From a virus (lineage: Duplodnaviria; Heunggongvirae; Uroviricota; Caudoviricetes), in IMG/VR virus record IMGVR_UViG_2778261184_000002, positions 1-48,639 of that record: 48,639 nt of DNA; one strand, written 5' to 3'. This document shows, piece by piece, positions 1 through 48,639 of this stretch. The translations under genes were made by a program, and so were the position numbers. Numbering within the stretch: position 1 is the first letter of the stretch; every line of letters begins with the position of its first letter. The notes below the pieces were generated by a model that saw only the letters and a list, made by a program, of their open reading frames with translations, was not told the DNA's origin and made no database searches.

Positions 1-557
1 TCCTATATACATTATCTATTGTTTTTGTTGGTGGTAATGTCCCGTTCTTTGATAATTGGATTGTATCCCCGTGGGTTTATCACGTTGTAATCCCATTTGT
101 TTATGGAGTATTTGCATCTGTGTTAGCTCCTATTCTCACACTGAAGATATCTAAGCTAACAAGTAAATTATACACTGAAATAAGATATTTAGATGAAGCT
201 GCTGATTATGATAAAAGAATAGAATTGCAAAGAAAGAAAACAAAGTTAAATCAAGCAACCAATGACGCTAAATATTCAAAACAAATCTTAGATGAAAATG
301 AAAATAAACTTAATGACCTAGCTAAGAAACAGCGAGAAATTTGCGGCGCGATAAAACTATTGCATACTGATGTTGGCAGTATTATTGAGCTATATAAAAA
401 TAAGGGGGTTAGCATTGAATCTCCGCAAGATTTATGTGATTTTATAGTCGCTATAAAAAGCACATCATTCTATAATGATGACAAGCATTTTAATAAATTG
501 GTGTCTGATATTTCCAGTTTGTTTGATAATACTGGAATTGATCTTTCAAAAAAATGA
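1..557 (+). CDS. 5'-truncated CDS running off the window start: hydrophobic segment followed by a K/E/N-rich coiled-coil-like tail; function unknown
   Basis: Frame of ORF 120..557 stays open back to nt 3 (IVFVGGNVPFFDNWIVSPWVYHVVIPFVYGVFASVLAPIL...); strongly AT-rich unlike neighbours; hairpin terminator follows. Confidence 0.4.
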   Translation, partial: LYTLSIVFVGGNVPFFDNWIVSPWVYHVVIPFVYGVFASVLAPILTLKISKLTSKLYTEIRYLDEAADYDKRIELQRKKTKLNQATNDAKYSKQILDENENKLNDLAKKQREICGAIKLLHTDVGSIIELYKNKGVSIESPQDLCDFIVAIKSTSFYNDDKHFNKLVSDISSLFDNTGIDLSKK

Positions 558-563
558 AAGCCC

Positions 564-602
564 AGCATAAACTACTAGGCTATGTGTGGTTTATGCTTTT
601 TT
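564..602. terminator. Hairpin terminator between convergent genes
   Basis: AGCATAAAC (564-572) pairs with GTTTATGCT (589-597), followed by T-run 598-602; A-run upstream on + strand. Confidence 0.55.
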
Positions 603-1784
603 CACGTACTCTATAAACATCTTCTCAGCCTGTTCTTGTGGCGTTCCAGCCATGACAAGCGCATCAATGAACGCCTGCTTCTTCAGTGCGAACTGATCGG
701 CAAGGCGTTGCTGAAGTTCCTTATTTTTCTGTTTCTCACGTTGCAAGGCCGCTTCTTTTGCAGCCGCCCGTTTTTTCTGTGCGTCTGACAACTTTCTGGC
801 CCTGGTCAATTGGTCACGTAGCTTGTCGATCTTGCCGTTGTCCTTTGCCAGTTTTGTACTTAAAGCTGCCTGGCGCTTCTGATAGAGCCTCCATTCGCGC
901 TTGGCAGCGTCAACGTTTGTTTTACTGTTGCGATTGCGATTAAACTCCCTCTCGTCTTCTTTTGAGAAGTGTTTGGTTGTACGGCGGCGATCGTCACCAA
1001 ATGCAATTTGCGTTGCGGCCTTTTGTAACGCACGAGCAATACTCATTTGCCAACTAGCGGACTGTAACCGCGTCATTGAGTGGATCACGTGTTTACAGGC
1101 GACGCCTTGTAGCTTAGGGTTACGAACTTTTGGATAGGCGTATTCTTTTGGCGGTGCCAGGGCAAAGTTACCCGCAGTAGCGATGTAACGATACCAGTAT
1201 TGATGACGACCACAGTCACAATCGAAAGACACCCGCCCGGCGCACAGTGATTTAGTGATTTTCAGAGCTGATTTATCGTCTTCTGCGATGTCATCGACCA
1301 TCTGATCCCATTCTTCAAAGCGTATCCGGACGATATGGTGCTGGTGGACGGATATATCCGATGCTTCTACGCGGATATTAATCACGTTGTGGCGAAGAGA
1401 TACAGGTGTAGCTCTTTTGATACCAGATCCGTCATCCACGGCGTTATTTGCACGCTTAATATCGATTGCCTGGCTGGATGCCACCAGCTGGGCGTATGTG
1501 ATGCCAGCCGTCTTGCTGTCATATTTTTCGCGTGTTTTACTCCGTAGCTTTTCGAAACCTTTCAGGTCGTCTCGCGTGAAGAACGTGCCGCCTTTTTTCT
1601 TCCCTAACTTGAGAATATCTTCGGCGGATTTGTTCCTCAGTCTACCTGGCGTCAGCGTCCGGTGAGCTTGTCGGCGCTTACGGGTTTGTTCTTTCCTGAT
1701 AAGGTCGAATAAACGCGTGAAGTCCTTAGAGGACAGGCCGTCAGTGATATAGCGCCCGTCCTGGTTTTTCAGGAAATCAGGCAT
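591..1784 (-). CDS. SWIM-type zinc-finger protein with a long K/R/Q/E-rich C-terminal tail; function unknown
   Basis: 397-aa ORF; CxC-x(n)-CxH pattern (FDCDCGRHQYWY...GVACKHVIH); start overlaps stop of upstream ORF (ATGCCTGA coupling). Confidence 0.5.
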   Translation of the reverse strand: MPDFLKNQDGRYITDGLSSKDFTRLFDLIRKEQTRKRRQAHRTLTPGRLRNKSAEDILKLGKKKGGTFFTRDDLKGFEKLRSKTREKYDSKTAGITYAQLVASSQAIDIKRANNAVDDGSGIKRATPVSLRHNVINIRVEASDISVHQHHIVRIRFEEWDQMVDDIAEDDKSALKITKSLCAGRVSFDCDCGRHQYWYRYIATAGNFALAPPKEYAYPKVRNPKLQGVACKHVIHSMTRLQSASWQMSIARALQKAATQIAFGDDRRRTTKHFSKEDEREFNRNRNSKTNVDAAKREWRLYQKRQAALSTKLAKDNGKIDKLRDQLTRARKLSDAQKKRAAAKEAALQREKQKNKELQQRLADQFALKKQAFIDALVMAGTPQEQAEKMFIEYVKKA

Positions 1785-2106
1785 TTTCTATCTCCGGTTC
1801 CGCGCTTGCGTAATCACGGATCTTGTTCCTCAGCCATGCCACATCAGGAAGAGTTAACGTGGTCCCTGCGGGCATTTCTTCCATTTCTGACTCATGGCCC
1901 ACCAGCACCCGGAATACCCAGCGCAAATCTGCATTGCCATACGCCCTGTAGGCTGCAAGGTCTGAACGATATACTTCATCAATCTTTATCGTGTACTGGA
2001 AATTATCAGAGTGATACTCCGATACCCGCTTAATCATTTCCTGGTGAAACAGCGCACGAAAAATATCGTCTTCAATGTACCTATCGTCGAGTCTGCTATA
2101 GCCCAT
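1777..2106 (-). CDS. Hypothetical protein, translationally coupled to the SWIM protein gene
   Basis: 109-aa ORF overlapping downstream gene by 8 nt; no recognisable motif. Confidence 0.45.
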   Translation of the reverse strand: MGYSRLDDRYIEDDIFRALFHQEMIKRVSEYHSDNFQYTIKIDEVYRSDLAAYRAYGNADLRWVFRVLVGHESEMEEMPAGTTLTLPDVAWLRNKIRDYASAEPEIENA

Positions 2107-2298
2107 AACAAAGCCTCTCAGTCATAACCTGGGGGAAACTGTATGCAGGGTGTGAAATGCGAGAAACAGACAGGCCACCAGTTCAGGGGGATGTGGTTCA
2201 TAAATCCCCTCACTGGTGGCAAGTGACTTTCATTAATCTTTATGCGGGGCCAGCTTCATTTGCTGGCATTAGATTAAAAATTAAACGGAGTGAATGAC

Positions 2299-2433
2299 AT
2301 GGATGTTATTCTAGAATTGTTAAAGCTTATTGATCTGTTTATGAACGCCTCATTGACCACTCAAATACTGGCGTCAATATTTTTGTTACTCTTCTACCTG
2401 GTATTGAGGGAGTTAACAAAGCTACTAATGTGA
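2299..2433 (+). CDS. Candidate 44-aa hydrophobic peptide (MDVILELLKLIDLFMNASLTTQILASIFLLLFYLVLRELTKLLM)
   Basis: ATG 2299 preceded by GGAG; single predicted TM helix; AT-rich; abuts the 3' end of the convergent 217-aa gene. Too short for the ORF track. Confidence 0.25.
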   Translation: MDVILELLKLIDLFMNASLTTQILASIFLLLFYLVLRELTKLLM

Positions 2434-3087
2434 TCAAAGTATCACGGTATCTTCATCAACTTCTTTCCCAGTCAGTGACTTTGGCTGGGAGGTGCCTGCT
2501 TTAACTTTTTCATGCCCAATAATGGACAGGAACGAAGCGAGTATGCCTGTTTTTTGCTCTTTCTCGACTGTACCGATCATCTGCTCTACGTAATCCGCAC
2601 TGGCAACGTTGTGGTATACGGTCGCGTAGCAACACAGGATCATCAAAATATGCTCCGGCCTGATATCCTGCCAGTTCACCCGGTAGACTTCTTCTCCGTT
2701 ACCATTGTATTCGGTATCAACGATAGAGTCGGGGATTTCGAAAGCACCTTTGTTATTTTGCGGCAGGGATAATAGTTTCTGGAGTTTTAACTCTCTGTAT
2801 CTTTCCATCCCGACGATGATTGCTGCTCTACCATCGGCATGACGGGTCTTGAGAGTCACCTGACTTGCTCCGGTGCCAGCGGAGATCGTTGGCGTAATTT
2901 CGTCTACCAGTACCTTAAATTTGCTTTTCCGCAGGGCTGCTATAGCTGGAGGAATTTTTTGCTTTTGCTCCAATGCTGACGCGGGAAGGGGTTTTACTTC
3001 GTTAATAATGAGAGCACCGTCTTTCAGTATTGCAGTGAGCATTTGAGGCTTGCTGGTGGTCAGGCTGAATATTGCGATCTTTTCCAT
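2434..3087 (-). CDS. Hypothetical protein (217 aa from the internal ATG)
   Basis: Track ORF 2434..3129; ATG at 3087 has a strong RBS (GGAGGAAGG) and the upstream 14 codons overlap a terminator-like hairpin. Confidence 0.5.
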   Translation of the reverse strand: MEKIAIFSLTTSKPQMLTAILKDGALIINEVKPLPASALEQKQKIPPAIAALRKSKFKVLVDEITPTISAGTGASQVTLKTRHADGRAAIIVGMERYRELKLQKLLSLPQNNKGAFEIPDSIVDTEYNGNGEEVYRVNWQDIRPEHILMILCCYATVYHNVASADYVEQMIGTVEKEQKTGILASFLSIIGHEKVKAGTSQPKSLTGKEVDEDTVIL

Positions 3088-3368
3088 TGTCCTTCCTCCA
3101 CGGATGACGGATACAAAAAAAGGCCGCACATGGCGGCCTGCTTTGGCGTTATGACTCCCTACCGCGCTTCGGCTGAAAGTTAATCGTCAAAAGAACCTTC
3201 AACGGGAGCCGTTAGCGCGATGGATTATGTGCAGTTTGTTATTTCCAGAATAGTGTCAATAGTCATTTGCTATTTTTTTTGTAAACGATTTGGTGCTTAT
3301 CAAAAAAACAGAGTGGTTAGTTATTATTATTGGGTTGTTGGTCTTGATTTGTGGTGAAAGGTTGAAAA

Positions 3369-4244
3369 GTGAGCAAAAACATATTTCCCAATCGTATTAT
3401 TAAAAAGTTATTCCGATTCAAATTACTGAAGACTGTTGGCGTTGCTCTTCTTCTGTCAAGTCATTCTGCGCTCGCGGATTATGGAAGAAACGCGGTTATA
3501 TCATGGGCTAATGAATACCAGAGCCAACATGGCGCAATGAGCCTTTACTATGAATACAACAGATACGGAGTTGATCCACAAGTGTATCTTATTCGTGAAA
3601 TTAATCGTGCGTGGCAATCTGGGGTGGTAGCCGCTCAACGTGGGCGAGTGATTAATGACGATGAAGCCTATGAGTATGGGTTGCGTCGGATACAGAGGCT
3701 TCGAATCAGCCAGGCGCTGGGGAATGATGTTACGCTATCCCTGACTAATCTGTGGGTTAAAGCGTTGCATGATGGCTGGAACTATGGAAATGCCAACAAT
3801 GGCAGTGTTACACAATCTTCAACGGCCTCTGCTGCAAGTAATAGCGCGCCAACGTTTTCCTGTAAGGTTGACGTAACATACCAAGGGAAGCGTAGTCATT
3901 ATATGGATGAAGCCGGGGCGTGGGATCAGGTAATTACAGACTATGGGACTTATTTCTCGTGGGATTTACCACGTGGCAACCGGGGTAATAGTACCGGGCA
4001 AGATGCATTTAGCGGAATGGATGAGACTCAACCAGTTCTGAACAATAAGCTGATACGCAAAGAGACAGAAAAGGATGGTAGCACGGTCGATGAATTTCGC
4101 ACTGAGGTTAGTTATGGCAGCGACCAGCCAGTTCATAAGTTTGTGTATGCTCGTCGCATAAAACCGAATGGTATTCGTGAATATTATGTTACTGATTTAA
4201 CGGACAAACGTGCGTTTATGTTCCTGAATTGTCAGCAGGACTAG
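3369..4244 (+). CDS. Secreted/periplasmic hypothetical protein
   Basis: 291-aa ORF, GTG start, N-terminal signal-peptide-like segment (LLKTVGVALLLSSHSALA-DYG). Confidence 0.5.
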   Translation: MSKNIFPNRIIKKLFRFKLLKTVGVALLLSSHSALADYGRNAVISWANEYQSQHGAMSLYYEYNRYGVDPQVYLIREINRAWQSGVVAAQRGRVINDDEAYEYGLRRIQRLRISQALGNDVTLSLTNLWVKALHDGWNYGNANNGSVTQSSTASAASNSAPTFSCKVDVTYQGKRSHYMDEAGAWDQVITDYGTYFSWDLPRGNRGNSTGQDAFSGMDETQPVLNNKLIRKETEKDGSTVDEFRTEVSYGSDQPVHKFVYARRIKPNGIREYYVTDLTDKRAFMFLNCQQD

Positions 4245-4280
4245 TAAATTAAAGCCCCGACCTGGCCGGGGCAACAGTAA

Positions 4281-4532
4281 TCAACTAACAATCCAGTCCA
4301 TAGCAACCATATCCTCTGGCGCTAAATCAATAGCATGGATTTTCCCATTCCGGATAGTGCGCCAGTGCTTTCGTGATCCGCCTTCTTGCCATACCCATAC
4401 ACCTTCAGACCATGATGCGCGACGACACACTGTTGCATATCCACTTCTGATCTTCTCTCTGGCTGTATGCAGTGACAGATTATCTTTTGGGATTTCCGGT
4501 AAAGGATGGTGGATTGCCTGAAACATCCCCAT
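4281..4532 (-). CDS. DUF2829-like small protein (Tad2-type fold candidate)
   Basis: 83 aa; V-x-RR-x-(S/A)-W near N-terminus (VCRRASWSEGVWVW) and D-W-I/E-V at C-terminus (MDWIVS), shared with four other ORFs in the window. Confidence 0.5.
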   Translation of the reverse strand: MGMFQAIHHPLPEIPKDNLSLHTAREKIRSGYATVCRRASWSEGVWVWQEGGSRKHWRTIRNGKIHAIDLAPEDMVAMDWIVS

Positions 4533-4534
4533 CT

Positions 4535-4714
4535 TTAATTGAGGATCTCCATCGCATCAAGAGTGAAGCGGGCAGCAAAAATGCAGGGGGTATCAGGAAG
4601 GTATGAGCGAGCTTCTGCTTCGGTAGCAGCCATGACGCAGATATACAGGTGTTTTTGGCAGGAATAGAAACGCCAGATAAATTCAGAATGAGTTGGGGTA
4701 GGGGTAGTAGCCAT
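4535..4714 (-). CDS. icd: Icd-like small protein (host cell-division-inhibitor family)
   Basis: 59-aa ORF not in track (MATTPTPTHSEFIWRFYSCQKHLYICVMAATEAEARSYLPDTPCIFAARFTLDAMEILN); RBS AAGGAGG; FIWRF...AATE-EAR signature shared with ORF 43041..43265; 2 nt upstream of the DUF2829 gene. Confidence 0.5.
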   Translation of the reverse strand: MATTPTPTHSEFIWRFYSCQKHLYICVMAATEAEARSYLPDTPCIFAARFTLDAMEILN

Positions 4715-4898
4715 AATGGCAGCCTCCTTTTGCTAATTTAAGGAGCTACCGCGTGAGGTTCCAATCTCAATGGCGGTAGCACTGACTGGGTTGGAACTAC
4801 CGGCGCAAAAGGGAACCGGCCTGCCTTTCGGCAGCCCAGCCAGCACTACCATTGATCTCTGAGCTAAACGCTACGTATGGCTGTGCGATGGCATGACA

Positions 4899-4921
4899 CA
4901 AAAAAAGACGCTTTCGGCGTC
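4899..4921 (-). terminator. Rho-independent terminator (minus strand)
   Basis: GACGC-tttcg-GCGTC hairpin followed on the minus strand by T7. Confidence 0.5.
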
Positions 4922-5028
4922 TGTGTCGCCTTTTGCATTATCCGGGGTTCCAATCCCGGCACCCGTTTTTCTAAGGTGCCGTAGAAATATACCCCACGAT
5001 AATGCCAGGGCGCAACTGTGTGTTTTCT

Positions 5029-5195
5029 TATGCTTTTCTTTTCTTCTTCCGGGATTGCTTGCAGGCGTAGGCCATTGCTTTAGCTTTCACTTCATCCAGC
5101 TTTCCGGTGATCACTTCTTTACCAAGAGTGACAAACCAGTCATAGCAACCGCCAGTTATGTTCTGGATTTGAAAGTTAAGGTAGCGAACGGTCAT
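5029..5195 (-). CDS. Candidate 55-aa basic-tailed small protein (MTVRYLNFQIQNITGGCYDWFVTLGKEVITGKLDEVKAKAMAYACKQSRKKKRKA)
   Basis: RBS GGAGGGAG 7 nt upstream; preceded by a 31-aa ORF overlapping via ATGA; followed by terminator 4899-4921. Confidence 0.25.
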
Positions 5196-5335
5196 TTTGA
5201 TACTCCCTCCAGTTTTGATGGGAGCAAAGAACGCAGGTTATTGCGTGAGTAGACGGTGAGTGATGGGAAAAGTTTGTAATTGTTCATAGTGACTCCTTGC
5301 TTTCGAAGCCGTCACAGACTGTTCCACGGTCTGGT

Positions 5336-5402
5336 GGCGGCGCAATACAGGTTGGAACACCGTGAGTCAACGGGGGCTTTTAGCCACCTGTATTGCGCTG
5401 CC
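5336..5402 (-). ncRNA. Candidate c4-like structured RNA (long hairpin) upstream of the icd-like gene
   Basis: GCGCAATACAGGT (5340-5352) pairs perfectly with ACCTGTATTGCGC (5386-5398) around a 33-nt loop; shares CAGGTGG with the structured region upstream of the second icd-like gene. Confidence 0.3.
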
Positions 5403-5516
5403 ATAACTATGACATTGGCAATCATACGAAATCCCTGGGGGTTTGTCTCGTTATGTTGACCAGTGGTCCAATCCAATCAAAATGTACAATCAATGAATTT
5501 ATAACTCAACATAAAA

Positions 5517-5533
5517 TGTTAGAAAATTAATTC
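5517..5533 (+). promoter_or_regulatory. Operator-like 17-bp motif copy (TGTTAGAAAATTAATTC)
   Basis: One of at least 14 copies of consensus TGTTAGAAAATTAATTT. Confidence 0.45.
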
Positions 5534-6105
5534 ATCATTTCTTGCACCGTCTGATAGAGCGTCATCTCTTCGGCATTGTGCCGTATAAAATCTGCTTTCC
5601 CGCCTATTTTTCCATCAGCATGAACAGGAACCAACCAGGGATATTGTTCGCGGATCTCTGCTGGCGCTGCGTGCTGGTGGTGCCATTTACACAAAGGGAG
5701 AACGTATTTATGGGCATCTTTAGCCGTTCTGCCAAATATGTGGTGGAGAGATACGACAGGGCTATGCTTCCCGTGAAGATGGCAGGCAATACAGGGGATT
5801 TTGCCTATAGCGTCCTGTATCCGGCGCTCTTCTGCTGTGAGTGATCTCCCTTTTAATCCGCGTGACGTGCGCGTTTTTTTGGGGAGGGCAGACGCCGCTC
5901 TCTCTCTTCTGCGCTGTTCACTTTGCCTCGCTTTTTCAAGTTTCTTTTGACGATATTCAGGCGATGCGGCTTTTTCCCTTGCGCGTTGCTGCTGGCGTTG
6001 AGCCTGCTGAAGACGTTTTGCCCTTTGCTCTTCCCGCCATTCCGGATCAGCCAGTTTTTGCATGGCTTTTTGTCTCTGTTTCTCCCAATAACTCTGTCTC
6101 TGCAT
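5527..6105 (-). CDS. ref: Ref-like HNH endonuclease (P1 recombination enhancement function family)
   Basis: 192 aa; highly charged R/Q/E/K-rich N-terminal ~80 aa followed by HNH-type motif CIACHLHG...SLHHIFGRT...LPLCKWHHQ; operator-like site upstream, as for P1 ref. Confidence 0.7.
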   Translation of the reverse strand: MQRQSYWEKQRQKAMQKLADPEWREEQRAKRLQQAQRQQQRAREKAASPEYRQKKLEKARQSEQRRRERAASALPKKTRTSRGLKGRSLTAEERRIQDAIGKIPCIACHLHGKHSPVVSLHHIFGRTAKDAHKYVLPLCKWHHQHAAPAEIREQYPWLVPVHADGKIGGKADFIRHNAEEMTLYQTVQEMMN

Positions 6106-6152
6106 GTTGGCTGCCTCTTACTTATCAGCGATTTTTTATGATTGATCATATT

Positions 6153-6182
6153 TGTTAGATATTCAAAATTGATTTTCTAACA
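6153..6182 (-). promoter_or_regulatory. 30-bp composite operator-like site (TGTTAGAAAATCAATT-N7-TCTAACA on minus strand)
   Basis: Full motif plus inverted TGTTAGA half-site at fixed 23-nt offset; upstream of ref-like gene. Confidence 0.5.
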
Positions 6183-6377
6183 CAAAACATTAATATCAGT
6201 CGCTGTTTACTGTTTGGGGGACATGATGCTTATAGCCTTAAGTGCGATCCACCAGCCACCTGTGAATGAGATCGGCCTGTTTTATGTGCTGTTTTTCGTC
6301 GCGTTGGCGCTACTTGAGCTTGGTATTGAGCTTTTTGCAGTGCTTATGTTTTGCGTCACGATGCTGGAGAAATTTTG

Positions 6378-7001
6378 ATGGTGAAACGTGTTTTGAAAAT
6401 TTACATCGCGGGTCCGATGACTGGTTATCCAGATTACAACCGTGCGGCGTTTAATGCGAAAGCGAGCGAGCTGATGGCTGAAGGGCATATCGTTCTGAAT
6501 CCAGCTGTGTTACCTGGTGGCCTTTGTCAGAGTGAATACATGGATATTTGCCTGGCAATGGTGCGTTCTGCTGATGCGATCTACTTGCTCAATCGATGGG
6601 AGGAATCGATTGGTGCTCGTGCAGAGCACGCGCTGGCTGAAAAGCTGGGGCTGACTGTAATTTATGAGTCACCAACCAACATTGAATGCCAGGTTGCTCC
6701 GCATATTTACCGGGAACTGGTCAATGCGTTACGTGATGTTGCTATTGAATGTCACGGCACGGATCAGCTTCGCGCTCGCTTAAGCCAAACCCTTTCCAGT
6801 TACCTGTCTTTGGCTGAAGGATACAACCTCCGACAGCGAAGAATGGTCAAATTAATCACTCTTTTATCGCAATCCCTTGCAAATGCTGAACCAACCAATC
6901 CGCTACCTGGTGACGCAATGAATTATCTGAAGTCATGCGGTGTTGTTTCTGAAGATGCAGTTCGTTTTGTGGAGTTTATGTCTCGGAGGATGTCGGCGTG
7001 A
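6378..7001 (+). CDS. Nucleoside 2-deoxyribosyltransferase-like protein (DUF4406-type)
   Basis: KIYIAGPMTG N-terminal motif; start placed at ATG 6378 (GGAG upstream) rather than track start 6351. Confidence 0.45.
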   Translation: MVKRVLKIYIAGPMTGYPDYNRAAFNAKASELMAEGHIVLNPAVLPGGLCQSEYMDICLAMVRSADAIYLLNRWEESIGARAEHALAEKLGLTVIYESPTNIECQVAPHIYRELVNALRDVAIECHGTDQLRARLSQTLSSYLSLAEGYNLRQRRMVKLITLLSQSLANAEPTNPLPGDAMNYLKSCGVVSEDAVRFVEFMSRRMSA

Positions 7002-7315
7002 GCTGGCGGGGATGGGGAAGGGCAGAAATCATGATACTCCGCCAGTGCGCCGGAACTATGACGGTAGAGAGTATTGGGAAGCTGATCGGTCGTACCGGTG
7101 ATGCCGTCAGGACTAAAGCGCGGGAGCTGGGGATCAGCATGATTCTGAAAGGAGACTTTCATCCGTCAGCCAAATACCGGCAGAGCGATATAGAACTGGC
7201 ACGGCAGCTTCATCAGTGTGGTGTTCCCCGCCGTGAGATCGCGGAAAAACTCGAAATGCCCCTGGGCATGATTAATCAGTACGTTTATTTCGAAAGGAGA
7301 GTGCATGAAGTCTGA
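6998..7315 (+). CDS. Small HTH DNA-binding protein
   Basis: 105 aa; two HTH-like segments (TVESIGKLIGRTGDAVRTKAREL; RREIAEKLEMPLGMINQYV); overlaps upstream stop. Confidence 0.45.
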   Translation: MSWRGWGRAEIMILRQCAGTMTVESIGKLIGRTGDAVRTKARELGISMILKGDFHPSAKYRQSDIELARQLHQCGVPRREIAEKLEMPLGMINQYVYFERRVHEV

Positions 7316-7814
7316 AGGTTTAACGCCCGCACAACTGGCAGAGCGTAACGCTGAGTATGTAACGGAAATTTCCCGACTTGAGAAAGAGCGCGCGGCGCTG
7401 GCGGCAGAGAATGCGACACTGAAGGCGATATGTGAGGACCGCCGCACGTTCATTATGAATGGCGTGCAGCTTGGTTTTATCAAGGTGCCAACAGTGGAAA
7501 CAGATCCAGCTCTTGAAACAATTCGTATCGCCATATCACCACAAAAAACCACTCCTGCGACCGATGCTTTCTTGGATGAAATGAAGACTGAAGCACGCAA
7601 GGAAGGGGCTTACTTTGTGGCGAACAGAATGTTGGCTGCCTGGAAAGCTGGTTTTATTGATGATACTGCGAAGAACGCCGAGGATATTGCCCAGATGATT
7701 CTTACCTCTACTGATTTTATGGCTAATGCGCCGGAAGGAGATTTTGACCGCTCATTCTCTGATGGCGTTCTCGAAGATATCGCTGAACAGCTTCGTAAAG
7801 GAGTCATCCAGTGA
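7305..7814 (+). CDS. Ea22-like mosaic protein (paralog 1)
   Basis: Shares coiled-coil block and C-terminal PATDAFL...AEQLRKG cassette with 7811-8449, 11025-11642, 11923-12600. Confidence 0.5.
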   Translation: MKSEGLTPAQLAERNAEYVTEISRLEKERAALAAENATLKAICEDRRTFIMNGVQLGFIKVPTVETDPALETIRIAISPQKTTPATDAFLDEMKTEARKEGAYFVANRMLAAWKAGFIDDTAKNAEDIAQMILTSTDFMANAPEGDFDRSFSDGVLEDIAEQLRKGVIQ

Positions 7815-8449
7815 GCGAGCTTTACTATCCGTTACGTGAACGTTATTCACCGAAACCAGCGCCTAAATGCCCTGTTTGTGGCGAGGAAATGTCAATGCAG
7901 CGCATATCTGGATCACATGTTGTTTATGCCTGTTCCGGCATGGAGGATGACGGATGCTTCAAAACTGGACGAACTTATGCTGACGAGCATTACAAAAATT
8001 CGCGCATATCAGTAGTTGATGGTAGCGATCCTGATGTGATTGAACTGCTGGACGAGAACGTGGAGATGGCCCTAACGCTTGAGAAGCTGCGTGTTGAGCT
8101 GGAGGCTGCTAAACAGCGTATTGCCAAATACGAAAGCAATTACGGGGCGATTGTGGCGGAATGCCAAAGCAAAAAAGCAGCACTTGAGGCAATTCTTTGC
8201 CATTGCCCAATTAATCATCCAGATATAGACATCGCATGTATAGCGAACATCGCTCATAACGAATTAGGCGAGGCGAAAAGCACTACATCTAAGGCATCCC
8301 TTGTAGAAATACAGGCACAAGGGGTGGAGGCATTCGCTTTGACGATGCGCGATACAGGAGATGACCCATTTTTTGATTCCGTTGCTTCTGCTTGCGCGGA
8401 TGCAGCTGATAGGTTCGCCGCCCAGCTTCGCAAAGGAGGCAACCGGTGA
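7811..8449 (+). CDS. Ea22-like mosaic protein (paralog 2) with N-terminal Cys cluster
   Basis: CPVCGEE...C-x-GMEDDGC zinc-ribbon-like N-terminus; LRVELEAAKQRIA coiled coil; C-terminal AAQLRKGGNR. Confidence 0.5.
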   Translation: MSELYYPLRERYSPKPAPKCPVCGEEMSMQRISGSHVVYACSGMEDDGCFKTGRTYADEHYKNSRISVVDGSDPDVIELLDENVEMALTLEKLRVELEAAKQRIAKYESNYGAIVAECQSKKAALEAILCHCPINHPDIDIACIANIAHNELGEAKSTTSKASLVEIQAQGVEAFALTMRDTGDDPFFDSVASACADAADRFAAQLRKGGNR

Positions 8450-8721
8450 ATATCGACACGACAATAACGATCGATACGCTCCTAAATACCGGTCTGGCAC
8501 TTCTCGGTTGGCTTTACATCATGTCCCGCACATGGCGATGGCTGGGTTCCATTTTCCTAAAACAGTGGAAAAAACGGCGCAAACAGGAACTACGCCAGAA
8601 GGCATTAGAAGCGTTCTATGACGCATTTGAGCTTAGCCGCATTGAACCAGGTACAACAGCCAGGATAGCGACAAAAGGCGACCTGATGATAGTGATGTTC
8701 AGACAGGAGAAAACAAAATGA
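8446..8721 (+). CDS. Small membrane protein
   Basis: 91 aa; one hydrophobic helix (LLNTGLALLGWLYIM) then basic stretch. Confidence 0.4.
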   Translation: MNIDTTITIDTLLNTGLALLGWLYIMSRTWRWLGSIFLKQWKKRRKQELRQKALEAFYDAFELSRIEPGTTARIATKGDLMIVMFRQEKTK

Positions 8722-8945
8722 CAGAACAGACGATGACAAATCGCGAACTTGTTGATGCCGCGATTGAACTTGCTGGCGATTTTTATTCCATGATGGGTTA
8801 CGAGCATCGACCTGGTTTTAAGTATTGGGAGTCACCGCATCCGCAAGAACAACAGGTGTTTGAAATGGCCTGCCGCGCTTTTGAAGTTATTCGCGGTTCT
8901 GATGTGATGGACGCGGTTGCTGATTTGGAGGATGTTGCAGAATGA
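8718..8945 (+). CDS. Hypothetical protein
   Basis: 75-aa ORF overlapping both neighbours by 4 nt. Confidence 0.4.
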
Positions 8946-9625
8946 TCACCGTTAACGACCAGGCGTTATATAGCCGTATTGATGGTTCAGGATACAGAAA
9001 CATATGGGTTGTTGGTGATTTGCACGGTTGCTACACCCTGCTTATGAATGAACTCCATCGTGTGGATTTTGACCCGGCGCAGGATTTACTGATATCAGTC
9101 GGCGACCTTATCGATCGCGGCACTGAAAATGTCGAATGCCTGGAGTTATTGCAAATGCCCTGGTTCCGGGCTGTCATGGGTAACCATGAGCGGTTGATGA
9201 TCGATGCGTTAAGCCCAGCTGGAAACGTGAATAACTGGCTAATGAATGGCGGTCAGTGGTTCTTTATGCTGGATAGTGATAAGGAAGTTTTAGCCAGGGC
9301 GCTGGTGGAGCTGGTAAGGCAATTGCCTCATATCATTGAGCTGAACACCGGGCAGGAGACTATTGTCATTGCTCATGCTGACTATCCGGATAGAGAGTAT
9401 CAGTTCGGTAAGGCTGTGCCGCTTTTCAATGTCATCTGGTCGCGCGACCGTGTTAGTGATTCGATAGATGGCATCGGTGAAGAAATTACAGGTGCAGATC
9501 GATTTATCTTCGGACACACCCCGGCTAAAAGCCCAAAAGCATTCTGGAACCAGCATTATATCGATACTGGTGCTGTATTTTGCGGAAACCTGACGCTAAT
9601 GCAGGTGAAGGGAGGGCAACCGTAA
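8942..9625 (+). CDS. Ser/Thr protein phosphatase (lambda NinI/ORF221-like metallophosphoesterase)
   Basis: GDLHG, GDLIDRG, GNHE, and GHTP metallophosphatase motifs in order; 227 aa. Confidence 0.85.
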
Positions 9626-9657
9626 GCCGGGTTACATCGTTTACGCGCTCAAAACCG

Positions 9658-9687
9658 TGTTAGATTGTTGATTTTAATTTTCTAACA
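9658..9687 (-). promoter_or_regulatory. 30-bp composite operator-like site (TGTTAGAAAATTAAAA-N7-TCTAACA on minus strand)
   Basis: Same architecture as 6153-6182; about 40 bp upstream of ORF 9730. Confidence 0.5.
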
Positions 9688-9729
9688 TATTATTTTACCG
9701 CTCGGAACAAAACAGAGTCGGTATGCATT

Positions 9730-10725
9730 ATGAGTGCAATAATCACCCCATATGTCGTAAATGAAACTGGTGTGGCTGTCTTTCCTGTAGATAAGCCCAC
9801 CAGCAATTACATCGGCGCAGGCCGCCGTTTTCTTATCTCCCCATTGCCGCGCGAACAGGCTGAAAACACCCCTGATGGCGTCGTGGACCTGAATTATTCC
9901 CTGGTTGCCAACCAGTCACTGACACCCTTTTTTCAAAGTGAGCGCGTATTTAATGCGTTAGGTGGCGAGGATTCTATCGTTCACTGGGTTAGCACCAACA
10001 TTCACGATTGCCAGGCGCATGATAAGCGCGATTGTAGCCACCAGCTAACCACTCACTTCTATAACGGTTCTGCCGTTCGCCTGTGCTGGAAGCATGATGC
10101 GGAATACATGATGAAGGGGTACAGCAAGCTGGACGACCAGTTATCCCTGAATCGCGCCAACTGGGTTATGAACTGGGCTGCGAGCGAGTTAAAACTACCG
10201 CCAGAACGCGATCTTAGCATGGTTGAACTCACTTTTTGGGCCATTCGCCGGAATCTGAAAGATGAGCTGCCAGATGAAGCCGGGCGCATTGCATTTTGTC
10301 AGCCAAAAACTGAAATCCCTACCGGTACGCTGAAAGAATCAGATATCACCTGGGAGCACAGTACCCGCGAGCTGGTGGACATAACCGCAGAGCAGATCGT
10401 CAACCTGTCTGTAGATGAGGATTCCGGCCTGCTTTATATGCGCCGACCAAAAGCGGTCCTCGGTAAAAGCCCAGCTTATCTCCGGTTTGTGGTTTCTCGT
10501 CCGTGCATCGGATGCGGTGGCAAAGTTAACCACCCGTTCATGTACCGCGCCCGCTCGTTAAACGAACACGACCGCTGGGCTGTTCCTCTTTGCGATGACT
10601 GCGCCAGAAGCGCAGAAAACGATGTCCGGGCATGGGAAAAAGCACATGGCATACGCCTTTACGTAGCCGCTAACCAGCTTTTTGACTTCGCCATCGAGCG
10701 CGGAGTGATCACGTTCAATAACTGA
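9730..10725 (+). CDS. Hypothetical protein with C-terminal Cys/His-rich (HNH- or Zn-ribbon-like) domain
   Basis: C-terminus CIGCGG...H...PLCDDC; N-terminal 250 aa without recognisable motif. Confidence 0.45.
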   Translation: MSAIITPYVVNETGVAVFPVDKPTSNYIGAGRRFLISPLPREQAENTPDGVVDLNYSLVANQSLTPFFQSERVFNALGGEDSIVHWVSTNIHDCQAHDKRDCSHQLTTHFYNGSAVRLCWKHDAEYMMKGYSKLDDQLSLNRANWVMNWAASELKLPPERDLSMVELTFWAIRRNLKDELPDEAGRIAFCQPKTEIPTGTLKESDITWEHSTRELVDITAEQIVNLSVDEDSGLLYMRRPKAVLGKSPAYLRFVVSRPCIGCGGKVNHPFMYRARSLNEHDRWAVPLCDDCARSAENDVRAWEKAHGIRLYVAANQLFDFAIERGVITFNN

Positions 10726-10738
10726 TGGGAACAATGCA

Positions 10739-11038
10739 ATGAGTCAAGGTAATGGTGACGGAGCTGCAAAGTGCAGAATCTCCACTTGTTTGATTAATGA
10801 CAAAACAATAGAACCGTGCGCGGCGTTGGCACAATCTCTGGAGCAGGATGCTGAATACACGACGCGGAAAGGTCTGCTGAAATACAAAATCTATAACCAT
10901 GAATTAATTCATTCACAAGACCTGATCATGCTGCGATCAGGCGAGTTTTCTAAATCGCCGATTCGAATTTCATTTTGCCCGTTCTGTGGTGAAAGTCTGA
11001 AAACGCGGGAAGCGGAGGCAACCAGTGAGCAAAATTAA
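10739..11038 (+). CDS. Small Cys-containing protein (possible zinc ribbon)
   Basis: 99 aa; CRISTC near N-terminus and CPFCG near C-terminus. Confidence 0.4.
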   Translation: MSQGNGDGAAKCRISTCLINDKTIEPCAALAQSLEQDAEYTTRKGLLKYKIYNHELIHSQDLIMLRSGEFSKSPIRISFCPFCGESLKTREAEATSEQN

Positions 11039-11642
11039 CTATCAAGAACTGCGCGAGGCGGCGGAACAGGCAACGCAAGATGAATGGGTAGCATATATTT
11101 TGCCGGGTCATAACGGCATTTATCCTGCGCGCACGTCTGAAGGTAGGCATTGCGGATACTTTATTGACTGGCCTGGCATTGATGGACAAAGGAATGCTGG
11201 TGCTAATGCTCGTTATATCGCTGCTATCCCACCAAAAGTTGCGTTGTCACTACTGGATGAAATTAAACGTCAGGAGGACTCAAATATTGATGCTATGTGC
11301 CGTGTTGCAGAGCTTGAAACTAATATCGCGGCGCTGGTGGCAGAGAACGCCGGACTGAAACACGCAATGGCCGTAACTCTTGAGCATGTGTCGGTAACGG
11401 ATGCAGGGCAGGCCGGAGTTGCTGCGATGATTATTAATGATGCCCTGCACCACAGCGAAACGCCAGCTACCGACGCTTTCCTGGCGGAAGTGCGGGCGCA
11501 GGGGGTGGATATGGCTCGTAACGCGATGATTGATTTTGTTGATGGTGAAGTTGGGCCAAACAAGAACGTTCCGGGGCTGATTAGAGGCGCAGAGATATGC
11601 GTAAGTATTGCTGAACAGCTTCGCAAAGGAGGCAACCAGTGA
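11025..11642 (+). CDS. Ea22-like mosaic protein (paralog 3)
   Basis: NYQELREAAEQA, NARYIAAIPPKVALSLLDE, PATDAFLAEV, AEQLRKGGNQ blocks. Confidence 0.5.
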   Translation: MSKINYQELREAAEQATQDEWVAYILPGHNGIYPARTSEGRHCGYFIDWPGIDGQRNAGANARYIAAIPPKVALSLLDEIKRQEDSNIDAMCRVAELETNIAALVAENAGLKHAMAVTLEHVSVTDAGQAGVAAMIINDALHHSETPATDAFLAEVRAQGVDMARNAMIDFVDGEVGPNKNVPGLIRGAEICVSIAEQLRKGGNQ

Positions 11643-11926
11643 GCGAAATTAATTACCAGGCACTGCGTGAGGCGGCGGAACGTGCAATTCCAGCAATGGA
11701 ACGCCTGTTAATGTTGCCAGCTGATGATGATTTGTTAAGTGAACAAGAACTTAAAGATTACGGTGTGGATATTGATGCGCTCAACGCCTTCAAATTTCTG
11801 GCCGGACCAGAAACCGTGCTGGCGCTGCTGGATGAAAACGAAAGACTGTGTCGCGAGCTGATAGCTCGTAATGGTGAGATTGAAGGGCTTCGGAAGTGGG
11901 CAGAAGAACGGGAGATGCAACCATGA
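11639..11926 (+). CDS. Ea22-like mosaic protein (short paralog 4)
   Basis: INYQALREAAERA and LALLDENERL blocks only. Confidence 0.45.
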   Translation: MSEINYQALREAAERAIPAMERLLMLPADDDLLSEQELKDYGVDIDALNAFKFLAGPETVLALLDENERLCRELIARNGEIEGLRKWAEEREMQP

Positions 11927-12600
11927 TGACTTTTACCAGCGAACAATTAGCTACCTTACGTAAGATAGCGCAACAGGCAACACAGGGCGAATGGCGTGCA
12001 TTCATCTCGCCGGACACTGGTACATATGCGGTGCATACACCTGGTGATAAACGATGTGAAGACGTTATCAAATGGACCGGCTTTGATGGACAGAACAACG
12101 CAGAGAACAACGCTCGTTATATCGCAGCTTTCAACCCTGAAGTAGTGCAGGCACTACTGGATGAACGGGAAAGAAACCAGCAATACATCAAATCCCGCGA
12201 CCAGGAGAACGAGGATATTGCACTAACAGTTGGGAAGCTGAGAGTTGAGCTGGAAGCCGCAGAGAAGCGCATAGCAGAACTGGAAACAAAAGCGAACCAG
12301 CAAACCAGAATAAGCGATAAGGGGCTGACAAAGCTGATTGCCGATGCTGACAAAATGCTGGGTATGCGTTCGCCGGTTATAGACAGCGAGTGGTGGACGC
12401 TTTTACGGCAGTTCCTGATTGAACTTCAGGATCGCCGCAGAAACAGCATTTCTGAATCTGGAATCCGTGCTGAAACCCTGAATGATTTAATCCGACATAT
12501 TGACAGAAACCTGGATATTGACGCGATGAAATCGCCGTTTGAACTGTCATCTGAAATTGTGGATTACGTTAATAGGCAACTGCACAAGGAGAATTCGTAA
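11923..12600 (+). CDS. Ea22-like mosaic protein (paralog 5)
   Basis: NARYIAAFNPEVVQALLDE and LRVELEAAEKRIAELE blocks; start placed at ATG 11923 overlapping upstream stop. Confidence 0.5.
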   Translation: MMTFTSEQLATLRKIAQQATQGEWRAFISPDTGTYAVHTPGDKRCEDVIKWTGFDGQNNAENNARYIAAFNPEVVQALLDERERNQQYIKSRDQENEDIALTVGKLRVELEAAEKRIAELETKANQQTRISDKGLTKLIADADKMLGMRSPVIDSEWWTLLRQFLIELQDRRRNSISESGIRAETLNDLIRHIDRNLDIDAMKSPFELSSEIVDYVNRQLHKENS

Positions 12601-12782
12601 TGCAGGTGGCATTTGTTGGCCTGTTACCGCATCCGATCCGCCTTTGGGCGGATATGTCACTCATAAAAACGCATTTTTTTACTACTGATGGCGGCATTCC
12701 GGCACCAAAGCGCCGCCATACCGGTATTGCAGCGGCACGACGAGCAGCAAAGAAACGCAAACGCAGGAGAACAAAACGATGA
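12600..12782 (+). CDS. Small protein with poly-basic C-terminus
   Basis: 60 aa ending KKRKRRRTKR; overlaps neighbours by ATGA/TAATG junctions. Confidence 0.3.
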   Translation: MQVAFVGLLPHPIRLWADMSLIKTHFFTTDGGIPAPKRRHTGIAAARRAAKKRKRRRTKR

Positions 12783-12955
12783 AAAACCGTAAAGCAAAAT
12801 TACTTCTTTTATCGCGTTCGACGGGGTACGAGAAGCTACCAATCAGCAATCACAAACGGGCGGTGATCGGCATGTTTGGTAGGGTGGTATTCGCATTTAA
12901 CTATAAACCCACCGCGTCGAGGAACAGACGAGAGAAGGGGTACGCAGTGCGATGA
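12779..12955 (+). CDS. Candidate small ORF, 58 aa, N-terminus MKNRKAK
   Basis: First 21 nt nearly identical to the start of ORF 12952; not in track (under 60 aa). Confidence 0.25.
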   Translation: MKNRKAKLLLLSRSTGYEKLPISNHKRAVIGMFGRVVFAFNYKPTASRNRREKGYAVR

Positions 12956-13143
12956 AAAACCGTAAGGCAAAGATGCTGATAGCAAAGCCCGGGCAGCGTA
13001 TCCGTATCTCAAATCGGCTTGTTATTTACTATAGATATCTGGGTTTTAGGGGGTGTTCCTCTATTCGTTTTTACGGTGTCTGGCGGAGCAGAAGCGCGGC
13101 GCAAAACCGCTGGAAAAACCACTTGCGCACTAAAGGAGAGTGA
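12952..13143 (+). CDS. Candidate small ORF, 63 aa, N-terminus MKNRKAK
   Basis: Shares duplicated start sequence with 12779. Confidence 0.3.
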   Translation: MKNRKAKMLIAKPGQRIRISNRLVIYYRYLGFRGCSSIRFYGVWRSRSAAQNRWKNHLRTKGE

Positions 13144-13144
13144 G

Positions 13145-13660
13145 ATGGCGTTAACACACCGCGAACTCTGTCAGATTGCGTACAAGTTCCTTAAGCGCAA
13201 CGGGTTCAAGGTTTGCTTTCATGACCGCTTTATAGCTGTAACCAGTACCGGAGAACAGCCAGATGCTATGGGATTCAGAAATTCAGCATCATGCTTGATA
13301 GAGGCGAAGTGTTCTCGTGCTGACTTGTTGGCAGATAGAAAAAAGCGTTTCCGTAAAAATCCGTCTCTTGGAATGGGCGACTGGCGATTCTTTATTAGTG
13401 AGCCGGGAATTATTTCAGTTGAGGATTTACCTCCCGGCTGGGGATTACTTCACGTTGTTAACGGAAGAGTACGGAAAGTACATGGATGGCCCAAGGGGAA
13501 TTGCTGTTGGGGTAATCCTGACGATAAGCCATTTACTGGGAATAAGCAGGTTGAATGCGATTACATGTTATCTGCATTAAGGCGCATGGAGCTAAGAGGA
13601 CACCTTAATGAAATATATGACGGTGTAATTGTTAATAAGAAAGAAGGAAACGCGGCATGA
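13145..13660 (+). CDS. PD-(D/E)xK-type nuclease candidate
   Basis: D...E-A-K arrangement (PDAMGF ... CLIEAKC); start placed at ATG 13145 with AAGGAGAG RBS instead of track start 13019. Confidence 0.4.
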   Translation: MALTHRELCQIAYKFLKRNGFKVCFHDRFIAVTSTGEQPDAMGFRNSASCLIEAKCSRADLLADRKKRFRKNPSLGMGDWRFFISEPGIISVEDLPPGWGLLHVVNGRVRKVHGWPKGNCCWGNPDDKPFTGNKQVECDYMLSALRRMELRGHLNEIYDGVIVNKKEGNAA

Positions 13661-14148
13661 CAACTTTAACCGACAAAGAAATGATTAAAGAAATCAAAGA
13701 GCGCATAGGCAGCCTGGACGTGCGAGACAATATTGAGCGCCGGGCTTATGAAATTGCTCTGGCATCGCTGGAAGCAGAGCCGGTGGCGTGGAAGGCAACC
13801 TTCACGCAAATTGACAATGAATATAATACGTTCACTGCTCTGTATTCTGACAAAGCAGAAGTCGAACGGTGGGTGCGACTGCATGAAATAGCTGACTTTC
13901 GGGCAGATATAACACCGCTTTATACAGCCCAACCAGCGCCGGTAGCTCCAGATGGTTGGATAAGCTGTAGTGAGCGAATGCCGAAAGGGTATGCTGATGT
14001 GTTAGTGACCGACGGAGAGCATGTCGAGGTTAAATGGTGGGATGAATCTGGGTATTGGAATAGTTGGCCGGAACTTAACTCAGATATCTTTGCCGATGAA
14101 ATAACTCACTGGATGCCGCTACCAGAACCGCCGCAGGAGGCGAAATGA
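13657..14148 (+). CDS. DUF551-like phage protein
   Basis: C-terminal W-ISCSERMPK...HWMPLPEPP signature. Confidence 0.55.
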   Translation: MTTLTDKEMIKEIKERIGSLDVRDNIERRAYEIALASLEAEPVAWKATFTQIDNEYNTFTALYSDKAEVERWVRLHEIADFRADITPLYTAQPAPVAPDGWISCSERMPKGYADVLVTDGEHVEVKWWDESGYWNSWPELNSDIFADEITHWMPLPEPPQEAK

Positions 14149-14405
14149 TGGATGTAAAAGAGAAGGTTTTGCAGGTGATGCGTTCCCGGGCTGCCCTGCA
14201 AGATAAAGCTCTCGGCGGGGAATATCCATTCACGATAGCAACCTGGAATCTGCGGTTGGCAATGGAGAAGGAATTTCCTGATGAAGAATGGCGCTCGGCA
14301 GATTTGCGCAAAATTCTTATGGAACTGGCTAAAGACGGAGCAGTATCCAAAGATACCTATGCCAGCCGGATTGGTCAGGCGGTATGGAGACTGGAGGTGC
14401 GGTAA
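14145..14405 (+). CDS. Hypothetical protein
   Basis: 86-aa ORF, coupled to neighbours. Confidence 0.4.
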   Translation: MMDVKEKVLQVMRSRAALQDKALGGEYPFTIATWNLRLAMEKEFPDEEWRSADLRKILMELAKDGAVSKDTYASRIGQAVWRLEVR

Positions 14406-14686
14406 TGGCTAACCTGCAACTTGCTGTCAAAGGTGAATACTTCGATGCCATGATTCGCGGAGAGAAAACGGAAGAGTATCGCCTGTGTAATGACTACTGG
14501 AATAAGCGAATTATGTTCCGCGAGTATGACCGACTGATTATCACAAAGGGATATCCGAAGCGCGACGATTCCAGTCGCAGAATTGATGTTCCGTATGACG
14601 GATATGAAATCAAGACAATCACACATCCGCACTTTGGAGAGAATCCGGTTAAGGTATTTGCGATAAAGGTTAATATCAATGGCTAA
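14405..14686 (+). CDS. ASCH/PUA-like small protein candidate
   Basis: N-terminal LAVKGEYFDAMIRGEKTEEYRL pattern; start at ATG 14405. Confidence 0.35.
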   Translation: MANLQLAVKGEYFDAMIRGEKTEEYRLCNDYWNKRIMFREYDRLIITKGYPKRDDSSRRIDVPYDGYEIKTITHPHFGENPVKVFAIKVNING

Positions 14687-15083
14687 ATTTCAAAGAAATA
14701 TTATTTTTCTGGCAATGTTATCTGCCTGTCATTTATCTCATGCATCGGTTATTGCTGCGGGAGCTGCGGCAACCGCTGTAATTAGCGCCTCAGCCGCCAG
14801 CGAGCATGAGCAACGTACTGCAATCAATGCATCTGCCAATACCACCACGGTATCAGTAACACAAGAAAAGCCGAATATCGGCTTTGTTACTTGTGGCAAG
14901 CGATATGGTGAAATGGTTGGCTCTCTTGGTTGCGTAATGTGGCAAGACGACGACCGAACAGAAATTCCGTGGAACTCATGGCCTGGCTACATTCTTGGTA
15001 AGAAGCTGCCCACCAGCTATGAAGTAAATGCTATTTCGTTCGACCAATATAACAGTGTTGCAACGGTCTATTTCTCTTATTAA
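14679..15083 (+). CDS. Secreted protein
   Basis: Signal-peptide-like N-terminus (IIFLAMLSACHLSHASVIAAGAAA). Confidence 0.45.
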   Translation: MAKFQRNIIFLAMLSACHLSHASVIAAGAAATAVISASAASEHEQRTAINASANTTTVSVTQEKPNIGFVTCGKRYGEMVGSLGCVMWQDDDRTEIPWNSWPGYILGKKLPTSYEVNAISFDQYNSVATVYFSY

Positions 15084-15095
15084 CACGGAGTAATT

Positions 15096-15389
15096 ATGTG
15101 GCGCGGTAATAATCATGGTGGAAGCCAGATGATACTTACCGAATATCAGCTCGACCACAAAACCAATAAATCACGCTCAGTATATTTGCTTCGGCACAAT
15201 AGCCGCGTAAGGAATACCGTGCTGGAGCAAAATCTGACCGTTGAAATGGATAATTCGGGGAACTTCAAGCCAACAATTTCGCTTGATGATTTTCCGCGTG
15301 GTTTAAGCGAAAGAGAAGCCATGCTGAAATTAGCAGAATGGCTTCAGAGGTTAAGTATTGTTATTGAAGATAACTGGAGTCAACCATAA
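15096..15389 (+). CDS. Hypothetical protein
   Basis: 97-aa ORF. Confidence 0.35.
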   Translation: MWRGNNHGGSQMILTEYQLDHKTNKSRSVYLLRHNSRVRNTVLEQNLTVEMDNSGNFKPTISLDDFPRGLSEREAMLKLAEWLQRLSIVIEDNWSQP

Positions 15390-15565
15390 TGAAAAACAGA
15401 AAGAAATTTTGGATTACTTTTTTGTTTGTATGCCTTTGCGGTTTATTTATTTTATTAGCTGGTGGTGTTAAATGGGGTACGGTGGGGTGTGGTTTTTGGA
15501 GCGGGGTTACTCTTTTCGCAGCCTGGCTTATCGCCAACTTTGAGTCAGGCGGAGGGTATTGGTAA
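15389..15565 (+). CDS. Candidate 58-aa two-helix membrane peptide (MKNRKKFWITFLFVCLCGLFILLAGG...)
   Basis: ATG overlaps upstream TAA; two hydrophobic segments; not in track. Confidence 0.3.
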   Translation: MKNRKKFWITFLFVCLCGLFILLAGGVKWGTVGCGFWSGVTLFAAWLIANFESGGGYW

Positions 15566-15587
15566 GTGGTCTTATTCCCCACTTCAT

Positions 15588-15641
15588 AACGGATATCACG
15601 CTCGTGATAACGGATATTCCAATTTTGATAACGGATAAGGC
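15588..15641 (+). repeat. Three direct repeats of ATAACGGATA at ~18-20 bp spacing
   Basis: cATAACGGATAtcac, gATAACGGATAttcc, gATAACGGATAaggc immediately upstream of ORF 15645. Confidence 0.6.
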
Positions 15642-15644
15642 CAA

Positions 15645-15854
15645 ATGAAGCATTTTTTAAGGTTGGCATTTGTTCTGGCGCTATTTGATCCTCCGGCTGC
15701 AATGGCTGGAGAACAGCAACATTGCACAAAAGAGAATGAACACCCTTTCATCGTTATTCAATGCGATGACGGAACGGTGACTGTGGTTAATGTAAGAAAT
15801 GACCGTGTAGCTGTTTGCCGTAAAGGCGAACCATGCAAGGAAATAAAACTATGA
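15645..15854 (+). CDS. Small secreted Cys-containing protein
   Basis: 69 aa; signal peptide LAFVLALFDPPAAMA; four Cys. Confidence 0.4.
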   Translation: MKHFLRLAFVLALFDPPAAMAGEQQHCTKENEHPFIVIQCDDGTVTVVNVRNDRVAVCRKGEPCKEIKL

Positions 15855-16609
15855 CAAGAATCACTAAAGAGCGTATTTCAGATATTATTTCCCGTATCGA
15901 AATGTATGGTCACGGTGCTGGATATACGGCAGATGAAGTATTGGCACTTGCCCAAATGGCTTTGGCGGCTTGCAAAGATGATAAAAAAATGAAGCTTATC
16001 GACTTGTTAGTGAAGGAGCTGCCTAAGTGCGGCGGGTGGCCTGATGGTATGATCGATTGTCGCCTGCTCAGTGCCAATTTAATGGCGCCATGCGCGACTT
16101 TTGCTTTTGGCTCAGACCACAAAAAAGACACGTTCTTTGGGTGCAATTTTTGTTATGAGATTGAGCTTCCAATTGGTGACCTTGATAGCGATGAATACCT
16201 GTCAGTTGTCACTCGCGAACAATACGAATCAGCTCTCATAGCGTCGCAGAAAGTCGAGTTCAATGGTGATGAACTTGAAAGTAAGACTTACAGGTTGGAT
16301 TTTGGGCAATGGCTGGAACAGCAACGCGGGAAAATCGATGTGGACTGTGGTTGTGTGTCCACTGAAACATTCATGCACTGGCTGCGGGTAGCTTACGAGG
16401 CTGGCAACCATCCGGATTTTCCGGATAGTTCCCAACAATCGCCCAAGAAAAGCGTAAAAACCACTCTGGAAAGAGGCTATCTTGAGGCCGCATTAAAGAT
16501 TAAGCCGGGCCATACGCTAGGCGTCATTGATGCCATGTTGGTTCATGAAATGGCGAAGGCTTTATTGCCGCTGGTGGCTGATAAAATTCCGAATAAAGCC
16601 GATATCTGA
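15851..16609 (+). CDS. Hypothetical Cys-rich protein
   Basis: Start at ATG 15851 overlapping upstream stop (ATGA). Confidence 0.45.
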   Translation: MTRITKERISDIISRIEMYGHGAGYTADEVLALAQMALAACKDDKKMKLIDLLVKELPKCGGWPDGMIDCRLLSANLMAPCATFAFGSDHKKDTFFGCNFCYEIELPIGDLDSDEYLSVVTREQYESALIASQKVEFNGDELESKTYRLDFGQWLEQQRGKIDVDCGCVSTETFMHWLRVAYEAGNHPDFPDSSQQSPKKSVKTTLERGYLEAALKIKPGHTLGVIDAMLVHEMAKALLPLVADKIPNKADI

Positions 16610-16620
16610 TCACCATGCTA

Positions 16621-16651
16621 AAATCCCCTCAATTCACAGAGGGGATTTTTG
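16621..16651. terminator. Rho-independent terminator
   Basis: ATCCCCTC-aattcaca-GAGGGGAT followed by T5. Confidence 0.7.
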
Positions 16652-16921
16652 TATATGTTGCATAGAGTTTTATGGAAAAGCGTTATTGTCGGCGCGATAC
16701 TGGCTATATCTGGGTGTGCAATGGTGCAATACAACGACGGTGAAAAGGTAAGCATACAGTCAGATGGTTGGTATGGCCTGGATAGCCTGCAAAAAACCGC
16801 AGATAAAGCCTGTCAGCAATATGGGAAGTCTAAAGCAGTATATCAGCATAGCGCGAACGCTAACCCTCATCTAGCGCCCGGTTCTGGTGTTCAGAATACC
16901 ATCTGGAAATGTGAGCCTTAA
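16649..16921 (+). CDS. Lipoprotein candidate
   Basis: Lipobox-like LAISGC after a hydrophobic N-terminus. Confidence 0.5.
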
Positions 16922-16923
16922 AT

Positions 16924-17175
16924 ATGAGCGACTGGAATATTGCAGCTAAAAGTCAGGAAGAACGGGATAAGGTTAACGTTGATCTGGCTGCCAGCGGTGT
17001 GGCGTACAAAGAGCGATTGAACATACCTGTCATAGCTGAACAGGTAGCCCGCGAGCAACCAGAGAATCTGCGCACCTATTTCATGGAACGGCTACGGCAC
17101 TACCGGCAGTTAAGCCTCCAGTTGCCAAAAGGGAGCGATCCGGTGTATCAGAACGAGGATGCACCAAAAAAATAA
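16924..17175 (+). CDS. Hypothetical protein
   Basis: 83-aa ORF. Confidence 0.4.
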
Positions 17176-17260
17176 CGGCAAGATGGGGGAGAAATGTGAT
17201 TAGCCCCCAGCGTGGCGCGCCTACAAACCCCGCTTTCACAAACTATTCCTTTTCAATGTA

Positions 17261-17280
17261 TACTGTATGAATAAACAGTA
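17261..17280 (+). promoter_or_regulatory. LexA (SOS) box TACTGTATGAATAAACAGTA
   Basis: CTGT-N8-ACAG with flanking TA/TA, 19 bp upstream of the humD-like start codon. Confidence 0.75.
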
Positions 17281-17298
17281 TCATTGAGGTAAAACGCT

Positions 17299-17688
17299 AT
17301 GGGCTTCCCTTCTCCTGCGGCGGATTATGCAGAGAGCCGCATTTCTCTTGATCAGCAACTAATCAGACATCCTTCCGCGACCTACTTCATGCGGGCGGCA
17401 GACAGCCATCACCGTGAGGGAATATTGCAAGGTGCTTTGCTGGTGGTTGATTCCTCACTTACTCCGGTTGATGGTTCACTGCTTATATGCGCTATGGAGG
17501 GTGAATATCGCATAAAGAGATACAGGAAGTATCCGCGCCAGCACCTGGAGGATTTAAGCACCGGGAAGAAAGAGGCGTTACCAGTAGATGACGATGGATG
17601 CACGGGCAGTAATGCTGTGTTTGGTGTGATCACTCATGTCATTAATGATGCCCGAAGTGGGGAGTTTGATTATAGACCTGTGATTTAA
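17299..17688 (+). CDS. humD: HumD (UmuD'-like translesion-synthesis accessory protein)
   Basis: 129 aa; GFPSPAADY...HPSATYF...collinear with the UmuD' region; lacks the LexA-like cleavage N-terminus, as P1 HumD. Confidence 0.8.
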   Translation: MGFPSPAADYAESRISLDQQLIRHPSATYFMRAADSHHREGILQGALLVVDSSLTPVDGSLLICAMEGEYRIKRYRKYPRQHLEDLSTGKKEALPVDDDGCTGSNAVFGVITHVINDARSGEFDYRPVI

Positions 17689-17698
17689 GGCGCATAAA

Positions 17699-17728
17699 GA
17701 AGCCCGCCAGACCTGGCGGGCTTTTTGT
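17699..17728 (+). terminator. Rho-independent terminator after humD
   Basis: AGCCCGCCAG-ac-CTGGCGGGCT followed by TTTTT. Confidence 0.7.
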
Positions 17729-17733
17729 TGATA

Positions 17734-18828
17734 TCATTCAATGATTTTTTCGGCTGTCAGCCAGCTAATTTCGTGCCTGTCTTTCGGCGGTTTTAGCATG
17801 TGAGCATATTCAGCGACATGCTCCCACGGAATTGTTTTTGCCCACTCAACGATAGCATTGTGATCTGCAGTGAAGAGTGGAATAGTGTGCGATTTCAACC
17901 ATTCTAATGTCGTGACGCCATGTTTTTTGGCGTGGTGCTGCGCATGATGCCGGGCTATCACTCGTAATGGCATTGTCCATTCACTACCATCAGGCATCGA
18001 AAAGCGCATTGTCTTCGGCATATCTGATTCAAGAACAGCCTCCCTAATACCAGGGAACTCACCAAGAATCATACGACGATAGTCATCACTATTTCGCCCG
18101 CCATACCTTTCGGCAAAATGATCAAGATATTCTTGGGTAATAAATGGTGAATCCTCCGCACTCAGCTTAATGGCTTTATATACACCACTCGGATTATCTT
18201 CAGCTAAAGCACGTCCATGATGTGAATCATAAAAAAAGCCTATTTCCTCTGGTGACGGAATTGAAGTGAGCAATATGCGTGAATCACCACTAGTCATGCT
18301 TGCCCACACAATGCTGTATGCCCGATCGCTGATATGTGCGGAATCCACAATAATGAATAAAAGATGGTCGGCGTAGTGACCTGCAATGCTATCTTCATAG
18401 TTAAGGCGGTAGTTACAAAAGCACATTCCCCAAAATTCATTGAACATCAGACCGCTATCACCGACCTTAAAATACTCAATGATAAAAGGTTGTTTTTTCA
18501 GCAATGCCTCCCAACATTGCCACACACATGCAACAATTCCTCTTTTGCAAACATTTGATTTTGGATAAACAATTACTGTCCGGGAATCAGGATACATAAT
18601 CGTATAAAGGGTACTAATAACAGCAAGCACTTGCGGTCGTCCGATCCCATACGGAGTGGTGACAGTAGCTTTTGCATTATTGGGCTGTATAGCTTCAACA
18701 ATTTGTTGTTGCTGGTGGCTTAAATCAATATCAAACAATTCTTTTGCTGCCAGTACCCAATTGTCTTTATATTTCTCCACCAGCGACAGCCAGCGCGGAT
18801 CTTTATAAATATTGCTCTTAGTCGCCAT
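17734..18828 (-). CDS. Terminase-large-subunit ATPase paralog with degenerate Walker A/B motifs (P1 PdcB-like by position)
   Basis: Collinear with N-terminal half of the PacB-like protein (DPRW...HQQQ-I), but Walker A is GIGRP instead of GTGKS and Walker B IVDSA instead of ILDEA; start at ATG 18828 (RBS AGGAAG). Confidence 0.55.
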   Translation of the reverse strand: MATKSNIYKDPRWLSLVEKYKDNWVLAAKELFDIDLSHQQQQIVEAIQPNNAKATVTTPYGIGRPQVLAVISTLYTIMYPDSRTVIVYPKSNVCKRGIVACVWQCWEALLKKQPFIIEYFKVGDSGLMFNEFWGMCFCNYRLNYEDSIAGHYADHLLFIIVDSAHISDRAYSIVWASMTSGDSRILLTSIPSPEEIGFFYDSHHGRALAEDNPSGVYKAIKLSAEDSPFITQEYLDHFAERYGGRNSDDYRRMILGEFPGIREAVLESDMPKTMRFSMPDGSEWTMPLRVIARHHAQHHAKKHGVTTLEWLKSHTIPLFTADHNAIVEWAKTIPWEHVAEYAHMLKPPKDRHEISWLTAEKIIE

Positions 18829-19585
18829 CTGCCACTTCCTTAACTTCTTCTTTGGCCTGTTCTGCAATCGCCGCACGGCATTTCGCCCTGGCTGTAGCGA
18901 TTGCTTCAGCTCGCACATCGTCTGGAATCGTTGACGTGATATACATATCCAGTTCTTCGGCACGGAATACTGTTTGGTCCAGATATTCGCGTAGCATCCA
19001 GGTAAATTCGAAATCACACGCGATAATCTCTGCGCTACCTTCTGCACCATTTGGGAAATGAATAAATGCCTGTTTAGCCAAACCGATAACACGACATGCG
19101 GTTGCCAAAACAGCGACAACCAGGTTTACATTTTCACACGCTACGGGCTGATTAACGCCGGAGATTACTCCATTTAACTGTCGGTTATATGGAAGGTAGT
19201 TTGAGATGCGTTCTACGCGCCATGTGCCAGTCAGGCTGCCATTTTTAAATATAATTGGTGTAACGGATAGCCCAAGCTCGCGTATAAGTCGTTGCGCTAT
19301 AGCAGGATCATTAAACAGGTCTAATGCTACACATTCGAAAGACTGCGCAAGGGCAAACAGTTCTTCCAGAGAGTAGTCTTTGCCCCTGGCGGTGATGTAA
19401 CGACGAACGCCGCTGTCTGCATCACTCCATATAGCTACGCCATGCTCTTCATTCAGCTCTTCATTAAAGCCGAGATACGTCATGATAGTGCGTTCAATCG
19501 TGTCAAACGGCAGTGACATGTCGGCGTTAACAGCCACCAGCAGGCCATTACGCAAGCGGTATTGAATTGTTTTAGTGCTTTCCAT
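18818..19585 (-). CDS. Hypothetical protein
   Basis: 255-aa ORF; stop overlaps downstream start. Confidence 0.45.
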   Translation of the reverse strand: MESTKTIQYRLRNGLLVAVNADMSLPFDTIERTIMTYLGFNEELNEEHGVAIWSDADSGVRRYITARGKDYSLEELFALAQSFECVALDLFNDPAIAQRLIRELGLSVTPIIFKNGSLTGTWRVERISNYLPYNRQLNGVISGVNQPVACENVNLVVAVLATACRVIGLAKQAFIHFPNGAEGSAEIIACDFEFTWMLREYLDQTVFRAEELDMYITSTIPDDVRAEAIATARAKCRAAIAEQAKEEVKEVADGD

Positions 19586-19591
19586 GTCAAA

Positions 19592-20254
19592 TCACTCCAC
19601 AACAAACCAGTCACAGGCCAGCAGGTCGCCAACTGAAGGCACCCACGGAACAACTACACCTTGTGCATTTTTTAAGGCGAAATAAGCACCATACGGAACG
19701 AGGTCGCCGGGGAAATATCCCTTAATGGCTTCCATTCGTGCCGGGTACTGTCCTTCAGGAACCAGCCAGCAGAATTGGTCTTCGCCGTTCCACCCGCGTC
19801 GAGCAACTTTCTTGCCATCCTTCATCCACATCAGCGCGTCAGAAAAGTCGGCTGCTTCAAGGTCGATTTCTTCTTGTAGAGTAGCGATACCGCCAGCAGA
19901 AATAGTTACGTCCCTGGCTGTAATGAATGTCACCCCATTGTGACCTTCAATGCTGAGCGATACCCCATTTTCGGAGGCGTCGTTAACCCGGCTATAGCAT
20001 TTTTCAAATGCTTTCTCTGGCACATAGACCAGATAACCATTTTCAGCAGTGACGAGATATCCTCCTATTTGCGGTCGGAACTTTTCCAAGAACACACCAT
20101 CAACACGAAGCGTCATTCCTTTTGGCTCCACGACTTCGATGCTGCCAAAAATGGGCGCATAAGCTTTGCCGACAATAACAATATCTTTGATTTTCGATGC
20201 CCGAATGATGCTGTGGCATTTGTATTTGGGGAACACCTGAAAAGTGCTGGCCAT
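19592..20254 (-). CDS. Two-domain protein: unknown N-terminal domain fused to C-terminal DUF2829-like domain
   Basis: C-terminal KDGKKVARRGWNGEDQFCWL...DLLACDWFVVE. Confidence 0.5.
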   Translation of the reverse strand: MASTFQVFPKYKCHSIIRASKIKDIVIVGKAYAPIFGSIEVVEPKGMTLRVDGVFLEKFRPQIGGYLVTAENGYLVYVPEKAFEKCYSRVNDASENGVSLSIEGHNGVTFITARDVTISAGGIATLQEEIDLEAADFSDALMWMKDGKKVARRGWNGEDQFCWLVPEGQYPARMEAIKGYFPGDLVPYGAYFALKNAQGVVVPWVPSVGDLLACDWFVVE

Positions 20255-20268
20255 AATCCTTCCTCTAC

Positions 20269-20763
20269 TTAAAACTTTGCGTACTGAAGCGGTGTACGCT
20301 TGATTTCAACGCGGCCTTCCGATGTGCTACCAAAGCCACCAGCACCACGCTCCGTTTCGTTGAGTTCCTCAACCTCGACTAGTGAGACTTGTTCAACACG
20401 CTCAAAAATTCCTTGCATGACAGCCATTCCATGCTTGAGACAAACGCCTTCCCCGCCTGGATCAGTAATCAGTTTTGCCATGATTTCGCCGCGATAATCG
20501 GAGTCGATAATTCCTACGCAGTTAGCCAGGCGAGTATGTTTTTTGCAGCCCAATCCTGATCGCGGATAGAGTTTCAGACACCAGCCGGGCGGGATCTCCA
20601 TAGCCAGTCCGGTATACACCCACCAGCTTGAGGAAATTGCACCATTGCTATCGACGCATGGTTTTATTTCAACAGCCTCAAAATCCATCGCCGCCGATCC
20701 GGAGGTGGCATAAGCTGGAAGTTTTGCTGCCGGATGTAGGCGTTTCACTTTTACGTAAATCAT
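20269..20763 (-). CDS. dut: dUTP diphosphatase (trimeric dUTPase)
   Basis: Motifs PRSGLG, GIIDSDYRGE and RGAGGFGSTS in canonical order. Confidence 0.85.
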   Translation of the reverse strand: MIYVKVKRLHPAAKLPAYATSGSAAMDFEAVEIKPCVDSNGAISSSWWVYTGLAMEIPPGWCLKLYPRSGLGCKKHTRLANCVGIIDSDYRGEIMAKLITDPGGEGVCLKHGMAVMQGIFERVEQVSLVEVEELNETERGAGGFGSTSEGRVEIKRTPLQYAKF

Positions 20764-21236
20764 TGTTTTTTAGCTCTCTGCGTGAAGGTGTAAACCCGAC
20801 GTTTGATATGTGGAACGGTAGGAACAGGAAGACAGGAACTTTCAATAACTCCTTGCTCCTCCAGCGATCGCACCGCCCGCAAGAACTGCGACGTGTCGCC
20901 GCCAAACTGGCGGGCATAGGTGCTGCCGTTATGAAGTATTTGAGCTATTACCCGAGCTTTTGTCTGGCTGTCACGATATGCGAATAGCCGCACGGCCTCT
21001 TCTGGCGCAATCGCTAACTGATAGCCTTTCCCGGCACGGTGTCGAATGAATCCATGCGCCAGTAGGTTTTTGAGTTCGTTACGAGTGCGAACAGATCCGT
21101 AATCCAGGAAGTGTGGATTGATAACGACTGGCTTAAACCATTCCGTAGGTGCTTTAGCTAATAGAGCTAACAGCTTCCCGGACAATTCTGGATAGGAAGA
21201 CGGGTAACAATTCAGAGATGGGTAATAAGTTTTCAC
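20760..21236 (-). CDS. Hypothetical protein
   Basis: 158-aa ORF, overlapping neighbours. Confidence 0.45.
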   Translation of the reverse strand: MKTYYPSLNCYPSSYPELSGKLLALLAKAPTEWFKPVVINPHFLDYGSVRTRNELKNLLAHGFIRHRAGKGYQLAIAPEEAVRLFAYRDSQTKARVIAQILHNGSTYARQFGGDTSQFLRAVRSLEEQGVIESSCLPVPTVPHIKRRVYTFTQRAKKQ

Positions 21237-21577
21237 CGACGCCCCCTTGCCGGATATCGACCTGCATTAGTATCCGGTGCAATAAAGCCGGTAGTGGGGC
21301 GAGTGAAAGCGAGATTAATCTTCTCGACCATAGTGCGATAATTTTCCTGATAGTGGGCCAGGAGTTTTTCGGCGGCAATGATGGTTACTTTCCGGACGTA
21401 GCTTTCTGCTTCCTCCAGATTTCGCCAGTTTTTTTCGAGGGTAAACACAGGGACGGCCTCAAGCCCGGTCATGATGCCGAACACAACGACAGCATGACTA
21501 TTCTTAACACCAGCGGCGAAGGTTACGGTGTAACCATCTACCTTGAAGCGTCTTGATTCCGTGATTTGACTCTGCAA
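21233..21577 (-). CDS. Hypothetical protein
   Basis: 114-aa ORF; first gene of an operon starting below an operator-like motif. Confidence 0.45.
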   Translation of the reverse strand: MQSQITESRRFKVDGYTVTFAAGVKNSHAVVVFGIMTGLEAVPVFTLEKNWRNLEEAESYVRKVTIIAAEKLLAHYQENYRTMVEKINLAFTRPTTGFIAPDTNAGRYPARGRR

Positions 21578-21635
21578 AGCACCCTCCTAAATAGGCGAGG
21601 GTACTTTACAGCAAAGGCGTTAATCTAAAAAGATG

Positions 21636-21652
21636 TGTTAGAAATTTAATTT
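21636..21652 (+). promoter_or_regulatory. Operator-like motif copy (TGTTAGAAATTTAATTT)
   Basis: Between the recombinase gene stop and the start of the 21577 operon. Confidence 0.45.
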
Positions 21653-22679
21653 ACGAATCCATCAGGCGGCTATTAGCCCCCACAGACACGCCGCCACGGC
21701 GAAGATACCGCATAAGTGTTTCCGGTTTCTTCCAGGTTCCTTCCTGCATGATCTCCACCATAGACACCTGCTTTTCAGCCATATCAATAGCGGCCCCGAC
21801 GCGTGCACTATGCCCGGTCCACGTCCGGTATCTTCCTTTGTTTGGCGTAGCATCTCTTTTATTCAGCAACACCCAGGCGTCGCTGAATATTTTCTCCATT
21901 GCAGGTGCAGTAAGGGGCGTTGTCGTGATCCTGGCCTTATTGCTACGGTGTATCGGCGGGAACAGCACTGCGTCAGGATGTTCGCGAAGCCCGGAAACAT
22001 CCAGCCAGTCATTCAGCACAGCGGTAGTGCAACGGGAAAGCACCTTATCAAGCCCGGCGGCGGTCGTTATTGTCTTCGTGTGTGAAATATGTAGCGTGAC
22101 AGTGTCACCTGTTTGGTCCAGATCTCCTACACGAATACGCGAGATTTCCGACATACGCATCAGCGTATTGTATGCAACAAAGAGAAAAGCCCGGTTGCGC
22201 AGATCCACCAGCCGTTCTGACCTGGACAACAGGACGTCGAGCAGTTTCAGATCGTCCCACCGCAGCGGTATAGCCTGGCCTGTTCGTTCGCCTTTTTCAG
22301 TTGCCGCTTCGCGCCGGATGCGCCGCATAGCCAGAGAAACACTTTTATCATCCGAAAGTGGCGGAAGGCCACAATGCGAAAGCAGCATGTTCAGCATGGC
22401 GTAGTGCTTATCAATGGTGGTCGAAGCCAGATCGGCATCATGCAGCTGAAGAAAATACTCGCGGGCCATCTCTGGTGAGATCGGGAACCAGGCGAGCTGG
22501 CGAGCGTGACACCATCTCGCCCAGGAGTGAAACACTAACCGGAGATCGCGCAAAGTATTCGGCGCGTAAGCCCCCTGGTCATTCATGAACCGCATAAAGT
22601 TTTCTGCGGCCTCCTGGTACTCTTTGCCAATGTTGCGCAGAAAACCACTGGAGCTGCCAGAGATAATTAATTCACTCAT
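21651..22679 (-). CDS. dre: Cre-family tyrosine site-specific recombinase (Dre-like)
   Basis: 342 aa; collinear with P1 Cre over the whole length (SWA-WC...WFP, SLAMRRIRRE, AYNTLMRMSEI-RIRV-D, GHSARVGAA-DMA, C-terminal catalytic Tyr region); adjacent rox-type site. Confidence 0.85.
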   Translation of the reverse strand: MSELIISGSSSGFLRNIGKEYQEAAENFMRFMNDQGAYAPNTLRDLRLVFHSWARWCHARQLAWFPISPEMAREYFLQLHDADLASTTIDKHYAMLNMLLSHCGLPPLSDDKSVSLAMRRIRREAATEKGERTGQAIPLRWDDLKLLDVLLSRSERLVDLRNRAFLFVAYNTLMRMSEISRIRVGDLDQTGDTVTLHISHTKTITTAAGLDKVLSRCTTAVLNDWLDVSGLREHPDAVLFPPIHRSNKARITTTPLTAPAMEKIFSDAWVLLNKRDATPNKGRYRTWTGHSARVGAAIDMAEKQVSMVEIMQEGTWKKPETLMRYLRRGGVSVGANSRLMDS

Positions 22680-22831
22680 GAAACTATTTAACCTCTATAT
22701 ACAGATGACGCTACGCGAAAAATATAAAAATGACAGGGTAGCTATAAGTTAATTTTCAAGATTCAAACCTTTGATTCGAGGCACGTATTTTCAGTGATGT
22801 CAACACTGATCATCCACCCATGATTATAGCC

Positions 22832-22863
22832 TAACTTTAAATAATGCCAATTATCTAAAGTTA
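22832..22863. other. lox/rox-type recombination site TAACTTTAAATAAT-GCCA-ATTATCTAAAGTTA
   Basis: 14-bp inverted arms around 4-bp spacer, 150 bp upstream of the recombinase gene; arms differ at one position. Confidence 0.75.
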
Positions 22864-22870
22864 GAAACTT
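22859..22870 (+). promoter_or_regulatory. Operator-like motif copy (AGTTAGAAACTT) overlapping the right arm of the rox-type site
   Basis: Partial match to consensus. Confidence 0.3.
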
Positions 22871-23036
22871 AGGAATTTTTTTCCTTTCCGCGTAGATGGG
22901 CAATGCATTGCTGGCGTGGGCTTTAAGTTATGCCTGGCAGTTTTTAAGCAGAATTTTCTAAATTGGATGATAAAAAAATGCATCTTGATCCTTTACTCAC
23001 CCTGTTATTCGGCATAGATTTGTCATAGTAATTTTA

Positions 23037-23053
23037 TGTTAGAAAACTAAATC
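23037..23053 (+). promoter_or_regulatory. Operator-like motif copy (TGTTAGAAAACTAAATC)
   Basis: 10 bp upstream of the RBS of ORF 23065. Confidence 0.45.
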
Positions 23054-23064
23054 GAGTAGGAATA

Positions 23065-24102
23065 ATGAGTAAGAAGTCGATCGAGAAAGAGTACAAACGG
23101 TTCCTGCAAACCGCTGAACGGTGGAAAGAGCTGGTGGTCGCAAACTCTGTTTTCCATGATACCAGTTATGCCGGCGAGGAATTCCGCCACGTTGCACTAA
23201 CACATGATCAGAATGTGCTAGAAGAAGCTGAAAAGTGCCTCACAGAATGGAAAGCCTTTGTTGACTTGTGCCGTAACGCTGACGGCAAAGCGTCCAACAT
23301 TGTTGAGTCTGTATATTCTCCGATCCCATTCATTATTGAGGACACAAATCAAAGCACGCATATTGTTGTGCAAAGCGCGACCACCACCCGCTCATTTACG
23401 CGCGAAAATCTGCTCAAAAAATATGATGCAATTATAAAGAAAAGCCTGAAAAACAAGATATTTTCGCAGATTGTTGGTGCACTTGAAGAAGAGCGCCGTT
23501 TTTTCGCATCAGAACCTGAAGGGGAAGTTTACCGGGCGCGCAAAGATGGATACACAGATGTAGTGCTTACAACAAACATTGAAGGCAGCAATGCTCTGTC
23601 ACGATTCAGGGTAGGCGCACACGGAGCCTTAGTGTTCGCAAAACTTCCGAACACCACAGTGCCCGTTGTTAATAATGTCGGCGAACGTCGCAGCATTACT
23701 ATTTATTCTGGGGTTGAGTCGATCCCTTGCGGCCTGCTTGGTGACTTTAGTCTCTATCGCGTTCGCGATCTGGAGAAACACCAACCAAGCTATGTTGCGA
23801 AGTCATACATCTTGCGAAACATCGACATCCGCAATGAGAGCTTAAAGAACAAATCAGCCAAAATGCTTGAGGAAGCCGATCCGGCTATTCGCCATATCAT
23901 TGAGCGTAAAATACAGACAGCACGCGAAGCGATGGCGAGACTGAATAAAATGGATCTGGAGTTGTTAGACGTAATGATGACATCCGGAGATGACCTGACA
24001 GGCATAAAACTGACAGACGCGCGGAAAAGATACGGTAAAACCATAGAAGAACGTTACGGGTTCACTTTCTCCCAAACACAGCACGCCGCTAAACTCTGGT
24101 AA
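23065..24102 (+). CDS. Hypothetical protein; positional candidate for the primary immunity repressor (C1 analog)
   Basis: 345 aa; lies between pacB-like gene and the recombination site as c1 does in P1; three operator-like motifs within 210 bp upstream. No sequence motif supports the function. Confidence 0.35.
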   Translation: MSKKSIEKEYKRFLQTAERWKELVVANSVFHDTSYAGEEFRHVALTHDQNVLEEAEKCLTEWKAFVDLCRNADGKASNIVESVYSPIPFIIEDTNQSTHIVVQSATTTRSFTRENLLKKYDAIIKKSLKNKIFSQIVGALEEERRFFASEPEGEVYRARKDGYTDVVLTTNIEGSNALSRFRVGAHGALVFAKLPNTTVPVVNNVGERRSITIYSGVESIPCGLLGDFSLYRVRDLEKHQPSYVAKSYILRNIDIRNESLKNKSAKMLEEADPAIRHIIERKIQTAREAMARLNKMDLELLDVMMTSGDDLTGIKLTDARKRYGKTIEERYGFTFSQTQHAAKLW

Positions 24103-24106
24103 TCAC

Positions 24107-24131
24107 AAGCCCCGCATTGCCGGGGCTTTAT
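24107..24131 (+). terminator. Rho-independent terminator
   Basis: AAGCCCCG-cattg-CGGGGCTT followed by TAT. Confidence 0.6.
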
Positions 24132-24173
24132 CCGGTGCGCCGTAAAACCCCGTCCTTCAGGGCGTGGAGGATG

Positions 24174-25682
24174 TCAAATATCCAGATCTGGCATTTCTAC
24201 ATCTGCAAGAACCTGATCGCGGAAGGTAGCCATTTCAGCGCCGATATCTTCATTAGCAGGAACATAGTCCACCAGCATTGTAAAGCAGTAGGTATCCCAT
24301 CGGTCAGGTGATTTGATGTTCAGCTTTTGCCGCATGTGCTCCTTGCGCATCATCGCCATCTTCCCTTCTTCATTAAGTAAAAAGGGGATTTTTGACGCTT
24401 GCTCTGCCGTTTTAGGGTCGCTGTCTATTCGCATACGACCTGACTTTATGGCATCACGAGCCATAATATTTGCGTAGGCACGCTGGTTAACAAAACGCTC
24501 CTTGTCTTTATTCGAAAACATGGGTTTCCCCCACCGAATCCGTACCGGGTTAGCCCCACGGCGCACCAGCTGCGCACAGGTATCTGAACCAAAACCGTCT
24601 GCGTCAACCGCGATTGTAATATTCGGGTATTTATCCGGCGTGCATTCGTTGTATATAAAGTCAGCAAAAGCCAGCGGGTCCATAGTCCCTGGCATTTCCA
24701 TTACCTTAAAGTTAACAACACGCCGCTTTTCCCGGTGACCAGACACTTTACAGATATTAAGAACTGACTTGTCTCGCCCGTTACCAACGTCAGCAGTAGC
24801 CACCCATCCCCAGTTTTTCTCCAACAACACCTTGCGCCGCGCAGCGCGATCGCATTCATCACGACCAAGCAAATAGCCGTTAATCTCCCGAGGAAACTGA
24901 CCAAGAACCTTGACCATGTACTCAATAGAATCGCGCCCGCCATATTCCAGGAGTTTCTGCCTGATGAATTGTGGTGTGACGAACGGTGATTCTTCTGAGT
25001 TAAGAACAATTGCTGTCCAGATCCCTTTCGGGTTGTCTGGGGTTTTAGCTTGAGAATGGTGCGAATCGTAGAAATAACCACTTGGCCTTGTTGGCTGGGA
25101 TAGCATCAACATTCGGTTATCTTCTTCAGTCAGAGCGCCAGTCATTACGCCGATCGCTTTATCAGATATACCTGATGCTTCATCCAGAATTAGAAGCAAA
25201 TGTGCCGCGTGCTCCCCCGCCAGAGCTTCTTCGTTACCGAGTCGATAGCCTTTGCAGAGAACTTCCCAGATCCCCTTTCGAGAGCGTTCATAAAACATGG
25301 TGTCAGACAGGACAAAATAGGTCTGTAACCACCCATGACGCTTAACGGCATTCGCCCAATACTGTTTAACGTATTTGAATACACCTGTCTTAACCTGACC
25401 TATTTTGTTAGCAACAATGATGACACGGGCATCGGGGAACAGAATCAAATAAATCAGCAACAACATAGCCGTTAGCGACGATTTCCCTGTACCGTGACCA
25501 GAGGTAACAGTGGTTCTGCTCCCTTTTTGCTGTACGGACTGGATAATCTCCTGCTGCTGGTGGGAGGGAAACATCCCGAATATATCAACAACAGCCTGGG
25601 TAAAGTTGTAGCGGTATTTGATTACCATATCGCGCCAGCGTGGATCGCTGGTGACGCATTTAATCTTGCGCCCACCAGCCAT
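24174..25682 (-). CDS. pacB: Terminase large subunit (PacB-like)
   Basis: 502 aa; Walker A GHGTGKSS, Walker B LLILDEASGI; follows pacA-like gene with overlapping stop/start. Confidence 0.8.
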   Translation of the reverse strand: MAGGRKIKCVTSDPRWRDMVIKYRYNFTQAVVDIFGMFPSHQQQEIIQSVQQKGSRTTVTSGHGTGKSSLTAMLLLIYLILFPDARVIIVANKIGQVKTGVFKYVKQYWANAVKRHGWLQTYFVLSDTMFYERSRKGIWEVLCKGYRLGNEEALAGEHAAHLLLILDEASGISDKAIGVMTGALTEEDNRMLMLSQPTRPSGYFYDSHHSQAKTPDNPKGIWTAIVLNSEESPFVTPQFIRQKLLEYGGRDSIEYMVKVLGQFPREINGYLLGRDECDRAARRKVLLEKNWGWVATADVGNGRDKSVLNICKVSGHREKRRVVNFKVMEMPGTMDPLAFADFIYNECTPDKYPNITIAVDADGFGSDTCAQLVRRGANPVRIRWGKPMFSNKDKERFVNQRAYANIMARDAIKSGRMRIDSDPKTAEQASKIPFLLNEEGKMAMMRKEHMRQKLNIKSPDRWDTYCFTMLVDYVPANEDIGAEMATFRDQVLADVEMPDLDI

Positions 25683-27046
25683 TAGTCATCCTCCGGCGGT
25701 TCTATCGCAATATCATCATCTCCGGCGTCATACCCTGCATCTGATGCATCATAATCACCGTAAATTTCAGCCGTTGCCGAAGGGTCAATGTCCAACTCTT
25801 CATCGTTGGCCTCGAATTCCCCAGCCTTACGCTCGCCATTGTGGTCGTAATCTCCGCACCCCAGATCTTCAACAATGGTTGCCACATCCGCCCGGCGCTC
25901 TGCCAGCCATTGCGGATGGTTAGCCTGAAGCGATGCAAACTCCTTCGCTTCTTTGTCCAGCTGTTCATCATCAACATCATTGATGTCAGAAACTGGAGGT
26001 TCGAGAAGAGTGATAGCTTTCGCCGCGCGCGCCGCGAGGATAGCCGGGACACTGACACCCTGACGCTCGATGTATTCAGCAACACCGATATCGTCCAGCT
26101 CCTCGCGCTCACGCATACGTATAGCGGCGGCGATAACTCTGGCTGCGCGTGCGTCAGCGCCAATGCGATATTCAATCTCTTTGCCACGCTGTTCGGCCTG
26201 TAGGCGTGCTAATTCGAGTTTTTCTCTGGCCTCGGCCTCTCTGAATGCTTGCTGGCGAGCACCCTGACGAAGTTTTTCATCACCCTGTCGCAGCTTTTGT
26301 TCGGACTGATATATCGCTGCCAACCTACTGATAAAATCGTTCATGTAGTAGGCCGCGTCACTGATTAGACCGAGAAGTCGCTGCCCAGGGTGCATTCCTT
26401 CTGGCTGTTCATCACCCAGGGCGTCTATCTCCGCCTGTAGGCGTTCGGCCTCCTGATCAACAATGCTTTGGTACTGAAGTGCGCGTTCTTGCGCCATTTG
26501 AATTGCTAACCGCAGGTGCTCTTCTGCGCCGTTCTTCATCATGTCGCGAGCCACACTCGTAGTGGGCAACGTGGCACGCTGCACAGCACCGCCAGGGATC
26601 ATTGCTGAAGATCCCTCGATTTTTGAGGCGCATTTATCTTCGGTGGGGATCATTTTCGCCATTTTTTCGCGCAATGATCTCCTGACAGATTCTTTTATCT
26701 CATTGTTATTATTTGCATTATTTTCATGATCCGAAGTTTTCTTTCTCGGCATACTTCGGAAAGAACCTGTGCCCTGCGAATTGTCAATTTCTGTAAATTT
26801 TGTTGTTTCTGTACCTTCTTCTGGTCTTTTTTTTGCTCTTCCTGCCCGTTTTTTTTGAGGTGATTTGGTGCTTTTTTTTGTAGTCTTCACCTGCGACCGC
26901 ACCTCATTTTTTTTCATATTGAGATGCTTTCTGGCGGTATTGAAGCTAAGGTCGTGTTGCTCGCAGTATTCCTTTACGGTGATCCCTTTTTCTTCACGCA
27001 ACGCTATAAATTTGGCGCGGTGCTCTTCCCAATTAACCAGACTCAT
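25682..27046 (-). CDS. pacA: Terminase small/DNA-recognition subunit (PacA-like)
   Basis: 454 aa; N-terminal HTH-like segment (ITVKEYCEQHDLSFNTARKHLN), basic linker, acidic C-terminus; immediately upstream of terminase large subunit. Confidence 0.6.
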   Translation of the reverse strand: MSLVNWEEHRAKFIALREEKGITVKEYCEQHDLSFNTARKHLNMKKNEVRSQVKTTKKSTKSPQKKRAGRAKKRPEEGTETTKFTEIDNSQGTGSFRSMPRKKTSDHENNANNNNEIKESVRRSLREKMAKMIPTEDKCASKIEGSSAMIPGGAVQRATLPTTSVARDMMKNGAEEHLRLAIQMAQERALQYQSIVDQEAERLQAEIDALGDEQPEGMHPGQRLLGLISDAAYYMNDFISRLAAIYQSEQKLRQGDEKLRQGARQQAFREAEAREKLELARLQAEQRGKEIEYRIGADARAARVIAAAIRMREREELDDIGVAEYIERQGVSVPAILAARAAKAITLLEPPVSDINDVDDEQLDKEAKEFASLQANHPQWLAERRADVATIVEDLGCGDYDHNGERKAGEFEANDEELDIDPSATAEIYGDYDASDAGYDAGDDDIAIEPPEDD

Positions 27047-27435
27047 AAAGAAACACCACGCTTTTTAACGGCGGCATTCCACAGCTTATTCGCCATGTCC
27101 ACCAGCTCTCGTTGCTCTTTTCGCGCCTGTTCGACTGATTTCCTGCTACAGTTTTTAACCAGTAAGCTACCGTATTCAGGGGTGCGCCCGCGCACCTTGA
27201 ACTGATATCCGTTCAGGCCATGCAACCAGTATTTCCGTGGGTAAACACGATCATCAAGCTCACAAATAGCTCGGCTTGACCGCACAAAATGCCGAATGAT
27301 GTTGGTTACACTTACTCGTGAAACATGAAGGTGAGGATATTTTTCTTTAGCTAGAGTGGTGATTTCGGTGACTGTCAGATAGCAGTCAGCCCTAATCATG
27401 ATATCCGCAATTTCTGCGCTGCTGATATGCTCCAT
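27043..27435 (-). CDS. Hypothetical protein; positional candidate for late-promoter activator (Lpa-like)
   Basis: 130 aa; overlaps pacA-like start; operator-like composite site ~80 bp upstream, like P1 lpa. Confidence 0.35.
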   Translation of the reverse strand: MEHISSAEIADIMIRADCYLTVTEITTLAKEKYPHLHVSRVSVTNIIRHFVRSSRAICELDDRVYPRKYWLHGLNGYQFKVRGRTPEYGSLLVKNCSRKSVEQARKEQRELVDMANKLWNAAVKKRGVSL

Positions 27436-27513
27436 TAATCCCCCAGGCAGGAAATGACCGAGGGGATGATAATGAGAATGTTATTTCTGTATAGACTGGC
27501 AAAAAGTTGGTTA

Positions 27514-27543
27514 TATTAGAAAATTAATTCCATTCATCTAACA
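27514..27543 (+). promoter_or_regulatory. 30-bp composite operator-like site (TATTAGAAAATTAATT-N7-TCTAACA)
   Basis: Same architecture and spacing as 6153-6182, 9658-9687 and 43595-43624. Confidence 0.5.
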
Positions 27544-27936
27544 CTACCAGCGATATAAGCGAACGACGTGTTTTACCTTAGCGATCCACTTACCACGTGA
27601 GTTATTAATTACGGCCTGCGCCACCTTTAAGCTGACTTCAAAATCAGCCTTACGACCATCAGAATCCACCAGCGTTGCACCGTCTATTTCCGGCAGGCTT
27701 AAATAATCCTGTTCTACCTCTAATGGCATTGACGGCTCTCTGAATGGTGTCAATTGCCGAGCTTCCCAGATAAAGCGAACTCTCAATCCCCTATAAGCCA
27801 TTACCATGTAGCCTGTTATCGTGCTCTTATGGCCTGCCTCAGTACGCGCAGCATTACACGATACAATCTTACAGGTGACGATATTCCACTCCACATTGGA
27901 GACTTCGTGAATGCTTAATTTTGTTGTCTCGTACAT
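27544..27936 (-). CDS. Hypothetical protein
   Basis: 130-aa ORF; start overlaps upstream stop. Confidence 0.45.
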   Translation of the reverse strand: MYETTKLSIHEVSNVEWNIVTCKIVSCNAARTEAGHKSTITGYMVMAYRGLRVRFIWEARQLTPFREPSMPLEVEQDYLSLPEIDGATLVDSDGRKADFEVSLKVAQAVINNSRGKWIAKVKHVVRLYRW

Positions 27937-28511
27937 CAGAATGCCTCCCAGTCAGTTGCGATAATATCCACGCCAGTTGCGAACCAGTCTGTCTGCGCCT
28001 GTAAATCCCCATTCATCATTACCAGGCGAGGCATAACCATCACATCGCACCCTTCCACAATATCGAATGCCTCTTCCGGCAAGAATTCGAAGAGCTTTTC
28101 TTTGCTGCCAATGCTGCCACGGAACATCGATAAATAGCTCCCTTTAGGCCATGATGCCCGGCGGGCATCCAGCCCCTTCATCATCCAGAACATGGCGGCA
28201 GAAAAATTGATGTTCTTTTTGGCGATGAAAACATTATTGGCTTCTGTTTGCTTCAGAAACTTAATTAGCCTTGCCATCGACTCGGATAACGCTACGTATG
28301 GCTCATGATTGGCTGCGGACACGCTCACACCATGTAATCCAACACTGACTACCGTCATATCGCCGCTTTGAGCGGTTTCAATGTTGACACCTTTGCGAAC
28401 TAACGAGGCATAAAGTTCCTCTCGCTTTTGTGTCCAGCGTTCCCGCTGACCGATGAAGTCACTCAATATGAGATCTGCTTCTGCATACGCGTTATCGTTC
28501 GCCGTTAACAT
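27936..28511 (-). CDS. Protein with C-terminal DUF2829-like domain
   Basis: C-terminal half FSAAMFWMMKGLDARRASWPKGSYL...DIIATDWEAF. Confidence 0.45.
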   Translation of the reverse strand: MLTANDNAYAEADLILSDFIGQRERWTQKREELYASLVRKGVNIETAQSGDMTVVSVGLHGVSVSAANHEPYVALSESMARLIKFLKQTEANNVFIAKKNINFSAAMFWMMKGLDARRASWPKGSYLSMFRGSIGSKEKLFEFLPEEAFDIVEGCDVMVMPRLVMMNGDLQAQTDWFATGVDIIATDWEAF

Positions 28512-28964
28512 AACGTCTCCTTTTTACACGCGCGACCATCCCTCGGTTAAACCGATAGAGATGTCGAAACTTCGTATTAATTAAGGGTTACAGCCTGAGC
28601 GGCTATATGATGAATTGAAAGGAGTTGTGGCGGTGGTGCCTCCACCTGCCAGGTTAGCCACTCCTGGCGACGTCACTTATCAGAACGTAGTGAATGAAAA
28701 TGGCTTCGTCACGAGCGCATAGCCGCAATTACCACAACGGAAACGGCGCTCACGCTAATTAAACGCCTTTTCCTGTTGTGCGCCGTACTCTTCCGGCTGT
28801 CACACCGAATCGCCAGGATGGTGAGTCCTCGGTCCGACGATATGAACGGGGCTTGCACATTCCGGCCACCTGGTTTGTTGCCTGAGCTAGGGGAAAAGGT
28901 AACCCCTTTAACGTCACCAGACCGCTAACGACGCATGTGCCAGACGCCGTGTTACAACCAAATA

Positions 28965-29040
28965 TGGTGGCCCCTACCGGATTTGAACCGATGACCGTGC
29001 GATTATGAGTCGCCTGCTCTAACCACTGAGCTAAGGGGCC
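28965..29040 (-). tRNA. tRNA-Ile (anticodon CAU, lysidine-type ileX-like)
   Basis: GGCCCCTTAGCTCAGTGGTTAGAGCAGGCGACTCATAATCGC...GGTTCAAATCC...GGGGCCACCA; clean cloverleaf, encoded CCA. Confidence 0.9.
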
Positions 29041-29482
29041 AATTAGTTTTTATTTTCGACGTCTGAGATTCTTCGTAACTTGTTCTATTCCGTAGACGAT
29101 CACAAGTAGAAACAGCAAAGACCATCCAGGGTTCTTATCGATATACGTCCAAAAATCCATCATTAGTTCCTGTGTTCACCTTACAGCACTGCCACTGAAA
29201 CCAACTATCCGAACAGTAGTTGTCACTCAATAGACGTGACGTATTTATTAGGTTGCGGTGCCGGGTGCCTCCCGGTGCCTGGCGAAGGTTGCACGCCAGG
29301 CGGGTGAGTATCCACAGAAGGCCGACTGTCAGTCTCAACCTTGACCCGCGTGCGCTTAGCCGCATTCACCGCAATGGTAAGAGCACTTGGCTGGCTGGGC
29401 GGCGATGATGCCTGTACGCATTTGGTGATCCGGTTCTGCTTCCGGCATTCGCTTAATTAGCCAAATACTCTTAACGTTGCGC

Positions 29483-29569
29483 TGGCGGAGAGTAATGGAA
29501 TCGAACCATCATCGCTTGCGCAATGGGACGGTTTTCAAGACCGCTTGAGCACCATGCTCCCTACTCTCC
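29483..29569 (-). tRNA. tRNA-Ser (anticodon UGA), class II with long variable arm
   Basis: GGAGAGT...CGGTCTTGAAAACCG anticodon arm, T-arm GATGGTTCGATTCCATT, acceptor ACTCTCC-G-CCA. Confidence 0.85.
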
Positions 29570-29714
29570 GGCCGTTGTGGTGGCCGGTACTGAATCTCCG
29601 GCATACGGTGCAGCCAATTAGGACTACGGACGATCACCGCTCGCGAAAGGGAAGGTTTGCGGCCGCATTTCCCTAACATCCAAGAAAGCTATCGCATCAG
29701 TCTGCGAATCCACC

Positions 29715-29806
29715 ACAACGTTGAGAACACTGGTTGTCACGCTGCAACGCAACATTTATTCGTAGATTGGGATATGACCCCGTTACGTCAGTGTTCTCAA
29801 CGTTGT
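29715..29806. repeat. Perfect 18-bp inverted repeat (ACAACGTTGAGAACACTG / CAGTGTTCTCAACGTTGT) with 56-bp loop
   Basis: Arms 29715-29732 and 29789-29806, inside the tRNA cluster. Confidence 0.8.
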
Positions 29807-30034
29807 AGTACCGGTTACGGTTCCGGCCAGGCCTCTTCCTCAACGGGGTATTCTCCATACGGACTACCGTTTATTGGTCGTTCCTGCGGTTTATGTTGTG
29901 AAGCCAGATGCTTATCTTCTGGTTGCTTCAAAGAGCTGCACTTCATCACAACGGTAAGGGTACTTCGTAGGGATTCGAACCCTCTGCCAAGCACGGCGAT
30001 CTCCGACGTCGCAAAATACCCTTACCTGTTGTGT

Positions 30035-30110
30035 TGGTGCCGATTAACGGACTCGAACCGCTGACATCCTGCTTACAAGGCAGGCGCTCTACCAACTGAG
30101 CTAAACCGGC
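30035..30110 (-). tRNA. tRNA-Thr (anticodon UGU)
   Basis: GCCGGTTTAGCTCAGTTGGTAGAGCGCCTGCCTTGTAAGCAGG...GGTTCGAGTCC...ATCGGCACCA. Confidence 0.9.
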
Positions 30111-30112
30111 AT

Positions 30113-30189
30113 TGGCGATGGTGGGTGGATTCGAACCACCGACCGACAGCTTAGAAGGCTGCTGCTCTATCCTACTGAGCTACACCATC
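30113..30189 (-). tRNA. tRNA-Arg (anticodon UCU; reads rare AGA/AGG)
   Basis: GATGGTGTAGCTCAGTAGGATAGAGCAGCAGCCTTCTAAGCTGT...GGTGGTTCGAATCCACC-CACCATC-G-CCA. Confidence 0.9.
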
Positions 30190-30693
30190 ACTTGGCCGGG
30201 TACGTCTCCGGCGAGGGCTTCCACCTCCGTATGCTTTTCGGCGCACCGCGCCCTGGCTGCAATTCAGTAACAGGGGATGCATAACCCTGGCTTCCAGCGT
30301 GATTAGCGCCTTCAGCATGACGGGATATACCCGTAACCAACAAACTTTCCCATATACCATCAAACAATGGCTGTTACGCGGGAGGGACGTAACAGGTAAG
30401 GGCGCTGACCAGAAAGACCTGACCCTTCTCATTCATCTGGTTAATCACACCAGCGCCCTTGCCTGTTATGCCTCCCCGTTCCCTAATACACAGACGGGGA
30501 CACTCTGCGGTCGATTTTTTGACGGGGGACGACTCATACCCCGTGGCGTCTGGCTTCTTAGGCCGCTACCATCATCAGATCATCGTTTGCATTTACTTTA
30601 ATGGTCGGTTTCTAAACCGCCGCAAAGCCGCTAACCATGACGAAAACCCTAAAAAAGCCCACCCGAAGATGGGCAAATACGCTACATCTCACA

Positions 30694-30772
30694 CAAGAAA
30701 GAAGCCGACTGCCTGAGCTGGATTCACTTTCAAATGCCCGCAGAAAGGGAACACAAGTCGGCTTCTTTCTTG
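30694..30772. repeat. Perfect 17-bp inverted repeat (CAAGAAAGAAGCCGACT / AGTCGGCTTCTTTCTTG) with 45-bp loop
   Basis: Arms 30694-30710 and 30756-30772 in ORF-free DNA downstream of the tRNA cluster. Confidence 0.8.
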
Positions 30773-31256
30773 ATGCGGCACTCTCTCCGCCCGTCACCGC
30801 TCTGTCTCGGTTGTCGCGTTTGCCACGCCAGCCGTAACGAGGTTTAAAGTCTTTGCACGTTTCCATCACTCGACTGCCGTCTGTGGCTGTTCGTTGCAGC
30901 GGGGGTGCCTCCCCCTGGGGATATCCCCGGCCTTACCCCATTCTTTCAAGACACAATGCAAGGCCGCATCCGCATAGGTGCATTACCGCAACATTAAGGA
31001 GACTTAGGGCAAAAGGTAATCGCCACAAAAAAATCCCTATGCCTCCTTAATGTTGAGGATGTGCATTGATGATGATTCGATGCGGCGAGTCCCGTTACTC
31101 TCTGCCGGACCATCATCAATGAACATCTTAAAAAGACCTTCCGTGGCTCAACATGTCTTGTCGTTTACTCCGTAAAGTGCTCTCTCTGAAACCACTTTAC
31201 GCACTAAACCTGCTGAACTTTGGCTTGCTCGGTGCCAAAGCGAGTCCCTGTATGCA

Positions 31257-31273
31257 TGTAATTTTCTAACACT
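31257..31273 (-). promoter_or_regulatory. Operator-like motif copy (TGTTAGAAAATTACA, minus strand)
   Basis: Consensus match in ORF-free region. Confidence 0.4.
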
Positions 31274-31421
31274 TTAATTTGTTATTTGCTGGTGGGCGAA
31301 CAACAACCAATAAGTGACTATCAAGCCCAGCAAGCGAAATGTGGCAACGCTCCACCAGCAAGGAAAATTCTAAGTTAAGTTACTCTCACAATCAATATGT
31401 TCGTTTGGTGAAATTAGATTT

Positions 31422-31438
31422 CTAACACATTATTTCCC
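31422..31438 (-). promoter_or_regulatory. Operator-like motif copy (TGTTAGAAATCTAAT, minus strand), internally palindromic
   Basis: Overlaps stop codon of ORF 31430..32650. Confidence 0.4.
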
Positions 31439-32650
31439 ATAAAGATCTTCTACGCCCCCATTCTTCTTGTCCCATTCGTTAGCCCACACCCGGCAGGCAT
31501 CAATAATTTCTTGACGACGGTCGCCCTGCATAAAGGGGATGCTTTCATGAAAACTACTTGGGATACAGGCCACGCTGAATACGGTATCAAACGCAGTCTG
31601 TTTGATAGCTTCCAACGTCTCTGGGCGCATTTTCAATTCATCGATCGGCGCATCCTTAGAGTCCATAATCCGGCGATGCAGGCGCGGGAAATCAGTCTCC
31701 AGGTACGCCATAATTTTATCTGCCAGGCATTCGTCTATATCGGTATTCCAGTCCGTTTCGAAGCCGGGCAGGCGATAGTAAAGCGGCGTTCCCCATACTG
31801 ATGGGATCACATCCATCGTCAGCAGGCGGTTGGTTCTAATTTGTTGATGGTAATTAGCCGTCAACAGAGCTTCACCACGCTGACCAGTCTCCGCAACCAG
31901 ACCATGCGGGTACTCATGGATATAGGCAATAGCATCCACCCCGTCATACATGAGCGGGAATGTCTCTGGCCTTTGTCCCATACCACAAGCGCGGTTCAGA
32001 TCATGACCAAGCTGTGAACACTCTCGTTTCAGCGTTTCAATAATGTTCTGCGCTGCTGCTAACTTTTTACGCAGTGTGACACCTTCGCCTTGATACTTAA
32101 TGCACTGCTGATTCAGCTCTGTTAAACGCTCTTTTAGTTCCCGACGCTCTCTTTTCAGCGCACGGTTATCCTTCTCCGCAACATCCAGTCGTTTTGACAG
32201 ACTGGCTGGATAGTCTTTTTTGTAACGACTCAAATCGGCTTCTGCGGATTTGCGCAGTGTGTTTGCCTGTTCAAGACGCGCTTCCAGATTGCCGATCTCA
32301 CTACGCATATTCGCGGCAAATTGATTAACAGCATTGCCAAGACTTTCAACTGTCGCTGATACGCCTGTGACTTGTGAAAAACGGATCAAGCCATCATTAA
32401 CGGCTTGTTGATATTCCTCAAACTGATCCACCAGCTTGTTGTAATCAACCGTCCCTTCCTCAAGTAGCTGGTTGATCTCCGCGACCAGGTTATCAGTAGT
32501 GGCAATGACGCTCTCATGTAGCCGTCTAGACAGGTCATCCCCCGGATTCCGCTTTTGAATAAGGGCGATCTGTGTCCGCAGCGTTTCAATCGCGGCTGAG
32601 ATGATTTCCAGATTAGAAGTATCAGTTTGTTGACTCATTGCAGTTCCCAT
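31430..32650 (-). CDS. Coiled-coil protein with C-terminal globular domain; function unknown
   Basis: 406-aa ORF (alternative start ATG 32638); heptad-rich N-terminal 220 aa; operator-like motif directly upstream. Confidence 0.5.
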   Translation of the reverse strand: MGTAMSQQTDTSNLEIISAAIETLRTQIALIQKRNPGDDLSRRLHESVIATTDNLVAEINQLLEEGTVDYNKLVDQFEEYQQAVNDGLIRFSQVTGVSATVESLGNAVNQFAANMRSEIGNLEARLEQANTLRKSAEADLSRYKKDYPASLSKRLDVAEKDNRALKRERRELKERLTELNQQCIKYQGEGVTLRKKLAAAQNIIETLKRECSQLGHDLNRACGMGQRPETFPLMYDGVDAIAYIHEYPHGLVAETGQRGEALLTANYHQQIRTNRLLTMDVIPSVWGTPLYYRLPGFETDWNTDIDECLADKIMAYLETDFPRLHRRIMDSKDAPIDELKMRPETLEAIKQTAFDTVFSVACIPSSFHESIPFMQGDRRQEIIDACRVWANEWDKKNGGVEDLYGK

Positions 32651-32661
32651 TGTTTTTGCAA

Positions 32662-32678
32662 AATTAGTTTTCTAACAT
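32662..32678 (-). promoter_or_regulatory. Operator-like motif copy (TGTTAGAAAACTAATTT, minus strand)
   Basis: 12-25 bp upstream of the 406-aa ORF start. Confidence 0.45.
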
Positions 32679-32752
32679 ATTTTATTAGTATGAGAACAAG
32701 ATCGAAAGATGTGATAAACAAAAAACCCGCTAATCGGCGGGTTTTTGAGCGG

Positions 32753-33067
32753 TTATTGTGTCATTGCCTGGTAGATAAAATACACGATGCATACCGGTAC
32801 GATAGCCCATTGCAGCAATGAAAGCAGCCTCATGGCTGTCATTGGAGTAACTCCGTCTACGTATTCCTTCTCTGACATTTTCCCTAACCAACTAACCGAC
32901 AAAAGGGTCGAGTTCTCCCCCATTTCCAGCTCCCTGAGGGCTTCCCGGATTAAAGGCGCTGTTACCACCTTGCGGGCAGTGTTGAGCGTAATGCTCCGCG
33001 TCCTCCCGGCGTCATCGGCAAACGCCAGGTTCACATGATATTTTTTGCTCAATGTACAAACTCCCAA
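32753..33067 (-). CDS. Small protein with C-terminal transmembrane helix
   Basis: 104 aa; C-terminal LLSLLQWAIVPVCIVYFIYQA. Confidence 0.4.
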   Translation of the reverse strand: MGVCTLSKKYHVNLAFADDAGRTRSITLNTARKVVTAPLIREALRELEMGENSTLLSVSWLGKMSEKEYVDGVTPMTAMRLLSLLQWAIVPVCIVYFIYQAMTQ

Positions 33068-33249
33068 TCATCAGCGCCTGTACTTTCCGGGGTAATGTGA
33101 ACCTTATCACCAGTGACAATATTCCGAGCCTCTATTGTTCCATTGCTGTGTTTCAACAACTCAACACACAATGGTTGCTGCCAGGAACGACGGCGAGCAA
33201 CAACGTTAGCACCAGCAGGGATAAGTTCAGCCACGTTAAGTAAACGCAA
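33049..33249 (-). CDS. DUF2829-like small protein
   Basis: 66 aa; VARRRSW ... DDWEFVH. Confidence 0.4.
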   Translation of the reverse strand: MRLLNVAELIPAGANVVARRRSWQQPLCVELLKHSNGTIEARNIVTGDKVHITPESTGADDWEFVH

Positions 33250-33263
33250 AACGATTTCTCCGT

Positions 33264-33416
33264 TTAATCAAGACAAACATATTCCGTGATAGCTTTTATG
33301 GCTTCAGCGGCACTGCGCGCCTCAAAGCAGTAGTAACCTGCTTCGGTGAGGCGAGTCATCCAGACGAGTTGTTCGGGAGTCAGGCGATTTCTCCCATGTT
33401 TCATCTCAATGCGCAT
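33264..33416 (-). CDS. Candidate 50-aa small protein (MRIEMKHGRNRLTPEQLVWMTRLTEAGYYCFEARSAAEAIKAITEYVCLD)
   Basis: Not in track; sits immediately upstream of the DUF2829-like gene, same position icd occupies in the other two modules. Confidence 0.25.
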   Translation of the reverse strand: MRIEMKHGRNRLTPEQLVWMTRLTEAGYYCFEARSAAEAIKAITEYVCLD

Positions 33417-33442
33417 TCCGTGGTATCCCCCACAAGCAAGGT

Positions 33443-33754
33443 CTATAGAAAGACGGGATATCCCTTCTTTTGGCCCTCTGCCACCATTTTTATTGCCGTC
33501 CTTATGCCTCGCAGACCGCCGTTTGGAGTGGCGTGTGTATGCTCATACACATAGCGCATATTGCGATACAACCAATCCAGGACGCGTACCTGCTCGTAAT
33601 GCTCATGGTTCCTTTTGATTAGATCTGGGTTTTTCTCCAGTTCTCTGAGAGCTGCGGCATGTGGGGATGTTTCAGAATATTCACTGCGACGCCTTCTTTT
33701 TCTCGCTATTTTTCTAACACACCCATTGATAGTAAATAAGCGAAATAATAACAA
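33443..33754 (-). CDS. Uncertain ORF
   Basis: Track ORF whose first codons overlap an operator-like motif (33704-33719); true start unclear. Confidence 0.2.
   Translation of the reverse strand: MLLFRLFTINGCVRKIARKRRRRSEYSETSPHAAALRELEKNPDLIKRNHEHYEQVRVLDWLYRNMRYVYEHTHATPNGGLRGIRTAIKMVAEGQKKGYPVFL
33704..33719 (-). promoter_or_regulatory. Operator-like motif copy, degenerate (TGTTAGAAAAATAGCG, minus strand)
   Basis: Left half conserved. Confidence 0.3.
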
Positions 33755-33893
33755 CTGCGTTAGATTTGTAAAACAAGAGAGATACTACTCAAGGCTGGGC
33801 TATATGCAACAGGTCGGATTTGCTTTTAGAGTAAAAAGTGACCTTAATCAACAAGGAGGGTAAATCGCATGGCATTTACCCAACTTGTTATTT

Positions 33894-34154
33894 TTAAAGG
33901 TTTATTTTATCCGGTTCGGATATTTCTGTGATTGTCTTGTCGATTGCGATCAACCACCCTTCATAGGTTAAATCATCAACAAGCTCTACCAGTTTGTCTT
34001 CTGTATGAGGGAAGTATACCCAGCTCCAGCTCGCTGGGTTTTCTGCTTTTCGCAGCGTAAAAACCTTCTTGTAACGGTGAAACTCAAGGACATACCCCTT
34101 CGATATGGAATATTCCTTTAGGTCTTCGACCGTAAACCTACGATTCTTTCGCAT
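33894..34154 (-). CDS. Hypothetical protein
   Basis: 86-aa ORF downstream of DarB-like gene. Confidence 0.45.
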   Translation of the reverse strand: MRKNRRFTVEDLKEYSISKGYVLEFHRYKKVFTLRKAENPASWSWVYFPHTEDKLVELVDDLTYEGWLIAIDKTITEISEPDKINL

Positions 34155-34156
34155 GG

Positions 34157-34591
34157 CTACCCCATGATTCGATATTTCTCTATTGACTCGTCGTAACTTG
34201 TGTACACGTATGGCTCTGTATCATCAGCATAAGGTGCGACTTCCAGAGCATGAACGGGATTGTACACCGCGTCATTTTCCAGGCGATCGCTCGAATACAG
34301 ATGCCCAGCCAAAACCGTAAGCGCCGGGCGACTCATTTTGTAGATCTCTGCCACATCACTATCTACAACTTGTCCAAATGATATGTCGCCGCGCTCCAGC
34401 AATATCGTTTTGAGCGCGGGCCACCACGGACCATAAAGGTGATAAAGCTGTGGATTTTTCTTCAGTCTTTCTACCATGCCATCAAGATAAACTGTCAGGT
34501 ATTCTTCTTCACTCCTGCCATTGAGTGCCTGCGGCAAGATTTCCTCAAGGTAGGATTCCGTCGGTTTTACAGTGTCAATTAGTGTCGTCAT
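34157..34591 (-). CDS. Hypothetical protein
   Basis: 144-aa ORF. Confidence 0.45.
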   Translation of the reverse strand: MTTLIDTVKPTESYLEEILPQALNGRSEEEYLTVYLDGMVERLKKNPQLYHLYGPWWPALKTILLERGDISFGQVVDSDVAEIYKMSRPALTVLAGHLYSSDRLENDAVYNPVHALEVAPYADDTEPYVYTSYDESIEKYRIMG

Positions 34592-34627
34592 TCAAATTCG
34601 GCCCCGGTTGGGGCCGCTCCTTATCTG

Positions 34628-37600
34628 TTAGGCCGCATCGGCGATTATTTTACGCAGTTCATCTACCGAGTAACGCGTAGATACCATCCACGCCGGACGG
34701 TCAAAGTTCACATCAGCAACCGGGTTTGCTTCAAAATTCCAGAAACGCCCGCCAATCTTCTTAATCGCGTCTTTGGCGTTCCGTATTGTCGAGGAACCTG
34801 GCTGGTCGGCAATGAGATAAACCGCGCCAACGTCTTCGCTGACGCTCCACCAGCGCCCGCGAACACGCGCCTTAGCGCGAATCGGCTTATCATTAACCAC
34901 AATGATATAGTCATCATTCGCCGCTTCATCAGCTCTGGCTTCAGCCACTGCCGCCTGCTCTTCTCTTTTGCTTTCAGCCTGCTCAAGCCTTTCCGCGATC
35001 TCTGATTCAGTGGCCCCGCCGTTTTTCAGCGATACATAGTCCTGCCACGTTGCCGATTTGAGCGCATCCGGCAACTCATTCACATAGTCGCCGTCTTTCA
35101 ACTCACGGGCGCGACGGGTGGCCATTTCTACCAGGCGATTAACAGAAACAGCATCAGCAAAATCGTCCTTACTAATGTGTTTTTCATCAAATGCATTGAT
35201 GACAGCCCCCACCTTAATCCACTGCGCTGCTGGCGAATCCAGAGGATTATCGGCCTGAACAATGGCTAATTTCGCTCCATCGACACCATTATTAGCCAGC
35301 TGCTCCAATGCCGACCAGCCATCGGCATCGCTGAGTGATTTATATTGCTCAAACAATGCATCGCGCCAGGCCACCAGCGCAGCTCGTGTTTTCTCAATTT
35401 TCGCCGTAATTTTCGCGGCCTTCACCTGATTAAACATCCGTTCAATGTCATCAGTGTTGCTAAAGGCTTTCATCCTGCCCTGGAATAAACGGTATGCCAC
35501 CACGGTCTTCCAGAAAGATTCCAGCCCTTCTCCGGACGGTTTACGGAACAGGCTAAGAATATCTTCAGAAGTAACTTTATTAAGTGAGCGACCGGACAAA
35601 CCACGCCCTGCCATCCAGTTTTCAAACTCCTGGGAAACATCATCCATCGTGGCCTGTGACCCCCATGCCTGCATTCCCTGGATGTAATCATATCCATACA
35701 ATGCCTGGAGGAATCCCTCGCCGTCCACGACATTCAGCGGGTTATCACTGGCTTGTATTTTTGCCACTTCACGCTTCAGCGCCTCATCGTTGCCATCAGG
35801 GTAAATCCACCGCTCAGGCGCTATATCCGATGCTCGCCCGATTTTTTGACCTATTACGCCATCATAAGCCGATGACAGTGCAATCTGACCATCATCGGTG
35901 CGATAAGCCCAGTATTTAATAGCTGAACCACCGCCCCATACTCTACCAGGCTTCCCGGCAGTGACATTCATTACCCCATTGCGAATAGCATCATAGAACT
36001 GATCGCGCGTAAGTGTTGTTGATAGCTGGTGGCATTGAACACCACGTGCAGCTGTTTCACGCGATTCTGCAACTCCCTCTTCAAAGGTTACCGATTCAAT
36101 TATCAGGTTAAAGGGCAAAAATAATGCCGTCCCCGGAGAACGAGAGTAACGACTAGCCACATCCAGCCAGGATATGCGGCACGTACACCCGCCCCTTTCC
36201 GCATCAATGGCTGTAACACGAACAATTGCTGTCGTATTGTGATTCTCATCGATGATCGCGCGATAATGGCTGCCCTTGTGCAACAAGATATTTTTCTCAG
36301 TGCGTACATACTCCTGTGGGTTCTGCAATACATCGGCATCAAGCTCCAGAACCCCGGCTTTAATCGCACGTTCCAGATCACCACGAGAACGTTTCATAAC
36401 GGTGTCAGCGTCTTTAGCTCTGGTGATCGCAAAGCGTAGCTCCCGCACACGTTTTCTGTAGTCTCGCAACTGTTCCAGAACATATTTCTGCCCGTTCCTG
36501 TTCGTCCCCGCTTTAATCAGGTCGTCAAGATTGCGCTGGTAATGCTCTACCTGCTCCATCGCGCTTTTCAGTTCTGTCTCCATCATGCCGATATCTTTCC
36601 CGGCAGCATTCGCCGCTTTCAGGTAGTTATCGAGAGCATTATTGGCTTCGCGTAGGGCTTTCAGTTTCAGACGTTCTTCACGCTCTTGCGCCTGACGAGT
36701 CATGATTGCACGGCGTTCTTCCGGATTTGCCGCCAGCATAATGGCGCGTTCATCTGCGTCATCCGCATCACCATTGGCGATCTCTGACATGTCGGAGGTC
36801 ATCACCATATTGATCCAGTCCTTCTTACGTTTCAGCGTATCCAGACGGAAGTCATCAAATGTGCCTTTGCCACAATAGTAGTGAACATTGACCTTTTCTT
36901 GTGGTGAGCCTACCCGAGCGCCGCGCCCATTACGTTGGTCGATACTGGCAGGAGTCCAGGGTAGTGTCAGATGGTGGATATCGGTTGTCCCGATGTGCAA
37001 GTTAATACCTACTTCAGCCTTCTTGTTACAGATTATGATGCGCGTGCGACCTTCGTTATAGTCGGCGGCAATACCTTCCATGCCCTCAAGGCCAGCATCA
37101 TTTTTAGCTGAGAGATAATCCTCATATTGGGCAAGTTTGCTGTAGTAGGTTTCCCATGCACCTTCTTTGTATTCACCGTTTTTATTTGGCGTAGGTTCAG
37201 TCGGCTTATTCACCTTCTTCAGCTTGACGCCGCCAGCCTGGCTAACTGTCGTCGCATTGATAATGCCTATCTCCTGCTCCGGCATTTGCAGTGCACTGGC
37301 AATAATACGGCGCAGCTTCTGGTGCTGGGCTTTTTCATCAATGAAGACGATTTGTTTACCGTTCTTCAGACCTTCACGAAGGTTTTCGATCAGCGCGGCA
37401 TACTTCGGCGGGATGGGGTGTGATACCTGCTGCATATCAATACCGGCAGCCGCAATGGCCTTCAGTATTTCAGCTTCCAGTTCAATGCCAGCACGTATTT
37501 CAACATGCGACGGATGTTCGCTAAAGGTGGTCTTCACTACCTTGCTGGTACGCGTACTTACCAGCCCACCAGCGCCATCTTCTTCGGCCTCGTCTGCATC

Positions 37601-40600
37601 ATCTGCCACTTTACCGCCAGCTACTTTTGGCAGGGCATCAGCAATAGCTTTTACCTTGTCTGCAAGCTCAACGGGGAACTGGAATGTAATCGCACTGGCA
37701 TACAGATCAGGATCTATAGCAACCTTATCCATGTCGCGGATGATGGAGAAGATGAAATCATCCGGTTTTTCGTTTGTGATATGCCCGTTTTCATCGACCG
37801 TCAGCGCATCTTTACTACTTAACTCCTGTGCACGCTTACGAAGTTCTTCGTAAATGGCCTCTTGCTCTCCTGTCATCGGGATCTGCAAGGTATTCTCGAC
37901 AATATCAGGGATTTTTACCGTCGCCCCGACGTCCGCAGCAGTCTTCAGAGTAGTCCAGCGATGGAAAATACCACGCAGACCATCCAGGTTCTGGAAGCCC
38001 ACCAGTCCCTGCTTCTCTTCCACCTCACCGGAAATTTTCTGAACCTGAACTGTGGCTGTTTTACCGAACACGCGAACGAAATCATCCGGCGTAACAATAC
38101 CCATGCGCATCCACTCTTCCTGCGGAATGACAGTAGACAGCATGTTGAAAGCATCAATCGGGCTGTTCACCAGCGGTGTTGCCGTCAGCATAACCACACC
38201 ACGCCCGTTGTTGCGTTTCATCATGTACGCAGCTTTTACAGCCATGTCGCGGGCCATTTTGGATACTGCCGGGTTAGGCAAATATGCCAGTTGCCCCGCT
38301 TCGCGCCCGGCGCTAAAGGAGTTGCGGTAGTTATGCCCTTCGTCGGCAATTACGCTATCGAAGTTCATATCCTCAAAATACGGGATATTCTGCTTCTTCG
38401 TTGTACCGGTATTTGCGGCCTGGTCCTTAATCTTGTTCTTCTTCTGCGCGTCACGGTGTTTGCCAGATGCCAGGTCAAGACGCCCCATTTCCACAGCATT
38501 AAAGACCGCTTGCTGTGAGTTTTCCTCAATGGTTTCTTCTCGTAGCGGGATAGACGCGAATTGCTCTTTTGTCATGATGACCGTTCGCCAATTTGACGAC
38601 GGGATCATGTTCATGCGCTGAACGATAACGGCGCTGGCGGACTCTTTCACAACATTTCGGGTAAGAGCCTGCCCGTTACTGTCGAGGCGTGGTTCGCCAT
38701 TTTCATCAAGCACCGGCGCGGTCAGAATATTTCCGCTGTCATCACGAACTTCATCCAAACCGATAAACATCATATTGGCGAAGGCATCAGCACTGTAGAA
38801 ACTCTGTGCCTCGTGATACCAGTTCTGATAAACCGCCTTCGGAACAACAATACACGTGCGTTTAGTGCGACCTGTTTCGAAGTTATACGCCTCAAGCGCA
38901 AGCGCGGTCGTGGTTTTACCCAGCCCGGTGCCAAATCCCATGATGCCGCGCCCATCTTCTGATAAGCGACGAACTTCTTCATTCTGATAAGTCAGAGGAA
39001 TGCGCTTCCCACTAATCCCCTCCAGGCCAAGCGGTGCGTCAGAATGCGTAAACGGGATGAAGCCATTAAATGCGTCGTTATAGTCGCGGGCTATCTGATC
39101 AGCCTGCGGGTGAGTGCGTAACCAGTCGTTGAAGCTAATTTCCAGTTGAGCAATCTTATCCAGGTACTCGTTAGCGTTCTGCCCACGCGGTTTAATGCCG
39201 TTCAGGTAGTTTTCTAACTGGTTCAGGAAGCCGTCTTTATTGTTGGCCTTCTTGAACTCATTCCCGTTTTTGCCGTTTACGGTTCGTAGTTGATAGCCAG
39301 TAAATACCCCGTCCTTACCTTCGTAATCGTCCGGAGATACCAGAATGCCGTCCTCAACCTTAAGGTCGGGTTCTGTATACTTAAACTCGTCATAGCCCTG
39401 CTCTGCCAGGAACTCTTTTATCAAGCGGCGATCCAGCCAGCGGGCGTTCAGATTAACGGTGACTTTATTTAGTGGCGTGAAAATGCGTTTCTCTTCGATT
39501 TTCGCCAACTGACGCTCAAAGTTCGCTTTCTGCTCACCTGTTGACGCATCACGCCAGCCCACCAGCAATGCTGTTTTGGTTGCAATATCGCCGCTGGTGG
39601 CGCGGTCCATCGGCAGCAGGCAGCCATACCCATCAATAGCGATATCATCAAATTTCGCCAGGTATTCCAGAGCAGCATCGTCGTCTCCTGGCAGTTCGCC
39701 AGCAAACGCCTCACGAAAATCGTCCAGTGTGATTGGATTAAGTGCCACGTCACTGAAAAGGTGGGTTACAACTTGTTCCGGGCGTGTAAAGTCAATACCG
39801 GCAGCACCATCCGTTACATCAAGTCGTCCAGCAAGGAGGTCAGAAGCAGAGCCGTCCTGTTTCACGTTGCCAGTGAAAGTCATCCAGTTTTTAGCGCCAG
39901 CTTCAGCAATCCCATTCAGCTTAATCGCGTGCGGCGGACCATACTTCGCAATTTCGGCTTCCGCCAGGCGCGCGGCATCAGCAAGTACATCATCAACATT
40001 TTCCCCCAGATTACGCTTATCAAGCGCCTTGTTGATCAACTGCCCTATCAGTGCGCCGCGCATAACGCGTTCTCTGTCTTTTTCTCTCTGCTTGCCAGCA
40101 AAGCGAATCATTGCCGCTACTTCATCACTGATAACCGATGGATAGTCGGACGCGATCGCCGATATCTGGTCCCATGACAACGCCAGAATGCCATTTGTTG
40201 ACTGAAACGCGATCTGCAGATCACCAAACGTCGTAACACCATATCGATTTACATCAAGCGCGGAGGATTTGGTTGTCGCGTCCTTGACCCATTTCAGACC
40301 ATCAAACTCATGCCAGATGCCGCCTACAAGGCGTTTATCGCCCACTTTCGCGCCCTGCCATGCCTGAGTAGTTACGCCAAGCAAATCCCAATTAATGCGG
40401 CTTTCAAAGCGGCGCGATAGAGCGGTTTTCATCGACTCATTGGATACACGACCGTCCTTTTTCACCACCAGGGTATTGCGGAAGCTGGTACGCTCCATAT
40501 CGCCGTAAACAAATCGCTTCCCTTCGGTTGTAAACCATTTTCCTTTGAGGAAGGTATCCCAAAGGACGTTTGCCGATTTGAGCGTTGCATCATCCGTGTC

Positions 40601-41467
40601 GGGGATCATCTCCAGGAAGGTTTCCGGGTGTTTACGCAATACCCATACGTCCACCACGGTATCTGTACCGGATTCGCTGAACGTACCAGAAGGCATACGA
40701 TGTGCGCCCAAAAATTCCGCTTTACGGCTGACTTTATCGCGCAATTTTTTGTATTTCGTACCATCGGTCATGCCATTCGGCACCACCAATACAATTAGTC
40801 CACCAGGTTTAACCTTGTCGATCGTGCGCAACACAAAGTAATTGCCAACGTTCTTCTCGTTTGCATATGCCGGATCAAGCCCGGCAACGCCGGAACGCCC
40901 TTCACCAAACGGTACGTTACCAACAGCGTGGTCATACATTGCGTCTTTCGCCGCCAGCGCCTCAAACGCCCCGATATTCACATCGTCTTCCGGGTGCAAA
41001 AGCTGGTTTATTCGACCGGAAATCGGAGACAGTTCGGCGCTGGTCATTATCATGCCCTGCCGTTTTGTCTCCTGGAAAATACCTGTGCCCGCTGATGGTT
41101 CCAGTACGTGCCCACCATCAATACCGTAGTCAGCAAACAGATCCCATATACCTTCAGCCATAAACTGTGGCGTGTAGTATTCGTATTGGCTGCCCTCACC
41201 ATCTGTCAGGCCGCCCTCACCGGTATACCCGGCAAGAATCTGACGTTGTTCGTCAGTTAATTTCGCCCCATCGAAGCCGGGCGGAAGGGAATTAAGAAGA
41301 TTTACTGCGGCATTGTTTGCTGCCCGGCGTGTTTTCTGAATACTGACGCCATCGGCTTTCCTGACGCCAAAGGTCGCAACAGCACGTAATTTATGCAACC
41401 GACTAACAATTTCAATCAGTTCGCCTAAGCTGGAGGCTTCACTGATTGAATGAAGTAGTTTGTCCAA
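34628..41467 (-). CDS. darB: DarB-like giant protein: N-terminal N6-adenine methyltransferase-like domain plus SF2 (DEAH/SNF2-type) helicase core
   Basis: 2279 aa; MTase motif I LEPSAGTGIF and motif IV-like GNVPFG; helicase Walker A GFGTGLGKTT, DEGH box (VIADEGHNY), motif VI QRNGRGARVG; apparent TTG start with GAGGGGG RBS. Confidence 0.8.
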   Translation of the reverse strand: MDKLLHSISEASSLGELIEIVSRLHKLRAVATFGVRKADGVSIQKTRRAANNAAVNLLNSLPPGFDGAKLTDEQRQILAGYTGEGGLTDGEGSQYEYYTPQFMAEGIWDLFADYGIDGGHVLEPSAGTGIFQETKRQGMIMTSAELSPISGRINQLLHPEDDVNIGAFEALAAKDAMYDHAVGNVPFGEGRSGVAGLDPAYANEKNVGNYFVLRTIDKVKPGGLIVLVVPNGMTDGTKYKKLRDKVSRKAEFLGAHRMPSGTFSESGTDTVVDVWVLRKHPETFLEMIPDTDDATLKSANVLWDTFLKGKWFTTEGKRFVYGDMERTSFRNTLVVKKDGRVSNESMKTALSRRFESRINWDLLGVTTQAWQGAKVGDKRLVGGIWHEFDGLKWVKDATTKSSALDVNRYGVTTFGDLQIAFQSTNGILALSWDQISAIASDYPSVISDEVAAMIRFAGKQREKDRERVMRGALIGQLINKALDKRNLGENVDDVLADAARLAEAEIAKYGPPHAIKLNGIAEAGAKNWMTFTGNVKQDGSASDLLAGRLDVTDGAAGIDFTRPEQVVTHLFSDVALNPITLDDFREAFAGELPGDDDAALEYLAKFDDIAIDGYGCLLPMDRATSGDIATKTALLVGWRDASTGEQKANFERQLAKIEEKRIFTPLNKVTVNLNARWLDRRLIKEFLAEQGYDEFKYTEPDLKVEDGILVSPDDYEGKDGVFTGYQLRTVNGKNGNEFKKANNKDGFLNQLENYLNGIKPRGQNANEYLDKIAQLEISFNDWLRTHPQADQIARDYNDAFNGFIPFTHSDAPLGLEGISGKRIPLTYQNEEVRRLSEDGRGIMGFGTGLGKTTTALALEAYNFETGRTKRTCIVVPKAVYQNWYHEAQSFYSADAFANMMFIGLDEVRDDSGNILTAPVLDENGEPRLDSNGQALTRNVVKESASAVIVQRMNMIPSSNWRTVIMTKEQFASIPLREETIEENSQQAVFNAVEMGRLDLASGKHRDAQKKNKIKDQAANTGTTKKQNIPYFEDMNFDSVIADEGHNYRNSFSAGREAGQLAYLPNPAVSKMARDMAVKAAYMMKRNNGRGVVMLTATPLVNSPIDAFNMLSTVIPQEEWMRMGIVTPDDFVRVFGKTATVQVQKISGEVEEKQGLVGFQNLDGLRGIFHRWTTLKTAADVGATVKIPDIVENTLQIPMTGEQEAIYEELRKRAQELSSKDALTVDENGHITNEKPDDFIFSIIRDMDKVAIDPDLYASAITFQFPVELADKVKAIADALPKVAGGKVADDADEAEEDGAGGLVSTRTSKVVKTTFSEHPSHVEIRAGIELEAEILKAIAAAGIDMQQVSHPIPPKYAALIENLREGLKNGKQIVFIDEKAQHQKLRRIIASALQMPEQEIGIINATTVSQAGGVKLKKVNKPTEPTPNKNGEYKEGAWETYYSKLAQYEDYLSAKNDAGLEGMEGIAADYNEGRTRIIICNKKAEVGINLHIGTTDIHHLTLPWTPASIDQRNGRGARVGSPQEKVNVHYYCGKGTFDDFRLDTLKRKKDWINMVMTSDMSEIANGDADDADERAIMLAANPEERRAIMTRQAQEREERLKLKALREANNALDNYLKAANAAGKDIGMMETELKSAMEQVEHYQRNLDDLIKAGTNRNGQKYVLEQLRDYRKRVRELRFAITRAKDADTVMKRSRGDLERAIKAGVLELDADVLQNPQEYVRTEKNILLHKGSHYRAIIDENHNTTAIVRVTAIDAERGGCTCRISWLDVASRYSRSPGTALFLPFNLIIESVTFEEGVAESRETAARGVQCHQLSTTLTRDQFYDAIRNGVMNVTAGKPGRVWGGGSAIKYWAYRTDDGQIALSSAYDGVIGQKIGRASDIAPERWIYPDGNDEALKREVAKIQASDNPLNVVDGEGFLQALYGYDYIQGMQAWGSQATMDDVSQEFENWMAGRGLSGRSLNKVTSEDILSLFRKPSGEGLESFWKTVVAYRLFQGRMKAFSNTDDIERMFNQVKAAKITAKIEKTRAALVAWRDALFEQYKSLSDADGWSALEQLANNGVDGAKLAIVQADNPLDSPAAQWIKVGAVINAFDEKHISKDDFADAVSVNRLVEMATRRARELKDGDYVNELPDALKSATWQDYVSLKNGGATESEIAERLEQAESKREEQAAVAEARADEAANDDYIIVVNDKPIRAKARVRGRWWSVSEDVGAVYLIADQPGSSTIRNAKDAIKKIGGRFWNFEANPVADVNFDRPAWMVSTRYSVDELRKIIADAA

Positions 41468-41560
41468 AGGATTTCCCCCTCTAAACCGTAAAAAATTCCG
41501 CTATGCGGTACGGTTGAGAGGGTATGGAGAATGTTATTTTCAGGGGGACGATACTACCGT

Positions 41561-41574
41561 CAAAATCACATACT
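41561..41574 (+). promoter_or_regulatory. Candidate late-promoter element CAAAATCACATACT
   Basis: 44 bp upstream of CHAP-hydrolase ATG; near-identical element (CAAATCACATACT) 41 bp upstream of the portal-like gene on the minus strand (47578-47590). Confidence 0.3.
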
Positions 41575-41618
41575 CCCCATAGTTTGCCTACTTATTAACC
41601 CATGACCGGGAGAAAAAT

Positions 41619-42104
41619 ATGGCAAACATTGAACCTCGCTGGCTAATTGAAGCCCGTAAGCACATTGGCCTGACTGAAATAAAAGGCGCTAAACACAACC
41701 CTGAAATCGTTCAGTTCTGGCGCGACATCAAGCGCGGCGGAATTAAAGACGATGAAACGCCGTGGTGCGCAGCATTTGTCGGTGCAATGCTGGAACGTGT
41801 AGGCATCCGCTCAACAAGATTTGAGTCGGCAAAATCCTATCTGGATTGGGGCGAGAAATTAGATACACCGGCATACGGATGTATCGTTGTATTTACCCGC
41901 GTAGGCGGTGGGCACGTAGGCTTCGTTGTCGGACGCCGTGCCAATGGCGATCTGCTTGTCCTGGGTGGGAACCAGGGGGATGCTGTTAATATTCGCGCAT
42001 TCCCAACATCAAGAGTGTCTGGCTATCGCTGGCCTGCTGGCGAACCACGCAATACCGCTCTGTTACCAGTCGGAGACGCAGCAACCTCAACTAATGAGGC
42101 ATGA
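41619..42104 (+). CDS. CHAP/NlpC-P60-type cell-wall hydrolase (endolysin-like)
   Basis: 161 aa; catalytic-Cys context PWCAAFVGAML and His context GGHVGFVVG. Confidence 0.6.
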   Translation: MANIEPRWLIEARKHIGLTEIKGAKHNPEIVQFWRDIKRGGIKDDETPWCAAFVGAMLERVGIRSTRFESAKSYLDWGEKLDTPAYGCIVVFTRVGGGHVGFVVGRRANGDLLVLGGNQGDAVNIRAFPTSRVSGYRWPAGEPRNTALLPVGDAATSTNEA

Positions 42105-42131
42105 AAAAAGCCCCGGCCAGGCCGGGGCATC
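42104..42131 (-). terminator. Rho-independent terminator (minus strand)
   Basis: GCCCCGGCC-ag-GCCGGGGC hairpin followed on the minus strand by T6. Confidence 0.6.
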
Positions 42132-42136
42132 ACGCT

Positions 42137-42337
42137 TCAATTCACGATCCAATCATTACCGACTATATCAGCCGTCGATAAATCAACTTCCCGGATCTGG
42201 AGTCCATTAATACAAAACCATCCGGTAGTAGAGTAATTATCAGGCCAGGCCCATACACCAACACTCCATGCTTTACGGCGGCACACTTCAGCCTGTCCTT
42301 CCCTGATTTTTTTTACCGCCTGCATGATGTCCATCAC
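42137..42337 (-). CDS. DUF2829-like small protein
   Basis: 66 aa; VCRRKAWSVGVWAW ... NDWIVN. Confidence 0.5.
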   Translation of the reverse strand: MMDIMQAVKKIREGQAEVCRRKAWSVGVWAWPDNYSTTGWFCINGLQIREVDLSTADIVGNDWIVN

Positions 42338-43040
42338 TCACCTCCCCAACCGATCACCTGGAATTGCCCCATTTTGGGGTGATACCAGCGTTTTCCTCGG
42401 TGTTCAGCCTCCGACATCATCCGGTTAAAAGCATTCATGAAGGGAGATAAGGCCACGATGGAACGACGCAACAATACCCCCTCTGGAGTTAAAAACTCAT
42501 GTGTATCGGTGGGGATCCGGTAAGCGTTAACCAGGTTGCGACATTTGGCTTCGGTCAGGCCGCATTTTGCCGCCAGCTGGCGGTAGCCAATGTAACCTTC
42601 CGGCATGTTGCCCTTCTTGATTTGCTCGACGGTTTCTACCACCTGGCTAACCTTTGACTCAACAACATGAAGCCGCTTTTGCTGCTGAACTGCATTTGCA
42701 GCCATTGCGGCGATCATCTCTATTTCGGTCAACGGCTGGCGTGCTTGTTCTTCCAGTTCGCGCCAGCGGTCCACCAGCCGGGCAGTAAACTCAGGACAAA
42801 GCTGTGCGACTACAATGATACTGTCTCGTTTGCCTTGCTCGTCGCTAAATCGGAACACCTGAATTAATCGAGAACGCCCCATTACATCTATTTTTGGTTC
42901 ATCCTCAATTTGAGGACGAACAATAACGCCGGATTCGGCTAATGTTTCAATGGTACGCTTCACATTGTCATGACGTTTTCCCACCAGCTCCGCGATCTCA
43001 ATGCTGGTCATTGATGGCTTTTCAAGAATGCAGATATCCA
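42334..43040 (-). CDS. Rha-family phage regulatory protein (antirepressor candidate)
   Basis: N-terminal TSIEIAELVGKRHDNVKRTIETL signature; start placed at ATG 43040, abutting icd-like stop. Confidence 0.6.
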
Positions 43041-43265
43041 TCAGTGTGCCTCCGCAATTCCGGGATTGGTAATATTGCGATACCAAGGATTAGTGTTTGG
43101 TTGTGATGAAGTAGAGAAACGGCCAGTCAGGACGCCATGTTGATCAGGGATCAGAGAACGGGCTTCTTTTTCAGTTGCGGCAATTGCGAAGTGATCGCAG
43201 TGTTTTTGCAGGGAGTGGAAACGCCAGATGAATTCTGGACGTGAGCAAGGATTGGCATTAACCAT
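43041..43265 (-). CDS. icd: Icd-like small protein
   Basis: EFIWRF...AIAATEKEARSLIP signature; followed directly by Rha/Ant-like gene, as icd-ant in P1 immI. Confidence 0.55.
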   Translation of the reverse strand: MVNANPCSRPEFIWRFHSLQKHCDHFAIAATEKEARSLIPDQHGVLTGRFSTSSQPNTNPWYRNITNPGIAEAH

Positions 43266-43267
43266 AG

Positions 43268-43400
43268 TTACGGCCTCACTAACAGGTTTAACAACCTGCT
43301 ACCCGCTGTCAAACAGGTGGCAGGACGTGACAGGGTTGACAGACTGGCGTTAGTGAAACCAGCAGGCCGAAGCCTCCCCATCACGCCCCACCATAATTCG
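43268..43400 (-). ncRNA. Candidate c4-like antisense/structured RNA region upstream of icd
   Basis: Nested inverted repeats (CCTCACTAAC/GTTAGTGAAA; CTGTCAA/TTGACAG; CAGGTGG) between operator-like site and icd start. Confidence 0.3.
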
Positions 43401-43594
43401 GGCGTAACGCGGTTTACGGACACAAAAATACCGCAATATCGGAAATCTGCGGTTGTCCGCACTAACATTCAGGCTGTCAAACCTGGTCGCAGAATTTGCT
43501 ACGACGGCATGAATATAAGCCTGAAAACATGGAAGATCAACTAAAAATTTCAGCAATGGATGACTTCAGTCGATGATGCAGATCATACATTCCG

Positions 43595-43624
43595 ATTTAG
43601 AAACGGCAAATTAATTTTCTAACA
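43595..43624 (-). promoter_or_regulatory. 30-bp composite operator-like site (TGTTAGAAAATTAATT-N7-TCTAAAT on minus strand)
   Basis: Upstream of the c4-like/icd/ant module, analogous to P1 Op51. Confidence 0.5.
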
Positions 43625-43678
43625 CAAAATGTCGAGCGAGCATTTTCCGATCATTGGGATGTTTTGTAGACGCACAGG

Positions 43679-44641
43679 TCATCCCCTAAAGCCAGCCGGG
43701 ATTGACCAATCCTCACGGTCAAATTCAGACCGATAGCCACGCTGTTTCATCAGGTCAAAGGCTTCACCAATGGTTGCACACCCCTGGGAGCCAGAATAAT
43801 CCATTGAGAAATCCAGGGCACTGGATTGTTTAGGCTTATTCACTGCGGTAGCGGCACTACGTATCCATGCAAATTTTTTTGCCAGCTTTTCAGCGGTACG
43901 ATACAGAGCCTGCCGTTTTGTGTGCCCCTCGTCTGAACGACGCTTTGCAGCTCTCGCTTTTGCCGCCGCCAGGCAGTGGTTGGTCTGTTCTTCCCTGATT
44001 ACTGTTTTTTTATCCAGTACCCCGTTATCCGTTTGAGAACTATCTGCTGGTGAAGCCTTTGGCTGAACCGCGCATGATCTTTCTCTTCTTTTGGCTATAG
44101 AGTGACTCTTATTTTCTATTGGCTGTTCATTTTGAACATGGGGGGACTTGTTCAATTTGAACAGGGGGTTCCCAGTTTCAAAAAAATAACGAACCTTTGA
44201 AATCAACTGCTTAACCAGTTTTGTGGCGTTGGCAAATTTGATGCCCTGCTTACCCCCTATCTCCATTGCTACATGAATGAAGTGGAGAAATAGTGTCGTA
44301 AACCGATATACGTTACACACCTGGGCATTGTTATTCGCTACCTGATGTTGCTTAACAAGCATTCCGCACTTCGTCGCTTCAGCAAATGCCCGGCGTACAG
44401 TAGAAATACTGCGTCCTGTAATCTCGGACATATCAGCATATGAGCGACGGATCATGTATTCATCGGTAGACCCTGCCAGGTTGGCGAACTCGGCAATAAT
44501 GGCGCTATGTGAAGGGGAAAGAAGACCGCTATGACGAGCAAAAAAACTCAACTGATGACCTTTGATTTTTTTGTGGTATTCAGTGTTGTTTTTATACTCA
44601 GAAGTGTTGAAAGTTACTGAAACTGAATTTAAAATATTCAT
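43679..44641 (-). CDS. Hypothetical HTH-containing protein
   Basis: 320 aa; HTH-like MSEITGRSISTVRRAFAEATKCGML. Confidence 0.45.
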   Translation of the reverse strand: MNILNSVSVTFNTSEYKNNTEYHKKIKGHQLSFFARHSGLLSPSHSAIIAEFANLAGSTDEYMIRRSYADMSEITGRSISTVRRAFAEATKCGMLVKQHQVANNNAQVCNVYRFTTLFLHFIHVAMEIGGKQGIKFANATKLVKQLISKVRYFFETGNPLFKLNKSPHVQNEQPIENKSHSIAKRRERSCAVQPKASPADSSQTDNGVLDKKTVIREEQTNHCLAAAKARAAKRRSDEGHTKRQALYRTAEKLAKKFAWIRSAATAVNKPKQSSALDFSMDYSGSQGCATIGEAFDLMKQRGYRSEFDREDWSIPAGFRG

Positions 44642-44814
44642 CAGATAGTTCCGTGCAAAAATCTATCTACCGTATAAATCTATGCCAGTGGATTTATACA
44701 CCAAAAAGCCGCTTCTCAGCGGCTTTTGCTTTTTTTGGCAGTCGCTACCGGAGCAGTGACCGCGATCCTACTCGATCACATCGGACAGGATCAACAGTGT
44801 ATATAAATACACTA

Positions 44815-44831
44815 TGTTAGAAATTTAATTT
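44815..44831 (+). promoter_or_regulatory. Operator-like motif copy (TGTTAGAAATTTAATTT) preceded by near-palindrome AGTGTATATAAATACACT
   Basis: Intergenic between pro-like and the 320-aa gene. Confidence 0.4.
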
Positions 44832-44841
44832 CATGCAGCGG

Positions 44842-45840
44842 TTATCCCCGTCGCGAAACGAAGAGTAATGGGGTAGTATTTTTGCTCTCCTTCGGCGATA
44901 ACTCCGGCTCTTTCTTGCCTGATATCGGCAAGCCATAAGTCGCATTTGCCCCCAGAGATTCAAGCATCGCAGCCACTATGCGAGCATCATCTTCAGACTG
45001 CATACGGCAGAGCGCCCGACGCTGTTCTGCGCTGATAAAAACAGGCAGCTCCTGGATAGCATCACGCAAAATCCTACGGCATTTCTTCGCATCTTCGCCC
45101 TGGCTTTCCATCATTGCGGCCTGGTTGCGTAATTTGTCGCGAAGTTGCATATTTTCCACTTCAAGGAGCATCAATTCTGACTCAAGGGCTTCACGCTGTG
45201 CTGACTCGAAAATAGCCTGCTGATTCTTCATTGCTGAAAAGTGGTGAACAAGATCCGTAGCCGCGTTATCGGTAAAACCTTGTTCGATAAGTGCCGCATG
45301 AATAGCCGCGTCGCGCTCTTCTGCTGATTCCAGCATCAGACTTTTCTTGTCGAGGCTGATATAGTTAGGCACAGTTACGTAATCAAAGCCGTGGAAAGAC
45401 TTTACCAGGGATACCGATGAATCTGGACCAGATGTAGCCCACGACCAACCACCAGCACCAGAGTTAATCATGCCCTGAACAATACGCCCGGTGTCTGTAT
45501 CCAGTATTTCCTGCGTATGAGTAACAATGCCGTTGTCGTCAATCGAAATGTCGATAGTCCTGTTTGACGGCACGTTCTCCAATACAACAGGCTTCCCATC
45601 TACCATCACAACAGAGACTTCCGGCAAGTTCAGGCTTTTCGTTTTGTTATAGTGCATCGCCCGGCGACCATGACCGTAATAACCATACATCTCACCCAGC
45701 GCGATACGCTCTTTTGTTTCTGGCGAGTTGAATGTGTCTCGTACCGACTGAATGACGTAATTTCGGTTGTTCTGCGGTGTGTGTTTGCGGATTTTCTCTA
45801 CCAGGGAGAAGCGATCCGTAACAGTATTCAGTGATTGCAT
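44842..45840 (-). CDS. Head morphogenesis protein (Pro-like protease/scaffold candidate)
   Basis: 332 aa; follows portal-like gene by 14 nt; C-terminal coiled coil. Functional call by synteny only. Confidence 0.35.
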   Translation of the reverse strand: MQSLNTVTDRFSLVEKIRKHTPQNNRNYVIQSVRDTFNSPETKERIALGEMYGYYGHGRRAMHYNKTKSLNLPEVSVVMVDGKPVVLENVPSNRTIDISIDDNGIVTHTQEILDTDTGRIVQGMINSGAGGWSWATSGPDSSVSLVKSFHGFDYVTVPNYISLDKKSLMLESAEERDAAIHAALIEQGFTDNAATDLVHHFSAMKNQQAIFESAQREALESELMLLEVENMQLRDKLRNQAAMMESQGEDAKKCRRILRDAIQELPVFISAEQRRALCRMQSEDDARIVAAMLESLGANATYGLPISGKKEPELSPKESKNTTPLLFVSRRG

Positions 45841-45853
45841 TATTTCCCTCCGG

Positions 45854-47536
45854 TTAATTGCTCATCACAAATTTTGCAAAGTTTATTAACTGTTCTGGCG
45901 TCCAGTTTTCCGGATCGTCACCGGACGACAACGGCGCGGATTCGTACATACCATGCTCGTTGTTTTGCTCTGATTCATTCGCCTTAAACTCTTTGATCAT
46001 GGTGTTGAGAGTGTCATCGTCGATGTGCAACTGCTCAGTGAACAGATAACGCATAAACGCGTCGCTACCAGCCAGTTTCGGGTTGTTCTGGATCTGGTCC
46101 ATAATTTGGGAGATGACAGCAACAAAGTTGGCGCGTGCATCCAGTTCTCGGTTTTCCTCTTCCTGGATAGCAGTGTTCATTGAGTTGAATTGCACGTCAT
46201 AAGGGCGGTTTGTTTCGGTGTAAACCTTGCCGTATTTATAAGCGAGGTGAATGTCCAGAAGCCGATAAATAGTTCGCTGGGCGGCCTGTCTGATCCAGTT
46301 CGCACGCAATGCAGCCTGGATAGCAGTTTGCTGCCAGCCGCCTTCTCCAAGCCCTCCGCTCATCTGATCAGCCCAGCCAAGCATTGTTGCGTCAATGCCG
46401 AGGCTTGCAGCAAGCTGCCGGAGGTGAAACATAACGTCTTCGATACCACTGATATCTGCGGGTATGGATTGCGTATCAATGGTGATGCCGTTCTTCCCGT
46501 CTCCCATAACAGGTATCAGATGGTTAAGCACAGTCGGAATAGCGTTGGCATTAATCGACCTTTGCGCCACCAGGTCACTATGACGCTTCAATGCCTGGCT
46601 GACGCCACGCGTATAGTTCGCCGCATTAACCGGGTCCAGTGTGTTCGTCGTAAGAGCAATCAGGCGGTCAATTTTGGCTGCATTATTTCGCGTTGATTTC
46701 AGCGCGGCGAGCGAAGCACATAAATTAAGGTAAGGTTCATAGCTGTATTCCAGGAATGAAGTTCCGTAATTCTGCGTCTCCATTAACGGCTTATCAGCCT
46801 GATCACTTAACAGTGAATACCCTTTTGTACCGTAGCTAACCGGAATAACCTTATGCTGCGGCGTCCAATACGGGTTTTTCATGGAAACAAGATTCCACGG
46901 TTCGGTTATTACCCTGCGCAAACTATGCGTATCCAGAATGTAATCACCACTAAAACCGACCAGCTGGCTACCGCGATAAAATTCCTGGACGAAGTGTGGA
47001 AGAGTGTAATAACTGGATTCAATGCCAGTTATCCCTCTGCCCTGTTCAGCATAAGGTCGGACATAAGACACCCCAAAGATCGCCATAATCATGGCCCATG
47101 AAGGAAGTCCGTCATTAATCATTGCCCCCAAATCAGCTGTTAACTCTTCACACCTACTTACCGCCTCGGCATCGGAACCATCTTTTGGCGAAAGCATGAA
47201 TGCCAGCCCGGTTTTCTTTGAAGGCGCAAGCGCATGTGCAATATGAATGTTTAAAGCCGTTGAGATAGTCGGGCTTTTAGCCATCGTTTCCAGGATGTTG
47301 TACTTTTGCAGGCGCTCGCCGGGCAGTTCAGCGGATAAAGAAATTGAATCTGCTGCACTCGTCATGCCATCGCTGTTGCTACCCAGGATGCCTGGACGTA
47401 AAGCGGACAGGCCGGAACGAGCAACGACACTATGCCCGCTCGTAAAAACGACCGGATCGGCGGGCGTAACATCACCACCGTTGAAGGCTTTCTTCAATGC
47501 CGACAGAAAGCCTTTGTTTTTGTCTTTCGTTGCCAT
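45854..47536 (-). CDS. Portal protein candidate (Prt-like)
   Basis: 560 aa; size and position beside pro-like and darB-like genes. Confidence 0.4.
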   Translation of the reverse strand: MATKDKNKGFLSALKKAFNGGDVTPADPVVFTSGHSVVARSGLSALRPGILGSNSDGMTSAADSISLSAELPGERLQKYNILETMAKSPTISTALNIHIAHALAPSKKTGLAFMLSPKDGSDAEAVSRCEELTADLGAMINDGLPSWAMIMAIFGVSYVRPYAEQGRGITGIESSYYTLPHFVQEFYRGSQLVGFSGDYILDTHSLRRVITEPWNLVSMKNPYWTPQHKVIPVSYGTKGYSLLSDQADKPLMETQNYGTSFLEYSYEPYLNLCASLAALKSTRNNAAKIDRLIALTTNTLDPVNAANYTRGVSQALKRHSDLVAQRSINANAIPTVLNHLIPVMGDGKNGITIDTQSIPADISGIEDVMFHLRQLAASLGIDATMLGWADQMSGGLGEGGWQQTAIQAALRANWIRQAAQRTIYRLLDIHLAYKYGKVYTETNRPYDVQFNSMNTAIQEEENRELDARANFVAVISQIMDQIQNNPKLAGSDAFMRYLFTEQLHIDDDTLNTMIKEFKANESEQNNEHGMYESAPLSSGDDPENWTPEQLINFAKFVMSN

Positions 47537-47620
47537 GAATCACCGCGAATTGTTTCCAGTTTCGCGGCAGCATAATCAGTATGTGATTTGATAGGAGAGT
47601 TTTATTGGTGCTGTTAATGA

Positions 47621-47953
47621 TTACTTACACGCTTCCCTGCCCACATAGTCAGCGATGGAACCACTTACAATCCCCCCCATTTTGGGATCAGGTTTTGAAT
47701 TTTTCATCTGTTCAAGCGTCTCCCCAGAACCAAGATACTTCACTTCATTTGTCATGCAATTATATATTCTCTTCGAATATGCTGTCCCAGATGGGCCTTC
47801 CCTTTTTGTAATGATAGTTTTATATTCACCTTCACGACCAATATCCAGCACTGTATAAGTAGCTTTTGGATCAGAAGGGATTTTTATCTTATAGGGCGCA
47901 GCACAAACTGATGCAGAAGCTAATAAAGCACAAACCAGGATTATATTTCTCAT
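47621..47953 (-). CDS. Small secreted protein (AT-rich moron)
   Basis: 110 aa; signal peptide ILVCALLASASVCAAP; markedly lower GC than flanks. Confidence 0.45.
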   Translation of the reverse strand: MRNIILVCALLASASVCAAPYKIKIPSDPKATYTVLDIGREGEYKTIITKREGPSGTAYSKRIYNCMTNEVKYLGSGETLEQMKNSKPDPKMGGIVSGSIADYVGREACK

Positions 47954-47997
47954 AACTATACTCCATGTTATAAATTATCAAAGCTAAGTAAGTAAAA

Positions 47998-48555
47998 CTA
48001 ATCTGGATCAACAATAAGTTGTGAAACCTTCGCTGCAAGTCTTATATAGCGTTCAGCTTCATTTCTGGTGATTTCAAAATCCAGAAAGTGCGCGGCTTCA
48101 TTTCTTAGCGAGCGAAGCCGTTTTAACAGCAAAGCAGCGGAATCTTCAAGTTTTCCTTCTTGAATCAACCAGTCAATGAATAGTTCTGGATTCCGTTTCG
48201 GCTTTAACCCTCCCTGTATAAAACCAGAGCGCCCGGCAGCCTCCTCTACCATCAACCATGACTCCATAATAGCAGCTCTAGGTGAAAAATCAGCAATTCT
48301 CTCTAATTGTGCGATTTTATTTATATATTCAGAGTTATTATTGCCATTGTTAATATTTTTATTCCCAACTGATGCATCTGTTGCTAATACTTCTGCTGCG
48401 GTTAGTCCCGCATTAAACTCAGCTTCAGCTGCTCCAATCTTGAATCTACTCAGACGTACTATTAACTCCTTAATATCAACCCCATACTTATTAACAAACC
48501 ACACAAACACCAATGGCCATGCAAGAGCTGAAACCAAATCTGTAAATGATGACAT
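47998..48555 (-). CDS. Membrane-anchored protein with HEPN-like Rx4H motif (abortive-infection-type candidate)
   Basis: 185 aa; N-terminal hydrophobic helix (LVSALAWPLVFVWFV); C-terminal LRSLRNEAAHF; AT-rich. Confidence 0.35.
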   Translation of the reverse strand: MSSFTDLVSALAWPLVFVWFVNKYGVDIKELIVRLSRFKIGAAEAEFNAGLTAAEVLATDASVGNKNINNGNNNSEYINKIAQLERIADFSPRAAIMESWLMVEEAAGRSGFIQGGLKPKRNPELFIDWLIQEGKLEDSAALLLKRLRSLRNEAAHFLDFEITRNEAERYIRLAAKVSQLIVDPD

Positions 48556-48639
48556 CGGTTATCCTCATTCATTATATTCTCAGCTAGTTTACATATTATT
48601 AAACAGGAACAAAAATGAATTATGCGCCCATCTTCAGAT

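Follow-up and report, generated by a model that had tools for sequence, protein, structure and literature searches.

A darB ortholog with a TTG start codon in a D6-like phage-plasmid of the P1 group

The locus described here lies in a 48,639-nucleotide stretch of viral DNA (IMG/VR record IMGVR_UViG_2778261184_000002), hereafter called the window. On the minus strand, a single open reading frame of 6840 nt (34628..41467), taken from the ORF list, runs from a TTG to a TAA codon and encodes 2279 amino acids, exactly at the coordinates given by the initial annotation; at ~50% GC, an open frame of 2279 codons is not attributable to chance. Two small genes follow it on the same strand as previously reported, one of 144 codons (34157..34591) and one of 86 codons (33894..34154). 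A Shine-Dalgarno sequence, GAGGGGG, was read at 41475..41481 (minus strand), separated by 7 nt from the TTG at 41467-41465. The proposal that translation begins at this TTG was corroborated by the GenBank record of phage D6 and by the RefSeq PGAP annotation of a 99.6%-identical plasmid, both of which call the same codon; D6 and plasmid NZ_CP029365 also have an identical ribosome-binding site. An in-frame TAG is located 12 codons 5' of the TTG (41503-41501), with no alternative start codon between the two, and the later in-frame candidates are a TTG at codon 24, which has no ribosome-binding site, and an ATG at codon 103. Among the relatives examined, 7 of 13 start with TTG or GTG, and the N-termini of the family members line up to within a few residues.

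The 151-bp intergenic region between this gene and the upstream CHAP hydrolase gene was searched for promoters. Using the consensus AAGTGAYTW-N4-TANNNT, built from P1 LPlyz and LPpro, no P1-type late promoter was found in it; the nearest similar element, ATGTGATTT-N6-TAGTAT at 41571-41551, was rejected, since its spacing is wrong and its 9-mer shows no significant enrichment. The best site in a sigma-70 scan upstream of the gene was a 9/12 match at 41563-41536, and shuffled sequence contained promoter-like sites at least as often.

The window belongs to a D6-like, P1-group phage-plasmid of E. coli, and it is collinear with D6 from coordinate 68876 through the record origin to 26291. The closest phage counterpart of the 6.8-kb gene is D6 orf15 (ASR76325.1, MF356679; "defense against restriction; similar to P1 gene darB"), which shows 95% amino acid and 93% nucleotide identity over its full length and shares the TTG start, the ribosome-binding site and the neighbors, namely the ulx-like orf14, orf13 and the CHAP hydrolase orf16. 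Several E. coli plasmids, at 99.6% identity, are nevertheless closer to the window gene than D6 is. BLASTP against P1 DarB (AAQ13985.1, 2255 aa) gave a full-length match from residue 1 to the C-terminus (40% identity, 1518 bits), with a collinear order of LPD36, methyltransferase and SNF2 domains, identical catalytic motifs and ulx directly downstream in both cases. Together with the D6 match, this likeness, which exceeds what generic methyltransferase and helicase motifs would produce, upholds the DarB-type architecture originally suggested. PHROG profiles agreed, with phrog_1685 matching end to end and phrog_10089 ("DarB-like antirestriction") at 4e-78. P1 darB differs in starting with ATG and in having the portal gene prt as its upstream neighbor, whereas in the window a block comprising the CHAP hydrolase, anti-repressor, icd and repL genes separates darB from the pro/prt genes. 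D6 also encodes ddrB, ddrA, darA and hdf; the window ends at D6 coordinate 26291, 42 bp short of the ddrB equivalent, and the darA operon therefore falls outside it.

The gene is already known, through the darB-like annotation of D6 orf15, and it is very common; our result amounts mainly to identifying it correctly, not to discovering it. In 113 plasmids, 80% or more of its length was detected, the best of them being E. coli plasmids with 99.6% DNA identity, and the 90%-identity cluster of the protein comprises 4384 sequences. Phage-plasmids of the D6 type occur widely in E. coli, Shigella and Salmonella, each carrying this antirestriction gene. Because RefSeq labels the protein merely as "SNF2-related protein", the functional label DarB is worth propagating. 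Between the window and D6, the gene has a dN/dS of 0.09, and purifying selection on it is strong.

The prediction of an N6-adenine methyltransferase-like domain joined to a complete SF2 helicase core was borne out by Pfam and Foldseek matches and by the catalytic motifs, all of which are invariant across 37 homologs with identities of 36-99%. The first of these domains, a gamma-class N6-adenine DNA methyltransferase preceded by an LPD36-like helical region, occupies residues ~40-300 (40568..41350, minus strand) and contains the TP motif EYYTP (96-100), motif I LEPSAGTG (122-129) and motif IV NVPF (184-187). Its Pfam N6_Mtase score (20.2 bits) is just below the 20.4-bit cut-off; the AlphaFold model of the region has a pLDDT of 85, and the top Foldseek matches of the N-terminal model were type I HsdM subunits (V. 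vulnificus 3ufb, 1e-9, and 7eew; EcoKI M, 2ar0/2y7c), BsaXI and M.TaqI. A PDB sequence search with this region also retrieved 7eew (E=9e-4). A linker of mixed alpha/beta structure, moderately conserved (0.45-0.66) and confidently modelled, spans residues ~301-815 (39023..40567, minus strand) and connects the methyltransferase with the SNF2-type helicase/translocase core at residues ~816-1560 (36788..39022, minus strand). This core carries Q828, Walker A GTGLGKT (846-852), DEGH (1042-1045), TATP (1095-1098) and motif VI QRNGRGAR (1511-1518), and SNF2-rel_dom (9e-14), ResIII and Helicase_C scored above the Pfam cut-offs. No Pfam matches were obtained with segments 1-110, 290-820, 1200-1470 and 1560-2279.

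The HsdM proteins are the best structural matches (E 1e-9 to 5e-7, probability 1.0) and share the gamma-class motif order; in contrast to them, the window protein, which is only 14-20% identical, has no HsdS/HsdR partner and no HsdM_N Pfam domain, its methyltransferase is joined to a SNF2 motor, and by analogy with P1 DarB it would be carried in the virion. The window protein also resembles, in its layout, the methylase-helicase dyad found in polyvalent proteins (Iyer et al. 2017, PMC5512222), with an N-terminal helical domain, a GxGU motif (here GEGG, 83-86), the TP and NPP(Y/F)-type motifs of EcoKI/TaqI-like adenine methylases, and a SWI2/SNF2 ATPase fused on the C-terminal side. Podophages and conjugative elements, however, encode multi-effector polyvalent proteins that are much larger, while the window gene falls into a P1-group subfamily whose members are uniform in size (2200-2320 aa) and have their own C-terminal module.

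The N-terminus of P1 DarB has been related to packaging, its first 30 residues being sufficient to send a reporter to the capsid (PMC9024508). By alignment with P1, codons 1-30 of the window gene (41378..41467, minus strand) are the equivalent of this targeting sequence and may serve the same function. The two segments align position for position with 8 of 30 residues identical; residues 6-10 of P1 DarB, implicated in packaging (PMC9024508), are not conserved in the window protein, and positions 12-25 hold, throughout the family, a motif rich in Ser/Thr and then hydrophobic residues.

The two small genes had been proposed as accessory factors, and this holds for one of them. The 144-codon gene is Ulx, the known packaging factor of DarB and a true Dar accessory factor: its product is 48% identical to P1 Ulx (E=3e-46), matches phrog_1629 ("Ulx-like anti-restriction", 4.9e-59) and corresponds to D6 orf14, annotated as ulx-like, and the gene adjoins darB in 12 of 12 lineages examined. 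In contrast, the 86-codon gene (D6 orf13) is best read, from profile similarity and position, as a distant homolog of P1 lxc (bof) in the corresponding place; the P1 product modulates the C1 repressor by enhancing its binding to operators. The function of the 86-codon gene is a prediction, and it probably does not belong to the Dar system. In every enterobacterial lineage examined, darB-ulx is followed by a third gene, encoding 82-92 aa. Direct BLAST of the 86-aa protein against P1 Lxc gave no match, and a chain of BLAST matches through intermediates links the two. Against Lxc alone, a narrow profile of the protein reached a probability of 0.35%, and one that included intermediates from other lineages reached 81.5% (E 1e-5, hhalign); the profile-profile comparison, for which both profiles were chosen by the analyst, reached 97.3% (E=2.4e-11, 72 columns). 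An Lxc profile derived from database homologs was discarded, as most of the matches behind it were copies of P1 Lxc with frameshifts or in fragments. The window encodes a C1 homolog (the equivalent of D6 orf1), and the P1 C1 operator consensus has no match in the window with up to 3 mismatches allowed.

In the spacer between darB and ulx (34592..34627, minus strand), AAGGAG (34622-34617) is followed by a hairpin, CGGCCCC-AACC-GGGGCCG (34616-34599, dG -16.2 kcal/mol), then by 7 nt and the ulx ATG. This layout is present in 11 of the 11 lineages that have the spacer, with at least 6 different stem sequences and covarying CG/GC swaps at every position; the stem pairs were tabulated from individual folds, a MAFFT alignment having been dropped because it mis-registered the stems. 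The arrangement resembles the split ribosome-binding sites of T4 genes 38 and 25, in which the Shine-Dalgarno sequence and the AUG are separated by a stable, phylogenetically conserved hairpin. As in T4, the ulx hairpin would cut a linear spacing of 25 nt to 7 nt; since it immediately follows the stop codon of darB, it might just as well act as a 3' stabilizer or attenuator of the darB message. An Rfam scan of 33700-41700 returned a single chance match only. The hairpin and the assignment of orf13 as Lxc-like are new annotations of modest importance.

We consider it very likely that the darB ortholog of this D6-like, P1-group phage-plasmid yields a virion-packaged antirestriction protein of ~250 kDa. 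DarB would be translated from the TTG behind its strong ribosome-binding site, and its N-terminal ~30 residues would steer it into the procapsid, a step for which Ulx together with Hdf, DarA, DdrA and DdrB would be required. Tens of copies would then be ejected with the DNA and protect it in cis against type I (EcoK/EcoB-type) restriction. Only for P1 have virion incorporation and cis protection from EcoK/EcoB-type restriction (PMC9024508, PMC12810830, PMC12707154), as well as the N-terminal signal and Ulx dependence (PMC9024508, PMC12810830, PMC5512222, PMC12707154), been demonstrated. The enzymatic mechanism that we infer would most likely involve the SNF2 motor translocating on the entering duplex, after which the fused HsdM-like N6-adenine methyltransferase would modify sites, or the complex would hide them from type I enzymes or displace these enzymes.

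Alternatively, the protein might be a bulky, passive DNA-bound shield or a decoy for type I enzymes, its methyltransferase and ATPase chemistry being dispensable for antirestriction. Consistent with this, a 2025 review places Dar under "protein-mediated physical shielding" and calls its mechanism unclear (PMC12707154), Dar protection acts solely in cis (PMC5512222, PMC12707154), and a domain with an HsdM fold could imitate the methylase cores of type I enzymes or compete with them. However, the SAM-binding, NVPF, Walker A/B and motif VI residues are invariant in the 37 homologs while the flanking sequence drifts, a pattern difficult to account for if catalysis were not selected, and we regard a purely passive role as unlikely. 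A contribution of the darB DNA itself appears very improbable to us. Plasmid-borne P1 darB, which has 11 Chi sites, relieved EcoKI restriction by its DNA (Chi and EcoKI sites) and not by its protein (PMC11109961), through a protein-independent alleviation in which Chi leads to a RecBCD/RecA-dependent, ClpXP-mediated response, so that the historical evidence from cloned genes is partly confounded. The window darB contains 6 Chi sites; the enrichment, however, is window-wide (39 sites against 1.3 expected) and not specific to darB, and the effect was observed on multicopy plasmids and not on infecting phage. It would also leave unexplained both a 2279-codon frame conserved at dN/dS 0.09 and the cis-only protection by virion proteins. 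Least probable of all is a motor-methylase of the type ISP, BREX or DISARM kind by which a prophage shields the lysogen and not the infecting DNA: type I, III and ISP enzymes are likewise built on a methyltransferase plus an SF2 motor (PMC5512222), the type ISP enzyme LlaBIII is among the Foldseek methyltransferase matches, and the helicase C-lobe weakly matches the NCBIfam models of DISARM DrmD (1e-11), DpdE and a Dnd restriction enzyme, but these scores are far under the cut-offs (DrmD, 43.8 bits against 610), Pfam reveals no nuclease domain, partner genes are absent, PHROG places the protein in DarB-like antirestriction, and the gene is a full-length, ulx-linked ortholog of a virion protein with phage neighbors, amid head and packaging genes. 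Membership in DISARM DrmD or type ISP was rejected on the score, nuclease and partner-gene grounds.

In the DarB-specific C-terminal module (34631..36787, minus strand; residues 1561-2279), a long coiled coil is combined with a small Tudor/SH3-like barrel, a domain made of helices and, at the end, an alpha/beta domain. Apart from the barrel, no fold relatives were detected for these ~700 residues, which occur only in DarB-sized proteins and in shorter matches that we read as fragments of them. They are the most rapidly evolving part of the window DarB, and identity to P1 across the C-terminal ~680 residues is just 18-25%, which suggests that the target range may differ. A mosaic patch at codons ~1701-1800 is only 66% identical to D6 orf15 at the amino acid level, with a dN/dS of 0.15 and a dS of 1.6; these values led us to reject positive selection as its cause, and the high dS points to recombination with a more distant allele. 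It is conceivable, if rather doubtful, that the module determines the specificity of DarB and that the hairpin, as a split ribosome-binding site, also sets the ratio of Ulx to DarB expression. Were the former true, the set of type I or BREX systems neutralized by D6-type DarB would differ from that of P1 DarB, and the exchange of alleles in this region would be a mechanism of the arms race. Experiments on the mechanism of DarB might be designed with the aid of the catalytic residues mapped here as invariant, of the models obtained with high confidence for the N- and C-terminal thirds, and of the recognition of the C-terminal third as the variable, recombining part of the protein.

The large minus-strand ORF at 34628–41467 had been annotated as a DarB-like methyltransferase-helicase. 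We aligned its product with P1 DarB (2255 aa), and BLASTP returned one alignment (1518 bits, 40% identity) running from residue 1 of both proteins to the C-terminus, with identities of 46–68% in the methyltransferase and helicase cores and 18–25% in the last ~680 residues. The assignment stands because the likeness, 40% over the full length, exceeds generic methyltransferase and helicase motifs. Among the PHROGs, phrog_1685 was matched end to end, and phrog_10089 (‘DarB-like antirestriction’) was also matched. In a megablast search of phage records, the only full-length relative was Escherichia phage D6 (93% nucleotide identity), and darB of P1, P7 and SJ46 matched only over an island of ~170 nt. 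The product of D6 orf15 is 95% identical to the window protein and carries the GenBank note “defense against restriction; similar to P1 gene darB”. The window is collinear with D6 throughout, from 68876 past the record's origin to 26291, with a few segments replaced. D6 belongs to the P1 group of plasmid prophages; D6-like elements of this kind are known from Salmonella and E. coli (PMC6799933). At least 80% of darB is present in 113 plasmid records, the closest copies being 99.6% identical (e.g., NZ_CP029365, an 89-kb E. coli plasmid), and the window allele falls in a 90%-identity protein cluster of 4384 sequences. GenBank already lists the gene for D6, with its start codon and the DarB assignment, and near-identical copies are abundant; the identification is correct but already known. 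The additions made here are modest. They comprise a map of the invariant residues, the reading of the C-terminal third as a variable, recombining module, a proposed Lxc assignment for D6 orf13 and a conserved, structured ulx initiation region.

The reading frame is uninterrupted over 2279 codons and opens with TTG. Direct reading located the GAGGGGG ribosome-binding site at 41475–41481, followed by the 7-nt spacer AAATCCT and the TTG; as both small downstream ORFs also lie at 34157–34591 and 33894–34154, the initial annotation was confirmed in every observed detail. The frame is closed by a TAG 12 codons upstream, and the interval between it and the TTG start contains no ATG, GTG or other TTG. 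Later in-frame candidates are a TTG at codon 24, which lacks a ribosome-binding site, and an ATG at codon 103. In D6, the TTG and ribosome-binding site are identical and the GenBank CDS starts at that TTG, where RefSeq PGAP also places the start in NZ_CP029365; P1 has ATG at the corresponding codon. Of the 13 loci compared, 3 have TTG at the homologous start, 4 have GTG and 6 have ATG. Non-ATG starts are thus common in the family (the window, D6 and the P1-group loci L005–L009), TTG being found in D6-like alleles and GTG in four other lineages. Such a start may hold down translation of so large a protein. The N-termini in the family alignment agree to within 0–9 residues; residues 12–25 form a motif common to the whole family, and 8 of the first 30 residues are identical between the window protein and P1 DarB. 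If translation began at codon 24 or 103, the region equivalent to the P1 capsid-targeting sequence (codons 1–30; PMC9024508) would be lost, and by analogy with P1 we infer that this region would act as a targeting signal in D6-type capsids.

Pfam recognized SNF2-rel_dom, ResIII and Helicase_C over threshold, and N6_Mtase narrowly under it (20.2 vs. 20.4 bits); no family covers residues 1–110, 290–820, 1200–1470 and 1560–2279. An alignment of 37 DarB members (36–99% identity) revealed an invariant set of residues comprising, in the methyltransferase, the TP motif E96-Y-Y-T-P100, motif I (L122-E-P...G129) and motif IV (N184-V-P186-F187), and, in the helicase, Q828, Walker A (G848, G850, K851), DEGH (D1042, E1043, H1045), motif III (A1096-T-P1098) and motif VI (Q1511-RNGRGAR-1518). 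Window DarB has the features of the ‘DNA methylase-helicase dyad’ of Iyer et al., of which DarB is the archetype, including an N-terminal LPD36 with GxGU (GEGG, residues 83–86) (PMC5512222). The AlphaFold model of residues 1–820 (mean pLDDT 85) was placed by Foldseek closest to type I modification subunits (3ufb at 1e-9, 7eew, StySJI M and EcoKI M 2ar0/2y7c), followed by BsaXI, PacII, M.BseCI, M.TaqI and CamA. A PDB sequence search with DarB gave a sole match, the HsdM 7eew (9e-4).

In P1, six Dar proteins enter the procapsid; DarB comes last, after Hdf and DarA, and reaches ~40 copies per virion. The Dar proteins exit the virion along with the DNA with which they were packaged, their protection is limited to that DNA, and DarB, Ulx and DdrB are required against EcoK/EcoB-type type I systems (PMC9024508, PMC12810830, PMC12707154). 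Reviews and primary papers call the DarB mechanism undefined (PMC11109961, PMC12707154). By orthology, window DarB most likely has the same function; in D6, ddrB, ddrA, darA and hdf are located directly past the end of the region equivalent to the window. In the model of Iyer et al., the SNF2 motor would move along the incoming duplex, and either the HsdM-like methylase would modify that DNA or the complex would block type I enzymes (PMC5512222). This model is favoured because all catalytic residues of both enzymes are invariant in a protein that otherwise drifts, a pattern that makes a purely passive shield less likely. A role in prophage defence or as a restriction-modification motor-methylase is unlikely, since matches to DrmD, DpdE and Dnd were far under threshold, DarB has no nuclease domain and the gene sits among phage head genes. 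Cloned P1 darB relieves EcoKI restriction via Chi and EcoKI sites in its DNA, even with a premature stop codon (PMC11109961). A Chi-mediated effect of darB DNA alone cannot explain the ORF of the window, which spans 2279 codons at a dN/dS of 0.09. The window allele contains six Chi sites (34847, 35371, 36025, 37566, 39559 and 39593), and therefore cloned-gene assays with it need ΔclpX controls. Over the 48.6 kb, Chi (GCTGGTGG) occurs 39 times on both strands against 1.3 expected, and EcoKI sites (AACN6GTGC) show no depletion (5 vs. 6.3 expected). P1 is likewise reported to be Chi-rich (PMC11109961).

The C-terminal third of DarB is a variable, recombining module without a recognisable fold. 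Residues 1561–2279 have the lowest conservation in the family (columns at 0.27–0.44 vs. 0.7–0.85 in the enzymatic cores), and close relatives are 93–98% identical over the first 820 residues but only 73% here. Searched exhaustively with HMMER, 1.84 billion representative proteins yielded only 35 matches to this segment; the long ones are DarB-sized (2,192–2,316 aa), and the shorter ones (45 to about 1,650 aa) were read as fragments of such proteins. AlphaFold modelled it confidently (pLDDT 88, pTM 0.62) as a long coiled coil, a small beta-barrel, a helical domain and a terminal alpha/beta domain. In the comparison with D6, which gave the overall dN/dS of 0.09, dS ranges from 0.03 to 1.6 along the gene. 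The maximum falls in codons 1701–1800 (~36070–36370), where dS is 1.6 vs. 0.03–0.6 elsewhere, dN/dS is 0.15 and amino acid identity is 66%; this mosaic patch overlies the small barrel, predicted to be Tudor/SH3-like. Such values point to recombination with a divergent allele and not to positive selection at these codons.

The two small genes downstream of darB had been proposed as accessory factors, which holds for the 144-aa ORF (34157–34591, minus strand) but probably not for the 86-aa ORF. The former, with 48% identity to P1 Ulx (E=3e-46) and a match to phrog_1629 (‘Ulx-like anti-restriction’), is Ulx; the P1 protein is a virion component, helps DarB localisation and is needed with DarB against EcoB and EcoK (PMC9024508, PMC12810830). 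The darB-ulx spacer (34592–34627, minus strand) consists of AAGGAG, a 7-bp GC hairpin (CGGCCCC-AACC-GGGGCCG, −16.2 kcal/mol), 7 nt and the ulx ATG. All 11 lineages that have the spacer (window, D6, L002, L006–L009 and L011–L014) contain a hairpin of −13 to −17 kcal/mol, 5–10 nt from the ATG, with at least six distinct stem sequences and CG/GC swaps at every position. In 10 of them, the 5′ arm is directly preceded by a GGAG/AGGA box; in L009 the box lies 3′ of the hairpin. No U-tract follows the hairpins, so they are not canonical terminators. The window junction is similar to the split ribosome-binding sites described for T4 genes 38 and 25 (PMC3014915); alternatively, the hairpin could be an mRNA 3′ stabiliser or an attenuator. 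In L012 (8350–8847), the gene caller's ulx start is an ATG within the conserved hairpin (165 aa), and the homologous start, MATLLDT..., lies 27 nt downstream.

The 86-aa gene (33894–34154, minus strand), whose D6 counterpart orf13 is annotated ‘hypothetical’, occupies the position of P1 lxc. Neither direct BLAST of its product against P1 Lxc nor a narrow profile of it gave a signal. Every enterobacterial lineage fetched has an 82–92-aa gene after darB-ulx, and the encoded proteins form one connected BLAST network: the window links to L007 (1.6e-11), L007 to L012 (1e-6), L012 to L011 (1e-6) and L011 to Lxc (1e-38), with L013 also linking to Lxc (2e-7) and L014 to the window (7e-6). When the network, whose intermediates come from other P1-group lineages, was split into two halves of our choosing, hhalign matched the two profiles with 97.3% probability (E=2.4e-11, 72 columns); the extended D6-side profile matched the Lxc sequence alone at 81.5% (1e-5). 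Remote homology and positional equivalence to lxc/bof, noted in the P1 GenBank record as a modulator of the C1 repressor, are well supported by these comparisons, and the 86-aa protein is probably not a Dar accessory factor.

Divergent from darB lies a CHAP-domain protein gene (41619–42104, plus strand; orf16 of D6, a putative peptidoglycan hydrolase). The portal gene is the immediate upstream neighbour of darB in P1 and most other lineages; in the D6 lineage the two are separated by a block comprising CHAP, anti-repressor, icd and repL. Apart from a single match of ~190 bp, the region 11056–17203 (~6 kb) is nearly devoid of a D6 counterpart. Its products include two Ead/Ea22-like proteins and one DUF551 protein, several further ORFs have no Pfam match, and the region looks like variable early-region cargo of the lambdoid type. 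Four tRNA genes (Met-CAT, Ser-TGA, Thr-TGT and Arg-TCT) are located at 28965–30189 on the same strand as darB (minus); D6 (17270–17975) has no Met gene and carries Asn-GTT in place of Arg-TCT. For the D6 tRNAs, the strand assigned by ARAGORN is the reverse of the one in the D6 GenBank feature table.

Follow-up and report, generated by a model that had tools for sequence, protein, structure and literature searches.

Putative Lpa-type late promoters upstream of the hydrolase and portal genes of a D6-type plasmid prophage

The elements upstream of the hydrolase and portal genes in the stretch of viral DNA analysed here (48,639 nucleotides; hereafter the window) are probably Lpa-type late promoters of a D6-type plasmid prophage, for which a regulatory cascade can be proposed. 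Escherichia phage D6, a plasmid prophage related to P1, shared 97% identity with the window. Judged from their sequences, the boxes appear to belong together as one family of activator-type late promoters with about a dozen members, and the D6 box system appears to be a diverged variant, with another recognition sequence, of the Lpa-dependent late promoters long known from P1. The activator-dependent late-promoter interpretation, put forward for two of these sites in an earlier note on this DNA, is supported at this level. The motif family, its placement, orientation and conservation, and the identity of Lpa were observed in the analyses described below.

The exact core common to the two elements was the 12-mer AAATCACATACT, located at 41563-41574 on the plus strand and at 47589-47578 on the minus strand, with a matrix score of 27.0 at each site. 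The slightly longer copies described in the earlier note were located correctly: CAAAATCACATACT (41561-41574, plus strand) ends 44 nt before the ATG at 41619, and CAAATCACATACT (47590-47578, minus strand) ends 41 nt before the ATG at 47536. The -10-like hexamer, which had been placed within 4 nt of the element, begins exactly 3 nt after the 12-mer in both copies, as CATAGT (41578-41583, plus strand; 35 nt before the ATG) and TATGCT (47569-47574, minus strand; 32 nt before the ATG), respectively. Downstream of the first box lies a CHAP/TIGR02594 peptidoglycan hydrolase gene (41619-42104, plus strand), whose product matched the Pfam CHAP domain with 31.4 bits (cutoff 26). Downstream of the second box lies the counterpart of the D6 portal gene (45854-47536, minus strand), followed by the head-processing gene pro.

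The similarity of the hydrolase and portal elements alone was not significant (3 matches versus 1.39 expected; 19 of 100 shuffles reached it), and 397 pairs of exact 12-mers were shared within the window. These values are what would be seen if the likeness of the two upstream sequences were due to chance and had no function. The significance of the two boxes comes from the whole motif family and not from the pair. A 21-nt weight matrix was trained only on the 7 D6 sites outside the region equivalent to the window. The results showed that both sites, together with three more, were the top five in the window (scores 15.5-22.5; next 10.5), the shuffle maxima having a mean of 13.6 and a highest value of 16.9. 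With the matrix from all D6 sites, the five window sites scored 23-27 and the next 10.0 (shuffle maxima: mean 13.0, highest 21.7).

Complete D6 contained 11 strong sites with scores of 19-28, the next best being 10.6. All 11 were intergenic and faced the next gene, although the intergenic share of the genome is only 10.5%. The genes behind them were R, mat, pmgB, prt, the hydrolase gene, gene 7, lydA, darB, upfC, ddrB, and gene 23, which are head, tail, lysis or Dar genes in nearly every case; thus copies in front of further structural genes, whose absence would have spoken against late promoters, are present. The distance from the hexamer end to the start codon was 25-52 nt (137 nt for mat). 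In a count that used no prior motif, AAATCAC was found in 13 of 55 D6 intergenic segments and was the joint most widely shared 7-mer, tied with TTTCTAA, the core of the operator-like motif described below. The chance explanation does not account for 11 D6 sites well clear of background scores and correctly oriented, for their exclusively intergenic location (p of about 0.105 to the 11th power under random placement), for the recovery of the window sites by cross-validation, or for the conservation of the box across genera. The D6 family, the cross-validation, the shared 7-mer and the conserved island described below effectively refute it, and its remaining probability is negligible.

The earlier note had proposed a whole-genome search for further copies. 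Within the window, three such copies were found, upstream of darB, mat, and lpa, and gene 26 is preceded by a weak variant. The darB site diverges from the hydrolase promoter (41519-41539, minus strand; score 23.0) and comprises the box AAATAACATTCT (41539-41528), the spacer cca and the hexamer TACCCT (41524-41519) upstream of the darB homologue (34628-41467, minus strand). The alignment of the hydrolase upstream region shows it conserved on the opposite strand, and its D6 equivalent is at 19171-19191. In a consensus scan this box overlapped a sigma-70-like TTGACG-16-GAAAAT pair, so darB may also own an activator-independent promoter. The same box, followed by cat and TATCAT, lies before lpa and the overlapping pacA/pacB genes (27466-27486, minus strand; score 23.0). 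The corresponding sequence reads TTTTAACATTCT in D6 itself, where the site is not conserved, and TATTAACAAGCT in another plasmid, indicating that this site is variable among relatives. The putative promoter of the mat homologue consists of AAATAACAAACT, gca and CATAAT (3224-3244, minus strand; score 26.0); its D6 equivalent is at 72100-72120, and P1 has LPmat at the corresponding gene. The weak variant ATTTCACACCCT, gca, TACAGT (2138-2158, minus strand) lies 31 nt before the ATG at 2106 of the gene 26 homologue, for which P1 has LP26. This variant had a score of 10.0, the best sub-threshold match of the window, and was invariant in 5 D6-like plasmids.

Conservation was analysed in relatives; in PLSDB, these regions were matched by about 120 complete D6-like plasmids of Escherichia, Salmonella, and Shigella. 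The sequence AAATCACA formed a conserved island before the hydrolase gene and was kept even where the upstream DNA of relatives was unrelated or held an inserted gene; the hydrolase box AAATCACATACT was the only long invariant block of the upstream alignment of the D6-like plasmids. Upstream of the portal gene, similarity started at the first base of the box in most of the 120 plasmids, with unrelated DNA beyond. Such boundaries, and the insertions and replacements that adjoin the box upstream of the hydrolase gene, are also what would be expected if the 12-mers were mainly recombination junctions between modules, kept by mosaic exchange and not by transcription control. However, a module travelling with its own promoter yields an identical boundary pattern, and junctions would not explain why the spacing to the hexamer is fixed at 3 nt, why A2 and T6 of the hexamer do not vary, why the boxes uniformly face the downstream gene, why start codons follow at 25-52 nt, or why only late genes carry them. 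Recombination junctions are therefore considered a very improbable explanation compared with late promoters.

Relatives from Pantoea and Citrobacter carried AAAnnACAnACy-N3-TAnnnT before late genes. In the Pantoea plasmid (Lpa 41% identical) this architecture was found before the endolysin, holin, pacA, pro, mat, and capsid genes, and in the Citrobacter plasmid (Lpa 37% identical) before 11 late genes. The Lpa proteins of D6, Pantoea, and Citrobacter are only about 40% identical, yet they share one common box class. The correspondence between Lpa and box sequences across lineages was consistent but weak; P1 differs in both. The portal-gene boxes of the Serratia and Xenorhabdus relatives look like further variants with other spacing.

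The D6 sites gave the consensus AAATCACAnACT-N3-nAnnnT. Position 1 of the hexamer was T, C or G; A2 and T6 did not vary among the 11 D6 sites, nor among all 29 sites compared from three lineages. If transcription started some 7 nt beyond the hexamer, the box would occupy approximately -27 to -16, with its centre near -22 (-21.5). A consensus scan detected no sigma-70 -35/-10 pair in the right orientation at the hydrolase or portal gene, and the hexamers 16-18 nt upstream of each -10 matched TTGACA by eye at only 1-2 of 6 positions. The suggestion that the box replaces the -35 needs correction in that the box sits between the -35 and -10 positions, at the place of the '-22 region' of P1, and not at -35. 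A search of the whole window at the Rfam gathering threshold gave nothing at the box sites, and the only matches were two C4 antisense RNAs, the c4-a1b1 target, isrK, and tRNAs. The boxes were also considered as C1 operators and rejected as such, since the operator-like motif ATTTTCTAAYA (11 copies in the window versus 2.4 expected), which recurs before early genes, occurs at other positions and never overlaps a late box.

The presumed activator of the box promoters is encoded at 27043-27435 on the minus strand. This ORF, which had been named as the lpa-like candidate, matched PF25716 (BPP1_LPA) with an E-value of 2.5e-56 and 190 bits (cutoff 35). The protein was 31% identical to P1 Lpa and is the counterpart of D6 orf4, annotated as lpa. 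Its structural model predicted an N-terminal winged helix with high confidence, pLDDT exceeding 90 across residues 1-70. The closest structures were DNA-binding winged-helix proteins (Fur, forkhead, PadR, MarR), with weak E-values (0.01 or worse) though the match probability was about 1. Upstream of lpa lies a copy of the C1-operator-like motif, ATTTTCTAATA (27514-27524, minus strand), which appears by eye to overlap a sigma-70-like TTAGAT-17-TAATAT promoter; its P1 counterpart is Olpa over Plpa. The pmgS homologue, annotated in relatives as carrying an RNA polymerase alpha C-terminal domain, was dropped because its Pfam matches were all to coiled coils and below threshold.

By homology with P1, the action of Lpa at the box, the position of the transcription start and the timing can be put into the following cascade. 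Upon loss of C1 repression, lpa would be transcribed from its operator-covered early promoter, as P1 homology suggests. Lpa, predicted to consist of the winged-helix domain and a C-terminal helix, would recognise the box adjoining the -10. In each promoter, 3 bp would separate the 12-bp box from a weak sigma-70 -10 (nAnnnT), with no usable -35, and Lpa would let host RNA polymerase initiate some 7 nt beyond the hexamer. About a dozen late units would thereby come on together, including those for the head (portal-pro, gene 23), tail (R-S-U, pmgB, genes 7-24-6-5, gene 26), lysis (hydrolase, lydA/B), and packaged Dar proteins (darB, ddrB-darA), as well as mat.

The late genes of P1 need Lpa (PMC10695390; PMC8198154), but the literature is split between Lpa binding to DNA, the conserved P1 repeat being described as its binding site (PMC10695390), and Lpa as a factor that binds only RNA polymerase, as a review describes it (PMC8198154). 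The sites might accordingly be real promoters whose box is read by something other than Lpa, such as a different DNA-binding protein, of phage or host origin, or the RNA polymerase itself; Lpa would then act elsewhere or only via the polymerase, and the box would perhaps be an unusual spacer element. The role of Lpa at the D6 box is deduced from P1, the box is asymmetric, unlike the P1 palindrome, and nearly the same box accompanies the rather divergent Lpa proteins of the other genera, all of which would fit another reader. On the other hand, an Lpa-family protein is encoded in every examined genome with the box, the box is placed relative to the -10 like the P1 element tied genetically to Lpa, Lpa has a predicted DNA-binding fold, and the box is distinct from the C1-operator-like motif. 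Reading of the box by another factor is hence regarded as unlikely, and recognition by Lpa is preferred.

No promoters are annotated in the D6 GenBank records, and a full-text literature search, which missed Gilcrease and Casjens (2018) and Sauer and McDermott (2004), returned nothing relevant on the D6 box or its Lpa dependence. Late regulation of the common D6-like plasmid prophages has so far been assumed from P1. The D6-class box provides a testable map of their late transcription units that predicts late genes; the hydrolase is predicted to be late and would then be the endolysin. The Lpa system would have at least two recognition classes, a pairing that offers a way to examine how a site squeezed in between -35 and -10 is read by a small winged-helix activator, and whether cross-activation occurs between related prophages sharing a cell. 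These results refine a known mechanism and do not establish a new one.

A P1 matrix was built from 9 annotated P1 late promoters and scored all P1 sites at 22.5-28.9. It gave no match at any D6 or window box, and a P1-type box at these sites was rejected. Its sole match in the comparison of D6 and the window was a site unrelated to the boxes (2218-2239), a putative P1-class late promoter conserved in D6-like elements before a 44-aa hydrophobic peptide (ORF 2299-2433). In P1, the holin-like lydC is preceded by a putative D6-class promoter. It is conceivable, though improbable, that the D6 and P1 types hold two mutually insulated activator-box pairs, each with one deliberate 'foreign' promoter sensing a competitor. 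If so, elements sharing a host cell would leave each other's late genes silent, and a resident prophage would detect a competing relative by its late activator and respond with a protein that damages the membrane.

The closest known system is that of P1, in which late transcription depends on Lpa and host SspA. Both are P1-type plasmid prophages with an Lpa-family gene behind a C1-type operator and with many dispersed late promoters that have a sigma-70 -10, no -35 and a box centred near -22. The annotated P1 late promoters include LPs, LPpro, LPlyz, LPdar, LP23, LP26, LPmat, LPsit, LPpac, and others. D6-type boxes lie before the same genes as LPpro (prt), LPlyz (lysozyme gene), LPdar (lydA), LPs (R), LP23 (gene 23), LP26 (gene 26), and LPmat (mat), or before functional analogues, and seven of the genes behind D6 boxes correspond to genes with annotated P1 late promoters. 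The P1-like character of the late box holds for placement and architecture but not for its sequence. The P1 box is a 9-bp inverted repeat, AAGTGACTT (extended aAC-AAGTGACTT), located 4 nt from the -10, whereas the D6 box is an asymmetric 12-mer, AAATCACAnACT, without dyad symmetry and located 3 nt from the -10; this asymmetry and spacing suggest that the recognition mode may differ from that of P1. The Lpa proteins of P1 and of the D6 side are only 27-31% identical. D6, unlike P1, has extra box promoters before darB, ddrB, upfC, and gene 7, and it has no box promoter between lpa and pacA, where both genes overlap.

The middle and late promoters of Mu, activated by Mor and C, are similar in that the -10 is recognisable, the -35 is poor, and several dispersed late operons are turned on. 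Their activators are small phage-encoded DNA-binding proteins that bind just upstream of or overlapping the -35 region; however, the Mor and C sites are dyad-symmetric and located further upstream, around -35 to -50, and the proteins belong to a different family, with no sequence relationship to the Lpa family or the D6-type box to our knowledge. The Q-binding element of lambda PR' lies in the promoter spacer between -35 and -10, the same promoter place as the D6-type box. Lambda Q, an antiterminator, acts at one constitutive promoter by modifying a paused polymerase, whereas about a dozen D6-type promoters without a -35 suggest activation of initiation.

The earlier note had described a shared element upstream of two genes of the window, and the exact core common to both copies was found to be AAATCACATACT (41563-41574 on the plus strand; 47589-47578 on the minus strand). 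The coordinates of both copies were confirmed exactly, their stated separation from the start codons (44 and 41 nt) was correct, and the -10-like hexamer reported after each copy (CATAGT or TATGCT) was located exactly 3 nt past the shared core. A sigma-70 consensus scan predicted no -35/-10 pair in the right orientation at either site. The window region 41000-48639 matched Escherichia phage D6 (MF356679), a plasmid prophage related to P1, over its full length with 97% identity, and the gene identities near the two sites were taken from the D6 annotation: ORF 41619-42104 encodes a putative peptidoglycan hydrolase (also supported by a Pfam CHAP domain), ORF 45854-47536 is the portal gene, with the head-processing gene coming next, and ORF 34628-41467 is a darB homologue. 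By itself, the two-copy pair was not significant, with 397 pairs of exact 12-mers shared within the window and an unremarkable shuffle test; therefore, copies before other structural genes were the test that matters.

Such copies, on which the earlier note had made the late-promoter interpretation depend, were found in both D6 and the window. When the 140 nt before the morphogenesis, lysis, and neighbouring genes of D6 were inspected, the same 12-bp box was seen before many of them. With a weight matrix of 21 nt covering the box, the 3-nt spacer, and the hexamer, 11 sites in D6 scored 19-28, the next best being 10.6. All 11 were intergenic, in a genome with an intergenic share of only 10.5%, and oriented toward the next gene, and in 10 of them 25-52 nt separated the end of the hexamer from the start codon. 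Downstream of the 11 sites lie the genes R, mat, pmgB, prt, hydrolase, gene 7, lydA, darB, upfC, ddrB, and gene 23; gene 26 is preceded by a weaker variant. In a cross-validation, training was restricted to the seven D6 sites outside the window-equivalent region, and the resulting matrix placed five window sites at the top ranks across the whole window. The full-matrix scores were 27.0 for portal (47569-47589, minus strand) and hydrolase (41563-41583, plus strand), 26.0 for mat (3224-3244, minus strand), 23.0 for both darB (41519-41539, minus strand) and lpa (27466-27486, minus strand), and 10.0 for gene 26 (2138-2158, minus strand), and the maxima of shuffled windows had a mean of 13.0 and a highest value of 21.7. 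The darB and hydrolase sites indicate that the intergenic region 41468-41618 holds two predicted late promoters, back to back and divergent.

The hydrolase upstream region was aligned among seven D6-like plasmids, including one from Enterobacter, one from Shigella, and two with an extra inserted gene. The results showed that AAATCACA was the only long invariant block, its flanks being unrelated, and that the opposite-strand darB box was kept in the relatives retaining that arrangement. In addition, AAATCAC, found without any prior motif, was the joint most widely shared 7-mer of the D6 intergenic segments (13/55), tied with TTTCTAA, the core of a C1-operator-like motif. Chance similarity of the boxes is excluded by this conservation and this 7-mer, by the recovery of the window sites with the seven-site matrix, and by the distance of the 11 intergenic, oriented D6 sites from background.

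The D6 consensus was AAATCACAnACT-N3-nAnnnT, in which box positions 1-4 and 6-8 and the hexamer positions A2 and T6 were invariant. In a sigma-70 -10 element, no other bases matter as much as A2 and T6. If the transcription start lies about 7 nt past the hexamer, the box would extend roughly from -27 to -16, with its centre near -22. An inverted repeat, GCCGCGAA-(11 nt)-TTCGCGGT, begins directly past the portal hexamer (47542-47568, minus strand); its stem is kept in D6 by a compensatory pair change (G:C to A:T), and a transcript with such a start would be without most of the 5' arm.

The portal-upstream region was matched by 120 plasmids, only 14 of them over most of its length. Among the matches listed, nearly all of the other plasmids matched from query position 112, which is base 1 of the box, and the DNA upstream of the box start (the 47589/47590 boundary, minus strand) was unrelated, with different genes there. 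Judged from these alignments, the predicted late promoter moves together with the portal module, and the shared boxes might also provide short stretches of homology for mosaic exchange. A role purely as recombination junctions does not account for the constant distance to an invariant -10, for the orientation, or for the confinement to late genes.

Thirteen relatives at a greater distance, whose portal proteins were 55-66% identical, belonged to Citrobacter, Pantoea, Enterobacter, Rosenbergiella, Xenorhabdus, and Serratia, and several of these also had similar boxes upstream of portal, pro, or ddrB. For two relatives the complete sequence was inspected throughout: the Pantoea plasmid carried AAATTACArACy-N3-TAC..T before endolysin, holin, pacA, pro, mat, and capsid genes, and the Citrobacter plasmid carried AAAnnACArACy-N3-TAnnnT before 11 late genes. 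Accordingly, the box class is not peculiar to D6 but is shared by a broad non-P1 branch of these elements, and the consensus pooled from 29 sites was AAAnnACAnACn-N3-TAnnnT. In the Pantoea and Enterobacter relatives (loci L009-L012, about 9930-9960, plus strand), ATTGCAyAAAGC-N3-TAnnnT stood before the portal gene in place of the late box. This sequence resembles a P1 C1 operator (ATTGCTCTAATAAATTT), and the portal gene may therefore be differently controlled there.

The product of ORF 27043-27435, which the earlier note had proposed as lpa-like, gave a Pfam BPP1_LPA match of 190 bits, and the D6 counterpart of the ORF is orf4, whose annotation notes similarity to P1 lpa. Its identity to P1 Lpa was 31% by BLAST; the alignment identities to Lpa of another E. 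coli plasmid, a Pantoea plasmid, and P1 were 82%, 41%, and 27%, respectively, and the divergence of Lpa and that of the box match only loosely. With 12 homologues as input, a structure model was obtained that had a mean pLDDT of 81; block averages exceeded 90 across about residues 10-70, and the first ten residues averaged 88. In this model, an N-terminal domain made up of three helices plus a beta-hairpin wing is joined by a disordered linker to a long C-terminal helix. Among solved structures, the nearest were all DNA-binding domains of the winged-helix type, for example those of Fur, forkhead, PadR, and MarR; the rmsd was 2.2 Å across about 70 residues, and the match probability was about 1, with weak E-values of about 0.01. 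The model fits direct recognition of the box by Lpa without proving it. P1 late genes require Lpa, but the P1 papers differ on whether it touches DNA: a conserved 9-bp repeat has been described as its binding site (PMC10695390), whereas Lpa has also been described as a factor that binds RNA polymerase (PMC8198154). That a factor other than Lpa reads the box is improbable.

The motif ATTTTCTAAYA occurred in 11 copies in the window (up to 1 mismatch; 5517, 6172, 9677, 21636, 23037, 27514, 31261, 32667, 33709, 43614, and 44815) against 2.4 expected. The copies precede early-type genes, including lpa, c1, repL, and two icd/ant regions, and probably represent this element's C1 operators. The copy upstream of lpa (27514-27524) recalls the P1 C1 operator Olpa over Plpa. 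The late box upstream of lpa at 27466-27486 has the consensus form AAATAACATTCT, the corresponding D6 site (4584-4604) reads TTTTAACATTCT, and that of another E. coli plasmid reads TATTAACAAGCT; these differences may represent natural polymorphism in lpa self-activation. Since pacA overlaps lpa, lpa and the terminase genes could both be expressed late from this box, in a self-reinforcing manner. Two genes upstream of lpa, ORF 27936-28511 (minus strand) contains a Tad2-like (Thoeris anti-defence 2) domain (E = 1.5e-9), and its homologue is labelled in RefSeq as an MW1434 family type I toxin. ARAGORN detected four minus-strand tRNA genes (Met-CAT, Ser-TGA, Thr-TGT, and Arg-TCT) at 28965-30189, and the D6 record holds three plus-strand tRNAs (Ser, Thr, and Asn) at the matching place. 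Two C4 antisense RNA genes (4769-4856; 43313-43398, minus strand), one with its a1/b1 target at 43466-43518, indicate a pair of anti-repressor control regions of the immI type; an isrK-like RNA is located at 4901-4979.

In summary, the best reading is a P1-like cascade, in which release from C1 would allow Lpa synthesis, and host polymerase, assisted by Lpa, would then initiate late transcription at about a dozen box promoters without a -35. The motif family, its placement and conservation, and the identity of Lpa are observed in the sequences, and the action of Lpa at the box, the start sites, and the late timing are taken over from P1, where host SspA is also required. No promoter features are annotated in the D6 GenBank records, and nothing on a D6 late box appeared in the searchable literature; an earlier description may exist.

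The P1 record (AF234172) contains 11 annotated late promoters, every one with a '-22 region' and a -10, and the extracted sequences read aAC-AAGTGACTT-N4-TAnAAT. A P1 matrix scored all of P1's own sites at 22.5-28.9 and found nothing at the D6-type sites, which rules out identity of the two boxes. A loose alignment, AAnnA-GT-nACT with AAnnA-CA-nACy, needs a 2-nt shift relative to the -10 and is a lead only. The sole P1-type box in D6 or the window, GGC-AAGTGACTT-TCAT-TAATCT (2218-2239, plus strand; P1-matrix score 18.5), is by sequence a P1-class late promoter, invariant across five D6-like plasmids and located about 60 nt upstream of a 44-aa hydrophobic ORF (2299-2433, plus strand; D6 orf77); the D6 copy (GAC...) scored 23.7, inside the range of genuine P1 late promoters. 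Reciprocally, P1 holds a D6-class site, AAATCACAAAGT-aca-TACCGT (31571-31591, minus strand; score 21.6), 39 nt upstream of where the holin-like gene lydC starts; this gene has no annotated promoter, and the DNA flanking the site is not similar to that of D6. P1 late promoters precede prt (LPpro), the lysozyme gene (LPlyz), lydA (LPdar), R (LPs), gene 23, gene 26, and mat, and the D6-type boxes precede the same genes or functional analogues. In contrast to the P1 box, the D6-type box is asymmetric, without dyad symmetry, and stands one base nearer to the -10. The mechanism is already known from P1; what is new is the recognition sequence, with its asymmetry and spacing, together with the site list and the spread across genera.

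Follow-up and report, generated by a model that had tools for sequence, protein, structure and literature searches.

A probable c4-icd immunity operon with a P1-type C4 RNA in a D6-like phage-plasmid of Escherichia coli

Many plasmids related to the phage-plasmid D6 carry a short icd gene preceded by a stretch of DNA that is left blank in their RefSeq annotation. The question raised by this locus is whether the blank stretch encodes an antisense RNA that controls an antirepressor, as in the immI (secondary immunity) region of P1. An original prediction, made from the sequence alone, had read the locus as an immI-like module composed of an operator, a structured antisense RNA, icd, and an antirepressor gene. 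The window, by which we mean the whole stretch of DNA that was analysed (48,639 nt), is a D6-like E. coli phage-plasmid. It matches D6 at 100% coverage and 95.1% identity with the same annotated genes, and many plasmids are approximately 98% identical to it (range about 98–99%). The RefSeq annotation of the matching plasmids has only icd under the match and leaves the RNA module blank. A related region is carried by 536 of 5426 complete E. coli genomes. We conclude that positions 43624 to 42110 are very probably the immI operon of this D6-like phage-plasmid and that its RNA part is orthologous to c4-icd of P1.

To place the locus relative to P1, we aligned it with the P1 c4-icd region. Positions 43154–43525 are 93.6% identical to this region and a1, b1, C4, a2, b2, the –10 and –35 hexamers of P51b, and the icd start annotated in P1 all align onto the window. 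The prediction of an immI-like module is thus supported, and every element that it had named was found, at most a few bases from where it had been placed. Sequence features indicate that the minus strand from 43624 to 42110 is a single operon. The order repL, c4, icd, Rha-type ant, and 65-aa ORF, with a D6-type operator upstream, is that of the D6 backbone. Around its immI-related region (orf17 to orf20), D6 likewise has repL, the c4 region, icd, ant of the Rha type, the ORF of 65 aa, and peptidoglycan hydrolase in succession. The c4-icd arrangement, including a second module, has already been described for D6-like plasmid prophages and is an ordinary system. For instance, the D6-like plasmid pYU39_89 has c4, icd, and an antirepressor in the same region and a second c4-icd region elsewhere (PMC6799933).

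The spacer between the icd start codon (43265) and position 43595 is 329 bp long, in agreement with the predicted non-coding stretch of about 330 bp rich in nested inverted repeats. These repeats are exactly the complementarities of a C4 RNA, namely b2 with b', a2 with a', and b' with b1. The RNA has the following parts:

43316 to 43392, minus strand, C4 antisense RNA, equivalent of the mature form (77 nt)
43349 to 43355, minus strand, b' (CACUAAC) in the loop of C4 hairpin 2
43336 to 43342, minus strand, a' (CUGUCAA) in the single-stranded stretch 3' of C4 hairpin 2

As had been proposed for checking the prediction, we searched the region with covariance models and folded the RNA. The Rfam C4 model (RF01695) matched 43313–43398 on the minus strand over its whole length (model positions 1–87 of 87) with 68.8 bits, well above the gathering score of 45 (E 2e-11). 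The c4-a1b1 model (RF03163) matched 43466–43518 on the same strand with 54.4 bits (gathering score 46.7), 68 nt upstream of the C4 match. The C4 equivalent is identical to P1 C4 at 77 of 77 nt. It has a minimum free energy of –42 kcal/mol (z = –4.55) and none of 200 shuffled sequences was as stable. The fold reproduces the RF01695 model, which consists of a long closing stem, two internal hairpins, and a single-stranded a' segment. We considered whether the complete identity to P1 C4 reflects a recent patch of recombination from P1. This is unnecessary because the C4 scaffold hardly varies in any lineage and, of the codes in the sampled D6-type loci, that of P1 is the most frequent.

Target sites for the RNA were located both upstream and downstream of C4. 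Those downstream lie in the leader of icd:

43274 to 43312, minus strand, icd-leader target region, comprising a2, a small hairpin (43280–43301), b2, and the Shine-Dalgarno sequence
43306 to 43312, minus strand, a2 (TTGACAG), exact complement of a'
43277 to 43283, minus strand, b2 (GTTAGTG), exact complement of b', its last G being the first base of GAGG
43274 to 43277, minus strand, icd Shine-Dalgarno sequence GAGG, 8 nt before the icd ATG

The a' and b' segments are thus complementary to a2 and b2 over an exact 7 + 7 nt and b2 overlaps the icd ribosome-binding site. A second copy of the targets, a1 and b1, lies upstream of C4. All four targets match a' and b' exactly and there is no other such pair of a and b targets in the window. 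Exact complementarity of the four targets to a' and b' was also seen in each of 111 related loci, which represent 12 specificity classes. In an alignment of 28 sequences, the a'/a2 and b'/b2 positions are 100% paired, with 8 of the 14 pairs changed on both sides and none changed on one side only; controls in which the segments were slid along the alignment were 26–54% paired. Calculated duplex energies did not serve as a test of pairing because RNAduplex unfolds C4, so that cognate and non-cognate partners scored alike; exact complementarity and covariation were used instead. Together, these data support the idea that C4 and its targets have changed in concert.

The upstream targets lie in a leader RNA that follows the downstream of two candidate promoters:

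43582 to 43609, minus strand, upstream sigma-70-like promoter, TTGCCG, 16 nt, TATGAT (9 of 12 matches in the promoter scan)
43512 to 43540, minus strand, downstream promoter, TTGATC, 17 nt, TATATT (9 of 12 matches), aligned with the –35 and –10 hexamers of P1 P51b
43424 to 43518, minus strand, leader RNA with a 5' hairpin, a second hairpin with a1 in its loop, single-stranded b1, and a terminator-like hairpin
43474 to 43480, minus strand, a1 (TTGACAG), in the loop of the second leader hairpin
43460 to 43466, minus strand, b1 (GTTAGTG), single-stranded in the leader

In the P1 annotation a2 and b2 are C4 binding sites and a1 and b1 are only "putative" targets. In our alignment of 28 sequences, a1 and b1 are likewise 100% paired with a' and b', and their covariation is no less strict than that of a2 and b2, which indicates that they are under selection. 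This raises the question of what the leader does. One answer is that it is a riboregulator of the IsrK type, in which transcripts ending at the terminator-like hairpin would yield a short RNA with a1 and b1, and this RNA would activate icd and ant in trans, either by titrating C4 or by remodelling the mRNA. The ratio of leader RNA to C4 would then set the switch, adding a layer to the immI reading rather than replacing it. As well as by the strict covariation of a1 and b1, this is favoured by the match of the Rfam isrK model to the full length of the leader (43424–43505), including the terminal hairpin and U-run at about 43424–43453. In the second module of the window, isrK matches with 62.5 bits, above the gathering score, directly upstream of the C4 there. 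In Gifsy-1, IsrK activates in trans the translation of a small ORF and of the coupled anrP, and the transcript also yields a processed species of approximately 80 nt (PMC4825925). However, the isrK match in the leader studied here (43.5 bits, E 3e-8) is below the gathering score of 50, the loop of the terminal hairpin is 12 nt long and the hairpin was not called by the terminator scan, and a1 and b1 have the guarded status in P1 noted above. We therefore regard an IsrK-like role of the leader as possible but somewhat doubtful.

We then asked whether the operon also has a repressor site as in P1. The original prediction had placed a composite operator-like site at 43595–43624, and two elements are seen there:

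43608 to 43624, minus strand, 17-bp asymmetric operator motif TGTTAGAAAATTAATTT, a putative site for a C1-type repressor, sharing 2 nt with the –35 of the upstream promoter
43597 to 43603, no strand assigned, inverted half-motif TTAGAAA, pairing with 43616–43622 (inverted repeat TTAGAAA/TTTCTAA)

The 17-bp motif stands. With up to 3 mismatches allowed, the window has 11 copies of it, compared to 0.28 expected. All 11 copies score above 21 bits with a PWM, a figure that is circular because the PWM was built from these same 11 sites; at the reporting threshold of 10 bits, 20 mononucleotide shuffles gave 2–8 matches. Composite is a fair description of the site, since the inverted half is present, but this half scores below 10 bits and does not make a full second site. 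It is possibly a weak second half-site. Other copies of the motif include a bivalent pair upstream of ref (6153/6166), one at 23037, 28 nt upstream of c1, and one at 44815, between pro and repL. As a comparison, the P1 annotation places C1 operators at c1, c4, and kilA-repL, and the window has its motif at c1, repL, and c4. A P1-type operator at the module was rejected, because the window contains no site within 3 mismatches of the P1 C1 consensus ATTGCTCTAATAAATTT and the 17-bp motif described above stands in its place. The window encodes a distant C1 homologue of 345 aa (23065–24102) that is 20% identical to P1 C1. By analogy with P1, the motif is presumed to be bound by this C1-type repressor of the element itself.

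The promoter below the operator deserves some caution. Promoter-like matches were not enriched in the region (5 found versus 4.0 expected from shuffles) and for this reason we base the upstream promoter on its position relative to the operator. In P1, Op51 overlaps the –35 of P51a, and the upstream promoter would be the positional analogue of this repressor-controlled promoter. No PWM match to the operator motif lies over the downstream promoter (43512–43540). No intrinsic terminator was detected between the operator and repL, which lies directly upstream on the same strand, so that read-through from repL could add an input that is not controlled by a repressor at the operator.

Downstream of the RNA part are three coding genes and a terminator:

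43041 to 43265, minus strand, icd, a 74-aa Icd-like inhibitor of host cell division, the first translated gene of the operon
42334 to 43041, minus strand, Rha-family putative antirepressor of 235 aa, with its own GGAGG and its start coupled to the icd stop (TGATG)
42137 to 42334, minus strand, Tad2-like (DUF2829-fold) protein of 65 aa, encoded by the third and last gene, with its start coupled to the stop of ant (TGATG)
42110 to 42128, minus strand, intrinsic terminator found by the terminator scan (GC-rich 8-bp stem followed by T6), the end of the operon

The first ORF after C4 is an icd homologue whose stop overlaps the antirepressor start by one base, and both proteins have family matches, so the prediction of an Icd-like ORF abutting a Rha-family antirepressor-like gene holds. 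Icd matched NF033153 (phage_ICD_like) with 40.4 bits (cut-off 25) and phrog_1426 with an E-value of 3e-39; it shares 62% identity with P1 Icd and 97% with D6 orf19. The second protein, which is 86% identical to D6 orf18, matched Pfam Phage_pRha with 36.3 bits (threshold 29.9) and has phrog_63, "anti-repressor Ant", as its best family (E 7e-46). The NCBIfam model for Rha (TIGR02681) gave 18 bits against a cut-off of 46, and the assignment is based on Pfam and PHROGs. The Ant1/Ant2 arrangement of P1 was not found: P1 has an ANT/KilAC-domain Ant1, with no Rha domain and with a nested in-frame Ant2, whereas the protein in the window has Phage_pRha and no ANT domain. A blastp comparison with P1 Ant1 and KilA showed no similarity (E 1e-3). 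The terms "immI-like" and "Rha/Ant" used in the original prediction are consistent with a Rha-family protein that lacks similarity to Ant1 and is found with a different operator consensus and a gene order that is not that of P1.

These differences leave room for another function of the Rha-family protein. It could be a DNA-binding regulator or a toxic or host-directed protein, in which case the module would act on cell division and a further early function instead of immunity. Orthologues bear the RefSeq name "Rha family transcriptional regulator", winged-helix DNA-binding models (HTH_24) match the N-terminus, and Ant1, to which the protein has no likeness, is the only antirepressor of this system that has been studied biochemically. 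Against this, in addition to the phrog_63 match, the gene occupies the position of P1 ant, is coupled to icd, and is annotated as a putative antirepressor in the D6 record. In nearly all of the loci surveyed, the type of ant also tracks the type of operator and hence of repressor, and the TGTTAGAAAATTAATTT type of motif was found in all D6-type loci surveyed, although this linkage could merely reflect a common backbone. We consider a function outside immunity unlikely and, from the position of the gene, favour a role as antirepressor.

The 65-aa protein was not recognised directly. Its own score with PF11195 (Tad2-like) is 15 bits (E 0.037), below the Pfam gathering score of 25 bits, and no relevant match came up when PDB chains were searched by sequence. 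A word-indexed search for homologues found 3 matches and a full HMMER scan 7 cluster representatives. The link to Tad2 came from a family-wide Pfam scan and a fold search. PF11195 matched 6 of 6 members of the protein's family (best 3.6e-9), the AlphaFold model has a pLDDT of 92, and the top 10 Foldseek matches in the PDB are all Tad2 (probability 1.00, TMq 0.73–0.76). We therefore describe the protein as Tad2-like, a modelled assignment supported indirectly, through family and fold. In D6 orf82, which belongs to a paralogous module of D6, a Tad2-like domain is fused to the C-terminus of the antirepressor. The Tad2-fold ORF is followed by the terminator and a convergent peptidoglycan hydrolase gene.

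The comparison with known systems can now be made more closely. P1 and P7 immI have the same layout of a1/b1 and a2/b2, with b2 at the icd ribosome-binding site and a homologous P51b. The window likewise has an operator over the –35 of the upstream promoter and an icd that overlaps the start of the next gene, although the overlap is ATGA in P1 and TGATG in the window. The operator consensus is TGTTAGAAAATTAATTT (D6-type) compared with ATTGCTCTAATAAATTT in P1. The surroundings also differ, since P1 has kilA-repL downstream and the sim genes upstream; the window has neither arrangement, lacks kilA, and has repL upstream on the same strand, with a RepL that is 29% identical to P1 RepL. The isrK-orf45-anrP region of Gifsy-1 resembles the operon in that an isrK-family leader precedes a structured RNA (about 80 nt) and a small ORF whose translation is coupled to that of an antirepressor gene, but the regulation described there is activation by IsrK in trans and the C4 terminology is not used (PMC4825925). 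We found no sequence or structural relationship of C4 to the sar RNA of P22. In the immI region of P22, the small sar antisense RNA keeps the antirepressor ant untranslated in the lysogen. Sar is a cis-antisense RNA from the opposite strand and P22 also has the repressors Mnt and Arc, whereas C4 would come from the same transcript as its target and has two short pairing segments.

Based on P1, we propose the following model. Transcription would start both at the upstream promoter beneath the 17-bp operator and at the P51b homologue, which has no operator. The transcript would carry, in order, the leader with a1 and b1, the 77-nt C4, a2 and b2, icd, the Rha-type antirepressor gene, and the Tad2-fold gene. 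By analogy, C4 would be excised from this precursor; RNase P is the enzyme that cuts at the 5' end in P1 (PMC11143913, citing Hartmann et al. 1995; for the P1 C4 mechanism see also PMC12197685 and PMC8201110). In P1 and P7, the C4 so released is known to build up as an RNA of some 77 nt that acts in trans against icd and ant (PMC11143913, PMC12197685). The exposed a' and b' heptamers would pair with a2 and b2. Because b2 adjoins the icd Shine-Dalgarno sequence and shares a base with it, translation of icd would be blocked, and the antirepressor and Tad2-like genes, coupled to icd through the TGATG overlaps, would be silenced too. In P1 the untranslated mRNA additionally undergoes premature termination. 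A lysogen would in this way hold its own antirepressor off and would also silence that of an incoming phage with the same a'/b' code. Should C4 be outrun, or be titrated as the a1/b1 leader may do, both Icd and the antirepressor would be made and repression lifted.

It could also be supposed that the module is an inactive relic that has recombined into the element from a P1-like phage. Such decay does occur, since about 720 bp of the antirepressor gene are missing from the second c4-icd module of the window (4281–4979), in contrast to D6. In the operon studied here, by contrast, the promoters, the C4 identical to that of P1, the four exact targets, the three coupled ORFs with Shine-Dalgarno sequences, and the terminator are all intact. 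The same combination of P1 code, D6 operator, and Rha-type ant recurs in at least 7 further viral contigs and in the plasmids that are about 98–99% identical. A relic is accordingly very improbable. In an older view, c4 encoded a protein repressor. That the spacer encodes a small protein, as this view would have it, has next to no chance of being right: mechanical ORFs of 66–75 aa are present, the old P1 record X15639 annotates c4 as a CDS, and phrog_16064, the only family match of the spacer ORFs, does match the region, but this match is broken across two frames of the window, relatives vary mainly in the heptamers, where the changes in the RNA strictly compensate one another, and the covariance models score far above threshold.

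The codes carried by different loci bear on what the operon means for its host element. There is free recombination among two alleles of a' and at least seven of b', and loci on P1-type and on D6-type backbones have codes in common. Two C4 modules that are orthogonal to each other occur within single genomes. These observations suggest an RNA "immunity barcode" with multiple alleles that is exchanged across phage-plasmid lineages, an idea that we did not find in the literature searched. The operon may also control more than the antirepressor. Tad2 is a sponge that counters Thoeris defence by binding signalling nucleotides (gcADPR or His-ADPR). From the modelled fold, the C4- and C1-gated operon may deliver a counter-defence protein along with the antirepressor early after infection or induction. 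Alternatively, the Tad2-like domain may be a ligand-sensing or oligomerisation part of the antirepressor and, if so, prophage derepression could be linked to a nucleotide immune signal. We hold these extensions, the barcode included, to be speculative and on balance improbable.

The reading of the locus from its letters caught a non-coding regulatory RNA module that RefSeq leaves blank, and its value is mainly that of a positive control. The shared a'/b' code, the presence of two modules per genome, and the putatively C4-controlled Tad2-fold gene are of possible modest interest for phage-plasmid ecology and anti-defence. The window carries the P1 code (CUGUCAA and CACUAAC), not that of P7 (CUGCUAA and CACAAUC) or of D6, in which b' is CGUAAGU with matching b1 and b2. 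By the rule established for P1 and P7, the element and D6 should be heteroimmune at immI. From its sequence, the element is predicted to have the immI specificity of P1 itself rather than that of D6 or P7, and this specificity bears on which phage-plasmids can live together in one E. coli cell or superinfect it.

The original prediction placed an immI-like antisense-RNA module, resembling the c4-icd-ant arrangement of phage P1, at this locus. The Rfam scan, which covered the whole window, detected C4 antisense RNA with 68.8 bits against a gathering score of 45, which was reproduced on repeat, and c4-a1b1, the family of C4's upstream targets, with 54.4 bits against 46.7. The operon has the following parts:

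43608-43624, 17-mer TGTTAGAAAATTAATTT, candidate operator
43609-43582, minus strand, upstream promoter-like site (TTGCCG, 16 nt, TATGAT), whose -35 shares 2 nt with the operator
43540-43512, minus strand, downstream promoter (TTGATC, 17 nt, TATATT), about 40 nt further downstream
43466-43518, c4-a1b1
43313-43398, minus strand, C4 antisense RNA
43041-43265, minus strand, icd (NF033153, 40.4 bits; 62% identical to P1 Icd)
from 43041, minus strand, Rha-family gene starting within the icd stop codon (TGATG); best phage family 'anti-repressor Ant'
42137-42334, minus strand, 65-aa ORF, last gene of the operon
42128-42110, minus strand, GC-rich terminator at the operon end

At 43316-43392 (77 nt) every base is the same as in the mature C4 annotated in P1, and this stretch adopts the expected, stable fold (-42 kcal/mol, z = -4.55). 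C4 carries two recognition segments, b' (CACUAAC) in the loop of hairpin 2 and a' (CUGUCAA) in a 7-nt single-stranded stretch ahead of the closing stem. The leader forms two hairpins, the second with a1 (UUGACAG) in its loop, followed by single-stranded b1 (GUUAGUG) and then a hairpin and U-run. Directly 3' of C4 lie a2, a small hairpin and b2, in that order, and the GAGG Shine-Dalgarno of icd starts with the last base of b2, 8 nt ahead of the icd ATG. The nested inverted repeats that had been noticed in the roughly 330-bp spacer are there, and in its 329 bp they are the known complementarities b2/b', a2/a' and b'/b1. The Icd-like ORF does abut the Rha-family gene as described; icd, the Rha-type gene and the 65-aa ORF are chained via two TGATG overlaps with GGAGG ahead of each. 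The targets match a' and b' exactly. Every part of the original observation held up, and its reading as a P1-like module is supported.

Matches to 43230-43640 occur in 536 of 5426 complete E. coli genomes. Among the best matches listed, public annotation under the match has only icd and the RNA is missing. Separately, phrog_16064, a PHROG of unknown function, matches the c4 spacer at 43268-43556, split over two reading frames in the window; it probably represents ORFs overcalled on conserved c4 DNA.

We also examined how the recognition segments vary among relatives. Searching with 21 nt of the C4 scaffold brought up 119 viral contigs from IMG/VR, 111 of which had enough flank, and these loci were surveyed together with P1, P7, D6 and the window. 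Two a' alleles (CTGTCAA and CTGCTAA) and seven b' alleles occurred in 12 combinations, and at all 111 loci a1, a2, b1 and b2 were exact complements of the locus's own a' and b'. In an alignment of 28 sequences from 11 classes, the 14 pairs of a'/a2 and b'/b2 were 100% paired, with two-sided changes at 8 and one-sided changes at none, and the a1/b1 set behaved identically; the C4 scaffold itself, with 27 pairs, was almost invariant. When the partner was slid by 1-3 columns as a control, pairing over the whole tested structure fell to 33-54%. Such covariation is characteristic of a recognition code maintained by selection, and C4 specificity is combinatorial. The main module has the P1 code, which is also the most frequent one in the sampled D6-type loci, whereas D6 differs from it in b' (CGUAAGU) and P7 in both segments. 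Backbones of the P1 type, with the P1 operator and Ant1, and of the D6 type, with the D6 operator and a Rha-type antirepressor, share the same codes, and the pairing of operator type with antirepressor type held almost without exception in the surveyed loci.

Because C4 and its targets are identical to those of P1, control by the P1 mechanism (P1 annotation; PMC12197685; PMC8201110) is very likely here. C4 would be cut out of the operon's own transcript, as judged from orthology with P1; RNase P processing of C4 is cited in PMC11143913. Its a' and b' would then pair with a2 and b2 and occlude the icd ribosome-binding site, and the block of icd would also silence the genes coupled to it. It is less certain that the Rha-type protein antagonizes the element's repressor, a role suggested by family name, position and linkage to operator type; it has no homology to P1 Ant1. 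An extra layer, in which the leader terminates at its hairpin to give an IsrK-like sRNA that opposes C4, is plausible but less likely than not. It has a precedent in the Gifsy-1 isrK-orf45-anrP locus (PMC4825925), and the isrK model matches the whole leader, at 43.5 bits, under its gathering score of 50.

The operator-like site noted originally was borne out as the 17-mer with a short inverted partner. At up to 3 mismatches, the 17-mer has 11 copies in the window against 0.28 expected, at 5517, 6153/6166, 9658/9671, 21636, 23037, 27514, 31255, 31411, 32661, 43608 and 44815. Copies precede ref, the c1 homologue (by 28 nt) and each of the two c4 modules (5517-5533 by the second); one sits in the pro-repL interval, and others lie elsewhere. 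Two of the 11 strong copies have a weaker, overlapping inverted partner at a 13-nt offset, and these pairs, including that upstream of ref, resemble the bivalent C1 operators of P1. The P1 C1 operator consensus had no match in the window, and of the 17-mer only the AT-rich 3' half is shared with it; P1 has annotated C1 operators at c1, c4 and kilA-repL. The set probably comprises operators of the D6-type C1 repressor predicted at 23065-24102 (345 aa; 'prophage repressor' according to the D6 authors; 20% identical to P1 C1, E 8e-8). Operator and upstream promoter have the same geometry as Op51, the C1 operator of P1 immI, and promoter P51a. The downstream promoter aligns to the P51b hexamers, and a PWM scan with the motif found no operator over it.

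The 2.8 kb surrounding the module are 95.1% identical to Escherichia phage D6 across their full length and 97-98% identical to about 100 90-kb plasmids of E. coli and Salmonella. The local order annotated in D6 is darB, peptidoglycan hydrolase, orf17, putative antirepressor, icd, repL, pro and prt. Because of this identity and gene order, we assign the window to a D6-like phage-plasmid related to P1. In P1, repL lies downstream of the c4 operon, behind kilA; by contrast, here it lies directly upstream on the same strand, in this setting:

44815-44831, operator copy
44704-44727, terminator
43679-44641, minus strand, repL (29% identical to P1 RepL)

The interval from the repL stop (43679) to the c4 operator showed no intrinsic terminator, so transcription may read through from repL into c4-icd-ant. 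Elsewhere, ARAGORN found four tRNA genes at 28965-30189 on the minus strand (Met-cat, Ser-tga, Thr-tgt, Arg-tct), three of them also found by Rfam. The D6 GenBank record has tRNAs at corresponding positions but on the plus strand, one named Asn, which is probably an annotation discrepancy.

The window also holds a second, paralogous c4 module:

4281-4979, minus strand, whole module
4901-4979, minus strand, isrK (Rfam, 62.5 bits)
4769-4856, minus strand, C4 (Rfam, 76.7 bits)
4791-4797, minus strand, a', GUUCCAA (DNA GTTCCAA)
4805-4813, minus strand, b', CCCUUUUGC (DNA CCCTTTTGC)
4947-4953, 4929-4936, 4758-4764 and 4726-4733, exact targets a1, b1, a2 and b2; b2 covers the AGGAGG of icd
4535-4714, minus strand, icd (59 aa)
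4281-4532, minus strand, remnant ORF (83 aa) directly after this icd, a C-terminal Tad2-like domain

Outside the main module and this one, the window has no combined a and b target pairs. The code of the second module is orthogonal to that of the main module, so one genome carries two independent C4 switches. A second c4-icd region has already been noted in pYU39_89 (PMC6799933). Comparison of 4281-4536 with the D6 locus (10279-11000) and with all 12 best plasmid matches shows that the module lacks about 720 bp. The deletion takes away the Rha portion and the centre of a 313-aa Rha-type antirepressor and appears rare or private.

The 83-residue remnant is homologous to the 65-aa protein of the main operon (43% identity). 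All six members of this small family match Pfam PF11195 (best 3.6e-9), the window's 65-aa protein itself only at E 0.037. Its AlphaFold model (pLDDT 92), with a Tad2-like (DUF2829) fold, gave convincing matches solely to Tad2 structures, which made up the top 10 in a Foldseek search of the PDB (probability 1.00, TM 0.73-0.76). Tad2 is a Thoeris anti-defence protein. As modelled, the family is a divergent Tad2-like domain; D6 orf82 carries it joined to a Rha-type antirepressor.

By every feature tested, the RNA part and icd belong with P1/P7 immI, whereas the antirepressor, operator consensus and flanking genes do not; the whole arrangement agrees with D6 and D6-like plasmids. The side observations offer a modest, speculative upside. 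The module itself is already known: the system is a textbook one, and this orthologue of it sits in a family of elements that has been described before.

Follow-up and report, generated by a model that had tools for sequence, protein, structure and literature searches.

What is encoded in the AT-rich DNA that follows the portal gene at the end of this phage sequence, and what might it do for the element that carries it? The window, that is, the whole stretch of 48,639 nucleotides analysed here (IMG/VR virus record IMGVR_UViG_2778261184_000002), ends in two short genes that the first-pass annotation had read as a moron, with a membrane protein bearing a HEPN-like motif and a secreted protein as its products. 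We have examined where this DNA comes from, which family each of the two proteins belongs to, and how the larger of them compares with the HEPN ribonucleases already described.

An accessory insert in a variable slot of D6-like phage-plasmids

The window belongs to a D6-like phage-plasmid of the P1 family. Over its last 1.1 kb, it matches Escherichia phage D6, which is a plasmid prophage of the same family, at 99.3% identity, and nine E. coli plasmids of ~90 kb each at 99.3–99.8%. In D6, the two genes are orf23 and orf24, both encoded on the minus strand between the P1-like gene ddrB and the portal gene prt (Table 1). The neighbour that had been called portal-like was identified as a portal gene of the P1 prt type, and, as comparison with D6 shows, the DNA past the end of the window contains the 3′ end of the minus-strand gene ddrB. 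D6 also carries four tRNA genes (Met, Ser, Thr and Arg).

The drop in base composition described beyond the portal gene is real, the GC fraction being 0.49 in the portal gene and down to 0.40 in each of the two ORFs. Across positions 47537–48639 it is 0.389, compared with 0.482 ± 0.025 for 1100-bp windows, which is 3.7 SD under the mean and the minimum of the whole window.

The extent of the inserted DNA can be read from a relative in which the site is empty. In plasmid pPSS-10_3, ddrB abuts the portal gene, and 51 bp stand in place of positions 6089–7198 of D6 L001, an insert of ~1.1 kb that corresponds to window positions 47590 to ~48699. The boundaries given earlier, a start at 47621 and an end at the last letter of the window, were thus both too narrow by this comparison. 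Plasmid pTB423 has other genes in the ddrB-prt slot. The portal-gene leader is kept in D6, pPSS-10_3 and pTB423 up to ...GTATGTGATTT, and the three sequences differ beyond this point. The 5′ end of the portal gene is shared by 89 E. coli plasmid records, of which 9 carry the insert, and PLSDB contains 14 plasmids with it (nine of Salmonella, five of E. coli). This presence/absence polymorphism, the empty site in a relative and the low GC content bear out the proposal that the segment is horizontally acquired cargo, and the ddrB-prt slot is a cargo hotspot of D6-like phage-plasmids.

The term moron applies to this insert in one sense and less clearly in another. The insert is accessory, is missing from close relatives and has a deviant composition, all of which are moron traits. 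A classical moron, however, carries its own promoter and terminator, and here no terminator-like site was found in the insert, and the four promoter-like sites in it are in no excess over the 3.4–3.6 expected from shuffled sequence. Both genes are oriented like the flanking late genes ddrB and prt, and transcription of the late dar operon could continue into them. The further ORF that had been thought to start at 48615 and run off the window is not a gene; in D6, the frame reads MNYAPIFRYVMNAQKEH and then reaches a stop codon, and it is unannotated.

Table 1. Positions of the features discussed in the text (window coordinates)
Feature	Position	Strand	Remarks
Portal gene	45854-47536		P1 prt-type
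Conserved portal-gene leader	47537-47589	minus	Left boundary of the variable slot; hairpin CCGCGAA-N11-TTCGCGG
AT-rich accessory insert	47590-48639, continuing ~60 bp past the window end		Between ddrB and the portal gene
Gene for 110-aa exported protein (D6 orf23)	47621-47953	minus	RBS GGAG; signal peptide aa 1-18
Signal peptide of orf23, aa 1-18	47900-47953	minus	Cleavage after V-C-A, before A
Invariant cysteine C66 of orf23	47756-47758	minus	
Invariant cysteine C109 of orf23	47627-47629	minus	
Gene for 185-aa protein (D6 orf24)	47998-48555	minus	Trp-Pro hydrophobic helix and DUF4145-type HEPN domain; RBS GAGGA at 48563-48567
HEPN (DUF4145) domain, aa 74-182	48010-48336	minus	Five helices; SPRAA..E.W invariant, aa 91-100
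Rx4H motif, R151-N-E-A-A-H156	48088-48105	minus	Reverse complement AGA AAT GAA GCC GCG CAC
N-terminal hydrophobic helix, aa 7-21 (L7-V21)	48493-48537	minus	LVSALAWPLVFVWFV; W13-P14 at 48514-48519
Claimed ORF, not a gene	48615-48639	plus	17 codons in D6; not among ORFs of at least 20 aa

A DUF4145-type HEPN domain in the 185-residue protein

The larger gene, orf24, encodes a protein of 185 residues that RefSeq, through the NCBI annotation pipeline, names 'DUF4145 domain-containing protein'. The ORF exists as described, with its N-terminal hydrophobic helix and its LRSLRNEAAHF segment, and it is the minus strand that encodes it. Against this protein, the Pfam family DUF4145 (PF13643) scores 20.0 bits, with the cutoff at 23.1, and an E value of 7e-4 over profile positions 4–85 of 88; HEPN_RiboL-PSP is a further, weak match. 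When 34 full-length aligned homologues were scanned in the same manner, 29 matched DUF4145 at E ≤ 0.01 (best 4.4e-7), and the only other Pfam families found in the 34 were likewise HEPN families, namely Swt1, RiboL-PSP, HepT and Csm6.

The family is large. We found 95 homologues, mostly of full length (180–200 aa), most of which have a precomputed PF13643 match. When 1.84 billion representative proteins were searched with the profile, 567 clusters (defined at 50% identity) reached E ≤ 1e-30 and 4008 reached E ≤ 1e-10, and the best 150 of the clusters listed align over the full length. A scan of one genome per species in 185,579 species, restricted to one peptide pattern, yielded 99 tblastn-confirmed stretches. 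Among 50,697 phage records searched by tblastn, D6 was the sole carrier. Two plasmid copies of 91–95% identity, MK356557 and MK356558, were considered for selection analysis and rejected as error-rich assemblies with ORFs fragmented throughout.

Searches of other collections added little. Neither the single sequence nor the profile found a significant match in the PDB, the best relevant alignment being to the HepS chain 9oij (E = 0.13), which extends over the RNxxAH...EAER segment; HepS is a HEPN defence nuclease. The only NCBIfam match is a weak one (E = 0.033) to the N-terminal part of the type I restriction-modification endonuclease model PRK11448, and a PADLOC search with the 185-aa and 110-aa proteins gave no model match at E ≤ 1.

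In the homologue alignment, F47, the segment S91-P-R-A-A95 with E98, W100 and E104, and the motif arginine R151 are invariant, conservation reaches 90% or more at N152 and H156, and 99% of 237 family members have an Rx4-6H motif. The AlphaFold2 model (pLDDT 79.5) consists of a long helix from residue 2 to 60, a disordered Asn-rich linker from 61 to 73, and five helices from 74 to 182. The linker is variable. Structure prediction had been suggested by the first-pass annotation as a check on the HEPN fold; the five-helix domain agrees with it, as do the top ranks of a Foldseek search with the model, which are HEPN and HepT toxins at scores that do not reach statistical significance. With the DUF4145 profile, the homologue scans, the conservation of the motif, the AlphaFold2 model and the Foldseek ranking all pointing the same way, the HEPN assignment is well supported, and the HEPN reading of the LRSLRNEAAHF segment stands.

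A conserved Trp-Pro helix at the N terminus

Upstream of the HEPN domain, the residue pair W13-P14 is invariant in the homologue alignments, including a profile made from the N-terminal 60 residues, and a WP pair is found in 237 of 239 family members at a median position of 13. The hydrophobicity of the segment is borderline in the D6 protein itself, with a Kyte-Doolittle 19-residue maximum of 1.63; the median of this value across 237 family members is 1.96, and 86% of them reach at least 1.6. The uncharged hydrophobic stretch of the 185-aa protein is ~15 residues long with a proline at its centre, and owing to this shortness and this proline we call a membrane span likely, and no firmer. Across the family, the residues before the helix carry a net charge of −0.95 and its C-terminal flank one of +2.9, a bias that implies, as far as sequence can predict topology, an N terminus outside and a HEPN domain in the cytoplasm. 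The Trp-Pro helix is presumed to act as an inner-membrane anchor or sensor.

To look for effector domains other than HEPN joined to the Trp-Pro helix, we searched with the N-terminal 60-residue profile; all matches, 11 in number, were short and uninformative fragments. Receiver domains joined to such a helix were reported in 2013 (PMC3710099).

Genomic context of the homologues

The Enterobacterales clade nearest to the D6 protein shares 50–59% identity with it, and every context examined in this clade is mobile or defence DNA. The Salmonella homologue adjoins an integrase where an integrative element ends, and that of Serratia lies at a prophage end with an HNH gene and an integrase as neighbours. 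In Klebsiella and Raoultella, the homologues occupy the accessory slot of satellites that have a D5-type primase and a capsid module, and in Cronobacter the gene is in an island flanked by TIR, AbiTii and ApeA genes. A more distant metagenome-assembled genome has the homologue in an island, together with another DUF4145 gene, a HEPN gene of the Ymh type and DUF5677.

We have also surveyed the neighbours at 38 species-level loci in GTDB representative genomes, taking the two nearest ORFs on each side (150 proteins). No Pfam family occurs in more than two of these 150 proteins, and the homologues thus stand alone, without a conserved partner. CBASS genes adjoin the homologue at 2 of the 38 loci, and DUF4747, DO-GTPase1, a NACHT-associated domain and PDC-S18 are each seen once; many neighbours in the wider family are housekeeping genes, such as those for an ammonium transporter, a TonB-dependent receptor and SelO. 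The association with defence is therefore suggestive, and applies to some loci and not to all.

The exported 110-residue neighbour

The second gene of the insert, orf23, does encode a protein of 110 residues with a signal peptide, as had been noted. We collected 108 homologues, nearly all of ~110 aa, from Enterobacterales, Pseudomonas and Xanthomonas. They have the signal peptide and two invariant cysteines in common, and some have a lipobox and would be lipoproteins; the D6 protein has a signal peptidase I site and no lipobox. The homologues are morons at different prophage sites: that of Pseudomonas directly follows a gene for a CI-like repressor, and in siphovirus-type prophages of Serratia and Enterobacter the tail chaperone and tape-measure genes lie on either side of it.

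The orf23 model (pLDDT 91.5) is an antiparallel sheet followed by a C-terminal helix, in which C66 is placed where beta-4 ends and C109 where the helix ends. The same arrangement of antiparallel beta-sheet and C-terminal helix is seen in two other exported proteins, Protein E of Haemophilus influenzae and PseM of P. aeruginosa (structure 9M3L), and the Cys99-Cys148 disulfide of Protein E is the counterpart of the C66 and C109 pair. The orf23 product is accordingly modelled, and may well exist, as a periplasmic, disulfide-bonded protein with a Protein-E/PseM-like fold. Sequence identity to the two proteins is just 8–10%, and for this reason neither adhesin nor muramidase activity can be transferred to it. 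That it acts as an envelope-level factor in lysogenic conversion or exclusion is a guess.

Two other identities were considered and set aside. One source labels a homologue DUF2511/YebY; Pfam scans of orf23 and 28 homologues gave no support for this family, and orf23 itself has no Pfam match. Repeated matches of 20 residues to 6xi1 (a 'flagellin hook IN motif' protein) are each insignificant.

The two genes had been treated as one unit of cargo. Homologues of each are many, yet they are never neighbours in the contexts examined, and we have discarded the idea of a two-gene system; since no orf23 homologue examined has a HEPN neighbour, orf23 and orf24 are best regarded as independent cargo.

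A proposed function for the 185-residue protein and its alternatives

The HEPN fold, the catalytic motif, the membrane module, the lack of a partner, the carriage on mobile elements and the precedent of RAZR, described below, lead us to favour, at a little better than even, a membrane-tethered stand-alone HEPN RNase that serves abortive infection or superinfection exclusion. For the 185-aa protein itself, we infer membrane insertion, RNase activity, a trigger, an RNA target and a defence phenotype. In the proposed mechanism, the short N-terminal hydrophobic helix would tether the protein to the inner membrane with its N terminus outside, and a conserved amphipathic helix and a flexible linker would join this anchor to the cytoplasmic RNase domain. 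The protein would be inactive in the lysogen. A membrane-proximal cue from an incoming phage or other mobile element might then gather the HEPN domains, so that a composite Rx4H active site could form, and the cleavage of RNA (tRNA, rRNA or mRNA) would bring translation to a halt. If the target were tRNA, the tRNA genes of D6 might spare its own translation.

A broader claim can be made, which we consider doubtful: that the Trp-Pro helix and DUF4145 family as a whole is an unrecognised single-gene immune system, whose membrane module would sense an infection event at the level of the envelope and which D6 would use for exclusion. Here, the insertion of DNA-injection machinery or a perturbation of the membrane may be the cue that switches the cytoplasmic RNase on.

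Other functions have to be weighed against the membrane-tethered defence RNase. It is unlikely that orf24 serves the lytic cycle of its own phage, as a gene transcribed together with the late dar and prt operons, whose product would degrade host or phage RNA at the membrane and thereby contribute to host shut-off or the timing of lysis. Such a role would suit a gene that shares its orientation with the late genes ddrB and prt in an insert where no terminator-like site was seen and promoter-like sites keep to the shuffled frequency. The insert is nevertheless dispensable, being missing from ~90% of the D6-like plasmid records found, and homologues are also present in settings other than phages, including an integrative element, defence islands and plain chromosomal sites.

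Csx28, an accessory protein of type VI-B2 CRISPR systems, suggests a function in which the Rx4H motif is structural: the 185-aa protein would oligomerise through its helix and HEPN-like domain into a membrane pore and depolarise the cell when triggered. The two proteins are alike in size (~180 aa) and architecture, with one N-terminal TM helix and a cytoplasmic domain, both predicted in the case of the 185-aa protein, the domain of Csx28 being a HEPN-like four-helix bundle, and with Rx4H motifs of near-equal numbering (R152/H157 in Csx28 and R151/H156 here; bioRxiv 10.1101/2021.11.02.466367), and the continuous 59-residue N-terminal helix in the AlphaFold2 model could bundle with its copies. 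The Csx28 pore is octameric and Cas13b-dependent, with the motif arginine facing away from the subunit interface; Cas13b is absent here, and our searches detected no homology between the two proteins, either as sequence similarity or as a top-ranking similarity of fold. We regard a pore of this kind as rather unlikely.

A housekeeping task, in which the protein would turn over RNA at the membrane in response to a signal, play no part in conflict and have come to D6 by chance, agrees with what was originally proposed for this architecture (PMC3710099) and with the metabolic and transport genes that adjoin many of the distant family members. Its probability is nonetheless low in our estimate, as the family is spread patchily across species, with 99 stretches confirmed in the scan by one peptide pattern, and as all contexts examined in the D6 clade are mobile elements or defence islands.

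Least probable, by a narrow margin, is plasmid addiction: toxin-antitoxin systems commonly employ HEPN toxins, D6 persists as a plasmid that such a toxin could stabilise, with a neighbouring gene, a small RNA or self-inhibition as the antitoxin, and HepT/MNT toxins are among the Foldseek matches of the model, but the neighbour survey revealed no MNT gene or other conserved partner, the D6 neighbours are ddrB and orf23, and the latter encodes an exported protein that occurs independently elsewhere.

Significance

The architecture of the 185-aa protein has been in the literature since 2013. Since the domain call is already in RefSeq, and since the steps of the mechanism rest on inference, the present result on the insert is a well-supported annotation and not a discovery. 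Should the proposed role in defence be true, it would give a function to a large and widespread Trp-Pro HEPN family that has been a computational prediction since 2013, and a membrane-coupled trigger would join the known activation routes of HEPN RNases. The ddrB-prt junction of D6-like phage-plasmids is in any case a cargo hotspot worth mining.

Comparison with known systems

Temperate phages are known to carry HEPN proteins that restrict competing phages, and HepS (Salmonella Gifsy-1), Tha (S. aureus prophages) and Butters gp57r share this trait with the proposed role of the 185-aa protein. These three are soluble proteins of other HEPN subfamilies that are triggered by tail proteins, and they have no significant homology to the 185-aa protein.

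Closer in domain type is RAZR/PD-T7-4 (Nature 2026, PMC13017515), an abortive-infection RNase with a DUF4145 domain that cuts single-stranded RNA and loses its defence activity when the R or H of the motif is changed to Ala; DUF4145 is also found in BxaP and Ishtar. RAZR and the 185-aa protein are both single-gene, with a DUF4145 HEPN domain and a conserved R and H. In contrast to RAZR, whose N-terminal domain is a Cys4 zinc finger and whose activation occurs by assembly around ring-shaped phage proteins such as portals (PMC13017515), the 185-aa protein has zero cysteines and a Trp-Pro hydrophobic helix instead of the Cys4 zinc ribbon. The proximity of orf24 to the portal gene could be taken as a clue to a RAZR-like activation; since the homologues are found in unrelated contexts, we treat it as a coincidence.

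[quoted passage not shown] It was proposed there, in general terms and without experiment, that membrane stimuli are coupled to RNA degradation, and our search of the literature found no experimental study of the family. The architecture of the 185-aa protein, a hydrophobic Trp-Pro helix and a HEPN domain, is identical to that of this group, and nothing structural differs; what can be set against the 2013 description is the location of the gene in a phage-plasmid hotspot. The 185-aa protein is a further member of an already described family, carried as cargo in a hotspot of D6-like phage-plasmids.

Variable slot between ddrB and the portal gene

From the comparison with the related plasmids, the ddrB-prt junction is a cargo hotspot in D6-like plasmids. 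This slot is empty in pPSS-10_3 and carries an alternative cargo in pTB423, where a hypothetical gene is accompanied by an XRE regulator, a small ORF and a ddrB-like gene enlarged to 3042 nt. The hairpin preceding the portal gene prt is common to phage D6, pPSS-10_3 and pTB423, as checked by sequence comparison, and past it conservation among the three stops within a few bases, which marks the left-hand limit of the slot. For the portal operon, the hairpin itself could have a regulatory or processing role.

Copies of the AT-rich insert are also present in two Salmonella sp. Sa1423 plasmids (MK356557 and MK356558), with an identity of 91-95%. All genes of the region in these two records, the portal gene included, are broken up into small ORFs. 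These copies look like error-rich assemblies, not natural variants, and they account for several of the short protein fragments labelled 'Salmonella sp.' that turned up as homologue matches.

Location of the features described
Feature	Sequence	Position	Strand
Portal-leader hairpin, CCGCGAA-N11-TTCGCGG, directly upstream of the portal ATG	window	about 47541-47565	minus
ddrB-prt slot, empty	pPSS-10_3 (L002)	6038-6101	
ddrB-prt slot, alternative cargo	pTB423 (L003)	6221-10158	
177-codon antisense ORF overlapping orf24	window	48176-48639, past window end	plus
	phage D6 (L001)	6675-7208	plus
HNH_2 nuclease gene and HEPN homologue, prophage end	Serratia locus L008	4084-5558	same strand
	Serratia locus L009	271-1745	same strand
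Second AT-rich patch, GC about 0.40	window	1-1100	
Four tRNA genes: Met-CAT, Ser-TGA, Thr-TGT, Arg-TCT	window	28965-30189	minus
Very large ORF, 2279 aa	window	34628-41467	minus

Context of the predicted HEPN gene and other features

The ORF lying antisense to orf24, the predicted HEPN RNase gene, is most likely a shadow ORF, since it is the minus-strand orf24 protein that is strongly conserved across the family. At the Serratia loci, a 299-aa HNH_2 nuclease gene is followed 17 bp downstream by the HEPN homologue. This pairing was not seen in the other homologue contexts, and may be a local two-gene arrangement.

When the whole window was scanned, only one patch besides the insert was found to fall below a GC of 0.41. 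Its counterpart is the orf73 region of D6, with an identity of only 92%, and it may be another accessory gene.

The same element holds both the four tRNA genes and the predicted HEPN RNase gene. If the RNase were to target tRNA anticodon loops, the phage-borne tRNAs could confer self-immunity, although this is pure speculation. The very large ORF has a size that would fit a P1 DarB-like gene.
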